From an uncultured Gammaproteobacteria bacterium (GTDB lineage Bacteria > Patescibacteriota > Microgenomatia > Levybacterales > GWA1-39-11), in the NCBI GenBank assembly GCA_964452165.1, contig CAYVKP010000001.1, positions 76,110 to 140,109 on the forward strand: DNA of 64,000 nt, in the 5' to 3' direction. The translations under genes were made by a program, and so were the position numbers. The notes beneath the pieces were generated by a model. The model was not told the origin of the DNA, did no database searches, and worked only from the letters and a program-made list of their open reading frames with translations. Positions 1 through 64,000 of the stretch are shown here, in pieces. Each line of letters starts with the position of its first letter. The stretch's first letter is position 1.

Positions 1-17
1 GCCTGAAGGCTGCAAAA

Positions 18-1109
18 GTGGTTCCTGCAAAATCTACCAAAAGTTCTAAGGCGGATGATCTTCTAGCACTTGCAAAGAAACGCGGATATATCTCCCAAGA
101 GGAAATTCTGGCTGCCTTTCCAAAACCTGAGGATCACATTCAAGATATTGACTATCTCTATGACCAACTCCTCAAAAAGGGTATAGATATTTTTGAAACG
201 GTTGAAGAGGAAAAAGACTCCCAAAGATCAATTGAAGACCTTGAACGCGAGCTTGAAGCCCTCAATATTATTCAGGGTGGAGCGGTAACTGATCCTGTCC
301 GAATGTATCTTAAGGAGATTGGACGAATTCCACTTTTGACATTCCCTGAAGAAGTAGAACTTGCAAAAAGAATTGAAAAAGGTGATGAGCGCGCAAGAAA
401 GAAATTAGTCGAGTCTAATTTACGTCTGGTAGTCTCGATTGCCAAAAAGTATGTTGGTCGTGGAATGACTTTACTCGATTTAATTCAGGAAGGAAATCAG
501 GGATTAATCAGGGCCGTAGAAAAATATGACTGGAAAAAGGGTTTTAAATTCTCAACTTATGCAACCTGGTGGATACGTCAGGCAATAACCCGTGCAATTG
601 CTGATCAAGCAAGAACTATTCGTATTCCGGTTCACATGGTTGAGAATATCAACCGGTTTATGAGAGTTCAGAGAAAACTCATGCAAGAGCTTGGTCGACA
701 ACCAACACCAGAAGAGATCTCTGAAATTCTTGAGATAGATCCGGAAAAAGCACGCGAAATTATCAAAATTTCCCAGCAACCAGCCTCACTCGATACTCCG
801 GTTGGAGATGAGGAAGATTCATATCTTGGAGATTTCATTTACGATATTACAGCGCCAACCTTATTTGATACTGCTTCCCGAGGACTTTTGAAAGAACAGT
901 TAAATTCTGTTTTATCAACCTTATCTGATCGCGAAAGAAGAGTACTTGAAGAAAGATTTGGACTTAGAGATGGAAAACCAAAGACACTTGAAGAAGTTGG
1001 ACGCATGTTTGCTGTTACACGTGAACGTATTCGTCAAATTGAGGCAAAGGCCTTGAGAAAACTTCGCCACCCCTCCCGCGGCAACAAACTCAGGGATTAT
1101 TTGGAGTAA
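18..1109 (+). CDS. rpoD: RNA polymerase sigma-70 factor RpoD; possibly 5'-truncated by the window edge (no in-frame stop upstream of 18)
   Basis: Region 2 motif [56 protein letters not shown], plus regions 3 and 4 ([30 protein letters not shown]). The reading frame is open back to nt 3. Confidence 0.9.
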
Positions 1110-1860
1110 TACTTGAAAGATCTATTTCTTTTGACTTTTGAATCAGTGAATCTAGAACTGAACCACAAACCTCATAATCTCCTACGCTCATCTCACTTAC
1201 AACAACATCGTGATACATTCGTTCCGGACTTATGCGGGGTCGCGGGTCGCTTATAGAATCGGGAATCATACTCGATTTATATACCTTATTATCTTCACCC
1301 AAGGCGTAATATGTTCCCGCGTTGTACTGTATATAACCATCTCCCTCTTCTTGTGCAAGGTTTCTAATTCCCTCTTGAACGTGAGAATCCGTAACAAGAC
1401 CCGCTATGTATAGATATGCCGTCTCAGGAGCACCCCTGGTGAATGGGGATGGTTCTTGTTTTTTTTCACCATGATTAACTGAAAAGGTAATCTCTGCCCC
1501 ATTTGAGTCCTCTTGACCGGGAAGAATTATAGATTCATTGGATACTATTAAGGAACTGTCTACGTCTTGGTCTTCTTCCTCTGGATAATGTGCTATTTCA
1601 AAATCTCCGGCGTGAAATTCACCCCTGTTTACTTTAGTTTTATCTAACCATTTAATTAGAACTTCCATCTTGGCTCGCAAAATTTCGTCTGGATCAATCT
1701 TTTCCACTTCAGGCTCCTCGACGGGCGAGTTTCTTACTATTTCATGCGCCTTCTGCTGATCTTCTTTAAGTCTATCCTTTATAGATCTGTACCCGGGGCG
1801 CTTACTCGGAGTGACATAGGGTTCTTTTTTAGGAATATCGTTAGAGCCTGCTTCATTCAT
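1090..1860 (-). CDS. hypothetical acidic protein, no recognised domain; 3' end overlaps rpoD convergently by 20 nt
   Basis: 256-aa ORF with coding-like composition; function not recognised. Confidence 0.5.
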
Positions 1861-1964
1861 AAAACAATATTAGCACAACCGTTAGGATTATTTAAGTGAA
1901 AGCAATTTACAATCAGCCTTGGGTCTTATATAATTCAAAAGTTACGAACTATTTTTCGTAGTAT

Positions 1965-2036
1965 TCCCCTGTAGCTCAATGGTAGAGCAGGAAGCTGTTA
2001 ACTTCAAGGTTTGAGGTTCGAATCCTCACGGGGGAG
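1965..2036 (+). tRNA. tRNA-Asn (anticodon GTT); CCA not encoded
   Basis: Hand-folded cloverleaf. Acceptor stem tcccctg/cggggga with one G-U pair. D arm gctc/gagc. Anticodon loop cuGUUaa with U33 and A37. T arm tgagg-TTCGAAT-cctca. Discriminator G. Confidence 0.85.
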
Positions 2037-2055
2037 CAAGTTAAACTTACAACAT

Positions 2056-2376
2056 ATGTCACCAATAATTTATAAGAAAACACAAATAATTAAGGCTCCT
2101 ATTGATAAAGTTTTCGGAACAATTATTGATATTGGAAATTTTCCCAAATGGAACCCAACTACGCCACAGGCGCGGAAGATCAGCAGGGGTAAAATCAGTC
2201 AAGGAAGTGAGTTTGAGATGAAGGTGCGCGGGTTTGGAATGGTTAAACAAACCCTTGATGAGTTTGAGAATAATAAACGGGTGATGATTGTCCCGCATAT
2301 TAAAGTGCTTGGTGGAGGTCACCGTTTTATCTTAAAAAAACTGGTCCAAATCAAACACAAGTTAAGCACGAGATGA
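2056..2376 (+). CDS. SRPBCC (polyketide-cyclase/START-like) family protein
   Basis: PIDKVFGTIIDIGNFPKWNP-type N-terminus typical of the Polyketide_cyc2/SRPBCC fold. Start moved to the ATG at 2056 because the longer ORF would begin inside the tRNA. Confidence 0.5.
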   Translation: MSPIIYKKTQIIKAPIDKVFGTIIDIGNFPKWNPTTPQARKISRGKISQGSEFEMKVRGFGMVKQTLDEFENNKRVMIVPHIKVLGGGHRFILKKLVQIKHKLSTR

Positions 2377-2557
2377 TTATGATTCCAAAAGGAGTTTTTA
2401 TCCTCTTTTCTCCATTCATGAAAATGATGGGAGCAAAAAACGTTAATGCGCTAGCTGACAGCTTGCAAAAATATCTTGAAAAGAATTAAGAGTGCGATTA
2501 GATAGTTGCAACATTTTTGGCAAGGGTCCTAAACTGACTCTCTGCTATAATCTCCCC

Positions 2558-2959
2558 ATGAAAAAGATTTACTCTTCGGATAAAGTATATGTCAAACAAT
2601 CAGGAATTGTGAATGCCGGCCGGGGAGTCTACGCTGCGCATGATATCAAAAAAAACGAACTTATTGAAAAATGCCCTGCTATTGAAGTCCCAAAAAATGA
2701 TCTATCTAATTTAAACGAAAGTTTTCTCGTTACTTATTTTTTCTATTTTGGCAAGAATAAGGAGCGCCTGGCAGTAGCATTGGGTTTTGGGTCAATATAC
2801 AACCATGCGCACGAACCTAACGCAACATACAAAATAAACGGGTCGGAGGGGACAATCGATTTTATAGCTTTGAGGGGCATTAAAAAAGATCAGGAGATAA
2901 CATTCAACTACAAGCAGGGGAATCCAAAAAATAAAAATCCGCTATGGTTTGAGGAATAA
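2558..2959 (+). CDS. SET-domain protein (putative lysine methyltransferase)
   Basis: SET signatures GRGVYAAHDIKKNELIEKCP ... GSIYNHAHEPNATY ... FIALRGIKKDQEITFNY. ATG 2558 sits 7 nt after a TGcTATAAT extended -10 (leaderless). Confidence 0.7.
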   Translation: MKKIYSSDKVYVKQSGIVNAGRGVYAAHDIKKNELIEKCPAIEVPKNDLSNLNESFLVTYFFYFGKNKERLAVALGFGSIYNHAHEPNATYKINGSEGTIDFIALRGIKKDQEITFNYKQGNPKNKNPLWFEE

Positions 2960-2983
2960 TAATTTTAGATGGCGTCTACTTAG

Positions 2984-3826
2984 TTAGAGTGCTGGGGGAC
3001 GTTGGTATTCTTGGGGGAAATCTTTTGTGTAAGGAAGTTCTCCAAGCGCCGAGTACTTCTCATTAAGTCCGTGGAGCATTCTCATATCCCCCTCCTCAAT
3101 TTCAAAATCAAAAACGTTAAGGTCTTCTTCCAGGTGCTGTTTCTCATTGGCTTTTGAGATGGGGACGGTGCCAATCTGTAAATTCCACCGTATTAGAATC
3201 TGCGCCGGTGTCTTTCCATACTTTTCGGCCATATCGTCGAGTACCGGGTCATCAAGCTTGGTTCCACGAGTAAGAGAACTATACGCCTGTATCACAATAT
3301 TGTGGTCAACGCAGTATTTCATCATCTTGTCGGAATGACCGAAAGGCGTCCATTCAATTTGATTAACAACCGGGATCTCGCCGGTCACTCCAATCAACCT
3401 GTCAATAAGCTCTGCCGTATAGTTACTTACTCCAATATCCCGCACTAGTCCTTCTTTTTTTGCCCGGATTAAATCTTCCCACAACTTTTCCCCCGCTCCG
3501 TGCTCGGGCGGCCGGTGAATCAACATGAGGTCAGCATAATCAAGGTCAAGCTCTGAAAGGTTTGATTTAACACGTTCGTACGCGTTATCCGTCTCCTCAA
3601 CCTTTGTAACAAGGTAAATCTTATCTCGCGCAATGCCGCTCCTCTTAATTCCCTGCCCAACGCCCTTTTGAGTTCCATAATCACTTGAGGTATCAATCAT
3701 AGGCCAGCCAATTTTTAGTGCATACTCAATTGTCCCCGCCGTATCATCTGTAAGCTCCCAGGTTCCAAGTCCTAAGGTGGGCATTTTGCTTCCTGTACGT
3801 AGAGCTATCGTTGAGTTTCCAGTCAT
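2984..3826 (-). CDS. aldo/keto reductase family oxidoreductase
   Basis: AKR motifs (LGLGTW, IDTSSDYG, LMLIHRPP, IGVSNY) across the full length. Confidence 0.85.
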   Translation of the reverse strand: MTGNSTIALRTGSKMPTLGLGTWELTDDTAGTIEYALKIGWPMIDTSSDYGTQKGVGQGIKRSGIARDKIYLVTKVEETDNAYERVKSNLSELDLDYADLMLIHRPPEHGAGEKLWEDLIRAKKEGLVRDIGVSNYTAELIDRLIGVTGEIPVVNQIEWTPFGHSDKMMKYCVDHNIVIQAYSSLTRGTKLDDPVLDDMAEKYGKTPAQILIRWNLQIGTVPISKANEKQHLEEDLNVFDFEIEEGDMRMLHGLNEKYSALGELPYTKDFPQEYQRPPAL

Positions 3827-3950
3827 ACACCAATGATATACGCAGCTTGTAAGTTTGAGTATCGAGGAGAGTAAAAAAATAGTAAGTCTTACTTTTCCTT
3901 AACACGATTCTTCTTTTCAAAGGCTGGTTATTTTGCTATACTTGCTCCAC

Positions 3951-4379
3951 GTGAATGCAAAAATTACCCCATATTTAGCTTTTGACAAAAAAACTCGTGA
4001 GGCAATGGAGTTCTACAAATCCGTTCTAGGAGGCGAACTCACAATGCAGACATTTGGCGAATCGGGCCAATCTAAAAATGATAGCGAAAAGGATTTAATA
4101 ATGCACGCAGACCTCAAAAATGGCGAGCTTTCTTTTATGGCAAGTGACGGAAATCAAGAGAAGCCCGTACACATGGGAGACAATATCTCAATGAGCATCG
4201 CGGGAGACGACGAGGCAAAATTAACCGAATATTTCAATGGTTTAGCTGAGGGTGGAAAAGTCACCATGCCGCTTGCCAAGCAATTCTGGGGAGATACTTT
4301 TGGAATGTTAACTGATAAATTCGGAGTTAATTGGATGGTTAATATCTCATCCGGCCAACCTTTTCAAACAAAAAAATAA
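3951..4379 (+). CDS. VOC-superfamily PhnB/YjdN-like (3-demethylubiquinone-9 3-methyltransferase-domain) protein
   Basis: N-terminus (V)NAKITPYLAFD...AMEFYKSV, typical of PF06983/glyoxalase-like proteins. GTG start 8 nt after the TATACT -10 (leaderless); the ORF track begins at 3933. Confidence 0.65.
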   Translation: MNAKITPYLAFDKKTREAMEFYKSVLGGELTMQTFGESGQSKNDSEKDLIMHADLKNGELSFMASDGNQEKPVHMGDNISMSIAGDDEAKLTEYFNGLAEGGKVTMPLAKQFWGDTFGMLTDKFGVNWMVNISSGQPFQTKK

Positions 4380-4380
4380 T

Positions 4381-4791
4381 ATGAAAACAAACCCCGTAGT
4401 TCACTTCGAAATGCCTTACAAAGACCAAAAAAGAGTGGCTGATTTCTATTCCAAAGCTTTTGATTGGAAAATGCAGGTAATGGGAGCTGATATGAGCAAC
4501 TATGTAGTTGCCGTAACAGGAGAGCAGGATGAGAAAACTAGGAGACCAAAGACTCCGGGAGAGATTAACGGTGGATTTTTTGAAAGATCTGAGGAGAATA
4601 ATCTTCCCTCTGTTGTAATTTCGGTTGAAAATATTACTGATGCAATGAAAAATGTTGAATCAGCAGGTGGCAAAATTTTAAAACAACCCCAGGAGATTCC
4701 GGGAATCGGGAATTGGGCAGTATTTGAAGATACAGAAGGCAACCGCGTAAGTATTCTTCAGCCATTTCCTATGATGGAAATGCCGAAATAA
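4381..4791 (+). CDS. VOC/glyoxalase-bleomycin-resistance family protein
   Basis: HFEMPYKDQKRVADFYSKAFDW beta-alpha-beta-beta-beta module pattern. Confidence 0.65.
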   Translation: MKTNPVVHFEMPYKDQKRVADFYSKAFDWKMQVMGADMSNYVVAVTGEQDEKTRRPKTPGEINGGFFERSEENNLPSVVISVENITDAMKNVESAGGKILKQPQEIPGIGNWAVFEDTEGNRVSILQPFPMMEMPK

Positions 4792-4800
4792 ACAGTAATC

Positions 4801-5487
4801 ATGTATCTTCAGCTTTTAGAGAAAAGGCAAGAACTTGAGGGCGTAACCTCATTCTTTTTTGAGCCAGAAAGCCCAATTGAGTGGCAAGCAGGCCAATATA
4901 TTCATTATGTCTTGCATCACCTGCCCACAGACGACCGCGGATCTGACCGTTGGTTTACAAATTCTGCGGCACCATTTGAAAAAAACGTAAGAATAACCAC
5001 CAGATTTGCAACAGATAAGGGAAGTTCTTTTAAAAAAGCGCTCGATGGTATAAAAATAGGAAAGTGGATTGAAATATCTGTTGTTGAAGGTGATTTCACT
5101 CTTGAGGATCCGGAGCGCGAATATGTTTTTTTGGCCGGTGGAATCGGTGTAACACCCTACAGATCAATAATAACGCAGCTTGCACACGATAAGAAACCCA
5201 TAAATATTACTCTTCTTTATGCAAATCGAGATGAAAATATAGTTTTCAAAGATGAACTTGAAAAAATCGCAAAAGATAACCCCAATTTTAAAATCCACTA
5301 TATTATTTCACCAGAACATATTGACGAGGCGAAAGTAAAAGAATTTGTCCCGGACATTAAAAAACCTATTTTTTATGTCTCAGGACCCGAACCTATGGTT
5401 GATAGTCTTTCCGAGATGCTTGAAAAGATGGGAATCCCGAAAGATAATATTAAGCAAGATTCCTTCCCGGGATATCCAGGTGAATAA
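4801..5487 (+). CDS. FAD/NAD(P)-binding oxidoreductase (ferredoxin-NADP reductase-like)
   Basis: GGIGVTP NAD-binding motif; FNR-like domain order. Confidence 0.7.
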   Translation: MYLQLLEKRQELEGVTSFFFEPESPIEWQAGQYIHYVLHHLPTDDRGSDRWFTNSAAPFEKNVRITTRFATDKGSSFKKALDGIKIGKWIEISVVEGDFTLEDPEREYVFLAGGIGVTPYRSIITQLAHDKKPINITLLYANRDENIVFKDELEKIAKDNPNFKIHYIISPEHIDEAKVKEFVPDIKKPIFYVSGPEPMVDSLSEMLEKMGIPKDNIKQDSFPGYPGE

Positions 5488-5577
5488 TAAAGAGAAGATT
5501 TGCAGTCGCGGTCATAAATATCAGGGCAAACCCCCTTGTCCTGTTTGTTATCCGGGATTTTACAAAAAGAAGAAAAA

Positions 5578-6630
5578 CTAGTTTGCTTTTCCTATTTCAA
5601 AAATAGAAAGTAGTCCAACGATTCCATTTTCATAATCTTTTAAATCCTTGGCACGCATCTCCTTCTTAAATTTCTCGTGAGTATTTAAATTGGAGAGAGT
5701 ATAACCTTGGGTGTATGCATCAAAAACCGCCGGATGAATGTAATATTTGCGGCAAGTTGAAGGAAGATTTCTGAGATGTTTTGCAACCTGTTTTACGATA
5801 TCGCTTGTCGTCTTTTTAATTGCTGCTTTGTTATTCTGCAGTCCAAAGCGATCGAGCATTTCTGCGGCCAAAACAGTCCCGGCCCAAGTTCTAAAATCTT
5901 TAGCCGTTATGTCTTCTCCAGCTATCTGCCTTAGATACTCATTAATGTCTTGAGATGTAACCACCTGCATTTGCCCCTCTTCATCTTTGTATTCAAACAA
6001 ATCTTGGCCGGGTAGGTCCTGACATTGTTTTATAATCTTAGCAACACGGCGACTTTTAATCTCTACCTTATGGTAGACTCCGCTTTTTCCCTTAAAAGCA
6101 AACTTTACCTCTCCTCCCCAGATGTCAACGTGACGATTCTTAAGAGTAGTGAGACCATAAGACTTGTTGTCTTCTTCATATTCTTCGTTTCCAACACGAA
6201 TTAACGTATTTTCAAGAAGCCAAACAACTGTTGCCAAAACTTTTTCGCGGGTCAAACCCTTTCTTTCAAGGACATTATCAACGTGGTTGCGAATTTTCGG
6301 TAAAACTTTTGCAAACTCAAGCATATGCTCAAACTTTTTTTGCTGCGAAACTTCTGTCCAAAGAGGATGATACCTATATTGCTTGCGGCCGCGGTCGTCT
6401 ACTCCCGTTGCTTGAAGGTGACCATTTCTATACGGACAAATCCATACGTCGTGCCATGCCGGGGGAATAGCAAGAGAATTAATCTTTTCGATTATATTTT
6501 TATCGGTAATTTTTCCTCCTTGAGTATCAAAATAGTAATAAGTTTCTCCGTTTTTCTTTCTTGTGTAACCGTGGCCTGTGCCCTGCGAGTACCGGAGACT
6601 TGCTTGATCAAGTAATTCTTCTGTGGACAT
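5578..6630 (-). CDS. DNA topoisomerase IB (poxvirus/Deinococcus-type TopIB)
   Basis: ATGVDDRGRKQYRYHPLW, KDFRTWAGT and active-site-region motifs of bacterial TopIB. Start taken at the ATG at 6630 (MSTEELL). The track ORF extends to 6714. Confidence 0.8.
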   Translation of the reverse strand: MSTEELLDQASLRYSQGTGHGYTRKKNGETYYYFDTQGGKITDKNIIEKINSLAIPPAWHDVWICPYRNGHLQATGVDDRGRKQYRYHPLWTEVSQQKKFEHMLEFAKVLPKIRNHVDNVLERKGLTREKVLATVVWLLENTLIRVGNEEYEEDNKSYGLTTLKNRHVDIWGGEVKFAFKGKSGVYHKVEIKSRRVAKIIKQCQDLPGQDLFEYKDEEGQMQVVTSQDINEYLRQIAGEDITAKDFRTWAGTVLAAEMLDRFGLQNNKAAIKKTTSDIVKQVAKHLRNLPSTCRKYYIHPAVFDAYTQGYTLSNLNTHEKFKKEMRAKDLKDYENGIVGLLSIFEIGKAN

Positions 6631-6667
6631 TAAAAAATTATAGCATTTCAAGTGATATAATCTTCGG

Positions 6668-7138
6668 GTGAAATACGTTGCGCTTATTCGCGGAGTTGGC
6701 CCCGGCAATCCCAATATGCATCAGGCAAGGCTCAAAGAATTCTTTGAAAGCCTTGGATTTACGGGCGTTAAGCCGGTTATTTCGAGCGGAAATGTAGTCT
6801 TTGAGAGTGATTCGAACAATGCGAAAACACTCGAAGATAAAATCGAGGAGGAGCTGCCAAAGAAATTAGGTTTCTTGCGAACGGTTATTGTCCGCTCGGA
6901 ATCAGAACTCAAGAAGTTGATAGCAGGTGATCCATACAAAGGCATAGAAGACACGCTGCCAAATTATCTTCTCGTTACTTTTTTCAAAGATAGAAAACCG
7001 GAGTTGTGTTCGGTAATCAACATGAACTCAGGTAGAACTCCTGACTTCATGGCAAGGATTGAACGAGAACATGGGAAGGAAGTTACCTCCCGCACATGGA
7101 AAACCGTCAATCGAATTTTAAAAGCGATGGCAAAATAG
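6668..7138 (+). CDS. DUF1697 family protein
   Basis: MKYVALIRGVGPGNPNM...SSGNVVFES matches the DUF1697 N-terminal signature. GTG start 7 nt after TGATATAAT. Confidence 0.7.
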   Translation: MKYVALIRGVGPGNPNMHQARLKEFFESLGFTGVKPVISSGNVVFESDSNNAKTLEDKIEEELPKKLGFLRTVIVRSESELKKLIAGDPYKGIEDTLPNYLLVTFFKDRKPELCSVINMNSGRTPDFMARIEREHGKEVTSRTWKTVNRILKAMAK

Positions 7139-7151
7139 CTTTTGGTATAAT
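7131..7151 (+). promoter_or_regulatory. degenerate copy of the iterated promoter box (gcaaaatagcttttgGTATAAT) before gene 7158
   Basis: Extended -10 TGgTATAAT; ATG 6 nt downstream. Confidence 0.45.
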
Positions 7152-7157
7152 TGCCCC

Positions 7158-8009
7158 ATGAAGCGCGAAGAAGGATTTCTTAAAACCTCTGGCGGAAAGG
7201 TTTGGTATGAAATAGTTGGCGATTCCGTCAAAACCCCACTCCTTGTGATCCACGGAGGGCCGGGATATCCCCATGACTATTTGGAGCCGCTGTCTGATTT
7301 GGCTAACTCGCGAAAAGTCATTTTTTATGATCAACTCGATTGTGGAAATTCCCAACGGGTAAAAAATAAATCGCTTTGGACACTCGAATATTTTACTGAA
7401 GAACTCGAACAGCTCACGAAGGAGCTTGGCTTAAAACAGTACCATATCTTGGGCCATTCCTGGGGATCAGGCTTGGGACTTGCCTTTGCGCTTAAAAAAC
7501 CCAAAGGTCTTTCGGGTCTGATTTTGGCTGACCCATATATCAGCACACCTCTGTGGGAAAAGGATGCAATGAAACTACTCGGAAAGTTTTCAAAAAAAAT
7601 GCGGGAGACGTTATTAAAAAATGATGCCGAATCAGAAGGGTACAAAAATGCCTGGAGGCAGTTTTATTACAAGCACGTTTTCATGATGAAAGAGTTACCC
7701 GTGCACGTACTTAAGTCCGAACACAAAATGAACGTAGAACTTTATAATTATATGTGGGGACCTGCTGAATTTAAGCCTACCGGAACGCTCATAGATTTTG
7801 ATTTAGCAGGAAGACTGCACGAAATAAAAATACCGGTTCTTTTACTTTGTGGTCGGTTTGATGAAGCAACTCCAGCAACAGTTGAATATTTTAAAAATCA
7901 AATTCCGAACGCAAAAATGGAAGTGTTTGAGAAAAGCGCCCACTTCCCACACTGGACAGAAAGAAAAGAATACATTGAAACTGTCCGCTCCTTCCTAAAC
8001 AGCCTGTAG
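7158..8009 (+). CDS. alpha/beta hydrolase, proline iminopeptidase (S33) family
   Basis: LLVIHGGPGYPHDY and the GHSWG nucleophile elbow. Confidence 0.8.
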   Translation: MKREEGFLKTSGGKVWYEIVGDSVKTPLLVIHGGPGYPHDYLEPLSDLANSRKVIFYDQLDCGNSQRVKNKSLWTLEYFTEELEQLTKELGLKQYHILGHSWGSGLGLAFALKKPKGLSGLILADPYISTPLWEKDAMKLLGKFSKKMRETLLKNDAESEGYKNAWRQFYYKHVFMMKELPVHVLKSEHKMNVELYNYMWGPAEFKPTGTLIDFDLAGRLHEIKIPVLLLCGRFDEATPATVEYFKNQIPNAKMEVFEKSAHFPHWTERKEYIETVRSFLNSL

Positions 8010-8030
8010 ACAAATTTCTTCTGATATAAT
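8004..8030 (+). promoter_or_regulatory. iterated promoter box copy (cctgtagacaaatttcttcTGaTATAAT) before gene 8037
   Basis: TGnTATAAT extended -10; start codon 6 nt downstream (leaderless). Confidence 0.55.
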
Positions 8031-8036
8031 TGCCTC

Positions 8037-8765
8037 GTGGAAGATTTATTTATTGAAAACGACGGAAATAGGCTTGCTGCAACTATTTTTAGACCGAACG
8101 ATAAAAAGCGCAAAAATCCTGCAATTCTTTTTATTCCCGGCTGGACAGGCGAGCGAAAAAGAAATTTTCAGTTCGCAAAGTCTCTTGTAAAATTAGGCTA
8201 TATTTGTTTTCTGGTAGATTTACGAGGTCATGGAGATAGCGAGGGCGATATTAACAATTCTACTCATCAACAATTCTTAAGCGATGTCTTTGCAGCATAT
8301 GATTATCTTGCGGAGATAGATGGAGTAGACCCTGATAATATCAGCGCTGTTGGCTCAAGTTTTGGCGGATATCTTGCTTCGATCCTTTCATCCAAAAGAA
8401 AAGTTAAGAACTTGGTACTCCGTGTCCCCGCAAACTATCCCAATGATGCTTTTCTCAAGCTTTCAAGAGCCTCAAGCGCGACCAACAGCCCAGAGATAAT
8501 AGAGTGGAGAAAAGAAGCAAGACAGCCGGAAGATACCTATTCCCTTGAAGCGCTACACAATTTCGATGGGAGTGTATTGGTAATTGAATCGGAGCTTGAT
8601 GAATTTGTCCCCCATCAAACAATTGAAAACTACATGAACTCAGTCAAAGATAAGACTAAATTAACGCACGTCTTTATGAAAGACGCACCCCACAGTATAA
8701 GAGAAGGAAAATTCCGAGACGAAGTGGAAAAAATCTACCTCGACTGGTTCCGTAAGACCTTGTAG
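8037..8765 (+). CDS. alpha/beta hydrolase (dienelactone-hydrolase/BAAT-like)
   Basis: GSSFGG nucleophile elbow; ILFIPGWTGERK. GTG start 6 nt after TATAAT. Confidence 0.7.
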   Translation: MEDLFIENDGNRLAATIFRPNDKKRKNPAILFIPGWTGERKRNFQFAKSLVKLGYICFLVDLRGHGDSEGDINNSTHQQFLSDVFAAYDYLAEIDGVDPDNISAVGSSFGGYLASILSSKRKVKNLVLRVPANYPNDAFLKLSRASSATNSPEIIEWRKEARQPEDTYSLEALHNFDGSVLVIESELDEFVPHQTIENYMNSVKDKTKLTHVFMKDAPHSIREGKFRDEVEKIYLDWFRKTL

Positions 8766-8786
8766 ACAAATTTCTTCTGGTATAAT
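8759..8786 (+). promoter_or_regulatory. iterated promoter box copy (ccttgtagacaaatttcttcTGgTATAAT) before gene 8800
   Basis: Near-identical to the copy at 8004. Confidence 0.55.
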
Positions 8787-8799
8787 CAATTTTGAAATC

Positions 8800-9132
8800 A
8801 TGCAGTTTTTAATAATAGGAAAAGACGGGACTGACGAGGAAGGAAAAAACAGAAGAATCGCAGCAAGAGACGCACACATTAAGCTTGGAGATGAGCTTCT
8901 TGCTTCTGGTAATATGTGGTACGGCGCAGCCTTGTTGAACGACAACAATGAAATGATTGGATCAATGCTTCTCATGGACTTTACGTCCGAACAAGCGCTA
9001 CACGATTGGCTTGATAACGAACCCTATGTAACCGGAAAAGTATGGGAGTCAGTAGAAATATCAAAGTGCAATGTCCGGGATCCTTGGCAATTTAGCCGCC
9101 CACAATCCTTCTTTGAATCAAGAAAGAAATAG
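8800..9132 (+). CDS. YciI-like dimeric alpha/beta-barrel protein
   Basis: Pattern RRIAARDAHIKLGDELLASG...GAALLNDNNEMIGSMLLMDFTSEQALHDWLDNEPYV resembles the YciI family. Confidence 0.55.
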   Translation: MQFLIIGKDGTDEEGKNRRIAARDAHIKLGDELLASGNMWYGAALLNDNNEMIGSMLLMDFTSEQALHDWLDNEPYVTGKVWESVEISKCNVRDPWQFSRPQSFFESRKK

Positions 9133-9138
9133 AAACTT

Positions 9139-9166
9139 CTTGTAAACAAATTGCTTCTGATATACT
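9139..9166 (+). promoter_or_regulatory. iterated promoter box copy (cttgtaaacaaattgcttcTGaTATACT) before gene 9174
   Basis: Same box; ATG 7 nt after the -10. Confidence 0.55.
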
Positions 9167-9173
9167 TTTCGTA

Positions 9174-9938
9174 ATGCGGGAAATTAAGTTTGTAACTCAT
9201 ATATCGCGAAACTTCTATCTATATTTCCTAGTTTTTCTTCTTTTAAAGCTTGTCTTTAATTTTCAAACAAGCTTGCAATTGTTTTTTTTGGGATTGCTTG
9301 CATATGGAGTTGGATATGCGCCCGTATACTTCTTGAATGATTCTCAAGACCATAAAGAGGACAAAGCGGACCATAAGGACAATCTTTATTCGGCAATAGG
9401 GAGTCCGGCATTATTTTGGATCATTACGTTTTCTCTATTCGCAGTTGGAGCTTACTTAGGTATTTTGGTATCAACTAAGGGCTATATCTTAATGCTCGTC
9501 TGCTACATACTTAACTTTCTGCACAGCTTTAGGCCTTTTAGGTTTAAGGGGAACCTTATGCATTATTCCGCGAACTACTTTATTATGAACCTGGTTAAGT
9601 TTGGGCTCATGATTTCATATCTCCATTTTACCTTTACAACTAGCCTCATAGGATTGATGCTTATGTTTGCCTCTGGAGCAACGCTTGCTGGGTTAATTTA
9701 TAAAAGACATAAGCATAAAAACACGATAATTGAGGGTATTTTTGGCTTTATTTTTTTGATAGCTTCAGCTATTTCTACTTACCAGTATCCAAAACTATTG
9801 ATACTCTTGGCGCCGATCGTAGTTCTTATGGTTTATGCAAACAATAAATACAAAGATAAACCGCTGCCGGCCAACCAATTCCAACTCGCGATGCTTATTT
9901 ATTCTCTCGTTGTCTTCGCAATAATAACCTTCTTGTAA
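9174..9938 (+). CDS. UbiA-like prenyltransferase-family membrane protein (putative)
   Basis: Polytopic membrane protein with an NDSQDHKED (NDxxDxxxD) Asp-rich motif. Confidence 0.45.
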   Translation: MREIKFVTHISRNFYLYFLVFLLLKLVFNFQTSLQLFFLGLLAYGVGYAPVYFLNDSQDHKEDKADHKDNLYSAIGSPALFWIITFSLFAVGAYLGILVSTKGYILMLVCYILNFLHSFRPFRFKGNLMHYSANYFIMNLVKFGLMISYLHFTFTTSLIGLMLMFASGATLAGLIYKRHKHKNTIIEGIFGFIFLIASAISTYQYPKLLILLAPIVVLMVYANNKYKDKPLPANQFQLAMLIYSLVVFAIITFL

Positions 9939-9961
9939 ACAAACTACTTCGGTTTTAGAAT
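9932..9961 (+). promoter_or_regulatory. iterated promoter box copy (cttgtaaacaaactacttcggttttagaat) before gene 9969
   Basis: Conserved 5' half; -10 TAGAAT; ATG 7 nt downstream. Confidence 0.5.
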
Positions 9962-9968
9962 CAAATAG

Positions 9969-10544
9969 ATGTATCTTCGGCTGTATTTTTTATTTTTTGG
10001 TTTTGTTGGTTTAATTGCACTGCTTGCTCAGTTTATATCTTTTCCGAACCTAGTAAACTACCTTAGTCTCTTTACAATCTTAAGTAACATTGCGGCAACT
10101 TTTCTTTTTCTTTACCTTGGCTTTATGGGAAAAAGTAGATATTCGGAGACTATAGATTTTCTATTCGGTGCTTTTGTAATGTATATAATGCTTACTACTA
10201 CGGGTTATTGGGTATTTCTTAGAAATGAACCCGTTCTGACCCCATGGATTAATATAGTACTTCACCTAGTTATGCCAGGCGCAGTCGTGGTGGGCTGGAT
10301 AATCCATAAGCACCAAAAGACGCTAAAGTACAAAACAGTTTTAATATGGCTCACTTTTCCAGTTCTTTACCTTGTTTATACGCTTGTTCGCGGGGGCCTC
10401 ACAAATTGGTATCCATACCCATTTTTAAATCCCGCAGAGTCCGGTGGATACGGAGGAGCTTTTATTTACGTAGCCATTCTTTCAATAGCTGCTTATCTTT
10501 TTGGCATCGCAACAGTTTTCATCGGCAACAAACTCCGCAAATAA
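9969..10544 (+). CDS. integral membrane protein, 5-6 TM, function unknown
   Basis: Hydrophobic helices; NWYPYPFL motif; no confident family assignment. Confidence 0.5.
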   Translation: MYLRLYFLFFGFVGLIALLAQFISFPNLVNYLSLFTILSNIAATFLFLYLGFMGKSRYSETIDFLFGAFVMYIMLTTTGYWVFLRNEPVLTPWINIVLHLVMPGAVVVGWIIHKHQKTLKYKTVLIWLTFPVLYLVYTLVRGGLTNWYPYPFLNPAESGGYGGAFIYVAILSIAAYLFGIATVFIGNKLRK

Positions 10545-10548
10545 TAAT

Positions 10549-10576
10549 CTTGTAAATAAATTGCTCCTGGTATAAT
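10549..10576 (+). promoter_or_regulatory. iterated promoter box copy (cttgtaaataaattgctccTGgTATAAT) before gene 10582
   Basis: Same box; ATG 5 nt after the -10. Confidence 0.55.
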
Positions 10577-10581
10577 TAAGC

Positions 10582-11358
10582 ATGGCACCCACGCAATTTG
10601 AAGATGTTAATAGTCTTCTAGGTGAACTTCTAAAAGAGCTGCAGACCGTTCTTGGTGAAAAACTCGTAGGCTTGTATCTTTATGGATCGCTTGTTTGGGG
10701 AGATTTTGACCATGATATCAGCGATATTGATTTATTGGCCGCAACCTCGGAAGACATAAATCAAGAAGATCTTGAGGCATTAAGAACAATGCATGAAGAT
10801 TTTACCAGTAAACACCTTAGGTGGAAAGACAGGATTGAAATTCAATACGTTTCAGTTTCGGTATTAAAAACATATAAATCTTCCGCAGAGGAAGGAACCC
10901 TAGCCGCGATAAGTCCAGGGGATCCGCTTAAGATAGCGCCTGCCTTAAAGGATTATTTAATGAATTGGTATTCTGTCATGGAGAAAGGGATTACGCTTTT
11001 TGGACCTGATCCCAAAACGGTTATCGAACCTGTTTCGAAAGAAGAGTTTATCCAAGCGGTAAAGAAAAACGTAAGCAAATGGACTACGTATATAGAGGGG
11101 ACAAAACATTCTCGCCCTTATCAGGCATATGCAATATTAACCATGTGTAGGGCGCTATACGCTTATAAAAATGGCGAACAGCCTTCAAAAAAGCAAGCGG
11201 CTGAGTGGGCGCAGAAAGAATTACCGGATTGGGCTCCATTGATACAAGATGCTTTATCTTGGCGCAAAGATTACAGGAATGAAAATGTTGAACATGAGAA
11301 AACGTACCCCAAAACAGTTGAGTTCGTCAATTTCATAAGTAAGCTGATCCAAGAGTAA
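10582..11358 (+). CDS. nucleotidyltransferase-domain protein, ANT(9)/ANT(3'')-like aminoglycoside adenylyltransferase fold
   Basis: GSLVWGDFDHDISDIDLL NTase motif, roughly 260 aa with a helical C-terminal domain as in AadA-type enzymes. Confidence 0.6.
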   Translation: MAPTQFEDVNSLLGELLKELQTVLGEKLVGLYLYGSLVWGDFDHDISDIDLLAATSEDINQEDLEALRTMHEDFTSKHLRWKDRIEIQYVSVSVLKTYKSSAEEGTLAAISPGDPLKIAPALKDYLMNWYSVMEKGITLFGPDPKTVIEPVSKEEFIQAVKKNVSKWTTYIEGTKHSRPYQAYAILTMCRALYAYKNGEQPSKKQAAEWAQKELPDWAPLIQDALSWRKDYRNENVEHEKTYPKTVEFVNFISKLIQE

Positions 11359-11388
11359 CTTGTAAATAAATTACTCTGGGTGTATCAT
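11359..11388 (+). promoter_or_regulatory. iterated promoter box copy (cttgtaaataaattactctgggTGtATCAT) before gene 11397
   Basis: Conserved 5' half; -10 TATCAT; TTG start 8 nt downstream. Confidence 0.5.
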
Positions 11389-11396
11389 GCTCCAAA

Positions 11397-12134
11397 TTGC
11401 AGTCCGACTATATATCTATACGCTATAAAGAAGCTATACCGGTGGTAAGCCTCTGCTATTTATGCGATGAACCTTTAGATTCAACTGCCACTTCTGACCA
11501 TATTATTCCAAATCATTTATTTAAACCTGGGGATCCTCATAGACCAAAACTACCCGTACATTATGCCTGTAATAATTTGAAATCAAAGGAAGATGAATGG
11601 TTTGTTAAGCAATTACAATTACGATCTGCTTTTGACAAAGGTGCTGAGGAAGAATTTTCAAAGTTAATGACGAAAGCCATAATTGAAAAACCTGATGCAT
11701 ACATAATTGGCAAAAAGCTACACAACTATAAGTTGGCAAAAGGAATGTTCGAAGGAATAGAGTGGGGATTTGAACTGCCATACAAAGACGAGGCTCTCAT
11801 GCAATTTAAAATACCGAAAAACATCGCGGAGCGCTTTGGAAAAAATGTGGAGGATTTATGTACCGGATTGTATATTCGCAATATACCATCATCAAAACCA
11901 TCTAGGCCCGAAATTATGTTAACACAGGACAAAAAACTTGCTTTTAATGGTAAAGCTGAAGGATTTTATAATTCAATAATTGGATTTATGAAAGCTTCAG
12001 AAAGTAGTCTATTTATGCAACGCTGGGATAGTAGGATTTTCTACGTAGGAAGTCGCGTTGCAGAAACACCAGATAAAGGCTTTATATTCATCCAGTTTTA
12101 TACCCAATTCAATATTCTGGCTGTTTTTAGATAG
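11397..12134 (+). CDS. hypothetical protein with HNH-like N-terminal motif
   Basis: CYLCDEPLDSTATSDHIIPNHLF (CxxC...DHxxP...H). TTG start; start uncertain. Confidence 0.45.
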   Translation: MQSDYISIRYKEAIPVVSLCYLCDEPLDSTATSDHIIPNHLFKPGDPHRPKLPVHYACNNLKSKEDEWFVKQLQLRSAFDKGAEEEFSKLMTKAIIEKPDAYIIGKKLHNYKLAKGMFEGIEWGFELPYKDEALMQFKIPKNIAERFGKNVEDLCTGLYIRNIPSSKPSRPEIMLTQDKKLAFNGKAEGFYNSIIGFMKASESSLFMQRWDSRIFYVGSRVAETPDKGFIFIQFYTQFNILAVFR

Positions 12135-12158
12135 CTCACAGTCTATCGATATTAAGTC

Positions 12159-12187
12159 TTGACTTAATTAAGTGGAGGGTTTATAAT
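12159..12187 (+). promoter_or_regulatory. consensus sigma-70 promoter (TTGACT-17-TATAAT) for arsR; near-leaderless
   Basis: TTGACT at 12159-12164, 17-nt spacer, TATAAT at 12182-12187; ATG at 12195. Confidence 0.55.
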
Positions 12188-12194
12188 ACTCCTA

Positions 12195-12518
12195 ATGGAC
12201 ACATTTCAAGCTCTTTCTGACCCCAACCGTCGCCGTATTATCGAGTTAATCGCTGCTAAGGGACAACTTACTGCCACAGATATTTCAGACAACTTCAAAG
12301 TCTCAGCACCAGCAATTTCCCAACACTTAAAAATCTTACGAGAAGCAAAATTGGTTGACATGGAAAAGCGAGCACAACAAAGAATTTATACAATTAACAC
12401 TGCTTCAATTCATGAAATAGAAGAGTGGGCAAGAAAAATGGTCGCGACATGGGACGCGCGCTTTAAAAAATTAGACAAGTTACTTGAGGATCTTAAAAAG
12501 AAGGGAGGGAAAAAATAA
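12195..12518 (+). CDS. ArsR/SmtB-family transcriptional regulator
   Basis: LSDPNRRRIIELI...ISQHLKILREAKLV winged HTH. Confidence 0.85.
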   Translation: MDTFQALSDPNRRRIIELIAAKGQLTATDISDNFKVSAPAISQHLKILREAKLVDMEKRAQQRIYTINTASIHEIEEWARKMVATWDARFKKLDKLLEDLKKKGGKK

Positions 12519-12982
12519 TGGATAACAACACTCAATTTGAAGTAGATAAAAATAATTTACAGGTTACAATCACGCGTGTTTTCAATGCTACACCTGACAA
12601 ACTTTGGGCTGCATATACAAAGCCTGAATTAATCGTTAAATGGTGGGAAGGAACAGTCGTTGATAAATTAGAGATGAACGTAGGGGGTGCATGGCGTTTT
12701 GTAAGCAAGAGCCCTGACGGTCAAGAACACGCATTCCGGGGAGAGTTCAAAGAAATTGACGAGCCAAAAAAAATTGTCAGAACTTTTGAATACGAACCAA
12801 TGGCCGGACACGTAATGACTGAAACTCTAAATCTCACGCCTGTTGGAGACAACAAAACAAAAGTCACAACAATATCAAGGTTTAAAAACGAACAAGATTT
12901 GGAAGGAATGGTTTCAATGGGAATGAAAGAAGGATCATCTGCCGGTCTTGATAGACTCGCAAAGGTTGTAGAAAGTATGTAA
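12518..12982 (+). CDS. SRPBCC/AHSA1 (activator of Hsp90 ATPase homolog-like) domain protein
   Basis: ITRVFNATPDKLWAAYTKPELIVKWW is typical of PF08327. ArsR-AHSA1 is a common pair. Confidence 0.8.
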   Translation: MDNNTQFEVDKNNLQVTITRVFNATPDKLWAAYTKPELIVKWWEGTVVDKLEMNVGGAWRFVSKSPDGQEHAFRGEFKEIDEPKKIVRTFEYEPMAGHVMTETLNLTPVGDNKTKVTTISRFKNEQDLEGMVSMGMKEGSSAGLDRLAKVVESM

Positions 12983-13112
12983 CTAAAAGTGCGGCCGCAC
13001 TCACTGGAGTTTTCTCATACACTTTCTTAACAAAGTCCTACTTAAAAGCTCTTACAATTCATGTTAAAATGGCTAAGCTAATCTCAGGGAAGATCGGGGA
13101 TTAAAGATAAAA

Positions 13113-13616
13113 ATGCAAAAGATTACCACGTGTCTATGGTTTAAAAAAAATAACGGTGAAGAAGCTGCCAATTACTACGTTGAAACCTTTAACTCAGCCC
13201 CCAACTCTTCTCACAACGGAAAAATTTTGACAAGCCAGAAAACTCCTGAAGCGGCTGCGGAAATATCCGGAAGGCCGGCAGGGTCCCTCCTAACAATTGA
13301 ATTTGAACTAGATGGAGCTCGATTTTTAGGACTAAATGGTGGACCTGTTGAAGGATTTAATTTCTCTCCCGCAACTTCCTTTATTGTAGACTGCGAAACC
13401 CAAGAAGAAATTGATCATTTCTGGAAGGCTCTTTCTGCGGTCCCTGAGGCCGAGCAGTGTGGCTGGTGTACCGATCGCTTTGGAATAACATGGCAAATAG
13501 TCCCAAAAATTTTGACCGAACTGATGAGCGATCCTGCAACGAGCGAAAAAGTAACAGCGGCTTTCATGCCAATGAAAAAACTTAATATAGAAGAACTCAA
13601 AAAAGCTGCCGAATAA
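13113..13616 (+). CDS. VOC/PhnB-like 3-demethylubiquinone-9 3-methyltransferase-domain protein
   Basis: MQKITTCLWF...EEAANYYVETF...CGWCTDRFGITWQIVP, strong PF06983-like pattern. Confidence 0.75.
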   Translation: MQKITTCLWFKKNNGEEAANYYVETFNSAPNSSHNGKILTSQKTPEAAAEISGRPAGSLLTIEFELDGARFLGLNGGPVEGFNFSPATSFIVDCETQEEIDHFWKALSAVPEAEQCGWCTDRFGITWQIVPKILTELMSDPATSEKVTAAFMPMKKLNIEELKKAAE

Positions 13617-13618
13617 TA

Positions 13619-14218
13619 ATGCGAAAGATAATTGTTCTATCATTTATCTCTCTTGATGGTGTGATGCAGGCGCCTGGTGGCCCTGAGGAAGACACTTCAG
13701 GCGGTTTTAAATACGGCGGCTGGACAGCGCCTTTCTTTGATGACTTTGCAGGTAAAATAATGGGCGAGCAAATGAGTGGAGACTACGATTTGCTCTTAGG
13801 AAGAAAGACTTATGATATATTTGCAGGTTATTGGCCTACGCATGCAGGTGAATTCTGGCCCCAAGTAAATAAAATTACAAAATATGTCGTCTCAAAAACT
13901 CTCGAGAAAGGAACTTGGACAAATTCAGTCGTTTTAAAAGATTCATCGGATATCAAAAAACTAAAAGATGAGGACGGAACCCCTCTTCAGGTTCACGGAA
14001 GCGGAAATTTAATTCAGACACTTTTGAAAGAAGATCTAGTGGACGAACTCTGGCTTAAAACATTCCCCGTGACTTTAGGTCCCGGGAAAAAGCTTTTTGC
14101 GGAGGGTACGATTCCCGGTGCATTTACCCTTACTGACAGTAAAGTTTCACCAAGCGGAGTAATATTTGCAAATTACAAGCGTGCGGGAGAAGTCAAAACC
14201 GGCACGGTGGGTGAATAG
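13619..14218 (+). CDS. dihydrofolate-reductase-like RibD_C family protein
   Basis: MRKIIVLSFISLDGVMQAPGGPEED...GRKTYDIFAGYWP, RibD C-terminal (PF01872) pattern. Confidence 0.8.
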   Translation: MRKIIVLSFISLDGVMQAPGGPEEDTSGGFKYGGWTAPFFDDFAGKIMGEQMSGDYDLLLGRKTYDIFAGYWPTHAGEFWPQVNKITKYVVSKTLEKGTWTNSVVLKDSSDIKKLKDEDGTPLQVHGSGNLIQTLLKEDLVDELWLKTFPVTLGPGKKLFAEGTIPGAFTLTDSKVSPSGVIFANYKRAGEVKTGTVGE

Positions 14219-14266
14219 ACAAATCCGCTTGAAAAATATCCCGTATAGAATTAGAATCTACACACC

Positions 14267-14542
14267 ATGTGTCGGAATATTAAACATCTCTTCAACTTTG
14301 ATCCTCCTGCAAGAGAAGACGAAATTAAAGCTGCCGCTGAACAATTCGTAAGAAAAATCTCAGGATTCACCAAGCCTTCGAAGGCAAACGAAAAGGTATT
14401 TAATCATGCAGTCGAACATATAACAGAACATGCGGCGCAACTTCTATCCTCACTTGTCACAGACGCTGATCCTCGAAACCGTGAGGAAGAAGCAAAACGG
14501 GCACACGAAAGAGCAATCAAAAGATTTGGAACACAAAACTAA
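14267..14542 (+). CDS. DUF2277-like small protein
   Basis: MCRNIKHLFNFDPPAREDEIKAAAEQFVRKISGF resembles DUF2277. Confidence 0.55.
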   Translation: MCRNIKHLFNFDPPAREDEIKAAAEQFVRKISGFTKPSKANEKVFNHAVEHITEHAAQLLSSLVTDADPRNREEEAKRAHERAIKRFGTQN

Positions 14543-15115
14543 ATGAGAAAGATAATTGTTTTCAATATGATCTCGGCCGATGGCTATTTTGCAGGAATTG
14601 ATGGCGACATCTCATGGCACATGGTAGACGACGAATTTAATAAATTCGCGATTGAACATACACAAGAGTTTGGAACTATAATTTTTGGCCACACGACTTA
14701 CAAAATCTTTGAAGAATACTGGCCAAAAGCTTTAAAAGACCCAAAAACAGGTGCGGACGATCGTAAAATTGCGCAGATAATAGAGGACGTGCAGAAAATA
14801 GTATTTTCAAAAAAACGTAAAGAGGTCACCTGGAATAATTCGAAGGTATTCAATAAAATTACACCTGAAAATGTAATTGCCTGGAAAGAAAAAAAAGGAA
14901 GCGACGGAAAACCTGCTGCCATTTTTGGAAGCGGGCAGATAGTTGCGCAATTTACGGATCTGGGTTTAATCGACGAATACCGCCTGATGATAAATCCCGT
15001 TATTTTGGGCGCCGGGAAATCTATGTTTGCCGGAGTCAAAAAGCAGAATCTGAAGCTAATAAAAACGCGAGAATTTAAAAATGGAAATATACTCGCCTAT
15101 TACCAACCACAATGA
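14543..15115 (+). CDS. dihydrofolate-reductase-like RibD_C family protein (paralog of 13619..14218)
   Basis: MRKIIVFNMISADGYFAG...GHTTYKIFEEYWP. Confidence 0.8.
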   Translation: MRKIIVFNMISADGYFAGIDGDISWHMVDDEFNKFAIEHTQEFGTIIFGHTTYKIFEEYWPKALKDPKTGADDRKIAQIIEDVQKIVFSKKRKEVTWNNSKVFNKITPENVIAWKEKKGSDGKPAAIFGSGQIVAQFTDLGLIDEYRLMINPVILGAGKSMFAGVKKQNLKLIKTREFKNGNILAYYQPQ

Positions 15116-15474
15116 AAGCTGTAAATATAAAAAATCTTAAGAAACAAAAAATAGGCGCACCGCTTTTTACGGACGAGATTATCATGCAGACGGCAGTTTC
15201 GGAGGAGGAGGGTGCTGACATGGTTGTTGCCTACGTAACTTTTCCTAAAAATGTAAGGAATCGCTTTCATAAACATACACATGACCAGGTTTTAATAGTA
15301 ACTGAAGGCGAGGGATTCTATGAGACAAAAGAAAAACGTTTCATTCTGAAAAAGGGTGATATTGCGTGGAGTCCGGCAGGCGAAGTACATTCACATGGCG
15401 CGCTTGAAAAGGGCAAATTTACACACATTACTGTTACCCCCAAGAAAACAAAACTCACCCAGATTGAGAAGTAA
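15112..15474 (+). CDS. cupin-domain protein
   Basis: FHKHTHDQVLIVTEGEG...GEVHSHGA cupin motifs. Confidence 0.75.
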   Translation: MKAVNIKNLKKQKIGAPLFTDEIIMQTAVSEEEGADMVVAYVTFPKNVRNRFHKHTHDQVLIVTEGEGFYETKEKRFILKKGDIAWSPAGEVHSHGALEKGKFTHITVTPKKTKLTQIEK

Positions 15475-15563
15475 AAATTAGTCGATTTTGATCTACTTAG
15501 TCTAATTTACTTTCGTATTTTTTTCGTATATTATTATTAGTCCCAGACTGACCATGCAGGCCT

Positions 15564-15773
15564 ATGAACCTCTCAGATACCATTATAAAAATTATTAAAT
15601 CCTTCAAGCCAATTGAAGCAAAAACTCAGATTAAAAATCCTGTCATAAACTACAAAAGTCCCACAAATTATGTGTTCCAAAAATTTGAGATGGATAAATC
15701 CCAATTTGAAACTCTTGTTTCTGAGATCTCGAGCAAAATCATTGAAACGATTACCAAAGCGCTGGATAGTTGA
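15564..15773 (+). CDS. small hypothetical protein
   Basis: 69-aa ORF in an otherwise unassigned gap; no homology recognised. Confidence 0.3.
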   Translation: MNLSDTIIKIIKSFKPIEAKTQIKNPVINYKSPTNYVFQKFEMDKSQFETLVSEISSKIIETITKALDS

Positions 15774-15779
15774 TATAAT

Positions 15780-16514
15780 TTGACTATGTACGGAATTGCA
15801 AAGTTTTTAGATCCAAATCATCCAGAAGCACATACGGTCAATACTACGGCTAAGCTCAATTGGCTGCGTGCATCAGTCTTAGGTGCAAATGATGGAGTCG
15901 TATCAATCGCAGGACTCGTCTTGGGAGTCGCTGGGGCAACAAGCCATATTGGAGTAATTGTTGCTGCCGGAGTTGCGGGAATAATTGCAGGAGCCATATC
16001 AATGGCGGCGGGTGAATATGTCTCCGTCTCCTCATCTCGTGATACAGAACACGCACTTCTCAAAAAAGAGGAATATGAACTCAAGAACTATCCCGAGGCA
16101 GAACTTGAAGAGCTGATATCTCTCTATGAGAGAAAGGGTCTTTCAAAAAAAACCGCGACTCAGGTTGCAAATGAACTAACAAAAAAGGATGCATTTGCAG
16201 CGCATGTTGATATTGAACTTGGAATTGACCCTGAGAATCTGACTAACCCGTGGCATGCCGCTGCGGCTTCGGCTATTTCTTATCTGGTTGGGGCAATAAT
16301 TCCGCTTGTTGCGATTATTTTACCCAGCGCGTCTACTCGCGTGCCTATTGCGTTCGGTTCGGTTGTAGTGGCGCTTATTGTTATTGGAACGTTCTCTGCG
16401 GTAGTTGGCGGAGCAAGTATTTCAAGAGCGGTAATAAGAGTGGTTGCCGGGGGAATTCTTGCGATGGGCGTTACCTACTCAATTGGGCGACTCTTTGGAA
16501 TATCAGGACTTTAA
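15780..16514 (+). CDS. VIT1/CCC1-family iron/manganese transporter
   Basis: LRASVLGANDGVVSIAGLVLGVAGA and a C-terminal TM block. Confidence 0.8.
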   Translation: MTMYGIAKFLDPNHPEAHTVNTTAKLNWLRASVLGANDGVVSIAGLVLGVAGATSHIGVIVAAGVAGIIAGAISMAAGEYVSVSSSRDTEHALLKKEEYELKNYPEAELEELISLYERKGLSKKTATQVANELTKKDAFAAHVDIELGIDPENLTNPWHAAAASAISYLVGAIIPLVAIILPSASTRVPIAFGSVVVALIVIGTFSAVVGGASISRAVIRVVAGGILAMGVTYSIGRLFGISGL

Positions 16515-16533
16515 GTAGTGCTATAATACCTCT

Positions 16534-17139
16534 ATGAAAATCGCAGTGATTGGCGCAGGAAATGTAGGTGGAACTCTGGCTAAAAGATTTGCAGATGCCG
16601 GGCATACTGTTGTCCTTGGTGTTAGAAATCAGGACGATCCAAAAGTAAAAATACTTCTTTCAGATAAACTCTCTGCAAAATCAATTTCCGAGGCCGCACG
16701 CGAGGCTGAAGTTATTGTAACCGCAGCATATCCGACGGCGACAAAAGAAATTGCCGAACAACTCGGAGATGTCAAAAACAAGGTAATAATTGACGTCATG
16801 AATACTTTCCGTGGCGCGCCCGTTCCACACAAAACAACCGCCGAGGCACTTCTTGCCTGGACAAATTCAAAAGATGTTGTCCGATGTTTCAACACAACCG
16901 GTTGGCAAAATATGGAAAATCCTACATATAACGGTGAAGGTATTGATATGTTTGTTGCAGGAGACAGCAAGCGCGGAAAAGCACTCGCGACAAAGCTTGC
17001 CAAAGAAATTGGCTTCGGGCAAGTGTACGATCTTGGAGGAAATGATGCATTTGAACTTATGGAAAATATTGTTATAACTTGGGTTGGACTTTCTCAAAAA
17101 CTCGGGCGAGACATTGCTCTTAAGATCCTCAAACGCTGA
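16534..17139 (+). CDS. NAD(P)-binding oxidoreductase, F420-dependent NADP reductase/P5CR-like (PF03807)
   Basis: MKIAVIGAGNVGGTLA Rossmann N-terminus. Leaderless: TGCTATAAT then 6 nt to ATG. Confidence 0.7.
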   Translation: MKIAVIGAGNVGGTLAKRFADAGHTVVLGVRNQDDPKVKILLSDKLSAKSISEAAREAEVIVTAAYPTATKEIAEQLGDVKNKVIIDVMNTFRGAPVPHKTTAEALLAWTNSKDVVRCFNTTGWQNMENPTYNGEGIDMFVAGDSKRGKALATKLAKEIGFGQVYDLGGNDAFELMENIVITWVGLSQKLGRDIALKILKR

Positions 17140-17182
17140 ACACAAAACGATAGGAAAAGATCTTCTTAGGAAATAGAGGCGA

Positions 17183-17773
17183 TTAAACTTCTTCTGATGG
17201 GGTTTCTTGTGTTGGAGTTTCTGCTTGCTCTTCGGGTTGCACTTCAGCTTGGACCTTTGAAGGCGCGGCTTTTCTTGTTCTCTTGGGTTTTTCCGCTAAA
17301 ACGGTTGGTTCCTCCGGCGAAAGCTCCAGCTCTTCAACTTTTCTTGACGGGCGAGGTGAGGCTGCTGCTTGTGCCTTCTCGGGTTTTGTTGCGGAAGATT
17401 CAAGTAAGCCGATGATTCTGTCGAGTTTACTGTTTAAGGCAGCGAGTTGTTCGCCGAATTGGGCTTGACCATTACCCCTTGGAGCATCTGACCTTCTGTC
17501 TCCTCTATCTGATCCTCTTCTGTCATCTCTTCCTTCACTTCTCGCAGGACGGTCGCTACCACCTCTTTGTTCTCGGAAACAATCGTTGCAGAAAACCGGC
17601 TTACCACTTGTGGGCTGAAAGGGAACTTCACATTCTTTTCCACAGTTACTACAAACTGCACTATACATTTGGCGAGGTCCGGAGTCTCTTCTGTCAAACC
17701 CTCGTCCGCCTCCACGCGAAGATCTTTGTCCACGATTGTCTCTGTTAAAATCAGCCATGGGTACATTATACAC
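17183..17773 (-). CDS. zinc-ribbon protein with RG/RD-rich low-complexity region and acidic tail
   Basis: CSNCGKECEVPFQPTSGKPVFCNDCF (CxxC-x17-CxxC), arginine/glycine-rich segment, Glu-rich C-terminus. Confidence 0.5.
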   Translation of the reverse strand: MYNVPMADFNRDNRGQRSSRGGGRGFDRRDSGPRQMYSAVCSNCGKECEVPFQPTSGKPVFCNDCFREQRGGSDRPARSEGRDDRRGSDRGDRRSDAPRGNGQAQFGEQLAALNSKLDRIIGLLESSATKPEKAQAAASPRPSRKVEELELSPEEPTVLAEKPKRTRKAAPSKVQAEVQPEEQAETPTQETPSEEV

Positions 17774-17801
17774 TAGACTCGGCCCAAAGACACGAGTAAC
17801 T

Positions 17802-18779
17802 TCAGGAGGGTGAAAAGCTTTGAACTATCTTCTTAGCTTCTTCCTTCTTTTCTTCCGTGATATGGACTAGGACTCCGCCAACATCCGGCAAACCGTAAAA
17901 GACGGTTGAGGAGAGAGGCGCAAGGAGTATTGCGGGGAGAGTAAGTAGGTCCTCCTCGCCTTCAACTTCAATTGCCTGCCTATGTCCTGACAAGGCACCC
18001 TGGACTGCCTGATTTAAACTTTTAACCGCGGCGGAGCTTATCGTCCCGGGGTCATTTCTTACTTTAATATCCGGCTTTGGGAGCTTTTCTAAAATCTGTG
18101 GGGCTGCTGCTTGGCGTTTTGTCTTTAAATCAAAAACCGAAACGCTTTGGGCTATACCATTTTCAATAAGTCTAACCGTTGCCACATCTCCTATTGAAAC
18201 ATTGAATTTTGAATCGACGCCAAATTTATCGCTTGTTATAATTTCTCCCAACGGCTTTCTCAATTCTTCCCGCAAAGAGTCGGGCATATGTAAGTCTTTC
18301 TCGAACAGCCTTAAATAAACCGTTCCCTCACGATCTATTTCCCCATTCCTGATTCTTGTTGATGAAATCGGTCCTCCATCTTCTGCCTTAAGGATGGATA
18401 CCTGTATTGTCTCAAGCTCTGAAAGACCATTTTTTCCACGCGCTTGGTTTACTTCGCCTGCTCCCCCCAGGGTATTCTCGCTTACTATAATTGCTTCAAT
18501 GTCAGGATCAGTATAAGCGGGGCAGCCTGTTTTATCATGGACATGAAAATGTGCTCGCGCAGACCAATCTTTAGATCTTAAGAAATTCTCGACCCCCTGA
18601 GTCCTCGCATCTTGATCCTGAAGTGTATTTTTGCCTCGCTCGCGACAAAATTCATCTGAATTTACTCCTATCAAAACCTCTTCTGAATTTGAAAAAGCCT
18701 CACTAATCAACTTCTCATGACCTTTATGCAAAAAGTCAAATGCGCCACCTAAAATTGCACGTTTGTATTTAAAACTCAT
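17802..18779 (-). CDS. fusion of an archaeal-type phosphopantetheine adenylyltransferase-like cytidylyltransferase with a DUF359 (GTP-dependent dephospho-CoA-kinase-family) domain
   Basis: N-terminus AILGGAFDFLHKGHEKLI (HxGH) ... ISSTRIRNGEID (ISSTxIR). C-terminus GDVATV ... VEGEEDLLTLPAILLAPLSSTVFYGLP is DUF359-like. Confidence 0.55.
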   Translation of the reverse strand: MSFKYKRAILGGAFDFLHKGHEKLISEAFSNSEEVLIGVNSDEFCRERGKNTLQDQDARTQGVENFLRSKDWSARAHFHVHDKTGCPAYTDPDIEAIIVSENTLGGAGEVNQARGKNGLSELETIQVSILKAEDGGPISSTRIRNGEIDREGTVYLRLFEKDLHMPDSLREELRKPLGEIITSDKFGVDSKFNVSIGDVATVRLIENGIAQSVSVFDLKTKRQAAAPQILEKLPKPDIKVRNDPGTISSAAVKSLNQAVQGALSGHRQAIEVEGEEDLLTLPAILLAPLSSTVFYGLPDVGGVLVHITEEKKEEAKKIVQSFSPS

Positions 18780-18815
18780 TTTTGAATTATATCTTGAGGA
18801 CCGAAAGATTGCGAA

Positions 18816-19253
18816 TTATTGAACCACTATTGTCCCTTTTTGGGTTGGGTTGAAGTGGTTGTGGTATCCGTATGTGCCGGGTTTATCAAATGTAAGCTCA
18901 TGGGTCGCGCCGTCCTGGAAGGGCCCAAGATTAAGTGGCGGATAATTTGTGTGAGTGGGATGAGGGTCTGACGATACGGTTGCTGCTGCACCGCTCATAT
19001 TTTTCCACGTTACTTTGGTTCCTGCTTTTATAGTGAGTGTTGCCGGTGAAAATCCATCTTTTGTAAGGGTTACTGTGTTTTCCTCCATCATCATAGCGCC
19101 AGAAGGTGAAGCTGCCGCTGACGGAGCAGGAGTCTCTGTTGGGGTTTGACTTGCGGGAGCCGGTGTCATCGAGCTTTTTTTACCCATCAAATAGTATCCG
19201 CCTACCAAAATTACTACTATTACAACCGCAATCGCAAGCCACTTTGTCATCAC
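18816..19253 (-). CDS. membrane-anchored cupredoxin-like protein
   Basis: N-terminal TM helix; C-terminus TWKNMSGAAATVSSDPHPTH...GTYGYHNHFNPTQKGTIVV cupredoxin fold signature. Confidence 0.65.
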   Translation of the reverse strand: MMTKWLAIAVVIVVILVGGYYLMGKKSSMTPAPASQTPTETPAPSAAASPSGAMMMEENTVTLTKDGFSPATLTIKAGTKVTWKNMSGAAATVSSDPHPTHTNYPPLNLGPFQDGATHELTFDKPGTYGYHNHFNPTQKGTIVVQ

Positions 19254-19317
19254 CTAAATATACAGCAATTAATAAATATGTCAAGAAGAATTTGGATAGT
19301 CTTATGTAAGAGGCGGC

Positions 19318-19767
19318 TTACGGCGTGTACTCCTGATAATCGTTGTCGGGAAAGTTAACCCTATCGAACAAAGCAAATTTACGAGGTTTTATTCTGTAGA
19401 GCTTGTGTGGATTTTTGCCAGCAACAAAATCCCGATACCAATCTTGCCCTCTGCTAAATTTATCGGAATATAATTTGGATCCCTTTTCGATTTCGCTTTG
19501 ATCAGTCACTTCCTCTGCGTCCCCTTCAATGGACAGACCCCTAACTATTAAGTTGTCGAATTTGACTGGAATTGCAGCCGCGACTTTTGAATTATTTTTA
19601 ATTTCCATACTATGCCTTGTTTCGGGTTTGCTGATCCAATAAAGGCTTAAATTTTCGTCCGCTGCAAAATAGACGGTGCAATTCCAGGGCTGGTCAGCTA
19701 CGACTGTTGCAACCTGCATCATTCGTGCGGTTTTTAAGTCTTCCTCAATAATCTTTCGTAAATCCAT
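19318..19767 (-). CDS. pyridoxamine 5'-phosphate oxidase-like FMN-binding split-barrel protein
   Basis: PNPOx/general stress protein 26-like pattern. Confidence 0.65.
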   Translation of the reverse strand: MDLRKIIEEDLKTARMMQVATVVADQPWNCTVYFAADENLSLYWISKPETRHSMEIKNNSKVAAAIPVKFDNLIVRGLSIEGDAEEVTDQSEIEKGSKLYSDKFSRGQDWYRDFVAGKNPHKLYRIKPRKFALFDRVNFPDNDYQEYTP

Positions 19768-19894
19768 AGCGAAATTATAACATTTTTGTTTTTTATGGAA
19801 ACTGAATTGCTTAACGTTTTCTTACATTTCTCACATTGAAACTCCCGAATTGCTTAGCTAAGATTAAGGTAGATTAAGAATTGGAGGTGAGAAT

Positions 19895-20344
19895 ATGGCC
19901 GAATATATTGAAACAAAAACACAGGAGGTTAGTCACCCAACTGTTGTAAAGACGGTAAAACATGTTGAACCTACTCAGGCTGTCCGCACGGAACATCCTC
20001 AGAAAGTGTTTGAAAAAAAGAAGGTAATTTTTAGGACTTATCAAGTTGTGTGGTACGTGCTCGTTGTAATCGAGGTGATTTTGGGCTTTCGCATGACGCT
20101 TAAAGCACTCGGCGCAAATCCTGCCAGCGGCTTCACAAGTTTTGTCTACGGACTTTCCGATCCACTCGCTTTGCCTTTTAGTGGAATTTTGAGAACAAAT
20201 GTCGTACAGGGATCGGTCTTTGAATGGTCAACGTTAATTGCTGCAATAGTTTACTTTCTAATTGCGCTTGGGATTGTCCAATTCATACAGTTAGTAAAAC
20301 CTGTTAGTCCTCATGAAGTTGAGGAAACTGTTGATAACGCCTAA
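19895..20344 (+). CDS. membrane protein, YggT-like (putative)
   Basis: Two TM helices flanking LSDPLALPFSGIL. Confidence 0.4.
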   Translation: MAEYIETKTQEVSHPTVVKTVKHVEPTQAVRTEHPQKVFEKKKVIFRTYQVVWYVLVVIEVILGFRMTLKALGANPASGFTSFVYGLSDPLALPFSGILRTNVVQGSVFEWSTLIAAIVYFLIALGIVQFIQLVKPVSPHEVEETVDNA

Positions 20345-20358
20345 GGAGGTGATTTATT

Positions 20359-20502
20359 TTGACACTTGGAATAGGGAATCTTAATCCTGTTGTTTCAATC
20401 ATTTTTGGAATTTTAATTTTGGTATTTCCAAAGTTTTTAAATTATTTAATTGCGGCATTCTTGATTATTTCAGGACTTTTGGCGCTTGGAATAATTAGAT
20501 AG
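20359..20502 (+). CDS. DUF3096-like small membrane protein (47 aa, TTG start), not in the ORF track
   Basis: AGGAGG RBS 7 nt upstream. Translation LTLGIGNLNPVVSIIFGILILVFPKFLNYLIAAFLIISGLLALGIIR. Confidence 0.4.
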   Translation: MTLGIGNLNPVVSIIFGILILVFPKFLNYLIAAFLIISGLLALGIIR

Positions 20503-20554
20503 TTCTGCACAGAATGCTCAATGAGAGGTGGGGCTTCTGATATAATCTGATTTT

Positions 20555-21352
20555 GTGACAAAGATAATTGAGGTAACAAATCTTACTAAAAAGTTTAAGG
20601 AAGTAAACGCCGTATCCGATATTTCCTTTGACGTCCAAACCGGCGAGATATTTGCATTTTTGGGCCCAAATGGCGCAGGAAAGTCCACGACCATAAAGAT
20701 GCTCACAACCCTTCTTTCTCCAACGTCTGGACAGATGTCGCTCGCAGGAGCTGACCCTGCTAAAAACCAGGAAAAGGCAAGGCGTGCTTTCGGGATAGTT
20801 TTTCAGGATCCAAGCCTCGATGACGACTTGACTGCGCTCGAGAATATGCAGTTTCACGCAATTTTATACAGCGTTGCCGCAGATATTCGCGACAAGAGGA
20901 TTCAGGAACTTATGGAGTTTGTCGAGCTTTGGGATAGACGCAATGACTTGGTAAAAACCTTTTCGGGAGGCATGAAAAGAAGACTTGAGATTGCCAGAGG
21001 ACTTTTGCATCACCCCAAGATTTTGTTTTTGGATGAGCCAACCCTTGGCCTTGACCCTCAGACGAGAAACCATATGTGGAATTACATAAGAAACATAAAT
21101 AAATCAGAAAAAATGACCGTCTTTTTCACTACTCATTATATGGAAGAGGCTGAAAAAATTGCTAAAAGAATTGCGATTATCGACCATGGAAAAATAATCG
21201 CAATGGGAACGCCCACCGAACTCAAGAAAAAAACCGGCACAAAAAGTCTTGAGGAAGCATTCCTTAAATTAACGGGCTCAGCGATTCGTGAAGAAGAAGC
21301 AGGGTCGGCTGACGCAATGCGCAACATGAGAAGAATGTGGAGGGGAAGATAA
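20555..21352 (+). CDS. ABC transporter ATP-binding protein (ABC-2 exporter type)
   Basis: Walker A GPNGAGKST, signature LSGGMKRRLEIA, Walker B ILFLDEPT. Confidence 0.9.
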   Translation: MTKIIEVTNLTKKFKEVNAVSDISFDVQTGEIFAFLGPNGAGKSTTIKMLTTLLSPTSGQMSLAGADPAKNQEKARRAFGIVFQDPSLDDDLTALENMQFHAILYSVAADIRDKRIQELMEFVELWDRRNDLVKTFSGGMKRRLEIARGLLHHPKILFLDEPTLGLDPQTRNHMWNYIRNINKSEKMTVFFTTHYMEEAEKIAKRIAIIDHGKIIAMGTPTELKKKTGTKSLEEAFLKLTGSAIREEEAGSADAMRNMRRMWRGR

Positions 21353-22098
21353 TGGGATCAATCTATATTTTGTGGCTAAGACAAGTTAAAAAATACTTCA
21401 GATCAAGGTCTAGAATTATAGGTTCACTTGGTCAACCGCTTTTATTTCTTCTTGCTTTCGGCTTTGGATTCGGATCAATTTATGCAAGGGCTGGAGCAGG
21501 GAACTATATTCAATTTTTGGGACCCGGAATAATTTTGATGAGTGTTTTATTTACTGCGATTTTCTCGGGAATCGAAGTTATCTGGGATAGACAGTTTGGA
21601 TTTTTAAAAGAAACAATGGTTGCGCCAGTTCCGAGAATTAAGATTATGTTAGGCAGAACTCTTGGAGGAGCTACTGTTGCGTCGATTCAGGGTCTAATTG
21701 TTTTTATCTTAACTCTTATTGTAGGTTTTAGACCACATAGTTTGGTTGCGCTGCCGATTGCTGCTGTTTTTGTTTTTTTATCAGCCTTGCTTTTTACATC
21801 TCTTGGAACAGCTCTTGCATCAGTTCTTACAGACATGCAGGGTTTTCAGCTTATCATGAACTTTCTAGTCATGCCTATATTTTTCTTATCGGGCGCGCTT
21901 TTTCCTCTCCAGGGACTTCCCGGGGTTATGGAAGTTGTAACAAAATTTGATCCCTTAAGTTACGGCGTAGATGGACTCCGGGGCGCTCTTATAAACACCT
22001 CGAGCTTTGGAATAGCCACAGATTTTATCGTCCTTGCCATCTTGACTGTAATTTTGCTTGGAATCGGAAGCTATCTTTTTGAAAGAATCCAAATTTAA
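21352..22098 (+). CDS. ABC-2 family transporter permease
   Basis: Six TM helices. Start ATG overlaps the upstream stop (TAATG), preceded by GGAGGGG. Confidence 0.8.
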   Translation: MGSIYILWLRQVKKYFRSRSRIIGSLGQPLLFLLAFGFGFGSIYARAGAGNYIQFLGPGIILMSVLFTAIFSGIEVIWDRQFGFLKETMVAPVPRIKIMLGRTLGGATVASIQGLIVFILTLIVGFRPHSLVALPIAAVFVFLSALLFTSLGTALASVLTDMQGFQLIMNFLVMPIFFLSGALFPLQGLPGVMEVVTKFDPLSYGVDGLRGALINTSSFGIATDFIVLAILTVILLGIGSYLFERIQI

Positions 22099-22823
22099 GC
22101 GATACTTCTTCCGCCGTCGACCGGAAGAACAACTCCCGTCGTAAAATCTGAATCAAGAAGGTACAAAACAGCCTTTACTATTTCTTCTGCTCCTCCCCAT
22201 TTACCAAGTGGAGTTTTAGCAAGAACTTCACGGTTCTCGTCTTCTGTCAAACCAGGCGGCATAAGAATTGGACCCGGTGCGATGGCATTAACTGTAATCT
22301 TAGGAGCAAGTTCGCGGGCAAGAGTTTTTGTAATAGAATCGATAGCGGCTTTGGCTGCGTTATAAACGAGGTAATCGGGAAAGGGGGATCGTAGCACTGA
22401 CCAATCTGAGAAGAAAATTATTTTTCCACCCCTATCTTTCATAGGTAAACCCACTTCTTGACCCAGTAAGATTGCCGAACCGGCAATTGCTGAAAAGATT
22501 GCGGCAATCGCAGTCTCGTTGATTTGGCCAAGAGGAGTTTTGGGGTAGGGGGCAGCCATATGAACAAGGCCATCTATTTTTCCAAACTCATGCGTGACAC
22601 TCTCCACTAAATTCTTGATATCTGATTGCTTTGAAATGTCAGCTTTTATTAGCATGGAACGAACCCCTGTATCTTTAATTTGATTTACCAAGCTTTCCGC
22701 CTCTTCTTTTGAAGAATTGTAGGCGATAGCAAGATTTGCGCCTCGGCGGGCAAGTGCAATCGCAACATCGCGACCAATTCTCTTTGCCCCTGTTATTAAG
22801 ATGGTTTTATTTTTAATATCCAT
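22095..22823 (-). CDS. SDR-family oxidoreductase
   Basis: TGAKRIGRDVA Rossmann; NAAKAA...K catalytic region. Confidence 0.8.
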   Translation of the reverse strand: MDIKNKTILITGAKRIGRDVAIALARRGANLAIAYNSSKEEAESLVNQIKDTGVRSMLIKADISKQSDIKNLVESVTHEFGKIDGLVHMAAPYPKTPLGQINETAIAAIFSAIAGSAILLGQEVGLPMKDRGGKIIFFSDWSVLRSPFPDYLVYNAAKAAIDSITKTLARELAPKITVNAIAPGPILMPPGLTEDENREVLAKTPLGKWGGAEEIVKAVLYLLDSDFTTGVVLPVDGGRSIA

Positions 22824-23354
22824 TTAGGTTTTGACTTCCTCTTTAAATTCTCTGAGTAGCTTTTTAATTTTTGGGTCAATTATAACCTTGCAATATCCGT
22901 AATTTGGATTTTTTGCATAAAAGTCTTGATGATACTCCTCAGCTTTATAAAAGTTTTCAAAAGGCACGATTTTAGTGATTATCGAATTTTTATAAACGTG
23001 CTCGTCTTCTATTTTTTTGCGAACCTTCTCCGCTATTTTTTTCTGATCTTCCGAATGACAGAAAATAATCGAGCGATATTGTGTCCCAACATCATATCCC
23101 TGCTGATTTAGAGTCGTTGGGTCATGAAGGTGAAAGAAAATCTCGACAAGTTTTTCATACGAAATGATTTTTGGGTCAAACTCAACCTGAATTGCCTCGG
23201 CGTGCCCCGTCTCACCCTCTGAAACGGCCTCATAATCAGGCTTATCCATGTCACCCCCCGAGTAACCTGAAACAACCGAAACGACTCCTTTTACTCTTTT
23301 GAATATTGCTTCCGTGCACCAAAAACAGCCGCCTGCAAAAGTTGCTTTCTCCAT
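22824..23354 (-). CDS. msrA: peptide methionine sulfoxide reductase MsrA
   Basis: ATFAGGCFWCTEA active-site motif. Confidence 0.9.
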   Translation of the reverse strand: MEKATFAGGCFWCTEAIFKRVKGVVSVVSGYSGGDMDKPDYEAVSEGETGHAEAIQVEFDPKIISYEKLVEIFFHLHDPTTLNQQGYDVGTQYRSIIFCHSEDQKKIAEKVRKKIEDEHVYKNSIITKIVPFENFYKAEEYHQDFYAKNPNYGYCKVIIDPKIKKLLREFKEEVKT

Positions 23355-23357
23355 AGG

Positions 23358-24047
23358 CTAGTATGTTACTACGTGGACTCTTGCTTGGTCAAGATACGCG
23401 GGTGAAGCAAGTTGTGTACGCATTTGGACTTTATAGACATTAGTTCCGGGATCAAGACTAATCACTGAGAAAAGTACGCCTGAAGCGGTTCCACCAGAAT
23501 ATGAAATTGCAGAATTCCAAACTGGATGACCTGCGGTCACATTAAAAAGCTGAACATCAACCGATTCGTTACCGGTTGGAACCCTGATAGAAACTTCAAA
23601 ATTTGTTTGCTTGATCTTGCCATACGCACTGCCGTCTATGGCAACCTGCATCCCCGGGACATCAAACCAGTCGGTCGATGAAGCATATCCCGTACCAAAC
23701 GGAATAAAATACTCTTTTACAGATGCTTTGTTATCGGTCGGAGCTGGGGCGGCTGAGTTTTGAGATGGAATTGCTGCAGCAACCTCCCTCCTGATCTCTT
23801 CTTTGCAATTCTGACCGCAAGCATCTTCTCCTTTTGTAATAACCGTACTTTGCGGTGAAATCGCAGGGGCCTTTTTTTCTCCCGCGATAAATGGCAGAAA
23901 CGGAATATTTGAAGACCCGATAATAATTTTATAGTTCAGGAATAGAAGGTCTGCGACAAGAATTAAGCACAAGATAAAAGCAAATAATGGAAACTTTGGG
24001 TGCTTATGAACAGAAAGGAGTTTGTTGCGAGTTAGAAATTCGCTCAT
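23358..24047 (-). CDS. hypothetical membrane-anchored exported protein
   Basis: N-terminal TM helix followed by a soluble, probably beta-rich, domain. Confidence 0.5.
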   Translation of the reverse strand: MSEFLTRNKLLSVHKHPKFPLFAFILCLILVADLLFLNYKIIIGSSNIPFLPFIAGEKKAPAISPQSTVITKGEDACGQNCKEEIRREVAAAIPSQNSAAPAPTDNKASVKEYFIPFGTGYASSTDWFDVPGMQVAIDGSAYGKIKQTNFEVSIRVPTGNESVDVQLFNVTAGHPVWNSAISYSGGTASGVLFSVISLDPGTNVYKVQMRTQLASPAYLDQARVHVVTY

Positions 24048-24072
24048 GAATTAAGTATACAAAATCTTGAAA

Positions 24073-25116
24073 CTAAAGAAGAGATGCCTGCTTTGCTGGT
24101 GTTTTTGATCTTATTCCAAGATGCTTATAGGCATCAGGCGTTGCTACCCGTCCTCGGTTTGTTCGCTTAATAAAACCTGTTTGAAGAAGATACGGCTCAA
24201 CTATCTCTTCAATTGTACCAACATCCTCAGCAAGGGACGCCGCAATAGTTTCAACACCCACCGGACCCCCTGCGTGCTTTTCAATTATCGACCGGAGATA
24301 CCTATGATCTAAGTTATCAAGTCCCATTGAATCGACCTCGATTAACCTAAGAGCTTTTTCTGCCAGATCAAACGATATATCTCCTTTACCATGCACTTGA
24401 GCGTAATCTCTTGCTCGTTTCAGGAGGCGAAGCGCAATACGAGGAGTTCCCCTTGCTCTTTTCGCAATTTCCGTGATGGCCTTCTCATCAATCTTAACTT
24501 TGAGTTTTTTGGCAGCTTTTTCAATTATCTTTTCCAGATCAACCGGGTCGTAAAAAATCATTCGATGAACAACTCCGAAGCGATCCCTCAGGGGACCGGA
24601 GAGCATTCCGGCTCTGGTTGTTGCGCCGACTATTGTAAACCTAGGCAAATCAAGGCGAACAGTGCGCGCCGAAGGGCCTTTTCCAATAACGATATCTAAA
24701 GCAAAATCCTCCATGGCAGGATAGAGTGTTTCCTCAACCACTTTGTTTAATCTGTGAATTTCATCAACGAACAAGACGTCTCCGGGTTCAAGATTGGTTA
24801 GAATTGAAGCAAGATCTCCTGCGCGCTCGATTGCGGGACCTGATGTAATACGAATATTGGCTCCCATTTCTTTAGCAATTAAGTGTGAAAGAGTGGTTTT
24901 GCCAAGTCCCGGAGGTCCGTAAAGAAGGACGTGCTCAAGAGGCTCTTTTCTTTTCTTTGCAGCAGATATTCCAATTTGAATTGATTTTTTAACCTGATCC
25001 TGTCCTACAAAATCAGCCCAGTCTGAGACACGAAGCGAGGTGAATACAGCTTCCTCTTCAGGTGTTGTGTTTTCGTCAATAATCGAACCTTTTATTTTTT
25101 TCTTGTCGTCTTTCAT
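24073..25116 (-). CDS. ruvB: Holliday junction branch migration ATPase RuvB
   Basis: [28 protein letters not shown], and a winged-helix C-terminus. Confidence 0.95.
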
Positions 25117-25682
25117 CTGCCTAGGTTTTTAAGCGCTGCTTTTATTTGATTTTCGATTGAAAGGGAACCGTCAATGTTGCGAACCGCTTCATTAATCTCC
25201 GACGCTGTAAATCCGAAGGTCTTAAGAGCGATCGACACTTCACTGCGCGAAGAAATCGAACCATTCGTGAGGTCAATTTCTCCGCCACCTATCTTATTTT
25301 TCAGTTCAATTATTATCTTTTGAGCGTTCTTTGATCCGAGCCTTGGAACAGAAGTGAAAAAGGCTACGTTTCCTTCAAAAATAGCCTGCTTTATCTGATC
25401 TGATGACCCAATTGAAAAAATTCCAATGGCTGTCTTTGGGCCCACACCCGAAACATTAATTAAAGACTCGAATAATTTTAAATCCGAATATTTTAAGAAT
25501 CCATAAAGCTCAAGGATATCTTCGCGGACGTGAGTATAGGTGAAAACCTTCACCTTCGAATCTTGAGGAATAGAAGAGAGAACATCTTGGCTTGCGTGAA
25601 CTTTATAGCCAACACCTGCAACATCAACTATTAGAAATGGGTCATCTCTTATAACTACAGCGCCGTTTAATGAGCCTATCAT
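25113..25682 (-). CDS. ruvA: Holliday junction DNA helicase subunit RuvA
   Basis: OB-fold N-terminus, HhH segment [12 protein letters not shown]. Confidence 0.85.
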
Positions 25683-25714
25683 TTGCCACTCGATTATATC
25701 ATAGGGTCTTCAGT

Positions 25715-26188
25715 CTAAATTTTTCTTGAGAACCCACAAGCCAGGGCGCAGGCGAGAGCATCACATGTGTCATCCGGCTTTGGAACTTCGGGCAAACCTA
25801 AAAGTATTTTTACCATCTTGCCAACTTGATTTTTTTCAGCGCTTCCGGAGCCTGTTACTGCTACTTTTACTTGAGGTGGAGTATATGAGTAAATTTTCAA
25901 ACCCATTTCCGCTGCCGTCTCGATTACAACTCCCCTTGCTTGCCCAACTATCATTGCTGTTTTAGCGTTTGTATTAAAAAATAATTCCTCGATTCCAAGC
26001 TGCTGAGGCTTATGATCTTTAATAAGTTTTAGAATATGTTTTCTGATCTCAATTAATCTGTCCGGAAGCTCCATTGAAGAAGGAGTCTCAAGACAACCAT
26101 AGTCAATAGCACGACTTTTTGATCCCTGAATTTCAATTACTCCCCAGCCTGTTCTCCCAATCCCGGGATCTATGCCCAAAACAATCAT
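25715..26188 (-). CDS. ruvC: crossover junction endodeoxyribonuclease RuvC
   Basis: MIVLGIDPGIGRTGWGV and catalytic acidic residues. Confidence 0.9.
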   Translation of the reverse strand: MIVLGIDPGIGRTGWGVIEIQGSKSRAIDYGCLETPSSMELPDRLIEIRKHILKLIKDHKPQQLGIEELFFNTNAKTAMIVGQARGVVIETAAEMGLKIYSYTPPQVKVAVTGSGSAEKNQVGKMVKILLGLPEVPKPDDTCDALACALACGFSRKI

Positions 26189-26787
26189 GAAGCTATTAGA
26201 TCTGAAAGAAGATGTATTGTGCGAATCTCAGGGTCGTCATCTTCCGTTCTTCTATTGATCCAAACCGATTCTACAAAGGGGGCAATTTTTTGAGCAACCT
26301 CATGATTGTCATCGACTACCATCGCGTCCCGTGGTAAAAGCGCAATCGATTCATCTGATAGTTTTCTTGTGTGGACAAAGATGTGCTCTCCTTTGAAATA
26401 TTTCATTATTCCGCATGCATCAAGCTTCCTATTTTGTAGCTCTTCGTTACCCTGGGAGAAAATTCCTAAGGTTTTTGTGCTGGAAAGTTTTTTTAATGTA
26501 TCAACTATCTCAGGGTACAAACATTTTTTATAGATTTGGTTATCGCCGAAGAAAACCCTATCAAGACTTGCAGGATCAGCCTTAAATCTATCTGCCATAT
26601 GAGAGACCATACCCCGTGGAGAAAAGTCACTCCCGAGCTCTAGAGCCGCATAATAATCGGCGTTAGCACGGATTAACTCTTCTTCAACAACTCCCAGAAT
26701 ATTTATAAATCCTGCCCGAATGAGCTCCCCAAACAACTCGGGATCAAATAATGTTCCGTCTATATCAAGCAAGATAAGATCTGACAC
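26185..26787 (-). CDS. HAD-superfamily hydrolase
   Basis: LLDIDGTLFD motif I and a VVDDN-type motif IV. Confidence 0.75.
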   Translation of the reverse strand: MSDLILLDIDGTLFDPELFGELIRAGFINILGVVEEELIRANADYYAALELGSDFSPRGMVSHMADRFKADPASLDRVFFGDNQIYKKCLYPEIVDTLKKLSSTKTLGIFSQGNEELQNRKLDACGIMKYFKGEHIFVHTRKLSDESIALLPRDAMVVDDNHEVAQKIAPFVESVWINRRTEDDDPEIRTIHLLSDLIAS

Positions 26788-26852
26788 TACCCAAATTATA
26801 CATCAAGCAAGCAATTCGCGAAATTAGGCCTATATTTGTTATAATTGGGCCT

Positions 26853-27821
26853 ATGGGAAACAAACTTGTAAAATACGTTTTGCAAAACCAGTTTTTAGTT
26901 GCAATCTTAGTTGTTGCGACGGCCTGGTTAATCATTGAAATAAGAGAAGTTCTAATTGCAATATTTGTATCCTACATCTTAATGGCAGCAATCTCCCCTT
27001 ACGTTGAGTTCCTGCAGAGAAACAAAGTGCCAAGACCAATTGCTATTCTAATCCCTTATCTATCGGCCTTTATCTTATTGATACTTCTAGTAGTATCTCT
27101 CCTTCCATTTTTTGTAAGCCAGATACAAAGCCTTGTAGAACATTTTCCTTTTTACCTGGATCAGGCAATAGGTGCTCTTAATCTGTCTTTGAACCGAGAT
27201 CAGCTTAACTCCTTCGCATTCTCGGGAATTGGGAACGCTTTTTCTATAACCGGTAAGGTTTTTGGGGGACTTTTTTCGGGCATCTCTGTCTTTGTGATAT
27301 CTTTTTATCTCTTGTTTTACAAAAACACTGTCAAGAACAACTTTGCCTCGATTTTTCCAAAATCTTCCCGTGATAAAGTTTTGGTAGCGATGACCCAAGC
27401 TGAGGACAAGCTTGGAAATTGGCTAAGAGGCCAAATAATATTGTCGGGATTTATAGGGGTCTTTACTTGGGTTATCTTAACCCTACTGGGGGTAGAATTT
27501 GCCTTACCGTTAGCCGCCCTGGCAGGACTTTTGGAGATAGTGCCAACAATAGGTCCTGTGATTGCCGCTATTCCTGCCGTAGTCGTTGCCCTCACGGTAT
27601 CTCTCCCGCTTGCCGCAATCGTGGCATTTTCATACATCTTAATCCAATTCTTTGAAAGTCATGTCCTGGTACCTAGAATTATGCAGAAAGCCGTAGGACT
27701 TAATCCAATCGTAATTATTGTGGGGATCATAACCGGAGGCAAACTCTTGGGACCAATAGGCGCTCTCCTTGCAATACCGTTTATCTCGCTTCTTATAATC
27801 ACCTACAAAAACCTAGAATAA
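26853..27821 (+). CDS. AI-2E (UPF0118) family transporter
   Basis: Eight TM helices with the characteristic PF01594 layout. Confidence 0.8.
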   Translation: MGNKLVKYVLQNQFLVAILVVATAWLIIEIREVLIAIFVSYILMAAISPYVEFLQRNKVPRPIAILIPYLSAFILLILLVVSLLPFFVSQIQSLVEHFPFYLDQAIGALNLSLNRDQLNSFAFSGIGNAFSITGKVFGGLFSGISVFVISFYLLFYKNTVKNNFASIFPKSSRDKVLVAMTQAEDKLGNWLRGQIILSGFIGVFTWVILTLLGVEFALPLAALAGLLEIVPTIGPVIAAIPAVVVALTVSLPLAAIVAFSYILIQFFESHVLVPRIMQKAVGLNPIVIIVGIITGGKLLGPIGALLAIPFISLLIITYKNLE

Positions 27822-30227
27822 TTTTATTTTGTCCTGTATTTGGGAGTTTGCAACATAGAATAGCGTAGCCAAAAAGACGATTAGTATCCCGAGTGGCAGC
27901 AATGCAAATTTACCCGATGGTAACTTCTCCGTTCTTACCGCCTTAAACTCAAATGGCTTATCCTGCTTGAGAAGAATCTTTGAAATCCAGAAAGGAACAT
28001 AAGACATCAGGCCAGTTAATAATCCCGAGCTGTATCTCCTGCCTGAGGAATAGACGAGTAGACCTGTGTCTATCTTTACCTCTCCCACTTTTCTAAGTTT
28101 TTGAGATAGATCTATGTCTTCCCCCATCTTAAGAGTCGGATCAAATCCGCCGATTTTAAGAAATGCACTTTTTCTGGCAGACATATTAAAGCCAATTAGG
28201 TTCCAGCCTCCGGCGACTAATTTATCAAATCTCCAAAAGAGAGGAGAGATAAACCTACCCGCGGTTCTTGCCGTTAGGGGGCCTGAGTAGAGCAGGTTAA
28301 GACCTCCAAATCCAGATAGGTTTTTGTTCTTCTCGTATTCCTCGACTATTCTCGCTATCCAATTTTCAGGCACAACGGTATCTGCGTCTGTTGATACAAT
28401 TATTTCGCCTTTTGCGGCAAAGAAGCCTGCCTGCCTTGTCGCGGAAACTCCAGCAACGTGTTCGCGCAAGACTTTTGCGCCGAACCTTCTGGCAACCTCA
28501 CCGGTATTGTCGGTTGAGTTGTTGTCTACAACTATGATCTCGAAATTTTTATAGGTTTGGTTGAGAAGGCTTTTTAGTGTTGGTTCTATGAACTCTGATT
28601 CGTTGTAGGCCGGAACCACAACGCTTACCTTGGGATTTTCAGGATTCTCGTGTTTTAGCTCACGAGTGCTGATGTAAAATTTGGGCCTATCCTTTGTCCT
28701 GGTGTTAAAAAGAATTATGGGTAAAATGCCGGCGGCAAGTATTGGAATCAAATTCAAGGGATTCCAATAGTCAAGATAATTTGTGTGATATGAAAGCAGA
28801 GACCAGGCCTCGTTAGCAATCAGGCCGATTCCGACGCCTAGAATTGCAAGAGGAAAAAATCCGGGGGTTCTTTTCCGAACAAGCAGTGCCAAGAATATAA
28901 GGATCAAGAAAAGACCAAAGCTGGCATGGGGAAAAATCTGATTCCCCAAAATTACCTGAGGATAAGTTTGAGTATGAAAGAACAAGCTCAAAAGTCGAGA
29001 CGAAATTACTGTCAAAAAGAAAGAGATATTAACAAGAAACGCTCTTTCGCCTCTGGCATTTGAGCCCATTATTTTTCCAACGCTTTCCTTGTTGTATTTA
29101 TCCAAAACCTCAAAATATACGTTCTCAAGCGAGTCAACTGTATTTTTGACCGAGAATGTTTGCGCACTCTCAAAAGCATATTGACCCATTTGTTTTCTGA
29201 GGTCTTTGTTCTCAAGTATTGAGAGCGTTTTCAGAGCAAACTCTTTTGGATCCTTTTCAACAAGATATCCGTTCTTACCGCTTTCTATACACTCAAAAGC
29301 CGGATCGTCAACGGCAACCACCGGCACTCCTGAGGCAAGGGCTTCGGGGACCACCAGTCCCTGTGTCTCGGTTGTTGATGAAAAAACAAAAACCTCCGCA
29401 TCTTTGTAGACTTTTCGCATCAGAGACATGTCTATGTGCCCCAGAAAATGAATATTTGATAGAACCTTAAGTTTTGAAGCCAGATTCTCAAGTTTTTTCC
29501 TATCAACTCCATCTCCCACAATAACAAATTGCGTGGAAGGCAAGTTGTCGTGAACATACTTGAAACTTCTTATCAAAAAGTCCACTGACTTTTCCCTACC
29601 AAGTCTTCCCACAAATAGAATTATTGGGTCTTTTTGATTTTTAATTTTTTCTCGCAGGAATCCTTTCTCCTCATTCTTAAAAGCCTCAACGTCAATTCCG
29701 GACGGAACAACTTCAACAGGCTTCTTGACACCATATGATCGCAGCTCTTTTTCAACCCGTCCTGTGGGAGCAATAAGAAAGTCTGTTTGATTGCCGAAAA
29801 TCTTTGTAGCACGCTCCATAACGCGTGGTCCTACAACTTTTCCTTTCAAAAAATAATGCGTATATCGATTCCAAAGCGTGTGATAAGTTACAACAAAAGG
29901 AATTTTTTTAGCGCGTGCAACTTCCCACCCAAGAAGCGTCGTGGGTCCTCCGCTGTGACCGTGAATTATGTCAAAATCCATGGACATAATCTTGCGAAGC
30001 GCTTTGTCGGGAAGATTGAGAGAAATTCTTGTCTCCGGGGTCTTGTGAACCTTAAGCGAGGTTAGCCTTATAACTTTTTTGTTGCGATCAACGTATCCAG
30101 GGTATTTGGGAGCTATGATATAAACTTCATGTCCGCGCCTTTCAAGTTCTTTTGCTGATTCCAAAACTGAGGTTGTAACACCATGTGGCTGTGGTAAAAA
30201 CCCGTCTGTGAAAAAACCTATTCTCAT
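27813..30227 (-). CDS. multidomain glycosyltransferase: N-terminal GT4 (GT-B), central polytopic TM block, C-terminal GT2 (GT-A)
   Basis: GT4: MRIGFFTDGFLPQPHGV ... EGFGLVVPEALASG-like. GT2: VSVVVPAYNESEFIEPTLKSLLNQTYKNFEIIVVDNNSTD. Several TM helices lie between the two domains. Confidence 0.8.
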   Translation of the reverse strand: MRIGFFTDGFLPQPHGVTTSVLESAKELERRGHEVYIIAPKYPGYVDRNKKVIRLTSLKVHKTPETRISLNLPDKALRKIMSMDFDIIHGHSGGPTTLLGWEVARAKKIPFVVTYHTLWNRYTHYFLKGKVVGPRVMERATKIFGNQTDFLIAPTGRVEKELRSYGVKKPVEVVPSGIDVEAFKNEEKGFLREKIKNQKDPIILFVGRLGREKSVDFLIRSFKYVHDNLPSTQFVIVGDGVDRKKLENLASKLKVLSNIHFLGHIDMSLMRKVYKDAEVFVFSSTTETQGLVVPEALASGVPVVAVDDPAFECIESGKNGYLVEKDPKEFALKTLSILENKDLRKQMGQYAFESAQTFSVKNTVDSLENVYFEVLDKYNKESVGKIMGSNARGERAFLVNISFFLTVISSRLLSLFFHTQTYPQVILGNQIFPHASFGLFLILIFLALLVRKRTPGFFPLAILGVGIGLIANEAWSLLSYHTNYLDYWNPLNLIPILAAGILPIILFNTRTKDRPKFYISTRELKHENPENPKVSVVVPAYNESEFIEPTLKSLLNQTYKNFEIIVVDNNSTDNTGEVARRFGAKVLREHVAGVSATRQAGFFAAKGEIIVSTDADTVVPENWIARIVEEYEKNKNLSGFGGLNLLYSGPLTARTAGRFISPLFWRFDKLVAGGWNLIGFNMSARKSAFLKIGGFDPTLKMGEDIDLSQKLRKVGEVKIDTGLLVYSSGRRYSSGLLTGLMSYVPFWISKILLKQDKPFEFKAVRTEKLPSGKFALLPLGILIVFLATLFYVANSQIQDKIKLF

Positions 30228-30251
30228 GTAGCTTAATTATACCTAAAAAGT

Positions 30252-30407
30252 TTACTCACAGCACGGATCTTTGTAGCCACAATTCTTGCAAACTGCATCT
30301 CGACCTCCACTCATCGCTCCAATTATTTCTCCGCAACATGGACAATTCTGAAGTGGCATTCCAAATATACTTCTAACATCAATTTGCTCGTCAAGAGAAG
30401 TATTCAT
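30252..30407 (-). CDS. small zinc-ribbon protein (51 aa), not in the ORF track
   Basis: MNTSLDEQIDVRSIFGMPLQNCPCCGEIIGAMSGGRDAVCKNCGYKDPCCE; CPCC...CKNC; sits in the gap upstream of dnaA. Confidence 0.3.
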   Translation of the reverse strand: MNTSLDEQIDVRSIFGMPLQNCPCCGEIIGAMSGGRDAVCKNCGYKDPCCE

Positions 30408-30448
30408 CTGTCTTCAGGTTAGCATATTTTCTGATCCAGTTGCACCCC

Positions 30449-30478
30449 TTGACAAAAAGTTATCCACATTCGTATACT
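30449..30478 (+). promoter_or_regulatory. dnaA promoter (TTGACA-18-TATACT) with a consensus DnaA box TTATCCACA (30460-30468) in the spacer
   Basis: Direct read; a second weaker box TTATCCTGC lies at about 30491. Confidence 0.55.
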
Positions 30479-30517
30479 GTGACCCTCGCGTTATCCTGCC
30501 AAGAACGCCCCACACGT

Positions 30518-31861
30518 ATGGAAGATCTTTGGAAACAAGTATTAGCAGAGATTCAAGTAGAGGTCTCAAAGCCTATCTTTCTGACATTCTTTAAGCCAAC
30601 AACTCTTGTATCCGTAGCAAATTCCATAGCAACAATTGATGCTCCAACCCACATAACAGCTGACTACATAGAAAGGAGATACTATTCACTGATTAAAAAA
30701 TCTCTTGATAAAAAAACCGGAGAAAACTTAAGCCTTGTCTTTACTTCGGAGGGGAATGCCTCTAGAAAATCTGTGAAGAAAGAGGAGGGTCCTCTTTTTG
30801 TATCGGAAAATCGCAAGCCACAACTCGCAAGAAGGCCTGCCAGAATAAGATCCGATTATACTTTCGAATCCTTGGCAGTGTCTGAGAGCAATCAGCTTGC
30901 CTATACCGCTGCTCTAACTGTTGCTTCAGATCTTGGAAGCAAATACAACCCGCTCTTTCTCTACGGTAGTGTTGGTGTAGGCAAAACTCATCTCATGAAC
31001 GCTGTAGCAAACAAAGCCTGCGACCAAAACGAGCACTGCAAAATTGTTTATCTAACAACTGAAGAGTTCACCAATGAAGTAGTTGAGGCAATAATGGAAA
31101 AGACAACCGGACAACTGCGTAAAAAATTTAGGAACGTAGATCTGCTACTTCTTGATGACATTCAGTTTTTAGCAGGAAAAGAGAAGGTCCAAGAAGAACT
31201 CTTTCACACATTTAACACTCTCGTTGATCGTGGTGGTCAAATAGTTTTTTCTTCAGATAGACCACCTTCTGAAATTAGAAAAATTGAGGCAAGGCTTGCA
31301 TCCCGATTTGAAGGAGGGTTATCAGTAGACATAGAGCCTCCGGATTTTGAGCTAAGAACGGCAATTCTTCTTATTAAAAGCAGGAAATACGGGCTAAGCC
31401 TTAGCCTTGATGCTGCAAAAGCCGCTGCCGAGAAGATTGAAGATACCCGCGCGCTTGAGGGATTTTTATTAAGAGTATCATCTATCATAACGGATAAGAC
31501 AAAAGAAATTTTAGTAGAAGACATAGCTTCAATTCTTGAAAAAAACAAGCCTACGTCAACCATCCTGAGGCCCGATTCAATAATTTCTACTATATGCTCG
31601 TTTTACAACCTAAAGCCAACTCAGCTTAAGGGGGCCAAGAGAGATTCTTATCTCGTTGGACCGAGACACGTATGCATGTTTATCTTGAAGGAAGAGGCTG
31701 GCCTAACGTATGTTGAAATAGGGAATTTATTGGGTGGCCGTGATCATACAACAGTTATGCACGCTGTGGAAAAGATTAGGGAGATGAGCGCAAATTCTGA
31801 TAAAATTCGTGAGGAAATAATGTTTATAAAGAAGAAATTAAAAGAAGATAGTCTAGGATAA
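30518..31861 (+). CDS. dnaA: chromosomal replication initiator DnaA
   Basis: N-terminus MEDLWKQVLAEIQ, AAA+ GSVGVGKTHLMNAV, and C-terminal DnaA-box-binding HTH (DHTTVMHAVEKI). The track ORF starts at 30440, but ATG 30518 fits the DnaA N-terminus. Confidence 0.9.
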   Translation: MEDLWKQVLAEIQVEVSKPIFLTFFKPTTLVSVANSIATIDAPTHITADYIERRYYSLIKKSLDKKTGENLSLVFTSEGNASRKSVKKEEGPLFVSENRKPQLARRPARIRSDYTFESLAVSESNQLAYTAALTVASDLGSKYNPLFLYGSVGVGKTHLMNAVANKACDQNEHCKIVYLTTEEFTNEVVEAIMEKTTGQLRKKFRNVDLLLLDDIQFLAGKEKVQEELFHTFNTLVDRGGQIVFSSDRPPSEIRKIEARLASRFEGGLSVDIEPPDFELRTAILLIKSRKYGLSLSLDAAKAAAEKIEDTRALEGFLLRVSSIITDKTKEILVEDIASILEKNKPTSTILRPDSIISTICSFYNLKPTQLKGAKRDSYLVGPRHVCMFILKEEAGLTYVEIGNLLGGRDHTTVMHAVEKIREMSANSDKIREEIMFIKKKLKEDSLG

Positions 31862-31993
31862 AAAGATGAAAATACAATATCAACAAACAATACACATTTT
31901 TATCAACAGGTTTTCCACATTTTTGAGAGCACCGGTTTTTGCTTTAATCCACATATCCACCTATACTACTACTATTACTAAGATAAATAATAT
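31862..31993. other. candidate oriC/DUE region between dnaA and dnaN
   Basis: AT-rich 132-bp spacer with DnaA-box-like 9-mers (TTTTCCACA, TTAATCCACA, TATCCACCT) and an AT-rich run (tactactactattactaagataaataatat). Confidence 0.5.
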
Positions 31994-33097
31994 ATGAAAG
32001 TAGAATTTTTAATAGAAAACATTGAGGAGTTTTTGCCAACCATTGCAAAAGTTCTTCCTGTTCATTCCCAAATTCCAGTACTTTCAAACTTACTTATAGA
32101 AGCAAACGAAAAAGGATTATTTCTTTCTGCAACAAATCTGGAGATAGGAATAAGAGTAAAGATTCCAGCAAAAATAGAAGAAGGTGGAGCAACTACGGTC
32201 CCGGGTAAGCAATTCATTGAGGCCTTGTTAAGTCTTCCCAAGGATAAAGTTATTTTAAGTCAAGAAAAGGATAATTTAGTTCTTAAATCAAGAGGAAGCA
32301 GTATAAGTTTTCAGACTATCTCAAGGGATGAGTTTCCAACACTACTTGAAAATATTGGAGAAAAGACTCATGTGTTTGCAGAAGGAGAATTGAGTAGGGT
32401 TTTCTCTAAGGTTATTTTTGCTGTTTCCCTGGATGAGTCAAGGCCTGAGCTTACGGGCATATTGATAGCACAGAAGAAAGAGAGAATAGACTTTGTTGCA
32501 ACGGATGGGTTTAGGTTGTCTTTGAAAAAACTTGTAGGTAAAAAGATTTTTACAGAAGAGAGAAGCCTTATAATTCCGGCAAGAATAATAGCAGAAGTGA
32601 TGGGTTTTAAAACAGGGGGTAATGTTGCTATGTATCTTTATGGGAAAACGAATCAAGTGGTATTTGAAACAGAAAATGCAGTTTTGGTGGGGCGCTTGAT
32701 AAGCGGAGACTTTCCAAATTACGAGAGAGTTGTTCCATCAAAAAATAAAACTAAAATTACGCTGGACCGCGAGGAATTCGTTCAAAAACTTAGGCTTGCC
32801 TCGGTTTTTGCAAGAGATGCTGCAAATATTGTAAAAGTTAAAATAGAAAAAGAAGAGATGGGTATATTCTCCAAAGCCTCCGGGGTAGGAGAGGGGGAGG
32901 TTACTCTTGAGGTTGAAAAAGAAGGAGAAGACAACGAGATATCTTTTAACGTGAAGTTTTTAACGGATTTGCTAAAAAATCTTTCTAGTAAAACCGTTCA
33001 CGTAGAACTTTCCTCACCTGTTGAGCCGGCTGTATTTAAGATAGATGATGACCCGGACTTTCTCCATATAATAATGCCTGTAAGGATCCAGGATTAA
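31994..33097 (+). CDS. dnaN: DNA polymerase III beta sliding clamp DnaN
   Basis: Three-domain clamp pattern; position immediately after dnaA. Confidence 0.9.
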   Translation: MKVEFLIENIEEFLPTIAKVLPVHSQIPVLSNLLIEANEKGLFLSATNLEIGIRVKIPAKIEEGGATTVPGKQFIEALLSLPKDKVILSQEKDNLVLKSRGSSISFQTISRDEFPTLLENIGEKTHVFAEGELSRVFSKVIFAVSLDESRPELTGILIAQKKERIDFVATDGFRLSLKKLVGKKIFTEERSLIIPARIIAEVMGFKTGGNVAMYLYGKTNQVVFETENAVLVGRLISGDFPNYERVVPSKNKTKITLDREEFVQKLRLASVFARDAANIVKVKIEKEEMGIFSKASGVGEGEVTLEVEKEGEDNEISFNVKFLTDLLKNLSSKTVHVELSSPVEPAVFKIDDDPDFLHIIMPVRIQD

Positions 33098-33098
33098 T

Positions 33099-33563
33099 CT
33101 AGAGGCCTGTTTTGTAGTCGATTGGATAGGTTGATAGGTTAACCCCAAAACCGCTCAAGGTTTGTGTAACAGCGTTCTTTATTTGGGTAACATCGTTACT
33201 GCTCAGTCTGTTTGATGCATCGTAAATTTTTGCCGTAAACCTCTTGGTTTTTATATCAAAGTAAACAAAGTAATTGTCTGTTTGAATAGGAAGCTTTGAG
33301 TACCATGGATATTGGGAGTAGATTTTTGCGACCTGGTCGGAAAAGTTTTTATCAGCTGTTTCCTGCGCGTTTTGATTTTGAGGAGACGAGCTTGACGGAA
33401 GCGTCTCGGGAGTCACTTCTATTCTTTGTTTGGCGGCAGGTTTGGCTGTGGGTTTTGCCCCACTTATAAAAACGTAGACCACGAATAGAGTCACTATCGT
33501 TACAACCGATGCCGCTATAAAAATAATTCTTTTTTTGGCGTCCATATTATTGTGTTGTTCCAA
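33099..33563 (-). CDS. hypothetical exported/TM-anchored protein (T4SS-like locus)
   Basis: N-terminal TM helix; no domain recognised. Confidence 0.45.
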   Translation of the reverse strand: MEQHNNMDAKKRIIFIAASVVTIVTLFVVYVFISGAKPTAKPAAKQRIEVTPETLPSSSSPQNQNAQETADKNFSDQVAKIYSQYPWYSKLPIQTDNYFVYFDIKTKRFTAKIYDASNRLSSNDVTQIKNAVTQTLSGFGVNLSTYPIDYKTGL

Positions 33564-34260
33564 ATCCCATAACAGAATACGTTGAAGGACTTGTTAGCAG
33601 GCCTTTAATAGTCCAGGAATCTACAGGATATGAAAGCACTTTCCCCCCGCTTGCAGGTGAGATATTTGCGTCATACGTTTCAAGTGTTCCGTCTCCATGA
33701 GTATTCACGTTTATTGATTTTATTATAGCCGCATGGTCAAATGACCCAATAGTTGTTGATCCGGGGACTGCCTGAAAGAAAATTGCATATCCGGGCTTTG
33801 CTTGGCTAAGAGCAGAGGAGTGGCTACCTGAATAATAGTCCAGGAATTTATATCCTGCATTACCCCGGAAATAGTTCATAAGGTTGACTGCTCCTCCATG
33901 GTTTTGGCGACTGGTCCCCGAGAAACCGGCTAAATTATAGGAATCAATTACAAGATATGTGCACCAATATTTATTGGCAGAACTTGTCCCGGGACTTTGT
34001 GCTGTGGTGTACGAGCCATTGCTGATCTGACTTACCATCTTGTCATATGACCCGTCGTATCCTATCTCAAGCACAGCGCTAATTTTTTCAGTCCAAGAAA
34101 TAACTCCGGAAGAATTCTTGGAGGGTTGGCTTTGAGGATTTCCAATTCGAGTCTCTATGGTGTTGCTGTTTGTTTGAAGTTGCTGTGCCTGGGCCTGTTT
34201 AGCCGATAAAAAAACCAGCCCCAATACGATTAATATAGCTATTCTCTTCATTGTTGGCAA
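33547..34260 (-). CDS. secreted CHAP-domain (Cys/His amidohydrolase) protein, putative peptidoglycan hydrolase
   Basis: Signal peptide; NKYWCTYLVIDSYN (catalytic Cys) and FDHAAII (His) in CHAP-like spacing. Confidence 0.55.
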   Translation of the reverse strand: MPTMKRIAILIVLGLVFLSAKQAQAQQLQTNSNTIETRIGNPQSQPSKNSSGVISWTEKISAVLEIGYDGSYDKMVSQISNGSYTTAQSPGTSSANKYWCTYLVIDSYNLAGFSGTSRQNHGGAVNLMNYFRGNAGYKFLDYYSGSHSSALSQAKPGYAIFFQAVPGSTTIGSFDHAAIIKSINVNTHGDGTLETYDANISPASGGKVLSYPVDSWTIKGLLTSPSTYSVMGFGTTQ

Positions 34261-34709
34261 AAGCTTAAAGGATAAGATTTCCCTGAAAAATCCGGATTTG
34301 CGTAATATGGCGTTGTGATTTCAACGTTTGCTTGGCATGCCGCAGCCTGGCTCATGCCGGTTTTTTCAAGAAATATTTTCTCGGCCTCTTGTCGCAAAGA
34401 CTCAAAGGGAGAACCCGTAATACTTATCATAAAATTATTAAATTTTTCAAAATACATAATTTGATACTTGTTGGGCTCATCAATAATGTACACGTCTCTT
34501 TGTTTGTCGATTTTGGCAGCACCCTTGTAGAAGTTTTTAATAGGCGTACCGGAAAGACTTAGCGTATCGCTTTGTGGAATTGTGGGGGTTGCGTTCACGT
34601 TGTTGGGCTGGTTTGTTTTTGGTTGCTTGATGCTTGACAAGAAAGCAAACAGGATTACTATTCCAAAGAGCGTGACAATAATTGTTGCAACGAATACAAG
34701 CTTTTTCAT
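34248..34709 (-). CDS. hypothetical exported protein
   Basis: Signal/TM N-terminus; no domain recognised. Confidence 0.45.
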   Translation of the reverse strand: MKKLVFVATIIVTLFGIVILFAFLSSIKQPKTNQPNNVNATPTIPQSDTLSLSGTPIKNFYKGAAKIDKQRDVYIIDEPNKYQIMYFEKFNNFMISITGSPFESLRQEAEKIFLEKTGMSQAAACQANVEITTPYYANPDFSGKSYPLSFCQQ

Positions 34710-34713
34710 TTCA

Positions 34714-36918
34714 TTAGTTTATACCACAGGTATCAGCAGGCGTGTACCACGGCTTCCAGTTTGTTCCACCCGCTGACATCTCTGCCATTTTTTTAGTATT
34801 CTCGATGGGGTCTGAGTATTTGGCTACACATGCATCAAGTTTTGCTTGATTTGCAACTGCGCAAGTCGGCGGATTTATCGTGTAATTTGAAAAAGCTCCG
34901 GGACACTGGACGAGCATGTTTATTTGGAAAAGTCCGACACTGTAGTCAGCGGAGACTCCTGTTAGACAGCCCTTATTAAGCGCGGCGGGATTTCCTCCGC
35001 TTTCTCGCTTGCAAATTATAGAGGCTTTGAGGGCTTTTGTCTCATCGTTGCCAAAATATTGCTTTAAGCTCGACACGGCACAAAAATTGGATCCCCCGGA
35101 GCATACGCCGCCGGTTGGGGGAGCCGATTGTCCCGGAGTTGGGCCTGTGGGTGAAGGTGCCGCAGCTTGTGCATACAGGAAGTTCGATATTGATACATCA
35201 TCCTTCGCAGGCTTTAAAGTTAAGGTAAAGCCTTGTTGATTGTCGGTCTCTTTAAGAGACCAGGAGACTTTGTTGGTTGTTGGTTCAAAATGATATACAC
35301 CAGAAGTTGCCTGAAAAGTTGTCCCCTGCGGGATATCATCGTAGACTGTTATTTGCTCAAGAGGGACAGTTGCAATAGATGAATCATAAAAAACTTGCAC
35401 GTTATAGGCAATATCTCCCCCGTTATCAATTATGTCAGGACCAGAGAGCGTAAGCGTGAAGCCGGGAATTGGCGTAAGGCTTTGCTGTCCGGCAGGTCCG
35501 GCGCCTTTGCCATTTTGAGCATTGTTTGATCCACCTCCACCAAGGGGGATAGGTAGGGAGCTACCGGACATAAAAAAGAAAATAAAAATTATTAAAACGA
35601 TAAAAAGAAGAGCCCAGAATAAGGGAGATCGGAGGAGAAACCTTTTTATGAACGATGACGAATTCTGAAGTAGAGAGCGTGCTCGTGCTCCAGGTTGGCG
35701 ACCCTGCTTGGGATTTTTTTTAGGTTGTCTTCGTTCCGCGGCGGGTTGAGATTCGTGTGGGTGTTGTCCGGCGTCTTCTCTTTGGGCGTAGGGTTCTGCA
35801 GGCGCTTCAGTGTGGGAGGCATGTTCGGCTGTTTCATGGGGTGGATTCAGAGGCTCCATGTTTTCATGTGGAACCCGAGTTGCCTCCTCAAGTCTTTCCG
35901 TTGCTTGACTCGTCGGTGGTATGTTGACGACATCTGACGTCTGAACGTGTTCTGTATGAGATTGTTGTGTTGGAGGCACTGTTGGTGCAGGGGGCGCAGT
36001 CGCATGGGTTTCCTCGTGCTCTGGTGTCGATTCGGCAATTTTTTTATCAAGCACGCTTTGCGGGACGGGATAATAACCGTATTTTGCTGCTTCCTCAAGT
36101 TCTCCGAGTGTCGAGGTGGCATAATAGTCTGCCGTTCGTTTACGAATTTCCTGTCTCCCCAAAGCGCTTTTTATTTCTTCAGAGTCTTTTTTATAAGCCT
36201 CGGCTTTTTCGGGAAATCTATCTACGAATTTATTCCAGTGCTTTTCTTCTATCCGTTCTCGTATTTTGCTCCAGTCTTCTTTTGAGTCTTTTTTTCCGGC
36301 AGCAAGTACCCTGTCATGTATTTCATCTCTGACTTTTTTTTGTGTTACCCAATAGTTTGGATCCTTCTCAAGCTTAGTTATTTTTTTTGCTTGCTTGTCG
36401 TAATATTCGGCGTTTTTAGGTTTCTTTTCTCTGAACTCTTTTTCAACCTCATCGTGAAGACTGGGTGCTTCAGGATCTTCCAGGGAACCATGAACGTAAT
36501 CCAGAAACTCTTTGCTTTCATAGTTCTTATCCTTATTATTTTTTAGCCACTCGTCTTTCTTACGTATAGCAATTTTTATGAAATCGTTGTCATATTCCAT
36601 GACCTCATTTTGTTTTCTGAAGAGAAGCATGGGGGCAAAAGCAAAGCCAATTAGGCTACCAGCGCGGCTTCTTGTTGGAGGTTTGTAATCTTCTTGTGGC
36701 GCTTCGGGTTGTTTTGTTCCAGAGCCCAAATAATTTGATATCTCAAATCCCGCCACAACATTTGCTGGTAAGCTAATTCCCGTGCTTTCACTCCATTTGA
36801 CCAGCTCGTGTTCGGATGGAAAACCGGGTAGTCCGTTTCTTTTTTGATAATCTTGCCATTTCGCTATTAAGTTATCTGCTGTTTGGCGGTTGCTTTGTAT
36901 AAACTTTCCTGTATCCAT
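34714..36918 (-). CDS. large bitopic protein: cytoplasmic charged N-terminal region, single TM, extracellular domain ending in a lysozyme-like/SLT-type transglycosylase module
   Basis: C-terminal KRESGGNPAALN ... DYSVGLFQIN resembles the ES...GLMQ core of lytic transglycosylases; TM helix LFWALLFIVLIIFIFFFM. Confidence 0.55.
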   Translation of the reverse strand: MDTGKFIQSNRQTADNLIAKWQDYQKRNGLPGFPSEHELVKWSESTGISLPANVVAGFEISNYLGSGTKQPEAPQEDYKPPTRSRAGSLIGFAFAPMLLFRKQNEVMEYDNDFIKIAIRKKDEWLKNNKDKNYESKEFLDYVHGSLEDPEAPSLHDEVEKEFREKKPKNAEYYDKQAKKITKLEKDPNYWVTQKKVRDEIHDRVLAAGKKDSKEDWSKIRERIEEKHWNKFVDRFPEKAEAYKKDSEEIKSALGRQEIRKRTADYYATSTLGELEEAAKYGYYPVPQSVLDKKIAESTPEHEETHATAPPAPTVPPTQQSHTEHVQTSDVVNIPPTSQATERLEEATRVPHENMEPLNPPHETAEHASHTEAPAEPYAQREDAGQHPHESQPAAERRQPKKNPKQGRQPGARARSLLQNSSSFIKRFLLRSPLFWALLFIVLIIFIFFFMSGSSLPIPLGGGGSNNAQNGKGAGPAGQQSLTPIPGFTLTLSGPDIIDNGGDIAYNVQVFYDSSIATVPLEQITVYDDIPQGTTFQATSGVYHFEPTTNKVSWSLKETDNQQGFTLTLKPAKDDVSISNFLYAQAAAPSPTGPTPGQSAPPTGGVCSGGSNFCAVSSLKQYFGNDETKALKASIICKRESGGNPAALNKGCLTGVSADYSVGLFQINMLVQCPGAFSNYTINPPTCAVANQAKLDACVAKYSDPIENTKKMAEMSAGGTNWKPWYTPADTCGIN

Positions 36919-36931
36919 TGATTTTTACGCC

Positions 36932-39244
36932 TTATGGATTCGGTTGTTGCGGCGGCGTAGGAGCGGCAGGTGAGGCGGGCGTGGTGGGATCCGGAGAATT
37001 AGGAATCTCATGCGGCGCAATTGGTGTTGTTGCCTTAGGAGTAGCCGGGACAGTCTGAGCAGGTTGTGGGGCAGGCGCGACCGGGGCCTGTATCGGAACT
37101 GTCTGTTGTGTGGCCGGGCTTGCTTGAGGCGGGACAGTCTGATTTTGTGGCGCCGGTGTGGCGGGTGTTGGAATAGGCGGAGCAGAATCTACAATTTTAA
37201 TTTCCGTATCTGCTGCGGGAACGCTTGTTCCACTTGGTATTGGCGCAGGCGCAGGTGTCTGTCCGGCTGCTTGCTCGGCAGCAGCCTGAGCGGTTATGCC
37301 GGCTTGATCTTCTCCTTGTTTTATTATGTCTTGAGGTTTTGAAGTGATCAATTCGTATTCTGCGCTTGATGCTATGAACTGAGCGGTTATATGATTTTGT
37401 CCGGCAAAAAGAAGTCCTTCACCAACCTGGGCCGTAACCAAAAATTGTTTCTCGCCTTCTGATAAGAAGAGTGCTTTTGCAAGCGTTTCAACCTCGGACG
37501 AATTTTGTTTCAGGAGAATCTGGATTGAGGAGTTTGAGAGTATCGATTTCCCATAGTCGTTGTTAAGAAAGTCCTCAATGTCCTGCGTAAGCGTTGTCAC
37601 TCCCAGGAAATATTTTCTTGCTCTTTTTGCAATTCCCTGCAGGAAACTCGCCGAATCGGGGTGCTTCATAAGATACCACGCCTCATCGACTACTAGAATT
37701 CTTTTCTTAAGTTTTGTTCTAACACGATTCCAGATAAAGTCTAAGACCACGTGCATGGCAATCGGTCGTAATGCGTCCTCGAGTTGCTTAATAGAAAAAA
37801 CCGTAAGCTGGTTTTTAATATCGTAGTTAGTTTGTTCGTTTAGAAGTCCTGAGAATCCTCCCTTGACATATTTTTCAAGCCTAAAGGAGAGATCTTTGGC
37901 TTCGGGTTCTTCCATGTTGAGAAGAGTTTTATAAAGATCTTCAAGAATTGGCGGCTCGTTTTTATAAGTTGTCGGATCCGGCGTTATCCCCTTTTGCTTG
38001 TAGCAAAGCACAATTGCACGGTCGAGAATCGCTTCTTGGGTTGGGGTCATATCTCCAAGCATGGTCTTTAAGAGTCCATGGAGAGATAAGATTTTAATTC
38101 CAAGCTGGGCGTCTGTCATGTCCTCAGAGATTAGGGCAAAAGGGTTTATCTTGACCTCTGAGCTTTTTGAGAAATTTATATACTCGCCATCCAGTGCGTG
38201 ACAAAGTGCTTTGTACTCGTCCTCCGGATCAATTATCAAAATCTCGGCATCAAACATCATCTGGCGAAGAAGTTCGAGCTTAACAAGAAAAGATTTTCCT
38301 GCACCGGATTTTCCAAAGACAACTTCATTTGCGTTTTCAAAAGAAAATCTGTCAACTATTGCCAGGGAATTGTTTATTGTGTTTATTCCATACAGAATTC
38401 CATTCGGGTGAGAAATTTCGTATGAAGTAAAAGGAAAAGTTGACGCGAGTGAGGTCGTGTCCATGTTGCGCGTTATAAAGAGTTTGTCGGTTCCTGAGGG
38501 AAGAGTGGTTTTAAATCCTTCCTCCATTTGCAAAGTTGCCGGACGAATCAAAAGAAGGTTCGATGCAAGAAGCGATGAGAGTTCTTTTGTTTTTGAATCA
38601 AGCGCTTCAACTGTATCTGCTGCAAGAGTTATATAAAGCCCAAACTGAAAAAAGCGCTCTAACCCCCGAGCAAGCTCTTCGCGAAGGGCAATAGCGTCTT
38701 CAAGGGCTGCGTTTATCTTGGGATCCGGCTCAAGACCTTGCTCCGCATCAGACTGAAGCGTTGCTTCCATTTCTGATATCTTACGACGCAAATTTGACAA
38801 GACGTCTTTGCTCTCAACGGGATAAGCGAACATAGATATATTCATCGTCTCTTTGTAATCGATTAGTATTGAAAGCCAATTAGGTGAAACTTGACGAGGA
38901 TAATCAACAACAAAGAAGGTTCTGAAAAATTTATCCCCAACGCGAATATTTTTAAAATCTACCTCAACGGAGGAGGGGGAAATAAGATCAACAACCGAGA
39001 CTGACCCTTGTTTTAAAGCAGTATAGCCCTTACTTGGCCCCGTAGGTTTTGCCGCAACTTTGCCTTTCGGCGCCGCGCGTCCTACTGCGGTTTTTGCCGC
39101 AGGGGTGGCGGTCGAGGGGGGTGTGCTTGTTTGGGTCTGTGGCGCTGGTGGCACCTGAGGTTGAGGCTCGTTTTGCCCCGCCTGCTTAATAACAGGTGTC
39201 GATTCTAGAACTTGCGGTTGTTTTTTTTTGCCAAGACCTAACAT
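36932..39244 (-). CDS. VirB4/TrbE/CagE-family T4SS ATPase with Pro/Thr/Ala-rich N- and C-terminal extensions
   Basis: Walker A FGKSGAGKSF, Walker B ILVVDEAWYL, VirB4-type N-domain (TFFVVDYPRQVSPNWLSIL). Confidence 0.85.
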   Translation of the reverse strand: MLGLGKKKQPQVLESTPVIKQAGQNEPQPQVPPAPQTQTSTPPSTATPAAKTAVGRAAPKGKVAAKPTGPSKGYTALKQGSVSVVDLISPSSVEVDFKNIRVGDKFFRTFFVVDYPRQVSPNWLSILIDYKETMNISMFAYPVESKDVLSNLRRKISEMEATLQSDAEQGLEPDPKINAALEDAIALREELARGLERFFQFGLYITLAADTVEALDSKTKELSSLLASNLLLIRPATLQMEEGFKTTLPSGTDKLFITRNMDTTSLASTFPFTSYEISHPNGILYGINTINNSLAIVDRFSFENANEVVFGKSGAGKSFLVKLELLRQMMFDAEILIIDPEDEYKALCHALDGEYINFSKSSEVKINPFALISEDMTDAQLGIKILSLHGLLKTMLGDMTPTQEAILDRAIVLCYKQKGITPDPTTYKNEPPILEDLYKTLLNMEEPEAKDLSFRLEKYVKGGFSGLLNEQTNYDIKNQLTVFSIKQLEDALRPIAMHVVLDFIWNRVRTKLKKRILVVDEAWYLMKHPDSASFLQGIAKRARKYFLGVTTLTQDIEDFLNNDYGKSILSNSSIQILLKQNSSEVETLAKALFLSEGEKQFLVTAQVGEGLLFAGQNHITAQFIASSAEYELITSKPQDIIKQGEDQAGITAQAAAEQAAGQTPAPAPIPSGTSVPAADTEIKIVDSAPPIPTPATPAPQNQTVPPQASPATQQTVPIQAPVAPAPQPAQTVPATPKATTPIAPHEIPNSPDPTTPASPAAPTPPQQPNP

Positions 39245-39245
39245 A

Positions 39246-39914
39246 TTACAAGACTACGTTTTTTATATCGTCAGCGTTCCAATCAAGCGTTACAAACTCT
39301 TGATTTAACATTTCATAGAATAATTTAATAAGCTCATCGGTCCCAAGGGGTCTGTGAGTTAGTCCCATTCTTTCAACCTGGGTAAGTATATTATTTCTCT
39401 TTGAGATTAGAGCGGACTTTATCCTGTCATTGAGCGGTAGTTTCTTTCCCGGAGTAGCAGGGGCTCCCGGCTGCTGTGTAGGCCCAATATTTGTAGGCCC
39501 AAGCTCAAGCTGAGAAAATGGAATAACGATATAAACTTTCTTATCAAGAAGCCCCTCCCCCTTTATTAGATCCGCAATAAAATCTCTATAAAGAGTTAGT
39601 TGTTCGGATATCTTTGGGTTTTTCACTTTGGAAATCTTGTCTTCGAGCAGCTTGATGTAGTTGCCCATGTCAATTCGTCTTGAAACTATAAGTATCTGAA
39701 TGTAGAAAGAAAGAGAGTTAAGTAGGGACATGTATCCATATATTCTGGCTGTCTGTTCATCGCTTGAAAGCAGAAAGAAATTAACCGATGAGATTTCCGC
39801 AACCATGCAAGTGTTGCCTCCCTTGAAAAAAATCATGTCGTCTGAGATATCAACAATTTCCGTAAAATCCTGAGTTGTTGAATGAATTTTTGATTTTGCC
39901 ATATTATTCACCAA
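39246..39914 (-). CDS. hypothetical T4SS-associated protein immediately upstream of VirB4
   Basis: Tightly coupled to VirB4 (2-nt gap); no domain recognised. Confidence 0.45.
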   Translation of the reverse strand: MVNNMAKSKIHSTTQDFTEIVDISDDMIFFKGGNTCMVAEISSVNFFLLSSDEQTARIYGYMSLLNSLSFYIQILIVSRRIDMGNYIKLLEDKISKVKNPKISEQLTLYRDFIADLIKGEGLLDKKVYIVIPFSQLELGPTNIGPTQQPGAPATPGKKLPLNDRIKSALISKRNNILTQVERMGLTHRPLGTDELIKLFYEMLNQEFVTLDWNADDIKNVVL

Positions 39915-39938
39915 GGATATTTCTATCCTTGGTACTCC

Positions 39939-41222
39939 TTAGACTGCGGCTACCGCCGGCCCTTGGCCGCCAAAAAGCTCTCGTCTAAGTTTCTCACGTG
40001 AATCAACAGATGTTACTTCAATCGGATTAAATATTGATCCATCGAGCGTTATTTGAATAATTTGAAATTCGTGTTGTTTTTGCGGATCCTCAAAGTAGAC
40101 TTTATATGTACCATTTGATAGTGGTGTAGCAGATGCAAATTGTCCAAGAGAGTTAGTCTTGAAAGCTCTTACCGGAATATTATTCGTATCAACAATCTCA
40201 ACCAGGATGTTCGGCATGGTTTTCCCACGTGGATCTCGCACAATGCCAAGAACTACATTTCCAATGTCGGGAAGACTCGGGAAGCCGGCTGCAAGGCTTG
40301 CCCCCGGAGCAACATACTTTACGCTTTCGGTTTGTTTTTGTTCCTGCCCCTGAGAAGGGGTGAACACTTGTTCTTCGGTCTTGCTCTTATCGAGCTCATA
40401 TCCCACAACTTTCTTGGCTAGGGTATCTTTCTCGGCTTGTGCCTGACTGAGTTGACCCTGAAGTTCTTTCACCTTGCCGGTCAGGTCCTCATTTGGAGCA
40501 GCGGTTTTAGTAGTCTCTTCTATTTTAGCCTTCCTGATACTGTTTGCACCGGTTTCTATGACTTTTTGGGCGACGGCTTGTTTTTCGCTAATAACCCCTC
40601 TTACCTGATCTTCCGTTTGTCTGATCATCTGAATAGGGTCGCTCGCTTTTTCTATCTCTTGGTGAAGAAGTCTTGCGGTATTTGTCCTTGGAGTATCCGC
40701 GGCAATTGGCGTAAGGGGACGAATATTAGCGCTTGTTGGATTCTCAAAGAAGGATTTAATAGTTTTAAGTTGTGCTATTTCGGAATCGTCTGCACGTACA
40801 TTCGAGTTTCTAAGCCTTGAGAGGAGAAGTGTTTTTTTGTCGTTGGCAGGCGTTGTGGCGGTTGTTGTTGCGGTCTTTGAAGTAACCCGAGGCTTGACAA
40901 CAATCCTTAAGGCTTCAAAAGAGGCCAGGTTTGCACCCTTTTTGTGGTAAATGTATCTATTTTCAGAAGGAATAGTTTTGGCAAAATTTGAGATCATAAC
41001 GTCCATCGGGCGACCTTCAATGGGTATAAAAGTAAGCGCGACACCAATTCCTGCAAAAAGCATCATCAGGGGTACTTTAATAAAGAAGTTAAGGTGTAGG
41101 ACGAAAGCAACCGTGGTAAGAATCCCAAAACCCAGAAGATATAAGAATTGTTTTACCGTAACACTTCCGATCAGCTTAAACTTAAAACCCGTAACATCCT
41201 GAGGAATGGGATGATTCTCCAT
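39939..41222 (-). CDS. membrane protein with PrgI/VirB3-like N-terminal 2-TM module, coiled-coil middle and beta-rich C-terminal domain
   Basis: FKLIGSVTVKQFLYLLGFGILTTVAFVL...MMLFAGIGVALTFIPIEGRP resembles PrgI-family VirB3 analogs. Confidence 0.45.
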   Translation of the reverse strand: MENHPIPQDVTGFKFKLIGSVTVKQFLYLLGFGILTTVAFVLHLNFFIKVPLMMLFAGIGVALTFIPIEGRPMDVMISNFAKTIPSENRYIYHKKGANLASFEALRIVVKPRVTSKTATTTATTPANDKKTLLLSRLRNSNVRADDSEIAQLKTIKSFFENPTSANIRPLTPIAADTPRTNTARLLHQEIEKASDPIQMIRQTEDQVRGVISEKQAVAQKVIETGANSIRKAKIEETTKTAAPNEDLTGKVKELQGQLSQAQAEKDTLAKKVVGYELDKSKTEEQVFTPSQGQEQKQTESVKYVAPGASLAAGFPSLPDIGNVVLGIVRDPRGKTMPNILVEIVDTNNIPVRAFKTNSLGQFASATPLSNGTYKVYFEDPQKQHEFQIIQITLDGSIFNPIEVTSVDSREKLRRELFGGQGPAVAAV

Positions 41223-41315
41223 ATATAAAAGCGTATAACGTGAAAAATCTCATTGCAAGGGTCTCAAAGTACGTCAAAGTACGAGCGAGTTATGCGTAGT
41301 GTGTGAAAAGGGTAT

Positions 41316-43433
41316 TTATGGGGTCCCACCAACTAGTCGTCGTCCCGTACCTGTAACAACTGCTCCTGCAAATCCAAGTCCTCCCAAGAAACCCCAGATT
41401 CCCCAGCGAACCTTACTTCTTGTTGCAATATCAACAGGTATAGCACCTTTCGCAACTTCATCAGCAGGTTCTCGGCCTCTTGCTGGCTCTAATTTCTGAT
41501 GCCAATTTTCGTAGAACATACTCATCTCGTCATTTGAATAGGCTAGTTCACCCGCTTTACCAAACGCTATAACTCTGTCTCGTAGTCCTCTTGCCCCAAG
41601 GAACGCCTTCATGACTGTATCTTCGTAGTTTGCGCCTTCTCTGGTATATATTTCGTTAAACTTTTCGTTTCTCACTTTTACCGCCACATCTACTTTCTCT
41701 CTGTCGGTTAGGCTCAAGGTATCATAATCAGAGCCACTGTAAAGCTCCTCGACTACAATTGACCTTTGTTTTGCTGCATCAGTACTCCAGTTTACAATTG
41801 CGCCCATTGATTCTCTTCCGCCGTCTTTACCCTTGTGGACAAAGGGATCAAAGCGCTTCTTAATGTGAGTTCTGTCATACAGTCTTTTTCTCCTATTCTT
41901 GTCCATGGGCATTAACTTGTCTAAATCATCTTTTATTGCCTTGGCAGCATTCTTAGTCCATTCATCGCCTTTTTCTCCTGCTTCATCAGTCAATTTTTGA
42001 AGTCTTATTTCATTGAGTTTGATCATATCCCTTTGTCTTCCTGTTATGACTTCCGCAACAGAACTACGAACCAAATCTCGCATCTCAGCAACTATTCCTC
42101 TCTCTGCCTGGAGCCTGGCGGCGCGATCTCCCGCGGCCTCAGGACTTGCTTTGGTCTTCTCGATTGCTTCGTTTGCAGTACTGAGCCTCTTGTCTTCTTC
42201 AACCAGACGTTTTGCTGCTCCACCTATTCCTCCCTCACGAGTCATTCCGTCACTACCAACAGTTCCATATATCTGTTCTCGCATCGCCGAAATGGTTCTT
42301 AGGGCAGCGCTAATTTTCGTCTCGTCTCCTCCGAGAGAACCCTTAAGATATTCTCTTGTTGCCTGAGCCTCGGCTTTCTGCGTTTGCAGATCGATAACCT
42401 TATCCTGTAGTTCTCCGGCCCTTCTTGAAGTTTTATCGCTTCTTGTTCTTCCTCCCTCAAGTCTATCAATTTCACCTTGTAGTGCCTTGATTGTTTGGGC
42501 ACTTTTCTCTTCCACCAATTTTGCGGCTCCGTACGCGTCGTACTCGTTTATTCCCGTTATGCCCTTATCTTTTAGAAGTTTTAATAATATTCTTCCTTGA
42601 ATTTCTCCTTGAGATACGCCCGCTTTAATGAGCGGCTCGATTGCCGCTTTTAGTTCTGCTTGAGCCCCGCCTTCTATACCAAGTGTCTGAAAAACTAATT
42701 CAAAATTGGTTTCGATGTTCTTTTCAGCACTTACCTTGTCTACTTCGTGTTTCTTAAGTTCCTCGCCTTGTCCCACTTTTGCAAGCTCCCTGCTTCTTCT
42801 GAGTATGTCGTTGAGTTTGGTGGTCATAGCCTCATTAAGTTTGGGATCAGTTGCAAGTCTGTCTTTGACTATCGCTCTTTGTGCCGCGGGATCTGAATCT
42901 AAATCCTTAAGTCCGTCTATTCCTTCCCTAAGTCCGCCATCCGTCAGAAGAGTATCAAGCGCCTTGTCTTCAAAAACTTTCCACTCAGCAGCACCCTTAT
43001 CATAAACTTGCTCCGCCGTCCTTCCGGTTCTTGCAGCCTCGGCTACTATCTGAGTGTATTGCAAGACCGGTTCGTATGATTCTCGCGCTTCTTCACCTGC
43101 TGCAAAAATATCTTTGGCGTCCTGCGATGCTTCGGTGGGCATACTGGGTTTTCCGTCTGTTCCAAGGACTGCTTCCTCTGCGCCTAGTTGGGCCTGTAGG
43201 GCATTGCTGTCAGTTTTATTGAAATCGGGCCTTGGTTGATTTGCACGAAAAACTTCTGCTCCTGTCGTAGAGTTTGCGTGTTCTCTGACTGCATTCAGAT
43301 GTTCTGCCCTATCGGCTTGTTCTTTGGGCGCGCCTGTTGGCACAGTAGTTTTATCTTGTCCTCCATGATGGAATGCTTCTGTTTGAGTAGGTTGTTTGAG
43401 TTCGGTTGGTACGGCTGTTAATACGTCTGGCAT
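41316..43433 (-). CDS. large alpha-helical/coiled-coil protein with a Gly-rich hydrophobic C-terminus
   Basis: 705 aa, heptad-like charged repeats, C-terminal WGIWGFLGGLGFAGAVV. Confidence 0.5.
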   Translation of the reverse strand: MPDVLTAVPTELKQPTQTEAFHHGGQDKTTVPTGAPKEQADRAEHLNAVREHANSTTGAEVFRANQPRPDFNKTDSNALQAQLGAEEAVLGTDGKPSMPTEASQDAKDIFAAGEEARESYEPVLQYTQIVAEAARTGRTAEQVYDKGAAEWKVFEDKALDTLLTDGGLREGIDGLKDLDSDPAAQRAIVKDRLATDPKLNEAMTTKLNDILRRSRELAKVGQGEELKKHEVDKVSAEKNIETNFELVFQTLGIEGGAQAELKAAIEPLIKAGVSQGEIQGRILLKLLKDKGITGINEYDAYGAAKLVEEKSAQTIKALQGEIDRLEGGRTRSDKTSRRAGELQDKVIDLQTQKAEAQATREYLKGSLGGDETKISAALRTISAMREQIYGTVGSDGMTREGGIGGAAKRLVEEDKRLSTANEAIEKTKASPEAAGDRAARLQAERGIVAEMRDLVRSSVAEVITGRQRDMIKLNEIRLQKLTDEAGEKGDEWTKNAAKAIKDDLDKLMPMDKNRRKRLYDRTHIKKRFDPFVHKGKDGGRESMGAIVNWSTDAAKQRSIVVEELYSGSDYDTLSLTDREKVDVAVKVRNEKFNEIYTREGANYEDTVMKAFLGARGLRDRVIAFGKAGELAYSNDEMSMFYENWHQKLEPARGREPADEVAKGAIPVDIATRSKVRWGIWGFLGGLGFAGAVVTGTGRRLVGGTP

Positions 43434-43792
43434 TATTGATTTGTTTGTGTCTTTATCTCTTCAATTTTTTCCTGAACATCGGCTAGCTCTTGTTGATCAG
43501 TTTGTTTTGCTTCTTCTTGCTCAAGAGAGAGCAGGACAGGCTTGAAGACCGGATGATGGAGGACAAGCTCCTCAGCCCATACCTTCAGTTCTACATGGTC
43601 GTTTGCTCCTTCTATGTATTCAACTACAAAACGACTCGCTTGTTCGGATTCATCAACGGATAGATTTCCTTCTTTGAGTCCGTTAATCATGAGATCCGCA
43701 AGCTCATTAAGAAGCTCCTTTTTCTTCAATGCAAAACTTTGGGCGTTTGCGTCCATACCAAAAGAATAATGGAAAACGTGAGCAATTGTCAA
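43433..43792 (-). CDS. small acidic hypothetical protein
   Basis: 119-aa ORF translationally coupled to the gene downstream of it on this strand (1-nt overlap). Confidence 0.45.
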   Translation of the reverse strand: MTIAHVFHYSFGMDANAQSFALKKKELLNELADLMINGLKEGNLSVDESEQASRFVVEYIEGANDHVELKVWAEELVLHHPVFKPVLLSLEQEEAKQTDQQELADVQEKIEEIKTQTNQ

Positions 43793-43812
43793 GGAAAAAC
43801 AGAGTGGCCAGT

Positions 43813-44121
43813 CTATTTGGGGATCAATTGTTTGACTCCTGTAAATTTGCCAAGAGTTGCGAGTATTACAAATGAGGCAAGAACCAGAAGAAATCCACCC
43901 AATGCATAGAAAAGAGTTTTTCTCGTAGTTTTAAGTTTCTCCGGATCTCCTTCTGACGTGACCATTTTGTACCCTGAGAATATTATGAGAAAAACACATA
44001 CGATTCCGGCCAAGATAACGAGCGACCTTATAAGGTTGTCAAGAACAATCGGAATGCATCTAAGCGTTGCGACTTTTGTTTCTGGGTCGAGACAGCTATC
44101 CCAGGAGAGTGTTGGCATCAT
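43813..44121 (-). CDS. TrbC/VirB2-like mini-pilin (paralog A)
   Basis: Two hydrophobic helices around SGYKMVTSEGDPEKLKTTRKTLFYALGGFLLVLASFVIL. Confidence 0.6.
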   Translation of the reverse strand: MMPTLSWDSCLDPETKVATLRCIPIVLDNLIRSLVILAGIVCVFLIIFSGYKMVTSEGDPEKLKTTRKTLFYALGGFLLVLASFVILATLGKFTGVKQLIPK

Positions 44122-44179
44122 ATAACATTATTCTAAAAGCAAAATAGAGCAAAAGCAAGAGAAGAAGGAATTCGGAATG

Positions 44180-44602
44180 TTAAATCTGGCTGTCTGGAGC
44201 TTTTTGGAGAACCGGAATCTTGAGATGTGAGAGGCTTCCAAGTCCTAGCGCTGAGATTACGACGTTTACAATAACAAAAGATAGTGCAATTACAATGAGC
44301 CCAATGATTGCGGCGATAATGTGATTTCTCGCATCTGCTACTCTTTGTTTGTCTCCTCCTGATGTGATCCATTGAAATGCTCCAATAACTATGTAAAGAA
44401 GTGCTGCCAAGAATGCTACGACAATAACAAAAGCTACCGCAAAAGAGACGATAGAACCGATGCTTGTATCAGGTGTGATGATTGTCCCTCCGGGAGGGCT
44501 TTTAATAGACGCATTTAAAACGGCCGGGTCGCCCTGTGCGAGAACACCCTGAGCAAGTGCCAGAAAAGGTAGAGCTGAAAGCGCAATTTGTAATTTCTTC
44601 AT
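44180..44602 (-). CDS. TrbC/VirB2-like pilin with signal peptide (paralog B)
   Basis: Signal peptide MKKLQIALSALPFLALAQGVLA; core GAFQWITSGGDKQRVADARNHIIAAIIGLIVIALSFVIV. Confidence 0.6.
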   Translation of the reverse strand: MKKLQIALSALPFLALAQGVLAQGDPAVLNASIKSPPGGTIITPDTSIGSIVSFAVAFVIVVAFLAALLYIVIGAFQWITSGGDKQRVADARNHIIAAIIGLIVIALSFVIVNVVISALGLGSLSHLKIPVLQKAPDSQI

Positions 44603-44683
44603 AACCTAATTTTTATTACAGCATTTTTCACAACCTTTGTCAAGAGGAGTAGAGTATAACGTATTTTGTTAGAATAAGGGGAA

Positions 44684-46123
44684 ATGAAAATAGGATTAAA
44701 ATTATTCTTTTGGTTCGTAATTTTTTTGGTAGGTTTTGGCTTTTATATTAAAAATGTTTCATTGCTTGATCCCGACTTTGGTTGGCATCTTCACTTAGGG
44801 CAGTTAATTTTAAAGTCCGGAATACCAAAATTGGATCCCTTCTCATACACTATGCCCTCATTCCCATTTATAGATCATGAGTGGTTATCAAACGTAATAA
44901 TCTATCTAGTTTATTCCAAGAGCCAGTTTGTTTTAAATATAATTTTTGCAATCTTTACAACAGCAACGTTTATAATTCAATTTCCAAAGAAGAATAAGTG
45001 GTTGGCGATTCCGTTTTTCTTACTTTCTTGCGCCTCGATTGTAATTTTTTCAGGAGTTCGTGTACAGGTTGTCTCATGGTTTTTGTTCTCGGTGTTGTTA
45101 AAAATAATTTTTGATGAAAGTCTTTGGAAAAAATGGCGAATCACGGTTCCCTTACTGGTTGTTATTTGGGCAAATCTCCACGGCGGTTTTGCAATCGCCA
45201 TTTTTCTTTTAGGAATCTTTTTGTTCTCGAGGATTTTCTTAAAAAAGATTGATAAATGGGATTTTGCGGTTTTCTTAGCATCAATTGCTGCAACTTTTGT
45301 AAATCCATATGGAGCAAGACTTTGGTCTGAGGTTTTGTCTTCAGTGACAGACACGAGTCTTCGTTTTGAAATTCAAGAATGGCTTCCTGGAGTGCTCATA
45401 TTTAATGTCCCCCTTGTTGTTCTCGTTTCTATCATTTTGGGACTTGGTTCGTCGCTTTATAAAAAACTTACTTTTACCCAAATTGGAATTTTTATAGTAT
45501 TTCTTCTGCTCGCAGCATCAAGTATTCGTCATACACCTTTCTTTATAATAATTGCATTTTGTTTTTCAACTCAGCTTTTCACTCTCTTTTATTCGGGTAT
45601 CAAGAAAGCCGAACAAAAAAAACGTTTTGATAAATTTAATATTGGTCTCTTTTTAATCGCGGGATTCTTATTTATATACGCATTTTATAATTCGGCAATT
45701 CATAATCCTCATTCGGTAGAAAAATTTTATCCTACCAAGGACGCAGTAGGGTATATGTCTAAAAATGCAAAAGAAAGCCAAATTTTTGCTTTGTACAACT
45801 GGGGTGGATATTTAATATGGAAACTGCCTTCCAAAAAAGTTTTCATTGATGGAAGAATGCCTTCCTGGCGATTTAAAGCGCCCGTCGGACAGGCAGACTC
45901 AGCCTTAAAAGAATACGACAGTATTGTGACGGGAGACGCCGACTACAAAGTTTTTTTTGATAAATATAAAATTGCGTGGGCGATTCTTGATAAGCCCTGT
46001 CCCCAAAACAGATTATTTCTGTGTCAAAGATTGTTACATGATGGCTGGAGCAGGGTATATGAGGATAAGGTTTCCATCATTTACAAAAAGCCAATACTTA
46101 ATGGGTCACTGCGCCGTTTGTAA
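44684..46123 (+). CDS. polytopic membrane protein (about 11 TM plus C-terminal soluble domain), GT-C-fold-like putative glycosyltransferase
   Basis: First-loop motif DPDFGWHLHLGQLILKSG followed by many TM helices and a roughly 130-aa C-terminal domain, the layout of ArnT/PglL-type enzymes. Assignment is weak. Confidence 0.4.
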   Translation: MKIGLKLFFWFVIFLVGFGFYIKNVSLLDPDFGWHLHLGQLILKSGIPKLDPFSYTMPSFPFIDHEWLSNVIIYLVYSKSQFVLNIIFAIFTTATFIIQFPKKNKWLAIPFFLLSCASIVIFSGVRVQVVSWFLFSVLLKIIFDESLWKKWRITVPLLVVIWANLHGGFAIAIFLLGIFLFSRIFLKKIDKWDFAVFLASIAATFVNPYGARLWSEVLSSVTDTSLRFEIQEWLPGVLIFNVPLVVLVSIILGLGSSLYKKLTFTQIGIFIVFLLLAASSIRHTPFFIIIAFCFSTQLFTLFYSGIKKAEQKKRFDKFNIGLFLIAGFLFIYAFYNSAIHNPHSVEKFYPTKDAVGYMSKNAKESQIFALYNWGGYLIWKLPSKKVFIDGRMPSWRFKAPVGQADSALKEYDSIVTGDADYKVFFDKYKIAWAILDKPCPQNRLFLCQRLLHDGWSRVYEDKVSIIYKKPILNGSLRRL

Positions 46124-46442
46124 CACCTACGGCAGATGTTATAAAGTTTACTATAACCAAAGATAACGCCATGATTATAATCCCCAAAATTGAATAGACG
46201 ATAATTCTTCTTGCATGGTCAAGTTTTTCCTTATCTCCCTTAGATTGTAACCAGTAAAAGCCGCCATAAGTCATATAAATTAAAGAAAGAATTACTCCAA
46301 TGACCATTGCAACCTCAACGAATTTTGTGGCAAGTGAGGAGATTGTGAATTCCGCACCATGTGGAATTCCTGCAGGCGGGTGAATTTCAATTGATGACGT
46401 GCCATCTCCGGTTGGAACTTTCAAAGAAATAAGACCTCTCAT
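46098..46442 (-). CDS. TrbC/VirB2-like mini-pilin (paralog C)
   Basis: Core GGFYWLQSKGDKEKLDHARRIIVYSILGIIIMALSLVIV. Confidence 0.6.
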   Translation of the reverse strand: MRGLISLKVPTGDGTSSIEIHPPAGIPHGAEFTISSLATKFVEVAMVIGVILSLIYMTYGGFYWLQSKGDKEKLDHARRIIVYSILGIIIMALSLVIVNFITSAVGVTNGAVTH

Positions 46443-48127
46443 CTTGACAATCCTGGAATCTTAAGAATATCGACTCCAACTATCTCAAGTATAACAATCG
46501 AAAGAATTATAAACAACAATCCTACTATCGCCGCGGTTATTGTTTCCCTGGCTCCTGCAAGTTTTTCCTTATCTCCCCGAGATATCATAAGTAAGTAACC
46601 CGAGTAGATGATTATGATGATTGCTCCAAATCCTGCCAATGTTAGTATGAAGCCAAACATAGTTTCAATAAAACCCTTAAATGAACTGACATCAATGTTT
46701 CCTATAGCCGTATTTATTGATTTACAGTTAAGTGTCGAATTTTTGGTACGAATAGGATTACTTCCGTTTCCGCAAGGGAGTCCTACGGCCAGATCCTTCT
46801 TGTTAAGAGCTGCAAGCTCTTTCAGAAATGCCTTGTATTCTTCTCCTTGGGGATCCTTTCCGTCCTGAGGGTTTGTACAAGATCCCCCCGCTTTATTAGC
46901 AGGGCTTACGCCGCAAGTTATTTGATAGTATGTAAATCCGCCCTGACATGTATTAATAAAGGTATTATCGATGTCGTTTATTGTCCTAACGCCGAATTTT
47001 CCTACGTCTATAGCTTTTTGTATAGGGTAAATGATTGGCCTGAGCGCTTGTTTCGCAATATCAACTGCAAAATCTTTAGGGTGGGTGAAATCGTGTGCTA
47101 AGTCGCCAATCACACCAGTAACTTTTTTAACTACGTGCAGGGGATTTGGATCAAACCCAAGAAGTCCTCCTCCTCCGCCTCCACCACCACCCGTATCACC
47201 GCTTTTTAAGGCACCGCCCAGAGTATCGGGTTCATTTATCTGTTCTTTTATTAAAATCGTGTATACACCGGCGTCAGTAATTCCTCCAAAGGGTTGAGCT
47301 TGTCCAATGTCTATACACCCCTCACTGTCGTAGCCGCCTTCTCCTCCCTGAACCAGTACTTGATAATTATTCCTTTTTTCTCCTCCTCCTTTGGATCGGC
47401 CTGAAATAGTGACCTTGAAGGTGTTTATTGGAGCGACAAGGCTTTGATTTGGCTCAACGCTTACGGTGGGATAATATTTGGTCACATAGAATCCACCATT
47501 CTTAACAGGTTGGTATTTATCGCCTTGAGCGGCTTTTTTGACGACGCTGAAATTATACATTTGTCCACCCTGAAACCAATTCTCCTTATCTGGTCCACAT
47601 CCCTCGATCTTTAAATTATCTCCGTCTCCACAAACTCTGAAGCGTACATCTCCCTCTTCGTCTGCTTGACTCCCATCATCCGTTAATACGCTGTCGTCGG
47701 ATATCTTGCCCGTTCCAAAACAGTTATCGTCTCCCGTACAAATGAAATATTTTGTTCCCGGATTTAAATTGTGGAATGTAATATCTACGCAGGGTAGTGA
47801 TTCATCAATGCTCAAGAAGTTGGGGTTAGTTGTAAAGTCGCTATCGCCTTGGGTATCCTGTGCAAGTGCCAAGTCGGCCGACGTAAGAGGTATTCCATTT
47901 CCACAAGGGCTTGTTGGGGCCGCGGTTGGCGAGGGGGTAGTTTGGCCCGCGGGATTTTGTGCAGGTGTTTGGGGAGTGGTGTTTTGACCGGAGCCATTGG
48001 GTGACGTGGTTTGACCAAGGGGGTTGGGAGTAGTTTGAGCATAGCCGGTGCCTGAAAAAGAAGAGAAAAAGACAAAAAGAATTGAGGATACAAAAATGAA
48101 CTGTAGAATAACTCTCAAGATCTTCAC
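46439..48127 (-). CDS. secreted Pro/Thr- and Gly-rich surface protein carrying a C-terminal VirB2-like pilin module (paralog D)
   Basis: Signal peptide, poly-Gly tract GGGGGGGGGLLG, many Cys, C-terminus YSGYLLMISRGDKEKLAGARETITAAIVGLLFIILSIVIL. Confidence 0.6.
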   Translation of the reverse strand: MKILRVILQFIFVSSILFVFFSSFSGTGYAQTTPNPLGQTTSPNGSGQNTTPQTPAQNPAGQTTPSPTAAPTSPCGNGIPLTSADLALAQDTQGDSDFTTNPNFLSIDESLPCVDITFHNLNPGTKYFICTGDDNCFGTGKISDDSVLTDDGSQADEEGDVRFRVCGDGDNLKIEGCGPDKENWFQGGQMYNFSVVKKAAQGDKYQPVKNGGFYVTKYYPTVSVEPNQSLVAPINTFKVTISGRSKGGGEKRNNYQVLVQGGEGGYDSEGCIDIGQAQPFGGITDAGVYTILIKEQINEPDTLGGALKSGDTGGGGGGGGGLLGFDPNPLHVVKKVTGVIGDLAHDFTHPKDFAVDIAKQALRPIIYPIQKAIDVGKFGVRTINDIDNTFINTCQGGFTYYQITCGVSPANKAGGSCTNPQDGKDPQGEEYKAFLKELAALNKKDLAVGLPCGNGSNPIRTKNSTLNCKSINTAIGNIDVSSFKGFIETMFGFILTLAGFGAIIIIIYSGYLLMISRGDKEKLAGARETITAAIVGLLFIILSIVILEIVGVDILKIPGLSR

Positions 48128-48168
48128 TTATTAATGATAGTCAGAAGTAAAGCACATTGTCAAACAAA

Positions 48169-49470
48169 TTATTTACTAAATTTATAGCCCCGGCCTTTTA
48201 CGGTTTGAATGAAACGGGGATTCTCAGGATCATCTTCGATTTTTCGACGCAGTCTATAAATTATTTGATCGAGTGCTTGGTCCGTGACTCCTTCCTGGGT
48301 TTGGTTATCCTTCCAGACCCCTGTGATTATCTCGTCTTTCTCGGAAATTTTGTCTGCGTTTGTCATAAGGAATTTTAACAGTCTAAACTCTGAGGGGGTA
48401 AGTTTCTCGGTTAAGTTTTCTTGTCCTTTCATGATCTCATTTTTCTCAGGATCATATTTTAATTCGCCAGCAACCTCTTTCGGTCGCTTGTTAACGAACG
48501 AAACAAATAAGGGAATCGTTATTTTCCCCCCGCTTGTCAGATTTAATTTCTCAAGATTTTCATTTTTCGTTTCGCTTCTTATGTCTTTTTGTTCTTCGGG
48601 AGTCAGGAAATTCCATATTTCAAAAAGAGCAGCCTTTACCTGAGTGTTAGAGATTAAAAATTCCTCTAAATCTTTAGATCTATCTTCTGCAAGAACCGCC
48701 TCGTAAGAAACTTTTGCAAGCTTTCCATGTCCACCCGTAAGTGTTTCAACCTCATTTCTCACTTTTTCAGAAGCTTTTTTACCGGTAATCTCCTCAAGGT
48801 GAGAAAATCTGAAGGTAAGGCCAACGGGGTCTTTAATAGGTAGAAAGATTGTGTTGCCCACAAGGAGTTCATAAAATTCAGAGTAGAGCGGGAGTTCAAG
48901 TGTGTCTTCAATTGGACGGCTTACTGCAAAAACAGCAAGGAAATTGTATTTAACCCGGTTTCTTAAAATTCTTAAGTTTAGGAAAAACTTAGAATCCACA
49001 TTCGGAATATAATCTTCGAATCGGTCGAAAAGAAAAACCAAAAAGTATCCCTTGTCTTTGACTAGAAAATCTACAGTCTTTTTAAGCGCCTGAAAGAGTA
49101 TCAGCTCATCTTGAAAATTTACAACTTCTGCCAGATACTCGTTGACCGTATTTTGTGCTTCAGTTAGTCTTCTCTCGCCTAGGGAATAGGAGACTGAGAT
49201 CAGGATGAACTTTACAATCTCAAACAAACTTCTGCCCCGGACTTCCGAGAAGTCCATATATATAAAGTGAAAGCTAGGCTCATCTGTACCCAGGTGAAGT
49301 TCTCGTACCTTCCTGTTATATGGTAGTAGACGCAAGGCGTTACTTTTTCCAACACCGGGGATTCCAACCACCTGGCAAGATGCGCCCGTGCGTAGAATTT
49401 TGATCATTTCTGATATTTCTGCTTCACGCGTGTTGGGTGGGTAGAGAGCCTCAAAATGGTTGGGTTCCAT
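48169..49470 (-). CDS. P-loop NTPase fused to a C-terminal OmpR/PhoB-type winged-helix DNA-binding domain
   Basis: Walker A GIPGVGKSN. C-terminus TPSEFRLLKFLMTNADKISEKDEIITGVW...RLRRKIEDDPENPRFIQTVKGRGYKF (trans_reg_C). Confidence 0.65.
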   Translation of the reverse strand: MEPNHFEALYPPNTREAEISEMIKILRTGASCQVVGIPGVGKSNALRLLPYNRKVRELHLGTDEPSFHFIYMDFSEVRGRSLFEIVKFILISVSYSLGERRLTEAQNTVNEYLAEVVNFQDELILFQALKKTVDFLVKDKGYFLVFLFDRFEDYIPNVDSKFFLNLRILRNRVKYNFLAVFAVSRPIEDTLELPLYSEFYELLVGNTIFLPIKDPVGLTFRFSHLEEITGKKASEKVRNEVETLTGGHGKLAKVSYEAVLAEDRSKDLEEFLISNTQVKAALFEIWNFLTPEEQKDIRSETKNENLEKLNLTSGGKITIPLFVSFVNKRPKEVAGELKYDPEKNEIMKGQENLTEKLTPSEFRLLKFLMTNADKISEKDEIITGVWKDNQTQEGVTDQALDQIIYRLRRKIEDDPENPRFIQTVKGRGYKFSK

Positions 49471-49573
49471 AATATTTATTCTACTATTTTTACAGCCAAG
49501 GCGCCATTTATAGCTTTTTTGTTAGGTTGCTGGGAGGCAAATATCAAGTTCAAGGCAGCTTTAGGTTGTAAAC

Positions 49574-52500
49574 TTGCCGCATATGAATGAGAATTTGACA
49601 CCTAACAAACCTGTAGCGTATCCTTTAAATAGGCCTATGGCTGAAAATACAGCAGATAATTTACCCGCAACTCCTCCTACAGAGGTGAAAGGTTCTGATG
49701 AGGAGCAAGTAGTCGTTGTTGAATCAAGGGATAATGTTCAAAACGGCAAGACTGAGGATAGGGGGACCAACGGATCCAAAAAGGACGAGGAAACACGTAC
49801 TCAAAGGGAGACACGACAAGGCAGAAACAAGCCTACTCCTAAAGAGGCTGAGGAAATCCTAGAAACCTATAAAAAGATCTACGAAAGAGAGTTCAAAAAG
49901 AAGTACGAAGACTTAGACATAGAAACAAGGGAGGCTATTGAAAAAAGGATCGAAGAAGGTAAGCCACCTAACCCTATGGGTGGAGCAAACGAACACGAAG
50001 ACCATGATGAAGAACACGAGGAGCATGGTGGCGGAGGAAATGGGCCTAGAAACACTTATGAAAGAGCCAGGGATATTATGCGGGAATCAAAATATGGCGC
50101 TCAATATACAGCCTTTGTTAATGCTCTTAGAAATGGTGATATGCGTTCTGCATCAAGTCTCCATGATGAAGCGGCGCACGAACTATCTACAGAGCTCACC
50201 GCTGTTGAAGAAAGAATAATAGATGCTCAGAATAATCCTGACCCGGCAGATATTGTGAAAAGAAACGACATAACTAACCTTTTAGGTGAAATGGCTGGAA
50301 TAAAAAGAGAAATTACACCTGCTCCCCCGGTCGATAAACTTCACATAAAGGCTGAAGAACTCATAAGCAAAAGAGAAAGAGGAGAAGAGTGGACCGCTCA
50401 TGACAGAGAAGAAGTTATAGAGTACATAGAAGAAATGAATCCGGCCGGGTATCAAGTAGACGAAGGCGATATTGATTTTATTGCAAGAGACGATGAGTTT
50501 TCTGAAAGATATCTTGACCTTCTCTTAAGTTTGCCTGAAAGCCAACCTAGATCTGGTTACCATTTGGGCTTTCACGAAGGAAATAATCTTGAAGCTTTCA
50601 TGCACAAAGTAAAAGAACACGATCCAAAACGCCTTCAAAGATATTCAGATGAGAGAGGAATGCGTCAGAACTTTCACGAGATGCGCCGTTACATGCTTGT
50701 TGGAAATATCCGTGACTTTTCAACTGTGGCAAGAGATATTCCCGATACTTATATACAAGCAGCAACAGATTATGTAGGTGTGAACTCTGTTCAAAGATTT
50801 TATGATACGGTTTTCAAAGAAGCCATGGCAAAAAAACAGACAATCTCGCCTCAAGACTTCAAGCATATAGAAGAAAGACTCGAAAAATTATTCCGAGATG
50901 CTAATGAGTCTGGGGTTTTTAATATTGAACAGAAGGGTGAGGATGGAAATCCTCTCAGAGATGAACATGGAAATATTGCCACCAGGGCACTTCGCGAATG
51001 GGAAATAAATAGAGCAATTAATGTGGGTAGAAACTTCAGCGCAATCAAGCTTAGACTTCCAGAGCTAATATCTGTAGGGGAAATTCCCAGCAACTTTGGA
51101 ACCCCATCGGTCCCTGAAACTTTTGTCTCATTTGACTATGAAAGTGCCGTAAGATTTCTTAATCCATTAAGGTTCTTGGGCTCAAAGTTTGGAATAGGAG
51201 CAGTCAGGGGAGGCCAGGAATATCTTAAAAAACTTTTCATAGAGATTGATGCACAAAAAAATAGCCAAGCTAAATTTACCAAGCTTTTTGGTATTGATCG
51301 CAAGAATTATGAGCGATCAGCCCCCTTTGGTAATACCAGCTTTGACTCGGGCTGGCGTATACCTCAGGCAAACCTTAACGTCTTTAAAATTATGGCAAGA
51401 GTAAGAGACGAGAAAATATATGACGAGGTTGACAATAAAGAAATGATACTTAAAGTTTATGATCCAACACAAGCCGAGCAGGAAGTTGAGGCAGGTTATT
51501 ATATAGATCATCAGACAAGATACATCAGAGAGCTTAGAAAAAGAGGACTTAAAGACCCACAAATAAGCGCACAGTATGATCACAATGCAGCCATAAAACA
51601 AGCCGTCGAGAAATTACCCTTTTATCGAGGATTTTTGGCTTCTTACGGTAATGTTCCTATTGAAGCAAAAGTAGAGGCATGGAAGAAAATTGCCGAAGAT
51701 ATGCCAAACCAAGTTATGATGATTTTAAAGGGTAATGCCAGCTTTGATGCTTTAAAAGCGTCTCAGGGAATGACTGAAGAAAAAATGGAAACCCTTCAAA
51801 GAAAGCTTGCGTTATATCAAGAGCTGAGACTGCAAGCCCAAATGAGAGAAACTAAGCTTCGTGATGATGGTAGTCCAATTGATCCCACAGCCGGTATAAC
51901 CGAAAAAGATCCTAATGACCCCGAGGGTCACAGAAGAATCATCAGAAACGTAACTCTCAATGAAATAATTACCAGCAATCCAATTCATGGGGACAACAGC
52001 TTGTCACCTGACGAATTAAGATTCATTGATGCGATGAAAACGTGGATGGGACACGATATGCAGGAGGGTGGCGGCACCGTCTACAAAAATCTTGCCGAGG
52101 TTAAGTGGCCAATAAACCCTATAAATGAAGACTTTGCATATGAAACCGCTGACTATACCAGAACTGGAGCTGAGGTATTCAGACGCCGAATTGGAGGAGA
52201 TGCAGTAGCGCTTTATCAAGCCGCTGAAGAGGTAATTCCTATCTTGCGAAATCCCAATATGGCGTTTGAGACTTACATTGAGCATATGCAAAAAGCAGCT
52301 GATGCAATAGATACTCCTCATGGATATGAGGCAGCGCAAAACATGCTTTTCACCTTCCACAAGACCAAGCTGGATTTTACAAGAAAAGACAAAATATGGG
52401 AAAGCTTACCCGGAATCGATGAAGCGGCATCATATTTTGGAGTACCGGTTTCTGAGGCTCAGAGATGGTTTGGAAAAAATGGGGCAGCCTATGATACCTT

Positions 52501-52714
52501 CCAGACACGTGCGTTAATAGAGCAGTTGGTAGGTGCAGGTCTTATAAGACGTCACAAGGAGATTGGCGAAGATAAGCCTCAAATTGACAAGTTAAGAAAA
52601 GCGTTAAGAGCCACACTCCCTGACATTTTAGTAAAGAGAATTCCAATAGGGGGCATATTTATTCTTTTGATAATTATCTCGGAGTTTACAAAGAGGGCGC
52701 TTAAAGAAAAATAA
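49574..52714 (+). CDS. giant (1046 aa) mostly alpha-helical hypothetical protein with a His/Glu-rich patch and a C-terminal TM anchor
   Basis: HEDHDEEHEEHGGGGNG; C-terminal IPIGGIFILLIIISEF; no domain recognised. Confidence 0.6.
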   Translation: MPHMNENLTPNKPVAYPLNRPMAENTADNLPATPPTEVKGSDEEQVVVVESRDNVQNGKTEDRGTNGSKKDEETRTQRETRQGRNKPTPKEAEEILETYKKIYEREFKKKYEDLDIETREAIEKRIEEGKPPNPMGGANEHEDHDEEHEEHGGGGNGPRNTYERARDIMRESKYGAQYTAFVNALRNGDMRSASSLHDEAAHELSTELTAVEERIIDAQNNPDPADIVKRNDITNLLGEMAGIKREITPAPPVDKLHIKAEELISKRERGEEWTAHDREEVIEYIEEMNPAGYQVDEGDIDFIARDDEFSERYLDLLLSLPESQPRSGYHLGFHEGNNLEAFMHKVKEHDPKRLQRYSDERGMRQNFHEMRRYMLVGNIRDFSTVARDIPDTYIQAATDYVGVNSVQRFYDTVFKEAMAKKQTISPQDFKHIEERLEKLFRDANESGVFNIEQKGEDGNPLRDEHGNIATRALREWEINRAINVGRNFSAIKLRLPELISVGEIPSNFGTPSVPETFVSFDYESAVRFLNPLRFLGSKFGIGAVRGGQEYLKKLFIEIDAQKNSQAKFTKLFGIDRKNYERSAPFGNTSFDSGWRIPQANLNVFKIMARVRDEKIYDEVDNKEMILKVYDPTQAEQEVEAGYYIDHQTRYIRELRKRGLKDPQISAQYDHNAAIKQAVEKLPFYRGFLASYGNVPIEAKVEAWKKIAEDMPNQVMMILKGNASFDALKASQGMTEEKMETLQRKLALYQELRLQAQMRETKLRDDGSPIDPTAGITEKDPNDPEGHRRIIRNVTLNEIITSNPIHGDNSLSPDELRFIDAMKTWMGHDMQEGGGTVYKNLAEVKWPINPINEDFAYETADYTRTGAEVFRRRIGGDAVALYQAAEEVIPILRNPNMAFETYIEHMQKAADAIDTPHGYEAAQNMLFTFHKTKLDFTRKDKIWESLPGIDEAASYFGVPVSEAQRWFGKNGAAYDTFQTRALIEQLVGAGLIRRHKEIGEDKPQIDKLRKALRATLPDILVKRIPIGGIFILLIIISEFTKRALKEK

Positions 52715-54346
52715 TTATCCCCCAATTACTGAACGGAAGAGACCTCTCCATATTCCAATAGGTTGAGCATGACCACTTTTGTCGTATGTGTATCCAAGTC
52801 CGGCTGTGTAGCCTCTTCCGAATTGTCCAATAATCCCCGGACCTGCCGAAAGAGATCTACCGATACCCGATGAATACTTGAAGTCAGGAGACTTAAGAGC
52901 ATCTTTTACCATGACTGCTGCCTCAGGCGCCATTAATATTATTCCTAGGCCAATTATTGATCCAAAACGCGACGGATCAGTAAGATCTCCAACTAAAGGA
53001 GGGATAAATGGCGTTACTCCACCAGGAGTATGTCCGCTAAAGCCGTTAATAAAAGTTTGCCCTAGAAGAAATAAGGTTATTGTTGCGGGAAAGACAGCAA
53101 GATTTGAGAGCATTCCTCTGAAAAAAGCTCCGAGTCCGGATCTACCCGGAATAAGGCCGCTGGCGATATAAAAAGGGGAGAAAACTACGGTTACCAAGAC
53201 TGAGATGTAGCATTTAATTAGCTGGAACCATATTCGCAGAAGCGCTTGGAAGATAGCAATGATAATTACAATATATGCAATAAGACCGGCTATAAGACCG
53301 ATAAGTTTATTCCCGAGTATTGCTCCACCAACTCCACCAATTGCTCCTCCAATCAGGCTCGCTTTTGTAAAAAATGCGCCCACAAGAGGTAGCGGTATTC
53401 CTTTGCCTATCTGTTGGCCAATCAAACCACCAATAAGTGTACCTATTATTCCACCTAAGACCCTACCCAGTGTTCCATCAAATATAGATGCCGTAATTCC
53501 CGATATGTTTTTTGCGACTCCAAAAGCAATTCCGCTTACTCCCCCAATTCCTCCGGCAGCCCCAAAAGGATTGGTTGAAAGAGAGTTTGAAGGGTCAATT
53601 CCGGCTTGAGAAAAGAGTGACATTATAAGGTAGATTGAGACATACATCATGTCTATTAGAAATCCTGCAATTGCATACGAGAAAGTTACAAAAATAATAG
53701 CCATTATAATTTTTGGTATCTGATTTTGAAGTGTCATGACAGTTCTTGGATCAATTTTAATTCTGAACATTATTCCAAGTCCCACGATTACAAAAAGAAT
53801 TACAAAAAGAAGATATGTAACATTTCTAAAAACCTGCCAGAGCTTGAGAGTAGGCAGGAGAGAATTAAAACCTATGCTTCCCTCTCTTTGATTTTTTGCT
53901 TGTCCTGCCGCAGCCGGAGTATCTCCTGTGTTTTGTGCATACGTCCTTTTTGCTATGCCAAAATTTGATGCCACATCAGCAACATAATCGTGAGTCGATA
54001 TTGGAATGTAAAAAGTTTCAGCGATTAAATTACCTACAAGTCCTATTGCGCCCCCACCACCTTCAACAAAACCTATCTTTTTAGTTTTAGGGTCTATTCC
54101 AAGACATTTTCCGTCGGGATTTATGGGGTCAATGCCACTTAATTGGCAGGAAATTGCCGCTCCTACCTCTATAAAAACGCTTTGAGTATATGTATGAAAG
54201 TCCTGAGGAACGTTAGGATTTGTATTTAGATAATTTTGATTGGGCTGCGTTGGTGTTGTACTTTGAGCATATATTTTAGGAACGAACAGAAGTGCGAGCA
54301 AAAGAAAAAAGAGAATTGATAAAATCTTAAGCTTCATGGACAGCAC
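52715..54346 (-). CDS. VirB6/TrbL-like polytopic membrane protein with signal peptide and Gly-rich TM helices
   Basis: Signal peptide, then at least 6 TM with GxxxG-rich helices (GGIIGTLIGGLIGQQIGKGIP ...). Size and topology match VirB6/TrbL. Confidence 0.55.
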   Translation of the reverse strand: MLSMKLKILSILFFLLLALLFVPKIYAQSTTPTQPNQNYLNTNPNVPQDFHTYTQSVFIEVGAAISCQLSGIDPINPDGKCLGIDPKTKKIGFVEGGGGAIGLVGNLIAETFYIPISTHDYVADVASNFGIAKRTYAQNTGDTPAAAGQAKNQREGSIGFNSLLPTLKLWQVFRNVTYLLFVILFVIVGLGIMFRIKIDPRTVMTLQNQIPKIIMAIIFVTFSYAIAGFLIDMMYVSIYLIMSLFSQAGIDPSNSLSTNPFGAAGGIGGVSGIAFGVAKNISGITASIFDGTLGRVLGGIIGTLIGGLIGQQIGKGIPLPLVGAFFTKASLIGGAIGGVGGAILGNKLIGLIAGLIAYIVIIIAIFQALLRIWFQLIKCYISVLVTVVFSPFYIASGLIPGRSGLGAFFRGMLSNLAVFPATITLFLLGQTFINGFSGHTPGGVTPFIPPLVGDLTDPSRFGSIIGLGIILMAPEAAVMVKDALKSPDFKYSSGIGRSLSAGPGIIGQFGRGYTAGLGYTYDKSGHAQPIGIWRGLFRSVIGG

Positions 54347-54461
54347 TTTTCAGTATGAGAAAAAAAAGAAAAAAAGTCAATTATTTGGTTTTCTATATAT
54401 ATGTTATTTACGATTGGGGTTGACAATATAAAAGATTAAAGAGTATTATTATGCCAAAATC

Positions 54462-55022
54462 ATGATGAAGAAATTTTCAATTGTTTTCGCATTGCTCGTT
54501 GTTTTCTCCGTTTTATTGCCTAGGGTTATCTTTGCGGACGAAGCCAAAAATGATGAGGATTTGGTAGCAACAACTCCTGCAAAAATAGAATACAACCTTC
54601 CGTATCCCGGGATACTTCCCGACAACCCATTATATTTCTTAAAAACCGCGAGAGATAAGCTGGTTGCACTGTTAATAAGTGATCCTCTTAAAAAAGCGGA
54701 ATTTAATTTACTGACATCTGACAAGAGAGTAGCATCTGCTCAAGTTATGGCAGATCGCAGAAAATCTGAAATGGCTGTTTCAGTTTTTTCAAAAAGCAAT
54801 AATTATTTTGAAAGTGCAATTAGCAACATGGAACAAGCTAAAAAATCCGGAGAGAATGTTGATACAGTTTTACATACTATGCAAACTGCCGTTAAAAAGC
54901 ATTATGAGATCTTGGAGGGGGTAGAAAAGAAGGCGGATAAAAAGTTTTCTTCTCAGCTTCAGCAAGAAGAAGACAGGCTTAAAAAATTCGAAAATACTGT
55001 AACTAAGCTCGACCATAATTAA
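54462..55022 (+). CDS. DUF5667-domain secreted protein
   Basis: YPGILPDNPLYFLKTARDKL matches the DUF5667 hallmark; signal peptide. Confidence 0.65.
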   Translation: MMKKFSIVFALLVVFSVLLPRVIFADEAKNDEDLVATTPAKIEYNLPYPGILPDNPLYFLKTARDKLVALLISDPLKKAEFNLLTSDKRVASAQVMADRRKSEMAVSVFSKSNNYFESAISNMEQAKKSGENVDTVLHTMQTAVKKHYEILEGVEKKADKKFSSQLQQEEDRLKKFENTVTKLDHN

Positions 55023-55204
55023 GAGATAAACTGTCCACTTAGATCATTTTTTGTATACAGCTTTTGGCGAACCTTCTCTGCTATTTTTTCGAATACTTCT
55101 GTCCTGGTTTATAAAATAAATTCTGAAGCTAGAAAATGACCTGTTATATTTTGATATAAAAGTTGATAGTTGACCGACGCGATATAGTGCTTTACTATTA
55201 ATTT

Positions 55205-55294
55205 AACACTAGATATGGGGCGAAGCTTAAGCGAAAGCTGAAGGTTAACCCGCCCGCAAAAAGCGGGAATGAAGCAACTAACATATAGATGTTT
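55205..55294 (+). promoter_or_regulatory. candidate NrdR-box palindromes upstream of nrdR-nrdJ
   Basis: aACACTAGATATGggg (55205-55220) and aACATATAGATGTTt (55280-55294) resemble the ACACwAtATaTwGTGT NrdR box. Spacing is atypical. Confidence 0.3.
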
Positions 55295-55349
55295 CATTAT
55301 ATTTAGGGGTAATAGCACTTTTTAAATTTGTCCAAATTTTTTCTAAATT

Positions 55350-55799
55350 ATGCAATGCCCTTATTGTAAAAGTACTGATTCAGAAGTCGTCGAGACGAGA
55401 GTCTCCGAGGACGGAACAAATATAAGACGTCGAAGAAATTGCCTTTCTTGCGGAAAAAGATACACCACATACGAGCGGATAGAAAACGTTACATTAATAG
55501 TCCAAAAAAAAGACGGGAAACGCGAGCAATTTGACCGGGAGAAACTACGAGTTGGAATTGCAAGGGCTTGCGAAAAGACTACGGTATCAGCAGAAGATAT
55601 TAATAATATAGTAGATGAGATAGAACGGGAATTGATTGGCGGAGACTCAGTTGAAATAGAAGCAAAAAAAATTGGACAAATGGTAGCAGCCAAGCTTAAG
55701 AAAATCGACAAAATTGCATATATAAGATTTGCAAGCGTTTTTAAAAGATTTGTTGATGTTGAAGATTTTGAAAAAGAAGTAAAAAGATTATTAAAATAA
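55350..55799 (+). CDS. nrdR: transcriptional repressor NrdR
   Basis: MQCPYCKSTDSEVVETR...NCLSCGKRYTTYE zinc ribbon plus ATP-cone. Confidence 0.9.
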   Translation: MQCPYCKSTDSEVVETRVSEDGTNIRRRRNCLSCGKRYTTYERIENVTLIVQKKDGKREQFDREKLRVGIARACEKTTVSAEDINNIVDEIERELIGGDSVEIEAKKIGQMVAAKLKKIDKIAYIRFASVFKRFVDVEDFEKEVKRLLK

Positions 55800-55801
55800 A
55801 A

Positions 55802-58336
55802 ATGAAATTAGACGGAATAAGAAATAAAGTATTTTTAGACAGGTACTCCTTAAAAGACGTAGAGGGAAATCCCCTCGAGTCAACTCCCGAGGAGATGTGG
55901 AGAAGAGTTGCCAAGGGAATTGCCGGTGTTGAGAAAAAGGCAGATCGAAAGCGCTGGGAAGACAAGTTCTATAAAGTAATGGAGGACTTTAAATTCTTGC
56001 CGGGTGGTCGAATCTTTGCAGGGGCCGGAACGGGTTTTGATGTAACCTACTTTAATTGTTTTGTTATTCCAAATCCTCCCGACTCAAGACAGGGGATCAT
56101 GGAGAATTTGACTCAAATGATTGAAATTATGGCCCATGGTGGGGGTGTGGGACTTAATCTTTCGGGACTTCGCCCGAGAGGAGCAAGGGTAAAGAAAGTT
56201 AATGGTTTTTCCTCAGGCCCCATGAATTGGGCAGAGCTTTATTCGCTAGCTACAAAAGATATTGTTCAGCAGGGTGGTTCGCGCCGCGGCGCACTCATGC
56301 TTATGATTCATGATTGGCACCCGGACGTTGAAGAGTTTATCACTGTCAAGCAGGATCTCACCAAAATTAACGGGGCAAATCTTTCCGTATGTGTTTCAGA
56401 CGAATTTATGGAAGCGGTAAAAAAAGACGCTGACTGGGACTTGATGTATCCGGATCTCGATGATAAGAAGTATGACAAAAATTGGGATGGCGATATCCAT
56501 GACTGGAAGAAAAAAGGCGGTAAAGTCAGGGTTTACAAAACAGTAAAAGCATCATATCTCTGGAATCTAATTTGCGAAGCTGCATGGAGAAGTGCAGAGC
56601 CGGGTTTGCATTTCTTAGATCGCTCAAACAAAAGATCAAATACATGGTATTTTGAAAAACTTCTTGCAACAAACCCCTGCGGAGAACAGCCACTTGGTGC
56701 TTGGGCAGTTTGTAATTTGGGAGCGATGAATCTTTCAGCCTATGTAAAAGACGATGATCTTACTTCCGATAAGGCAGGTTGGTTTGACTATGAATCATTC
56801 GGGAAAGATGTGAAGATTGCCATGAGGTTCCTCGACAACGTTATTGATGATACGCATTATTTCTTCAAAGAGAATGAAAAAGTGGCAAAAGACATTAGAA
56901 GAACAGGCCTTGGTATTATGGGGATTGCTGACACCTTTATTAAAATGAAAGTTAGATACGGATCTAGCGAATCAGAAGAGGTTTCTAAAAAGATTTTTGA
57001 AACACTTCGTAACAACGCCTACATTGCCTCATCAGATATCGCGAAAGAAAAAGGATCTTTCCCCAAGTACGATCGTATCAAATATCAAAAAGGCTATCAT
57101 ATTAAAGCGTTGCCAAAAGCAATTCGCCAGAGAATTTTTGATCAAGGGATCCGCAATGCTGTTCTTCTGACAATTGCGCCAACCGGTACAACCAGTCTTA
57201 TCGCCGGTGTTTCATCAGGGGTCGAGCCGGTTTATGAATTTGAATACTCTCACAACGGGAGACTCGGGAAGCAAATGGTATATCATGACCTGTATGGAAA
57301 ATGGAAAGAGGCACATCCAGAAGATGAGAAGCCTGACTATTTTGTCGGAGCAAATGATCTAACCCCTGAGGATCACGTAAAGATTCAGGCAATCGCGCAA
57401 GCATATATCGACTCATCAATCTCAAAAACTGTCAATGCTCCAAATAGTCATACGGTTGAGGACGTAAAGAGCTTATATATGAAGTCTTACGACATGGGTC
57501 TAAAGGGAGTTACATACTTCAGGGACGGTTCACGCCAGGGTGTATTGCAGAGGGAAGAAAAGAAAGAGGAGCTGCCGGTTGCGGTGCCGAAAACGCCTGC
57601 GATTTTAAAAAGACCATCTATCATGTATGGGTTAACTTATAAAACACCAACTCCACTCGGAGACGCCTTTATCACTTTGAATAATGATGAGAATGGAGAT
57701 CCGTTTGAAGCATTTGTAACAATTGGAAAATCGGGAAGTGATGTTGCCGCAATGACTGATGCGCTTGGGCGAATGATCTCGCTACTCCTGAGAATTCAAT
57801 CTCCTGTTACATCGCGAGAGAGAGTAAGACAAATTGTTGCCCAGCTTTCAGGAATCGGAGGAGTTAGAAGTGTAGGATTTGGACCTAAGCAAGTTAGGTC
57901 TGTCCCGGACGCCATCGCCAAAATATTGGCCGAACAATTCGGGTTTGCTGTAAATGGAGTCGTCAAGGATCTACAAAAGAAAGAAGCACTTATGAGTAGC
58001 AATGGTATACAGGTTACAAATGGCAATGGAAAGTCTTTGAATGGTAATGGAGTCGCTCTTACCAACGGAAATTCTAATGGAAACGGTATTTCAAACGGCA
58101 ATGGATTACTTGCAAACGGTCACAGTAACGGAGCGGCACAAGTACAAAACATTCAAATAAATGTTGCAACTCAGGTCTCAACACCTGACGCGTCGACAAC
58201 AGTTATGGAGCAATTAAGTCTTAATTCAGAACCCACTCACAACGCCTTTGATCTGTGTCCATCGTGTGGAGGAGCAACCCTTGCACATGAAGAGGGTTGC
58301 AAAAAATGCTATAGCTGTGGTTATAGCGAATGTTAG
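55802..58336 (+). CDS. nrdJ: class II (adenosylcobalamin-dependent) ribonucleotide reductase NrdJ with an Asn/Gly-repeat insertion and a C-terminal zinc ribbon
   Basis: FLDRYSLKD start, catalytic NPCGEQPL, radical-site and B12-region motifs, C-terminal CPSCGG...CKKCYSCGY. Confidence 0.9.
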   Translation: MKLDGIRNKVFLDRYSLKDVEGNPLESTPEEMWRRVAKGIAGVEKKADRKRWEDKFYKVMEDFKFLPGGRIFAGAGTGFDVTYFNCFVIPNPPDSRQGIMENLTQMIEIMAHGGGVGLNLSGLRPRGARVKKVNGFSSGPMNWAELYSLATKDIVQQGGSRRGALMLMIHDWHPDVEEFITVKQDLTKINGANLSVCVSDEFMEAVKKDADWDLMYPDLDDKKYDKNWDGDIHDWKKKGGKVRVYKTVKASYLWNLICEAAWRSAEPGLHFLDRSNKRSNTWYFEKLLATNPCGEQPLGAWAVCNLGAMNLSAYVKDDDLTSDKAGWFDYESFGKDVKIAMRFLDNVIDDTHYFFKENEKVAKDIRRTGLGIMGIADTFIKMKVRYGSSESEEVSKKIFETLRNNAYIASSDIAKEKGSFPKYDRIKYQKGYHIKALPKAIRQRIFDQGIRNAVLLTIAPTGTTSLIAGVSSGVEPVYEFEYSHNGRLGKQMVYHDLYGKWKEAHPEDEKPDYFVGANDLTPEDHVKIQAIAQAYIDSSISKTVNAPNSHTVEDVKSLYMKSYDMGLKGVTYFRDGSRQGVLQREEKKEELPVAVPKTPAILKRPSIMYGLTYKTPTPLGDAFITLNNDENGDPFEAFVTIGKSGSDVAAMTDALGRMISLLLRIQSPVTSRERVRQIVAQLSGIGGVRSVGFGPKQVRSVPDAIAKILAEQFGFAVNGVVKDLQKKEALMSSNGIQVTNGNGKSLNGNGVALTNGNSNGNGISNGNGLLANGHSNGAAQVQNIQINVATQVSTPDASTTVMEQLSLNSEPTHNAFDLCPSCGGATLAHEEGCKKCYSCGYSEC

Positions 58337-58359
58337 TGACCCTATAATAAATTTGCCTG

Positions 58360-58388
58360 TTGACAGTTTTTAGTCTTCGATTTATTAT
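58360..58388 (+). promoter_or_regulatory. sigma-70 promoter TTGACA-17-TATTAT for the B12-binding-protein operon
   Basis: TTGACA at 58360-58365; TATTAT at 58383-58388. Confidence 0.5.
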
Positions 58389-58394
58389 AGTCAA

Positions 58395-58516
58395 ACTTTA
58401 GTTTACATAGGTAATCACCGTGAAAGTCGGTGACTGTGCCGCAACTGTTAAAGTCAGAAAACTATGTTTACATCAAATCCCGAGCAGGAATTTTTTTGTT
58501 CTTTCGAACAACGAAT
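58395..58516 (+). ncRNA. structured 5' leader with weak, partial resemblance to a cobalamin riboswitch
   Basis: GTGAAA-capped hairpin tcaccg-tgaaagt-cggtga, gccgcaactgt (like GCCACTG), aagtcagaaaac (B12-box-like AGYCMG...). Sits between the promoter and the terminator, upstream of B12-binding-protein genes. Confidence 0.35.
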
Positions 58517-58517
58517 T

Positions 58518-58543
58518 AACTCCTCGGGAAGAGGAGTTTTTTT
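58518..58543 (+). terminator. intrinsic terminator/attenuator hairpin immediately before the ATG of 58544
   Basis: 8-bp stem aactcctc/gaggagtt, loop gggaa, then TTTTTTT. The 3' arm contains the only SD-like GAGGAG. Confidence 0.55.
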
Positions 58544-59173
58544 ATGTTCGAGCAAATAAAAATAGTTTTTAAAAAGTATTTAGGATCGCCCCTTATTGCG
58601 CTTGCGATCGTTTTCTTTATCCTGGCAGGAGCAACGGTTCTTTTTTCCGGTAAGTCTACAAAGACACTAGGCGTAATAACGGAAAATAAACAAGCGGCAA
58701 GAGTTAAGTCTGTTAAATCAACAGCGACACCCACTCAAGAGGCTCAGGAAAGTTCGAATACTTCGACAAATTCCTACCAACAGCCAACAACGGCCTCGTC
58801 AACTCCCACCCCGTATAAAACCGAGACTACAACCACAACAAATTCTTCCAATAACTCGAATGGATCCTCTCAAACACAAGGCAGGGTAAAACTTTCAATC
58901 AACGGTTCATCCACCGGAGAAGTAAATGTTGGTGCGGGACAAAATCAGTGCGATGTTCTAAACGATGCTCTTGCGCAGGGAAAAATTTCTCAGCTTACTA
59001 TGCGTTATGAATCAAGTCTTGGGACTTACGGCGTCTACAAAATTAACAATACTGGCAAAGATAATTCTATTTGGTGGACTTATAAAGTAAACGGAAACTC
59101 GCCTGACAAGGGGTGCAGTTACCTAGGAGTAAATAATGGTGACAGTGTCGAATGGAATTATATAGGAAGCTAA
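58544..59173 (+). CDS. membrane-anchored Ser/Thr-rich protein with a C-terminal DUF4430-like (transcobalamin/intrinsic-factor beta-domain-like) module
   Basis: N-terminal TM helix, ST-rich linker, C-terminus WWTYKVNGNSPDKGCSYLGVNNGDSVEWNY. Confidence 0.55.
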   Translation: MFEQIKIVFKKYLGSPLIALAIVFFILAGATVLFSGKSTKTLGVITENKQAARVKSVKSTATPTQEAQESSNTSTNSYQQPTTASSTPTPYKTETTTTTNSSNNSNGSSQTQGRVKLSINGSSTGEVNVGAGQNQCDVLNDALAQGKISQLTMRYESSLGTYGVYKINNTGKDNSIWWTYKVNGNSPDKGCSYLGVNNGDSVEWNYIGS

Positions 59174-59174
59174 T

Positions 59175-60905
59175 ATGAAATTTATTAAATCAACATTGCT
59201 ATTATTCTTATTCGCGACAGTCTTTTTATTCGTGACCTCAAAAGTTTTTGCAGCAGGAGTGACCGCCGAGGTCAGAATTGTAGGTTCATCAAGAACTATT
59301 TTCTACAATAACGTAACAATCGACGGCGGTTGCACGGTGACAGATGTTGATGGTGGGGTACATACATACACTGACCCGCTCGCAATTTGTGCACTCGATA
59401 AAGCATCAAAAGATGGCGGTTTTTCCTACAAAATCAAAGATAGTTCTTTCGGAATATACCTGACGGGAATTGCGGAAGACGACGGCGCAGCGGATTTTTC
59501 AACTTATTGGCTTTACGATATTAATGGAGCAGGAGCCCAAGTTGGAATTTCAAGCTTAACTCTAAATAACAATGATAAGCTTTTCTTACATTTTTATCCT
59601 GATGCCGACCCTAATGCTCGTTCGTCAAATGATGGAATTGCGTACCTGCGTAGCCAGCAGGCAGCAGACGGGCACATTAACGGATTTGGTGGAGTAAGCC
59701 AGTGGGCGGCGATGGCATTTGCAGCAAAAGGAATTGATATAAGTGGTGTTTCAAAAGGCGGCGCGAGTCTTAAAAGTTATCTTGAGGCCAATTTGCCCAC
59801 TGCTTGTTCTTCTGCAACAGATTGGGAGAAAGATATACTCGCGATAGTTGATACCGGCGCAAATCCTTACAACTTTGGGGGATTAAATTTTGTTGGAACT
59901 CTCAAGTCTTCTGCTTATTACAACGGCACACAAATAGGAGATAGCTCGGGGCTCAACGACGACTTTTTTGGAGTAATGGCTCTCATTGCCGCTGGTGTCT
60001 CAAACTCGGATTCCGTAATAAAAAATAGTGTTTCGTACATAATTTCAAAACAAAATTCGGACGGAGGATGGGGTTTTTCCACAAGTAGTAAATCTGACAG
60101 TAATGATACTGCAGCAGCGCTTCACGCCTTGTCTTCAGCAAAAAATTACGGAGTAACTCATGCAAGTCTTGATAACGCAATAAGCCAAGCCAAGACTTAT
60201 TTGCTTTCACTTCAAGCTTCAGACGGTGGATTTAAATACGATGGTTCTTCGACTGATCCCGATGGATCATCAACTGCTTGGGATTTGGTTGGGCTAAATG
60301 CTGCGGGCATGAATGATGCCGCAACCAGTGCAAAAAAATGGCTCACAAACAATCAGAATAAGGACGGCGGATTTTATTATCAGGCCTCATTTGGAAGTGA
60401 TACGTACACAACAGCACATGCGGTGATAGGGCTTTCGGGTAAGAATTGGATAATTAAGAATTTTGATGCCGGTTCAAATTCAAGCACGGGTACAACATTA
60501 TCGTCCTGTATTACTCCTACACCAACAAGTTCTGTTACTCCAACTCAAACACCAAGCCCAACAAATACTCCCACACCAACACCTACAAGCTCAACTACTA
60601 ATAATAATTCGACTAATAATACTACCAATACAACCAATAATTATTTCGACAGACCAACCCCGGGACTCTCAAGCGTAGTCAACCGAACTCTTTCTGAAAA
60701 TAAGGTAGTTGATAATCCCGGTGAAACAAAAGAACAAGTTTTGGGTGTACAAACCGATAACTCCGGAAGTAATTTACCCAAAACAGTTCAGGTTGCCGGC
60801 ATTAATAATACGCCCAATGTTTTTGCACAATTGTTCTTTGCATTAGGTATTGCCGTCCTCTGTTTTCACATAGGATCACTTTATCAAAAGAGGAAATTAG
60901 CCTAG
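59175..60905 (+). CDS. surface protein: signal peptide, DUF4430-like domain, alpha/alpha-toroid (prenyltransferase/terpene-cyclase-like) repeats, Pro/Thr linker, C-terminal TM anchor; a bacterial intrinsic-factor/transcobalamin-like candidate B12 binder
   Basis: TYWLYDINGAGAQVGISSL (DUF4430). Repeats QQAADGHINGFGG, KQNSDGGWGF, LQASDGGFKY, NQNKDGGFYY. TPTPTSSVTPTQTPSPT linker; C-terminal hydrophobic anchor. Confidence 0.6.
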   Translation: MKFIKSTLLLFLFATVFLFVTSKVFAAGVTAEVRIVGSSRTIFYNNVTIDGGCTVTDVDGGVHTYTDPLAICALDKASKDGGFSYKIKDSSFGIYLTGIAEDDGAADFSTYWLYDINGAGAQVGISSLTLNNNDKLFLHFYPDADPNARSSNDGIAYLRSQQAADGHINGFGGVSQWAAMAFAAKGIDISGVSKGGASLKSYLEANLPTACSSATDWEKDILAIVDTGANPYNFGGLNFVGTLKSSAYYNGTQIGDSSGLNDDFFGVMALIAAGVSNSDSVIKNSVSYIISKQNSDGGWGFSTSSKSDSNDTAAALHALSSAKNYGVTHASLDNAISQAKTYLLSLQASDGGFKYDGSSTDPDGSSTAWDLVGLNAAGMNDAATSAKKWLTNNQNKDGGFYYQASFGSDTYTTAHAVIGLSGKNWIIKNFDAGSNSSTGTTLSSCITPTPTSSVTPTQTPSPTNTPTPTPTSSTTNNNSTNNTTNTTNNYFDRPTPGLSSVVNRTLSENKVVDNPGETKEQVLGVQTDNSGSNLPKTVQVAGINNTPNVFAQLFFALGIAVLCFHIGSLYQKRKLA

Positions 60906-60940
60906 AAAATCAATCTAACTTATGATACGATAAAAAAATA

Positions 60941-61459
60941 ATGAACAAGCATTTTGACAAATTTTTCCCACTTCTGATTATTTCTATTGGGGTTTTGATG
61001 CGTCTTGTTCCTCACTCTCCAAACTTTACGCCAATAGCGGCGACCGCGTTATTCGGTGGAACATATTTATCCAAAAAATATGCTTTTATAATTCCAGTTG
61101 CAGCCATGCTTGTATCAGATTATTTTATAGGTTTTCATCACACTATGGTTTATGTCTATGGATCTTTCATTTTGACGGGAGTGATTGGGATTTGGCTTCG
61201 CGAACACAAGAGTGTTCGTAATGTAATTGGCGCATCCTTGCTCTCATCGGTCCTTTTCTTCCTAATTACAAATTTTGGGGTTTGGGTAAACGGCGCATAC
61301 GCGCGTGATATCTCGGGACTTTGGCAAAGCTATATGATGGGAATCCCATTCTTCAGAAATACGGTTGCCGGAGACCTTTTCTACACGGGTGCGTTTTTCT
61401 TATCGTTTGAGGCTGCCAAAAGCTTAATCTATCAATTAAAGCCCGCACGCGTAAAATAA
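60941..61459 (+). CDS. small 5-6 TM membrane protein, candidate vitamin/B12 permease (ECF-S/BtuM-like by context)
   Basis: 172 aa, hydrophobic helices, conserved-looking PHSPNFTP segment. It lies between the B12 binders and the adenosyltransferase. Confidence 0.45.
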   Translation: MNKHFDKFFPLLIISIGVLMRLVPHSPNFTPIAATALFGGTYLSKKYAFIIPVAAMLVSDYFIGFHHTMVYVYGSFILTGVIGIWLREHKSVRNVIGASLLSSVLFFLITNFGVWVNGAYARDISGLWQSYMMGIPFFRNTVAGDLFYTGAFFLSFEAAKSLIYQLKPARVK

Positions 61460-62025
61460 TGCCTATCTACACGAGAACCGGGGATCGCGGTAAGACACGG
61501 CTTGGGACGGGTAAGAAAGTCTCAAAAGATTCCTGCAACGTTGAATCCTACGGAACCATAGATGAATTAAATGCACTTTTAGGCGTGGTTTATGCAGAAA
61601 TTGAAATAGGGAAAAGCCCGTATAGAAAGCGTTTACTTAATTTACTTCTTCTTATTCAAAGCGACCTTTTTTGCATAGGAGCGTATTTGGCAAATCCGGG
61701 TCTATCAAATATGATGGATCATTTTCCCGAGAGGATAAAAAGTTTTGAACGTGAGATAGACTTTATGATGGGAAAAGCCCCTCCTCTTACCAACTTTGTT
61801 TTTCCACAAGGGGGTAGAGTAGGTTCACTTTTTCAGCTGGCAAGAACCGTTTGTCGTCGAGCGGAACGTACGGTTGTTACGCACGCAAAAAAGGAAAAAA
61901 TTGACGAGCGAGTGTTAATCTATACAAACAGACTCTCAGATCTAATGCTTGCAGCCGCTCGTTTCACTGCCCACATTGATAAAAAGAGAGAAATTGTTTG
62001 GAGCAGAGAAAAATACCTCAAATAG
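61459..62025 (+). CDS. PduO-type ATP:cob(I)alamin adenosyltransferase
   Basis: MPIYTRTGDRGKTRL...VESYGTIDELNALLG, classic PduO/MMAB N-terminus. Confidence 0.85.
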   Translation: MPIYTRTGDRGKTRLGTGKKVSKDSCNVESYGTIDELNALLGVVYAEIEIGKSPYRKRLLNLLLLIQSDLFCIGAYLANPGLSNMMDHFPERIKSFEREIDFMMGKAPPLTNFVFPQGGRVGSLFQLARTVCRRAERTVVTHAKKEKIDERVLIYTNRLSDLMLAAARFTAHIDKKREIVWSREKYLK

Positions 62026-62147
62026 CCTCATCAACTCATAGTAAAACAAGCGAAATGTGGATAACTTTGTATAACTCTCAGACCTTAGTCCTATAGTTAG
62101 TCAACCGAAAGGGGTTAAAATTCCATATTATTGCTTATAATTAATGT

Positions 62148-62840
62148 ATGGCTCTGATTGATCTCATATTTCCCAAGAAATGTATTAATTGCGCAAAATT
62201 TGGGGAATTTATATGTGCAGATTGTTTTTCAAGGATTAAGTTTAATGACGCCTTGGAATGTCCGGCGTGTTTGCGCCCGGCCCTCAATGGTATGACTCAC
62301 CCGGCTTGTATTACCGCCCAAGGGCTAGACGGGGCCATTTCAGTAGTTGTTTATAATGGTGTTGTTAAGAAGTTGATATACCAATTCAAATATAATCCAC
62401 ATTTATCAAAGTTAGCCTCAACTATTTCCGAGCTTATGACTGAGGGTTTGTCTCAAAATGAGAGCTTTTACGCATTTTCTGAAAAATACCAACCCGTTTT
62501 GGTTCCAATTCCATTAAGCACAAAGCGATTGCGTGAGCGCGGATATAATCACGCAGAATTATTGAGTAATTATGTCGCACAATATTTTAAGCTTGGTTCT
62601 GACAACAAAATATTAACTAGATCTAAAGAAACCAAGCCTCAGTTTAGATTAAATCGCGAAGAACGAAAGAAAAATGTTGAAGGCGCGTTCGATGTGGCTA
62701 AAAGTTCTAAAGTTCCAAGTTCAATAATTTTGATTGATGATATTGCAACAAGTTTTGCAACCTTAAAGGAGGCAGCCAAAATCTTGAAGCGAAAAGGAGC
62801 CAGGAAGGTTCTGGCCGTAACGTTTGCGAGAGAAATTTAG
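62148..62840 (+). CDS. comF: ComF/GntX-family phosphoribosyltransferase-domain protein
   Basis: N-terminal Cys4 zinc finger (CINCAKF...CADCF...CPAC) and C-terminal PRTase motif ILIDDIATSFATL. Confidence 0.8.
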   Translation: MALIDLIFPKKCINCAKFGEFICADCFSRIKFNDALECPACLRPALNGMTHPACITAQGLDGAISVVVYNGVVKKLIYQFKYNPHLSKLASTISELMTEGLSQNESFYAFSEKYQPVLVPIPLSTKRLRERGYNHAELLSNYVAQYFKLGSDNKILTRSKETKPQFRLNREERKKNVEGAFDVAKSSKVPSSIILIDDIATSFATLKEAAKILKRKGARKVLAVTFAREI

Positions 62841-63199
62841 TATGCGCTAGGTGAGGAGTTTGTAGTTGGGTAAGCTGGATTGTACTTCTTCATACACTCT
62901 TTCATGCAAATCATTTTATATTGACTAGTGACACACTCTTTGGCGCAAACACTTTCTTGAGCTTTCTGAAGTTGAGCCGCAGGATTAATTGCTATTAGAC
63001 CAATAATGCTGAAGAAGAAAAAGATCAGTAGAATCATCGGCAAGCTTATCACGAGCTTTACCCATTTTGGCCAACTGGTCCAGACCCACATTAGAATTAT
63101 TCCGGCGGGATATGCGAGTAAAAGCGTGAGAACTGTGACTATTAGCTTTGTGTCTTCCGATACGCTCTGTGATTGTGTCTTTGACTTTCTTTTTGCCAT
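62837..63199 (-). CDS. hypothetical 2-TM membrane protein with a Cys-rich C-terminus
   Basis: 120-aa ORF; TM helices; CAKECVTSQYKMICMKECMKKY. Confidence 0.45.
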   Translation of the reverse strand: MAKRKSKTQSQSVSEDTKLIVTVLTLLLAYPAGIILMWVWTSWPKWVKLVISLPMILLIFFFFSIIGLIAINPAAQLQKAQESVCAKECVTSQYKMICMKECMKKYNPAYPTTNSSPSAY

Positions 63200-63235
63200 G
63201 CAATTAGTATTTCAAACTAAATTCACCGTGTCAAC

Positions 63236-63805
63236 TTATTTGATTATTAAAACTCTATTTACATCTTCCAATAGTCTTTCGAATTTAGTATACCCTGCGG
63301 CTTGATTAAAGTGTCCGGCATTGGAAATGAAAGTTAATGGGACTCCCAAGTGTCGTGCGAGTTGTTGGCCATTTTCAAGCGCAACATAAGGGTCATTGTC
63401 TGAGTGAAAAACTTCAAAATAACCCGAGGACTTCCTTATTTTGTCCCAATCAAAATCAAAATTTCCGCTAAACTTTCTATCGTTTTCAATATTTTTTATT
63501 GGTTCGATACCAATTGGTGTTCCTACTAAGAAAGCTGCTTTTATGGGCACTTCAAGACGTTCCAATAGTCTCAAAGTAAAAAGGCCTCCCAAGCTATGCC
63601 CGATTAAAATGGTTTTTTCATCAATATCTTTGATTTGTGGATCAACTACTTCAAGCCAGGCCTCGAGCGATTGACCATCTGGGGTGGGAAACTGTGGAAC
63701 GGATACTCTGTGCCCTTTATTTTCAAGTTGCGATTTCATCCACGGAAACCAATTCTCTTCAGGGTATCCGGCATTTCCGTGGAATATAAAAACTTCAGAT
63801 CTCAT
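63236..63805 (-). CDS. RBBP9/YdeN-like serine hydrolase (alpha/beta fold)
   Basis: GHSLGG nucleophile elbow; size and pattern of PF06821. Confidence 0.7.
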   Translation of the reverse strand: MRSEVFIFHGNAGYPEENWFPWMKSQLENKGHRVSVPQFPTPDGQSLEAWLEVVDPQIKDIDEKTILIGHSLGGLFTLRLLERLEVPIKAAFLVGTPIGIEPIKNIENDRKFSGNFDFDWDKIRKSSGYFEVFHSDNDPYVALENGQQLARHLGVPLTFISNAGHFNQAAGYTKFERLLEDVNRVLIIK

Positions 63806-64000
63806 TCGCCGATTATACCAAAAAGCCTCCCTTAGCAGGAGGCTATTATGTGGAGATGGGGGGCTATGAGCCCCCGTCCAAAATTACAAAATAAAAACAT
63901 CTACAAGCTTATTTTGTCTTTGATTGTCGTTACAACATACTCCGACAAAAAGGATTTGTTGTAACCAAGGTTATATTTTTTCGAATAAAGCTCCAACCAA

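Follow-up and report, generated by a model that had tools for sequence, protein, structure and literature searches.

A cobalamin-riboswitch-controlled gene cluster predicted to salvage corrinoids in a Patescibacteria bacterium

Why would a Patescibacteria (CPR) bacterium, small and probably host-dependent, expose at its surface a protein built on the domain logic of the animal B12 carriers, next to an adenosylcobalamin-dependent enzyme? The question is raised by ORF576, encoded at 59175-60905 of the window, that is, of the whole stretch of 64,000 nucleotides analysed here. Taken together, the full mechanism is one in which we place good confidence: the region 58360-62025 is probably a corrinoid salvage operon controlled by a cobalamin riboswitch. 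Four genes follow the riboswitch in the order ORF209, ORF576, DUF6580 and pduO, and they most likely serve the capture of B12 at the cell surface, its import and its activation. They are tightly packed, with 1 nt between ORF209 and ORF576 and a pduO start overlapping the DUF6580 stop codon. The B12 function of the cluster is well supported; the binding of B12 itself is a prediction. All the features described below lie on the + strand.

The unit is located directly downstream of nrdR-nrdJ. The first of these genes (55350-55799) encodes the transcriptional regulator of RNR genes (TIGR00244, 185.8 bits; PF22811 and ATP-cone) and is upstream context, outside the riboswitch unit. The second (55802-58336) encodes a class II, adenosylcobalamin-dependent ribonucleotide reductase (TIGR02504, 578 bits for a cutoff of 400; PF02867, E 4.7e-122; TSCPD domain). 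NrdJ is indeed the neighbouring AdoCbl-dependent enzyme invoked by the earlier note, and probably makes use of the cofactor once it has been imported. At the other end of the cluster, pduO (61459-62025) encodes a PduO-type ATP:cob(I)alamin adenosyltransferase (TIGR00636, 161 bits for a cutoff of 108; PF01923, E 3.5e-48).

Between nrdJ and ORF209, positions 58393-58469 match the class II cobalamin riboswitch aptamer (Rfam RF01689, AdoCbl-II) over its full length (model positions 1-81). The match scores 50.0 bits, where the gathering threshold is 36.5, and its E-value is 3.9e-9 when computed over the whole window and 1.8e-11 when computed locally. The RF01689 core is conserved in the related loci L003, L005, L014 and L008, and one stem has changed bases on both sides without losing its pairing. 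Orthologous RF01689 elements score 36.8-55.3 bits in L002, L003, L005, L008, L014 and L016-L018. Just upstream of the aptamer, a putative sigma-70-like promoter (58360-58388; TTGACA, 17 nt spacer, TATTAT), recognized by consensus match only, has the top score in 55000-63300 with 11 of 12 matches, in a region where the number of such sites does not exceed that in shuffled sequence. Downstream of the aptamer, a candidate expression platform (58518-58543) consists of a GC-rich hairpin, then a T-run, and ends at the ATG. The terminator search returned a site at 58518-58538, with 8 pairs and the tail TTTTTATG; the minimum-free-energy fold of 58389-58552 (z = -3.3) contains this hairpin, whose 3' arm carries the Shine-Dalgarno sequence GAGGAG. 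Judging from the sequence, this hairpin may act both as a terminator and as a sequestor of the ribosome-binding site, and the aptamer would exert ligand-dependent control of the downstream genes.

Equivalent elements occur in many related loci, for which one search was seeded with 18 close homologues. Patescibacteria, Tissierellales and Clostridiaceae are represented among these loci, together with two unlabelled metagenome contigs. A same-strand riboswitch of the cobalamin clan precedes the homologous genes with a score above the Rfam cutoff in L003, L005, L008, L010, L011, L012, L014, L015, L016 and L018. Matches below the cutoff were obtained in L002, L004, L013 (about 42 bits vs 50) and L009 (27 bits vs 36.5), and no riboswitch was found in L001, L006 and L007. 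These riboswitches span three Rfam families, and that of L005 controls the ORF209/ORF576 pair only. With a cobalamin riboswitch directly upstream, and counterparts ahead of relatives in many loci, the link to B12 is stronger than the earlier note could show. That note missed the strongest evidence, as it mentioned neither the riboswitch nor the S-component-like DUF6580.

Which surface proteins are under this control? ORF209 (58544-59173), as judged from PF14478, hydropathy and composition, is a membrane-anchored protein with an N-terminal transmembrane anchor at about 58586-58651, inside a hydrophobic stretch at residues 7-39. There follow a stalk rich in Thr and Ser (58661-58879; 25% Thr, 18% Ser) and a C-terminal DUF4430 domain (58880-59170; PF14478, 35.8 bits vs a cutoff of 23.8, E 1.1e-8). 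This lone DUF4430/SLBB domain, of the transcobalamin beta type, is half a carrier, and the two high-affinity traps of the earlier note are a conjecture. A single-sequence search of the PDB with ORF209 gave nothing meaningful.

ORF576 (576 aa) starts with a signal peptide (residues 1-26, 59175-59252), a hydrophobic N-terminus with a predicted cleavage site between KVFA and AG; its homologues have equivalent N-termini. Next comes a beta domain (residues 27-142, 59253-59600), a DUF4430/SLBB beta-grasp identified by PF14478 (residues 78-137, 32.5 bits vs 23.8, E 1.2e-7), by profile search and by a strand-rich model. It contains a conserved Cys53/Cys72 pair and an FSTYWxYDxNG motif, and its residues 110-126 form the peptide TYWLYDINGAGAQVGIS. 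The following (alpha/alpha)6 toroid (residues 143-430, 59601-60464) is complete, with 12 helices, in an AlphaFold2 model of high confidence (pLDDT 94.9, pTM 0.84). In this model only about 3 residues separate the two domains, between the end of the last strand (108-116, trimmed numbering) and the start of the first helix (120-134). The C-terminal part (60471-60884), delineated by composition and hydropathy, comprises a stalk (60471-60809, residues 433-545; 23% Thr, 15% Asn, 14% Ser, 11% Pro) and a membrane anchor (60819-60884, hydrophobic segment at about 549-570), after which comes the basic tail QKRKLA. An LPKTV motif is present in the stalk at 60774-60788. Close homologues also have a Pro/Thr stalk, and most of them end in a basic helical tail rather than in a transmembrane segment.

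Both reading frames exist exactly as the earlier note had them, and its account of their parts holds: the DUF4430 and toroid assignments, the signal peptide, Pro/Thr-rich stalk and C-terminal anchor of ORF576, and the stand-alone DUF4430 module on a Ser/Thr-rich stalk in the preceding gene. Its count of at least four toroid repeats was slightly generous at the motif level, since three clear Q-x-x-DGG[FW] repeats are seen (293-301, 347-355, 394-402) and the fourth is only a degenerate one (QQAADGHI).

The nature of the toroid deserves particular attention. By sequence it is of the terpene-cyclase/prenyltransferase type (SQHop_cyclase_C, PF13243, E 1.7e-12; Prenyltrans, PF00432, 27.2 bits vs 26.5), and it displays a trait of class II terpene cyclases and prenyltransferase beta subunits, an alpha/alpha toroid with QW-type repeats. 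When the PDB was searched, the single sequence of ORF576 retrieved cyclases only, and the family profile matched squalene-hopene cyclase (SHC) with E 2e-38. Hence, it may be imagined that the toroid is a surface enzyme, either a monodomain class II terpene cyclase or a prenyltransferase-like or corrinoid-modifying protein, to which DUF4430 would merely deliver or hold the substrate. The family motif sDvDDTAAAL aligns to the catalytic DVDDTA of SHC, and its central Asp is kept in 17 of the 18 close homologues. However, the corresponding motif of ORF576 is DSNDTA (308-313), where D308-S-N310-D311 places an Asn at the general-acid position. In a set of 54 relatives, 35 have Asp and 19 have Asn at the central position; at the next one, 34 have Asp, 8 Thr, 8 Ser and 4 Met. 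Moreover, the same profile segment also aligns to a second SHC repeat, PDLDTT (around residue 80), so that the repeat scaffold accounts for part of this motif. A protein secreted and tethered outside the membrane would be far from isoprenoid diphosphate substrates, and neither a B12 riboswitch nor the fusion of related toroids to vitamin S-components makes sense for a cyclase. We consider an enzymatic toroid highly improbable. Three arguments led us to drop the terpene-cyclase candidate: its DxDD motif is degenerate, the protein is extracytoplasmic, and the genetic context is that of B12. The earlier note had regarded a toroid grouping with cyclases of intact active site, together with a failing DUF4430 call, as fatal to its proposal; the toroid does match cyclases, yet its DSND motif is not intact and the DUF4430 call holds.

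The third gene of the unit (60941-61459) encodes a membrane protein of the DUF6580 family (PF20221, E 5.8e-53), a putative corrinoid transporter resembling the S-components of ECF systems. The match to PF12822 is weak (E 0.0087). Its AlphaFold2 model (pLDDT 92.9, pTM 0.86) has the small six-helix fold of S-components. In a Foldseek search with this model, most of the top matches, and all those with a probability above 0.5, were S-components; the best ones, FolT, BtuM, RibU, PanT and ThiT, had probabilities up to 1.0 and TM-scores of 0.5-0.7, with E-values of only 0.08-3. The best TM-score (0.70/0.69) was obtained with BtuM bound to hydroxycobalamin (8ovv). The family profile had a single match among PDB sequences, the B12 S-component CbrT (6fnp_A), at a marginal E of 0.31. 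More than 6,000 relatives were retrieved in a protein search, and a literature search on DUF6580 found nothing. The present context provides this Pfam family with a probable substrate, a corrinoid. Within the 64-kb window, taken from a contig of about 650 kb, no ECF ATPase or T component was found, the sole ABC ATPase there being part of an ABC-2 exporter. Because the riboswitch is accompanied by an S-component-like protein, the cluster looks like an uptake operon, more than a set of surface traps.

Support for such a coupling comes from 'Rosetta stone' fusions, in which toroid homologues are joined to ECF S-components (PF12822, PF07155, PF20221). Each of the three fusion loci examined has two ABC ATPase genes next to the fusion, and two of these loci (L015 and the P0114 contig) also have a CbiQ gene. 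A separate DUF4430 gene stands beside the toroid/S-component fusion in L012 and L015.

Considering these properties, the following mechanism may be proposed. When intracellular B12 is low, the class II riboswitch would permit transcription and translation of the four packed genes. ORF209, with its lone transcobalamin-beta-like domain, and ORF576, where such a domain is fused directly to the toroid, would be displayed outside the membrane on flexible stalks rich in Ser, Thr and Pro. They would catch environmental corrinoids much as intrinsic factor and transcobalamin do, the ligand being held between the beta-grasp domain and the face of the toroid. The corrinoid would then be handed to DUF6580 and cross the membrane, this protein either being powered by an ECF ATPase module whose genes lie outside the cluster or acting alone as BtuM does. 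Finally, PduO would adenosylate the imported cofactor for the benefit of NrdJ, encoded immediately upstream. If so, DNA precursor synthesis in these organisms with reduced genomes would hinge on the corrinoids of their neighbours. The analysis itself establishes the genes, their domains, the riboswitch, the folds and the conserved synteny, from which the binding of the ligand, its sandwiched position, its transfer to DUF6580 and the source of energy are deduced. Several observations weigh against this scheme: the linker of about 3 residues between the two domains of ORF576, the window devoid of an ECF ATPase or T component, the loci L001, L006 and L007, where no riboswitch was found, and the loci L016-L018, where a lone DUF4430 gene suffices and there is no toroid.

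Conserved synteny helps to define the core of the system. The nrdR-nrdJ-DUF4430-DUF6580-pduO arrangement recurs in L002, L003 and L016-L018, and in L013 a CobA/BtuR-type adenosyltransferase takes the place of PduO in the same context. The ORFs downstream of pduO showed no significant similarity in pairwise BLASTP comparisons of L002 with L018 and of L017 with L018. DUF6580 adjoins DUF4430 genes in L002-L005, L008, L009, L013, L014 and L016-L018. In L001-L006 and L009, the gene homologous to ORF576 directly follows a homologue of ORF209. The organization of the two domains varies: the order is alpha then beta in L007, L008 and L013, and the CPR locus L014 has a split alpha/beta arrangement. Since L016-L018 combine a lone small DUF4430 gene with DUF6580 and PduO and have no toroid protein, the core system can do without ORF576.

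This makes room for a variant in which the tethered binders mainly hoard or store B12, either to sequester it from competitors or to buffer its supply. Uptake would then fall to DUF6580 and the stand-alone DUF4430 protein, with ORF576 as a non-obligatory add-on. Loci L001 and L006, which have the ORF209/ORF576 pair and no transporter within the locus sequence examined, point in the same direction. In contrast, ORF576 belongs in the window to the riboswitch unit, where it is flanked by ORF209 and DUF6580, and its homologue has the same place in L002, L003, L004 and L009. Besides, the fusion of toroids to S-components in other lineages argues for direct hand-off, and induction at B12 scarcity suits acquisition more than storage. 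A storage role is therefore judged unlikely, and capture for import remains the preferred reading. With it, a recurrent 'hypothetical' block of Patescibacteria, made of DUF4430 proteins, a 'prenyltransferase/squalene oxidase repeat' protein and DUF6580, can be annotated as B12 salvage feeding a class II RNR. Literature searches returned nothing that connects Patescibacteria to a B12-dependent ribonucleotide reductase, or to cobalamin, ribonucleotide reductase and riboswitch in combination.

A more daring version of the import model may also be envisaged, although we regard it as rather doubtful. In this version, B12 uptake in ultra-small bacteria would be ECF-free: DUF6580 would be a solitary, BtuM-like transporter fed by a stalk-tethered, domain-permuted transcobalamin-like receptor, and the sandwich around the ligand would be closed in trans by ORF209. 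Closure in trans is suggested by the rigid link that joins the toroid of ORF576 to its own beta domain. If this were true, the pair would constitute a bacterial 'intrinsic factor' in heterodimeric form, and would offer a living model of the bacterial source from which the animal B12 carriers have been proposed to derive.

How does this cluster compare with known systems? The eukaryotic carriers intrinsic factor (IF), transcobalamin (TC) and haptocorrin (HC) (PF01122 and DUF4430; PDB 2PMV, 2BB6, 4KKJ) follow the same logic, with an (alpha/alpha)6 toroid and a DUF4430 domain. The predicted toroid of ORF576 is superposable on their alpha domain. However, it has no match to PF01122 at E <= 0.1, a family against which the earlier note had proposed to check it, and IF, TC and HC chains are absent among the 60 PDB matches listed for the toroid family profile. 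A different toroid, in the giant protein of the distantly related locus L010, reaches PF01122 with 31.2 bits vs a cutoff of 25. The DUF4430 beta-grasp of ORF576 is homologous to the TC beta domain. Searched against 177,635 PDB sequences, the beta-domain profile retrieved 3u7z (E 0.015), haptocorrin 357-430 (E 0.071) and TC2 359-423 (E 1), both carriers being in its top 5 matches, and the haptocorrin alignment includes the YW...G...G...G(D/E) segment. This domain is C-terminal in the carriers, which are soluble and have alpha then beta with a flexible linker, whereas it is N-terminal in the membrane-tethered ORF576, where beta precedes alpha with a linker of about 3 residues. By analogy, ORF576 would bind cobalamin as the carriers do, with one molecule held very tightly at the alpha/beta interface.

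The sole homologous split system studied experimentally is the ECF-like system Lsa1836-1840 of Lactobacillus sakei, composed of an S component, fused ATPases, a T component and TC-beta-like and TC-alpha-like proteins. According to the available part of the report, mutants and docking tie it to heme uptake, not to B12 (Verplaetse et al., bioRxiv 10.1101/864751), which counts against the B12 reading. There too, extracytoplasmic TC-alpha/TC-beta-like proteins stand beside an S-component, and hand-off from binder to S-component has been proposed. One may therefore ask whether the surface proteins described here bind heme or another tetrapyrrole rather than cobalamin, as proposed for the split Lsa1840/Lsa1839, all the more as a reviewer of the 2007 paper discussed below warned, in the part of its text available, that the ligands of the clade may be diverse (PMC1796856). 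Still, the L. sakei system has its own ATPase and T components and split alpha and beta proteins, and the available part of the report reveals no link to a B12 enzyme. Here, alpha and beta are fused, the genes are controlled by a cobalamin riboswitch and flanked by nrdJ and pduO, this context is kept across phyla, and no heme-related genes were found among the scanned neighbours. A heme ligand thus appears very unlikely, and cobalamin is retained as the predicted ligand.

BtuM, a solitary S-component-like cobalamin transporter that requires the cobalt-ligating Cys80 (Rempel et al., 2018, PMC6072759), offers a parallel for DUF6580, which also has no ECF module nearby (64-kb window). The likeness is in the predicted fold, as the two proteins show no significant sequence similarity. 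BtuM is mainly proteobacterial and occurs alongside BtuB, whereas the present DUF6580 is patescibacterial.

In terms of gene order, the closest parallel is the Lactobacillus CbrT cluster. An nrdJ-cbrS-cbrT-pduO cluster of Lactobacillus delbrueckii was reportedly described by Rodionov and colleagues in 2009. CbrT of this cluster is a characterised B12 S-component, part of the ECF-CbrT transporter (Santos et al., 2018, eLife 7:e35828; PMC5997447; PDB 6FNP). The succession of class II RNR, DUF4430 gene(s), S-component and PduO is common to this cluster and to the window, and is also found in the Lactobacillales-like CbrT-type loci L019-L021, which have one or two DUF4430 genes; two tandem DUF4430 genes are also present in some CbrT-like loci. 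ORF209 occupies the cbrS position, and the synteny of metagenomic relatives suggests that cbrS is a DUF4430 gene. The differences are that the S-component here is assigned to DUF6580, with only marginal sequence similarity to CbrT of the PF12822/PF07155 type, that the second DUF4430 protein carries a toroid, and that CbrT uses a shared ECF module whereas none is encoded in the 64-kb window.

Finally, the earlier note saw an unusual scavenging strategy in this architecture. Given the CbrT gene order, and given that both the architecture and its predicted B12 role were published in 2007, this view does not stand. In the available part of their paper, Burroughs, Balaji, Iyer & Aravind (2007, Biol Direct 2:4; PMC1796856) described bacterial proteins uniting SLBB and toroid domains in either order, accompanied in their operon by a further SLBB paralogue, and predicted B12 scavenging by organisms that need the vitamin without making it. 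No binding or transport data for a bacterial member of this class were found in a literature search. The signal peptide, surface tethering, fusion of SLBB/DUF4430 to an alpha/alpha toroid and second extracellular SLBB paralogue, here ORF209, are common to that class as far as it is described there, and the toroid of ORF576 is C-terminal as in the Bacillus example. As for the differences, the operons described in that part of the paper belong to Firmicutes and carry CbiO/CbiQ ECF genes, whereas the present one is patescibacterial and has DUF6580 instead, with no ECF module within 64 kb; riboswitch control and nrdJ and pduO neighbours are features of the present cluster not found in the part available (PMC1796856). 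The cluster does not overturn current understanding and its novelty is modest. The ectodomain of ORF576, compact (400 residues) and modelled with high confidence, would nevertheless be convenient for testing the 2007 prediction and the bacterial origin that has been proposed for intrinsic factor and transcobalamin. The two-part B12 catcher was already predicted for bacteria at that time, and the present case is a good example of this known kind.

ORF576 (59175-60905, + strand; 576 aa) and ORF209 (58544-59173, + strand), two genes that the earlier note had likened to the carriers of vitamin B12, are both present with the organization it proposed. In ORF576, Pfam recognizes the expected DUF4430 module (PF14478, residues 78-137, 32.5 bits for a cutoff of 23.8) and two toroid families, SQHop_cyclase_C (E 1.7e-12) and Prenyltrans (27.2 bits for a cutoff of 26.5). 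Hydropathy and composition uphold an N-terminal signal peptide (residues 1-26), a stalk (residues 433-545; 23% Thr, 15% Asn, 14% Ser, 11% Pro) and a C-terminal hydrophobic anchor (residues ~549-570) followed by a basic tail. By the same means, ORF209 starts with a membrane anchor and continues through a Thr/Ser-rich linker to a DUF4430 domain at the C-terminus, this stand-alone module reaching 35.8 bits. An LPKTV motif (60774-60788, residues 534-538), resembling the sortase sorting signal LPXTG, is found in ORF576 about 11 residues ahead of the C-terminal hydrophobic segment and its QKRKLA tail. Most close homologues have no TM segment and end in a long basic helix-like tail; thus, the mode of tethering differs within the family.

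An AlphaFold2 model of residues 27-432, built on a 54-sequence alignment, is confident (pLDDT 94.9, pTM 0.84). It comprises a strand-rich N-terminal domain, about 3 residues of connection and then 12 helices. The fold match of the toroid is real but unspecific, since many glycoside-hydrolase toroids score equally. The sequence clearly assigns the toroid to the squalene-hopene cyclase (SHC) type (profile E 2e-38), and no carrier protein occurs among the 60 listed matches of its profile. PF01122, the eukaryotic carrier family to which the earlier note had looked, gave no match with ORF576, and membership of this family was therefore discarded. In the PDB, the beta-domain profile finds the DUF4430 structure 3u7z (E 0.015) and, among the carriers, the beta domains of haptocorrin (residues 357-430, E 0.071) and TC2 (E 1). 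These scores are weak, yet the right domain is matched, in agreement with Pfam.

The SHC likeness raises the possibility that the toroid is a terpene cyclase. In favor of this idea, the profile alignment places sDvDDTAAAL, the family motif, opposite the catalytic DVDDTA of SHC; the same segment also matches a second SHC repeat, PDLDTT, near residue 80. The ORF576 version of the DxDD-like motif is DSND, and the cyclase identity fails on this catalytic test. Across the 54 relatives, the general-acid position is occupied by Asp in 35 and Asn in 19, the following position by Asp (34), Thr (8), Ser (8) or Met (4). Exchange of Asp for Asn retains hydrogen bonding but not acid catalysis. This interchange and the extracytoplasmic location both speak for a binding scaffold rather than a cyclase.

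The earlier account of the locus, sound in its domain calls, had overlooked a cobalamin riboswitch. A search of the whole window with Rfam identified an AdoCbl-II element (RF01689) at 58393-58469 on the + strand (50 bits for a gathering score of 36.5, E 3.9e-9), within the 207-nt gap between nrdJ and ORF209. On its 5′ side lies the region's best sigma-70-like site (58360-58388, TTGACA-17-TATTAT). On its 3′ side, a hairpin with a T-run (58518-58543) holds the Shine-Dalgarno sequence GAGGAG in its 3′ arm, and the T-run ends at the ATG. The four genes that follow are densely packed: 1 nt separates ORF209 from ORF576, 35 nt precede the DUF6580 gene (60941-61459, +), and the latter overlaps pduO (61459-62025, +). 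From this order and packing, the unit is taken to consist of promoter, riboswitch, ORF209, ORF576, DUF6580 and pduO.

Upstream of this unit are found nrdR (55350-55799, +) and nrdJ (55802-58336, +), encoding a class II AdoCbl-dependent ribonucleotide reductase (TIGR02504, 578 bits). Downstream of ORF576, the DUF6580 membrane protein (E 5.8e-53) is followed by a PduO-type adenosyltransferase (TIGR00636, 161 bits). The DUF6580 model is confident (pLDDT 92.9, pTM 0.86). Its top structure matches in the PDB are mostly ECF S-components (FolT, RibU, PanT, ThiT), as is every match with a probability > 0.5, and BtuM bound to hydroxycobalamin gives the best TM-score (0.70/0.69). The sole PDB sequence match of the profile is 6fnp_A (E 0.31), the 182-residue membrane-protein chain of the ECF-CbrT entry and presumably the vitamin B12 S-component CbrT itself. 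DUF6580 is thus probably a corrinoid S-component, an assignment that is a useful increment; our literature search found no paper mentioning this family.

Several other features of the window may be recorded. The C-terminal part of NrdJ (57900-58336, residues ~700-844) has a long Asn/Gly-rich low-complexity insert, NGNGKSLNGNGVALTNGNSNGNG..., followed by a Cys-rich terminal motif that resembles a zinc ribbon, CPSCGG...CKKCYSCGYSEC. In the complete CPR genome CP066685.1 (L017, 2179-5592), the nrdJ orthologue (1,137 aa) harbours an intein that bears a LAGLIDADG endonuclease domain (PF14890, PF14528); there, no intergenic gap separates nrdJ from the DUF4430 gene, and the riboswitch of the locus sits 3′ of pduO. 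Directly 5′ of nrdR in the window, a DUF5667 gene (54462-55022) encodes 186 aa with a signal peptide, and the order DUF5667-nrdR-nrdJ recurs in L016, L017 and L018. Pfam gives nothing at E <= 0.01 for two large ORFs, 49574-52714 (+, 1,046 aa) and 52715-54346 (-, 543 aa). The 543-aa product is rich in Gly, contains many hydrophobic segments and begins like a signal peptide; on these grounds, it is probably a CPR-specific membrane or surface protein. There is a single tRNA gene (1965-2036, +), and a tmRNA gene (RF00023, 63 bits; 63848-64000, -), clipped by the window end, is represented by its 3′ part. The full tmRNA of L003, at the equivalent place 3′ of comF, indicates extended synteny with that genome.

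Close relatives, 11 loci from genome contigs, were compared by tblastn. Each of the seven loci having the ORF576-type layout (L001-L006, L009) has an ORF209-like gene directly 5′ of its ORF576-like one. The DUF6580 gene adjoins in L002-L005, L008 and L009; nrdR-nrdJ are located 5′ in L002 and L003, and nearby on the opposite strand in L005. The toroid precedes DUF4430, as in transcobalamin (TC), in L007 and L008. In L013, nrdJ, a CobA/BtuR-type adenosyltransferase, a toroid-DUF4430 protein, a lone DUF4430 protein and DUF6580 are assembled, so that another adenosyltransferase type fills the same context. In L014 the parts are split: DUF4430, a protein with the toroid alone, and DUF6580. An S-component-toroid fusion stands beside two ABC ATPase genes in L012, L015 and the P0114 contig; CbiQ is encoded in L015 and P0114, and a DUF4430 gene apart from the fusion in L012 and L015. 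Three more CPR genomes have other DUF6580 relatives, there in the order DUF5667, nrdR, nrdJ, DUF4430, DUF6580, pduO and without a toroid protein. Considering these, ORF576 is probably an affinity- or specificity-boosting addition to a minimal DUF4430 and DUF6580 system.

Cobalamin-clan riboswitches on the same strand, 5′ of the related genes, exceed the Rfam cutoff in L003, L005, L008, L010, L011, L012, L014, L015, L016 and L018 and stay below it in L002, L004, L009 and L013; L001, L006 and L007 yielded none. In Tissierellales and Clostridiaceae, RF00174 riboswitches (> 110 bits) precede giant toroid-bearing surface proteins of 1,869 aa (L010, 6713-12322) and 2,839 aa (L011, 5450-13969). The 2,839-aa protein combines toroids with three DUF4430 domains and with FIVAR, BspA-type LRR and SLH domains; L010 encodes DUF4430 and SLH domains in the ORF that follows (12319-14781), and within its 1,869-aa protein one toroid attains the PF01122 threshold (31.2 bits, cutoff 25). 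Gene content, domains, folds and the riboswitch are established, as is conservation across loci of several bacterial groups. In the CPR loci L002 and L017, a second AdoCbl-II riboswitch is placed right after pduO (12746-12823 and 7031-7107), ahead of ORFs with no assigned function (12912-14594, 560 aa, without Pfam match; 7134-8231, 365 aa). The two products share a similar terminal Cys-rich stretch, GTCVxCxN...LGPCxxCxxCD, and may represent a further B12-regulated gene family in Patescibacteria. The window has no counterpart; comF follows pduO.

In the resulting model, cobalamin would be sensed by the riboswitch, captured by the stalk-borne ORF209 and ORF576, transported by DUF6580, activated by PduO and finally used by NrdJ. 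ORF209 and ORF576 are predicted to bind corrinoids, with the ligand presumably held in a sandwich and then handed off to DUF6580. The energy source of uptake is likewise a matter of prediction, and no ECF module is found within the 64-kb window. The observation on the two ORFs is confirmed, and their carrier-like interpretation now has support independent of the reasoning that first led to it.

The idea of an unusual scavenging strategy does not hold, as the arrangement is widespread, was predicted earlier and involves a transporter characterized in Lactobacillus. Burroughs et al. (2007, PMC1796856) defined the SLBB superfamily and described bacterial fusions of a TC-like beta-grasp with an alpha/alpha toroid, in either order. 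These proteins had signal peptides, and their operons included another SLBB paralogue, with CbiO/CbiQ genes as neighbours; the authors already predicted a role in B12 scavenging and a bacterial ancestry of the animal carriers. Our literature search turned up no study of ligand binding by a bacterial SLBB+toroid protein. L. sakei Lsa1836-1840 has split TC-alpha-like and TC-beta-like proteins adjoining ECF genes, but was linked to heme uptake. In L. delbrueckii, CbrT is a nanomolar B12/cobinamide S-component encoded in the context nrdJ-cbrS-cbrT-pduO (Santos et al., 2018, PMC5997447). CbrT-like loci (L019-L021) show the order class II reductase, one or two DUF4430 genes, S-component and PduO, and by this synteny cbrS would be a DUF4430 gene. 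ORF576 fits the bacterial SLBB+toroid class, and the locus is the form that a known B12 salvage cluster takes in Patescibacteria; class-II riboswitch control in CPR is a useful addition.
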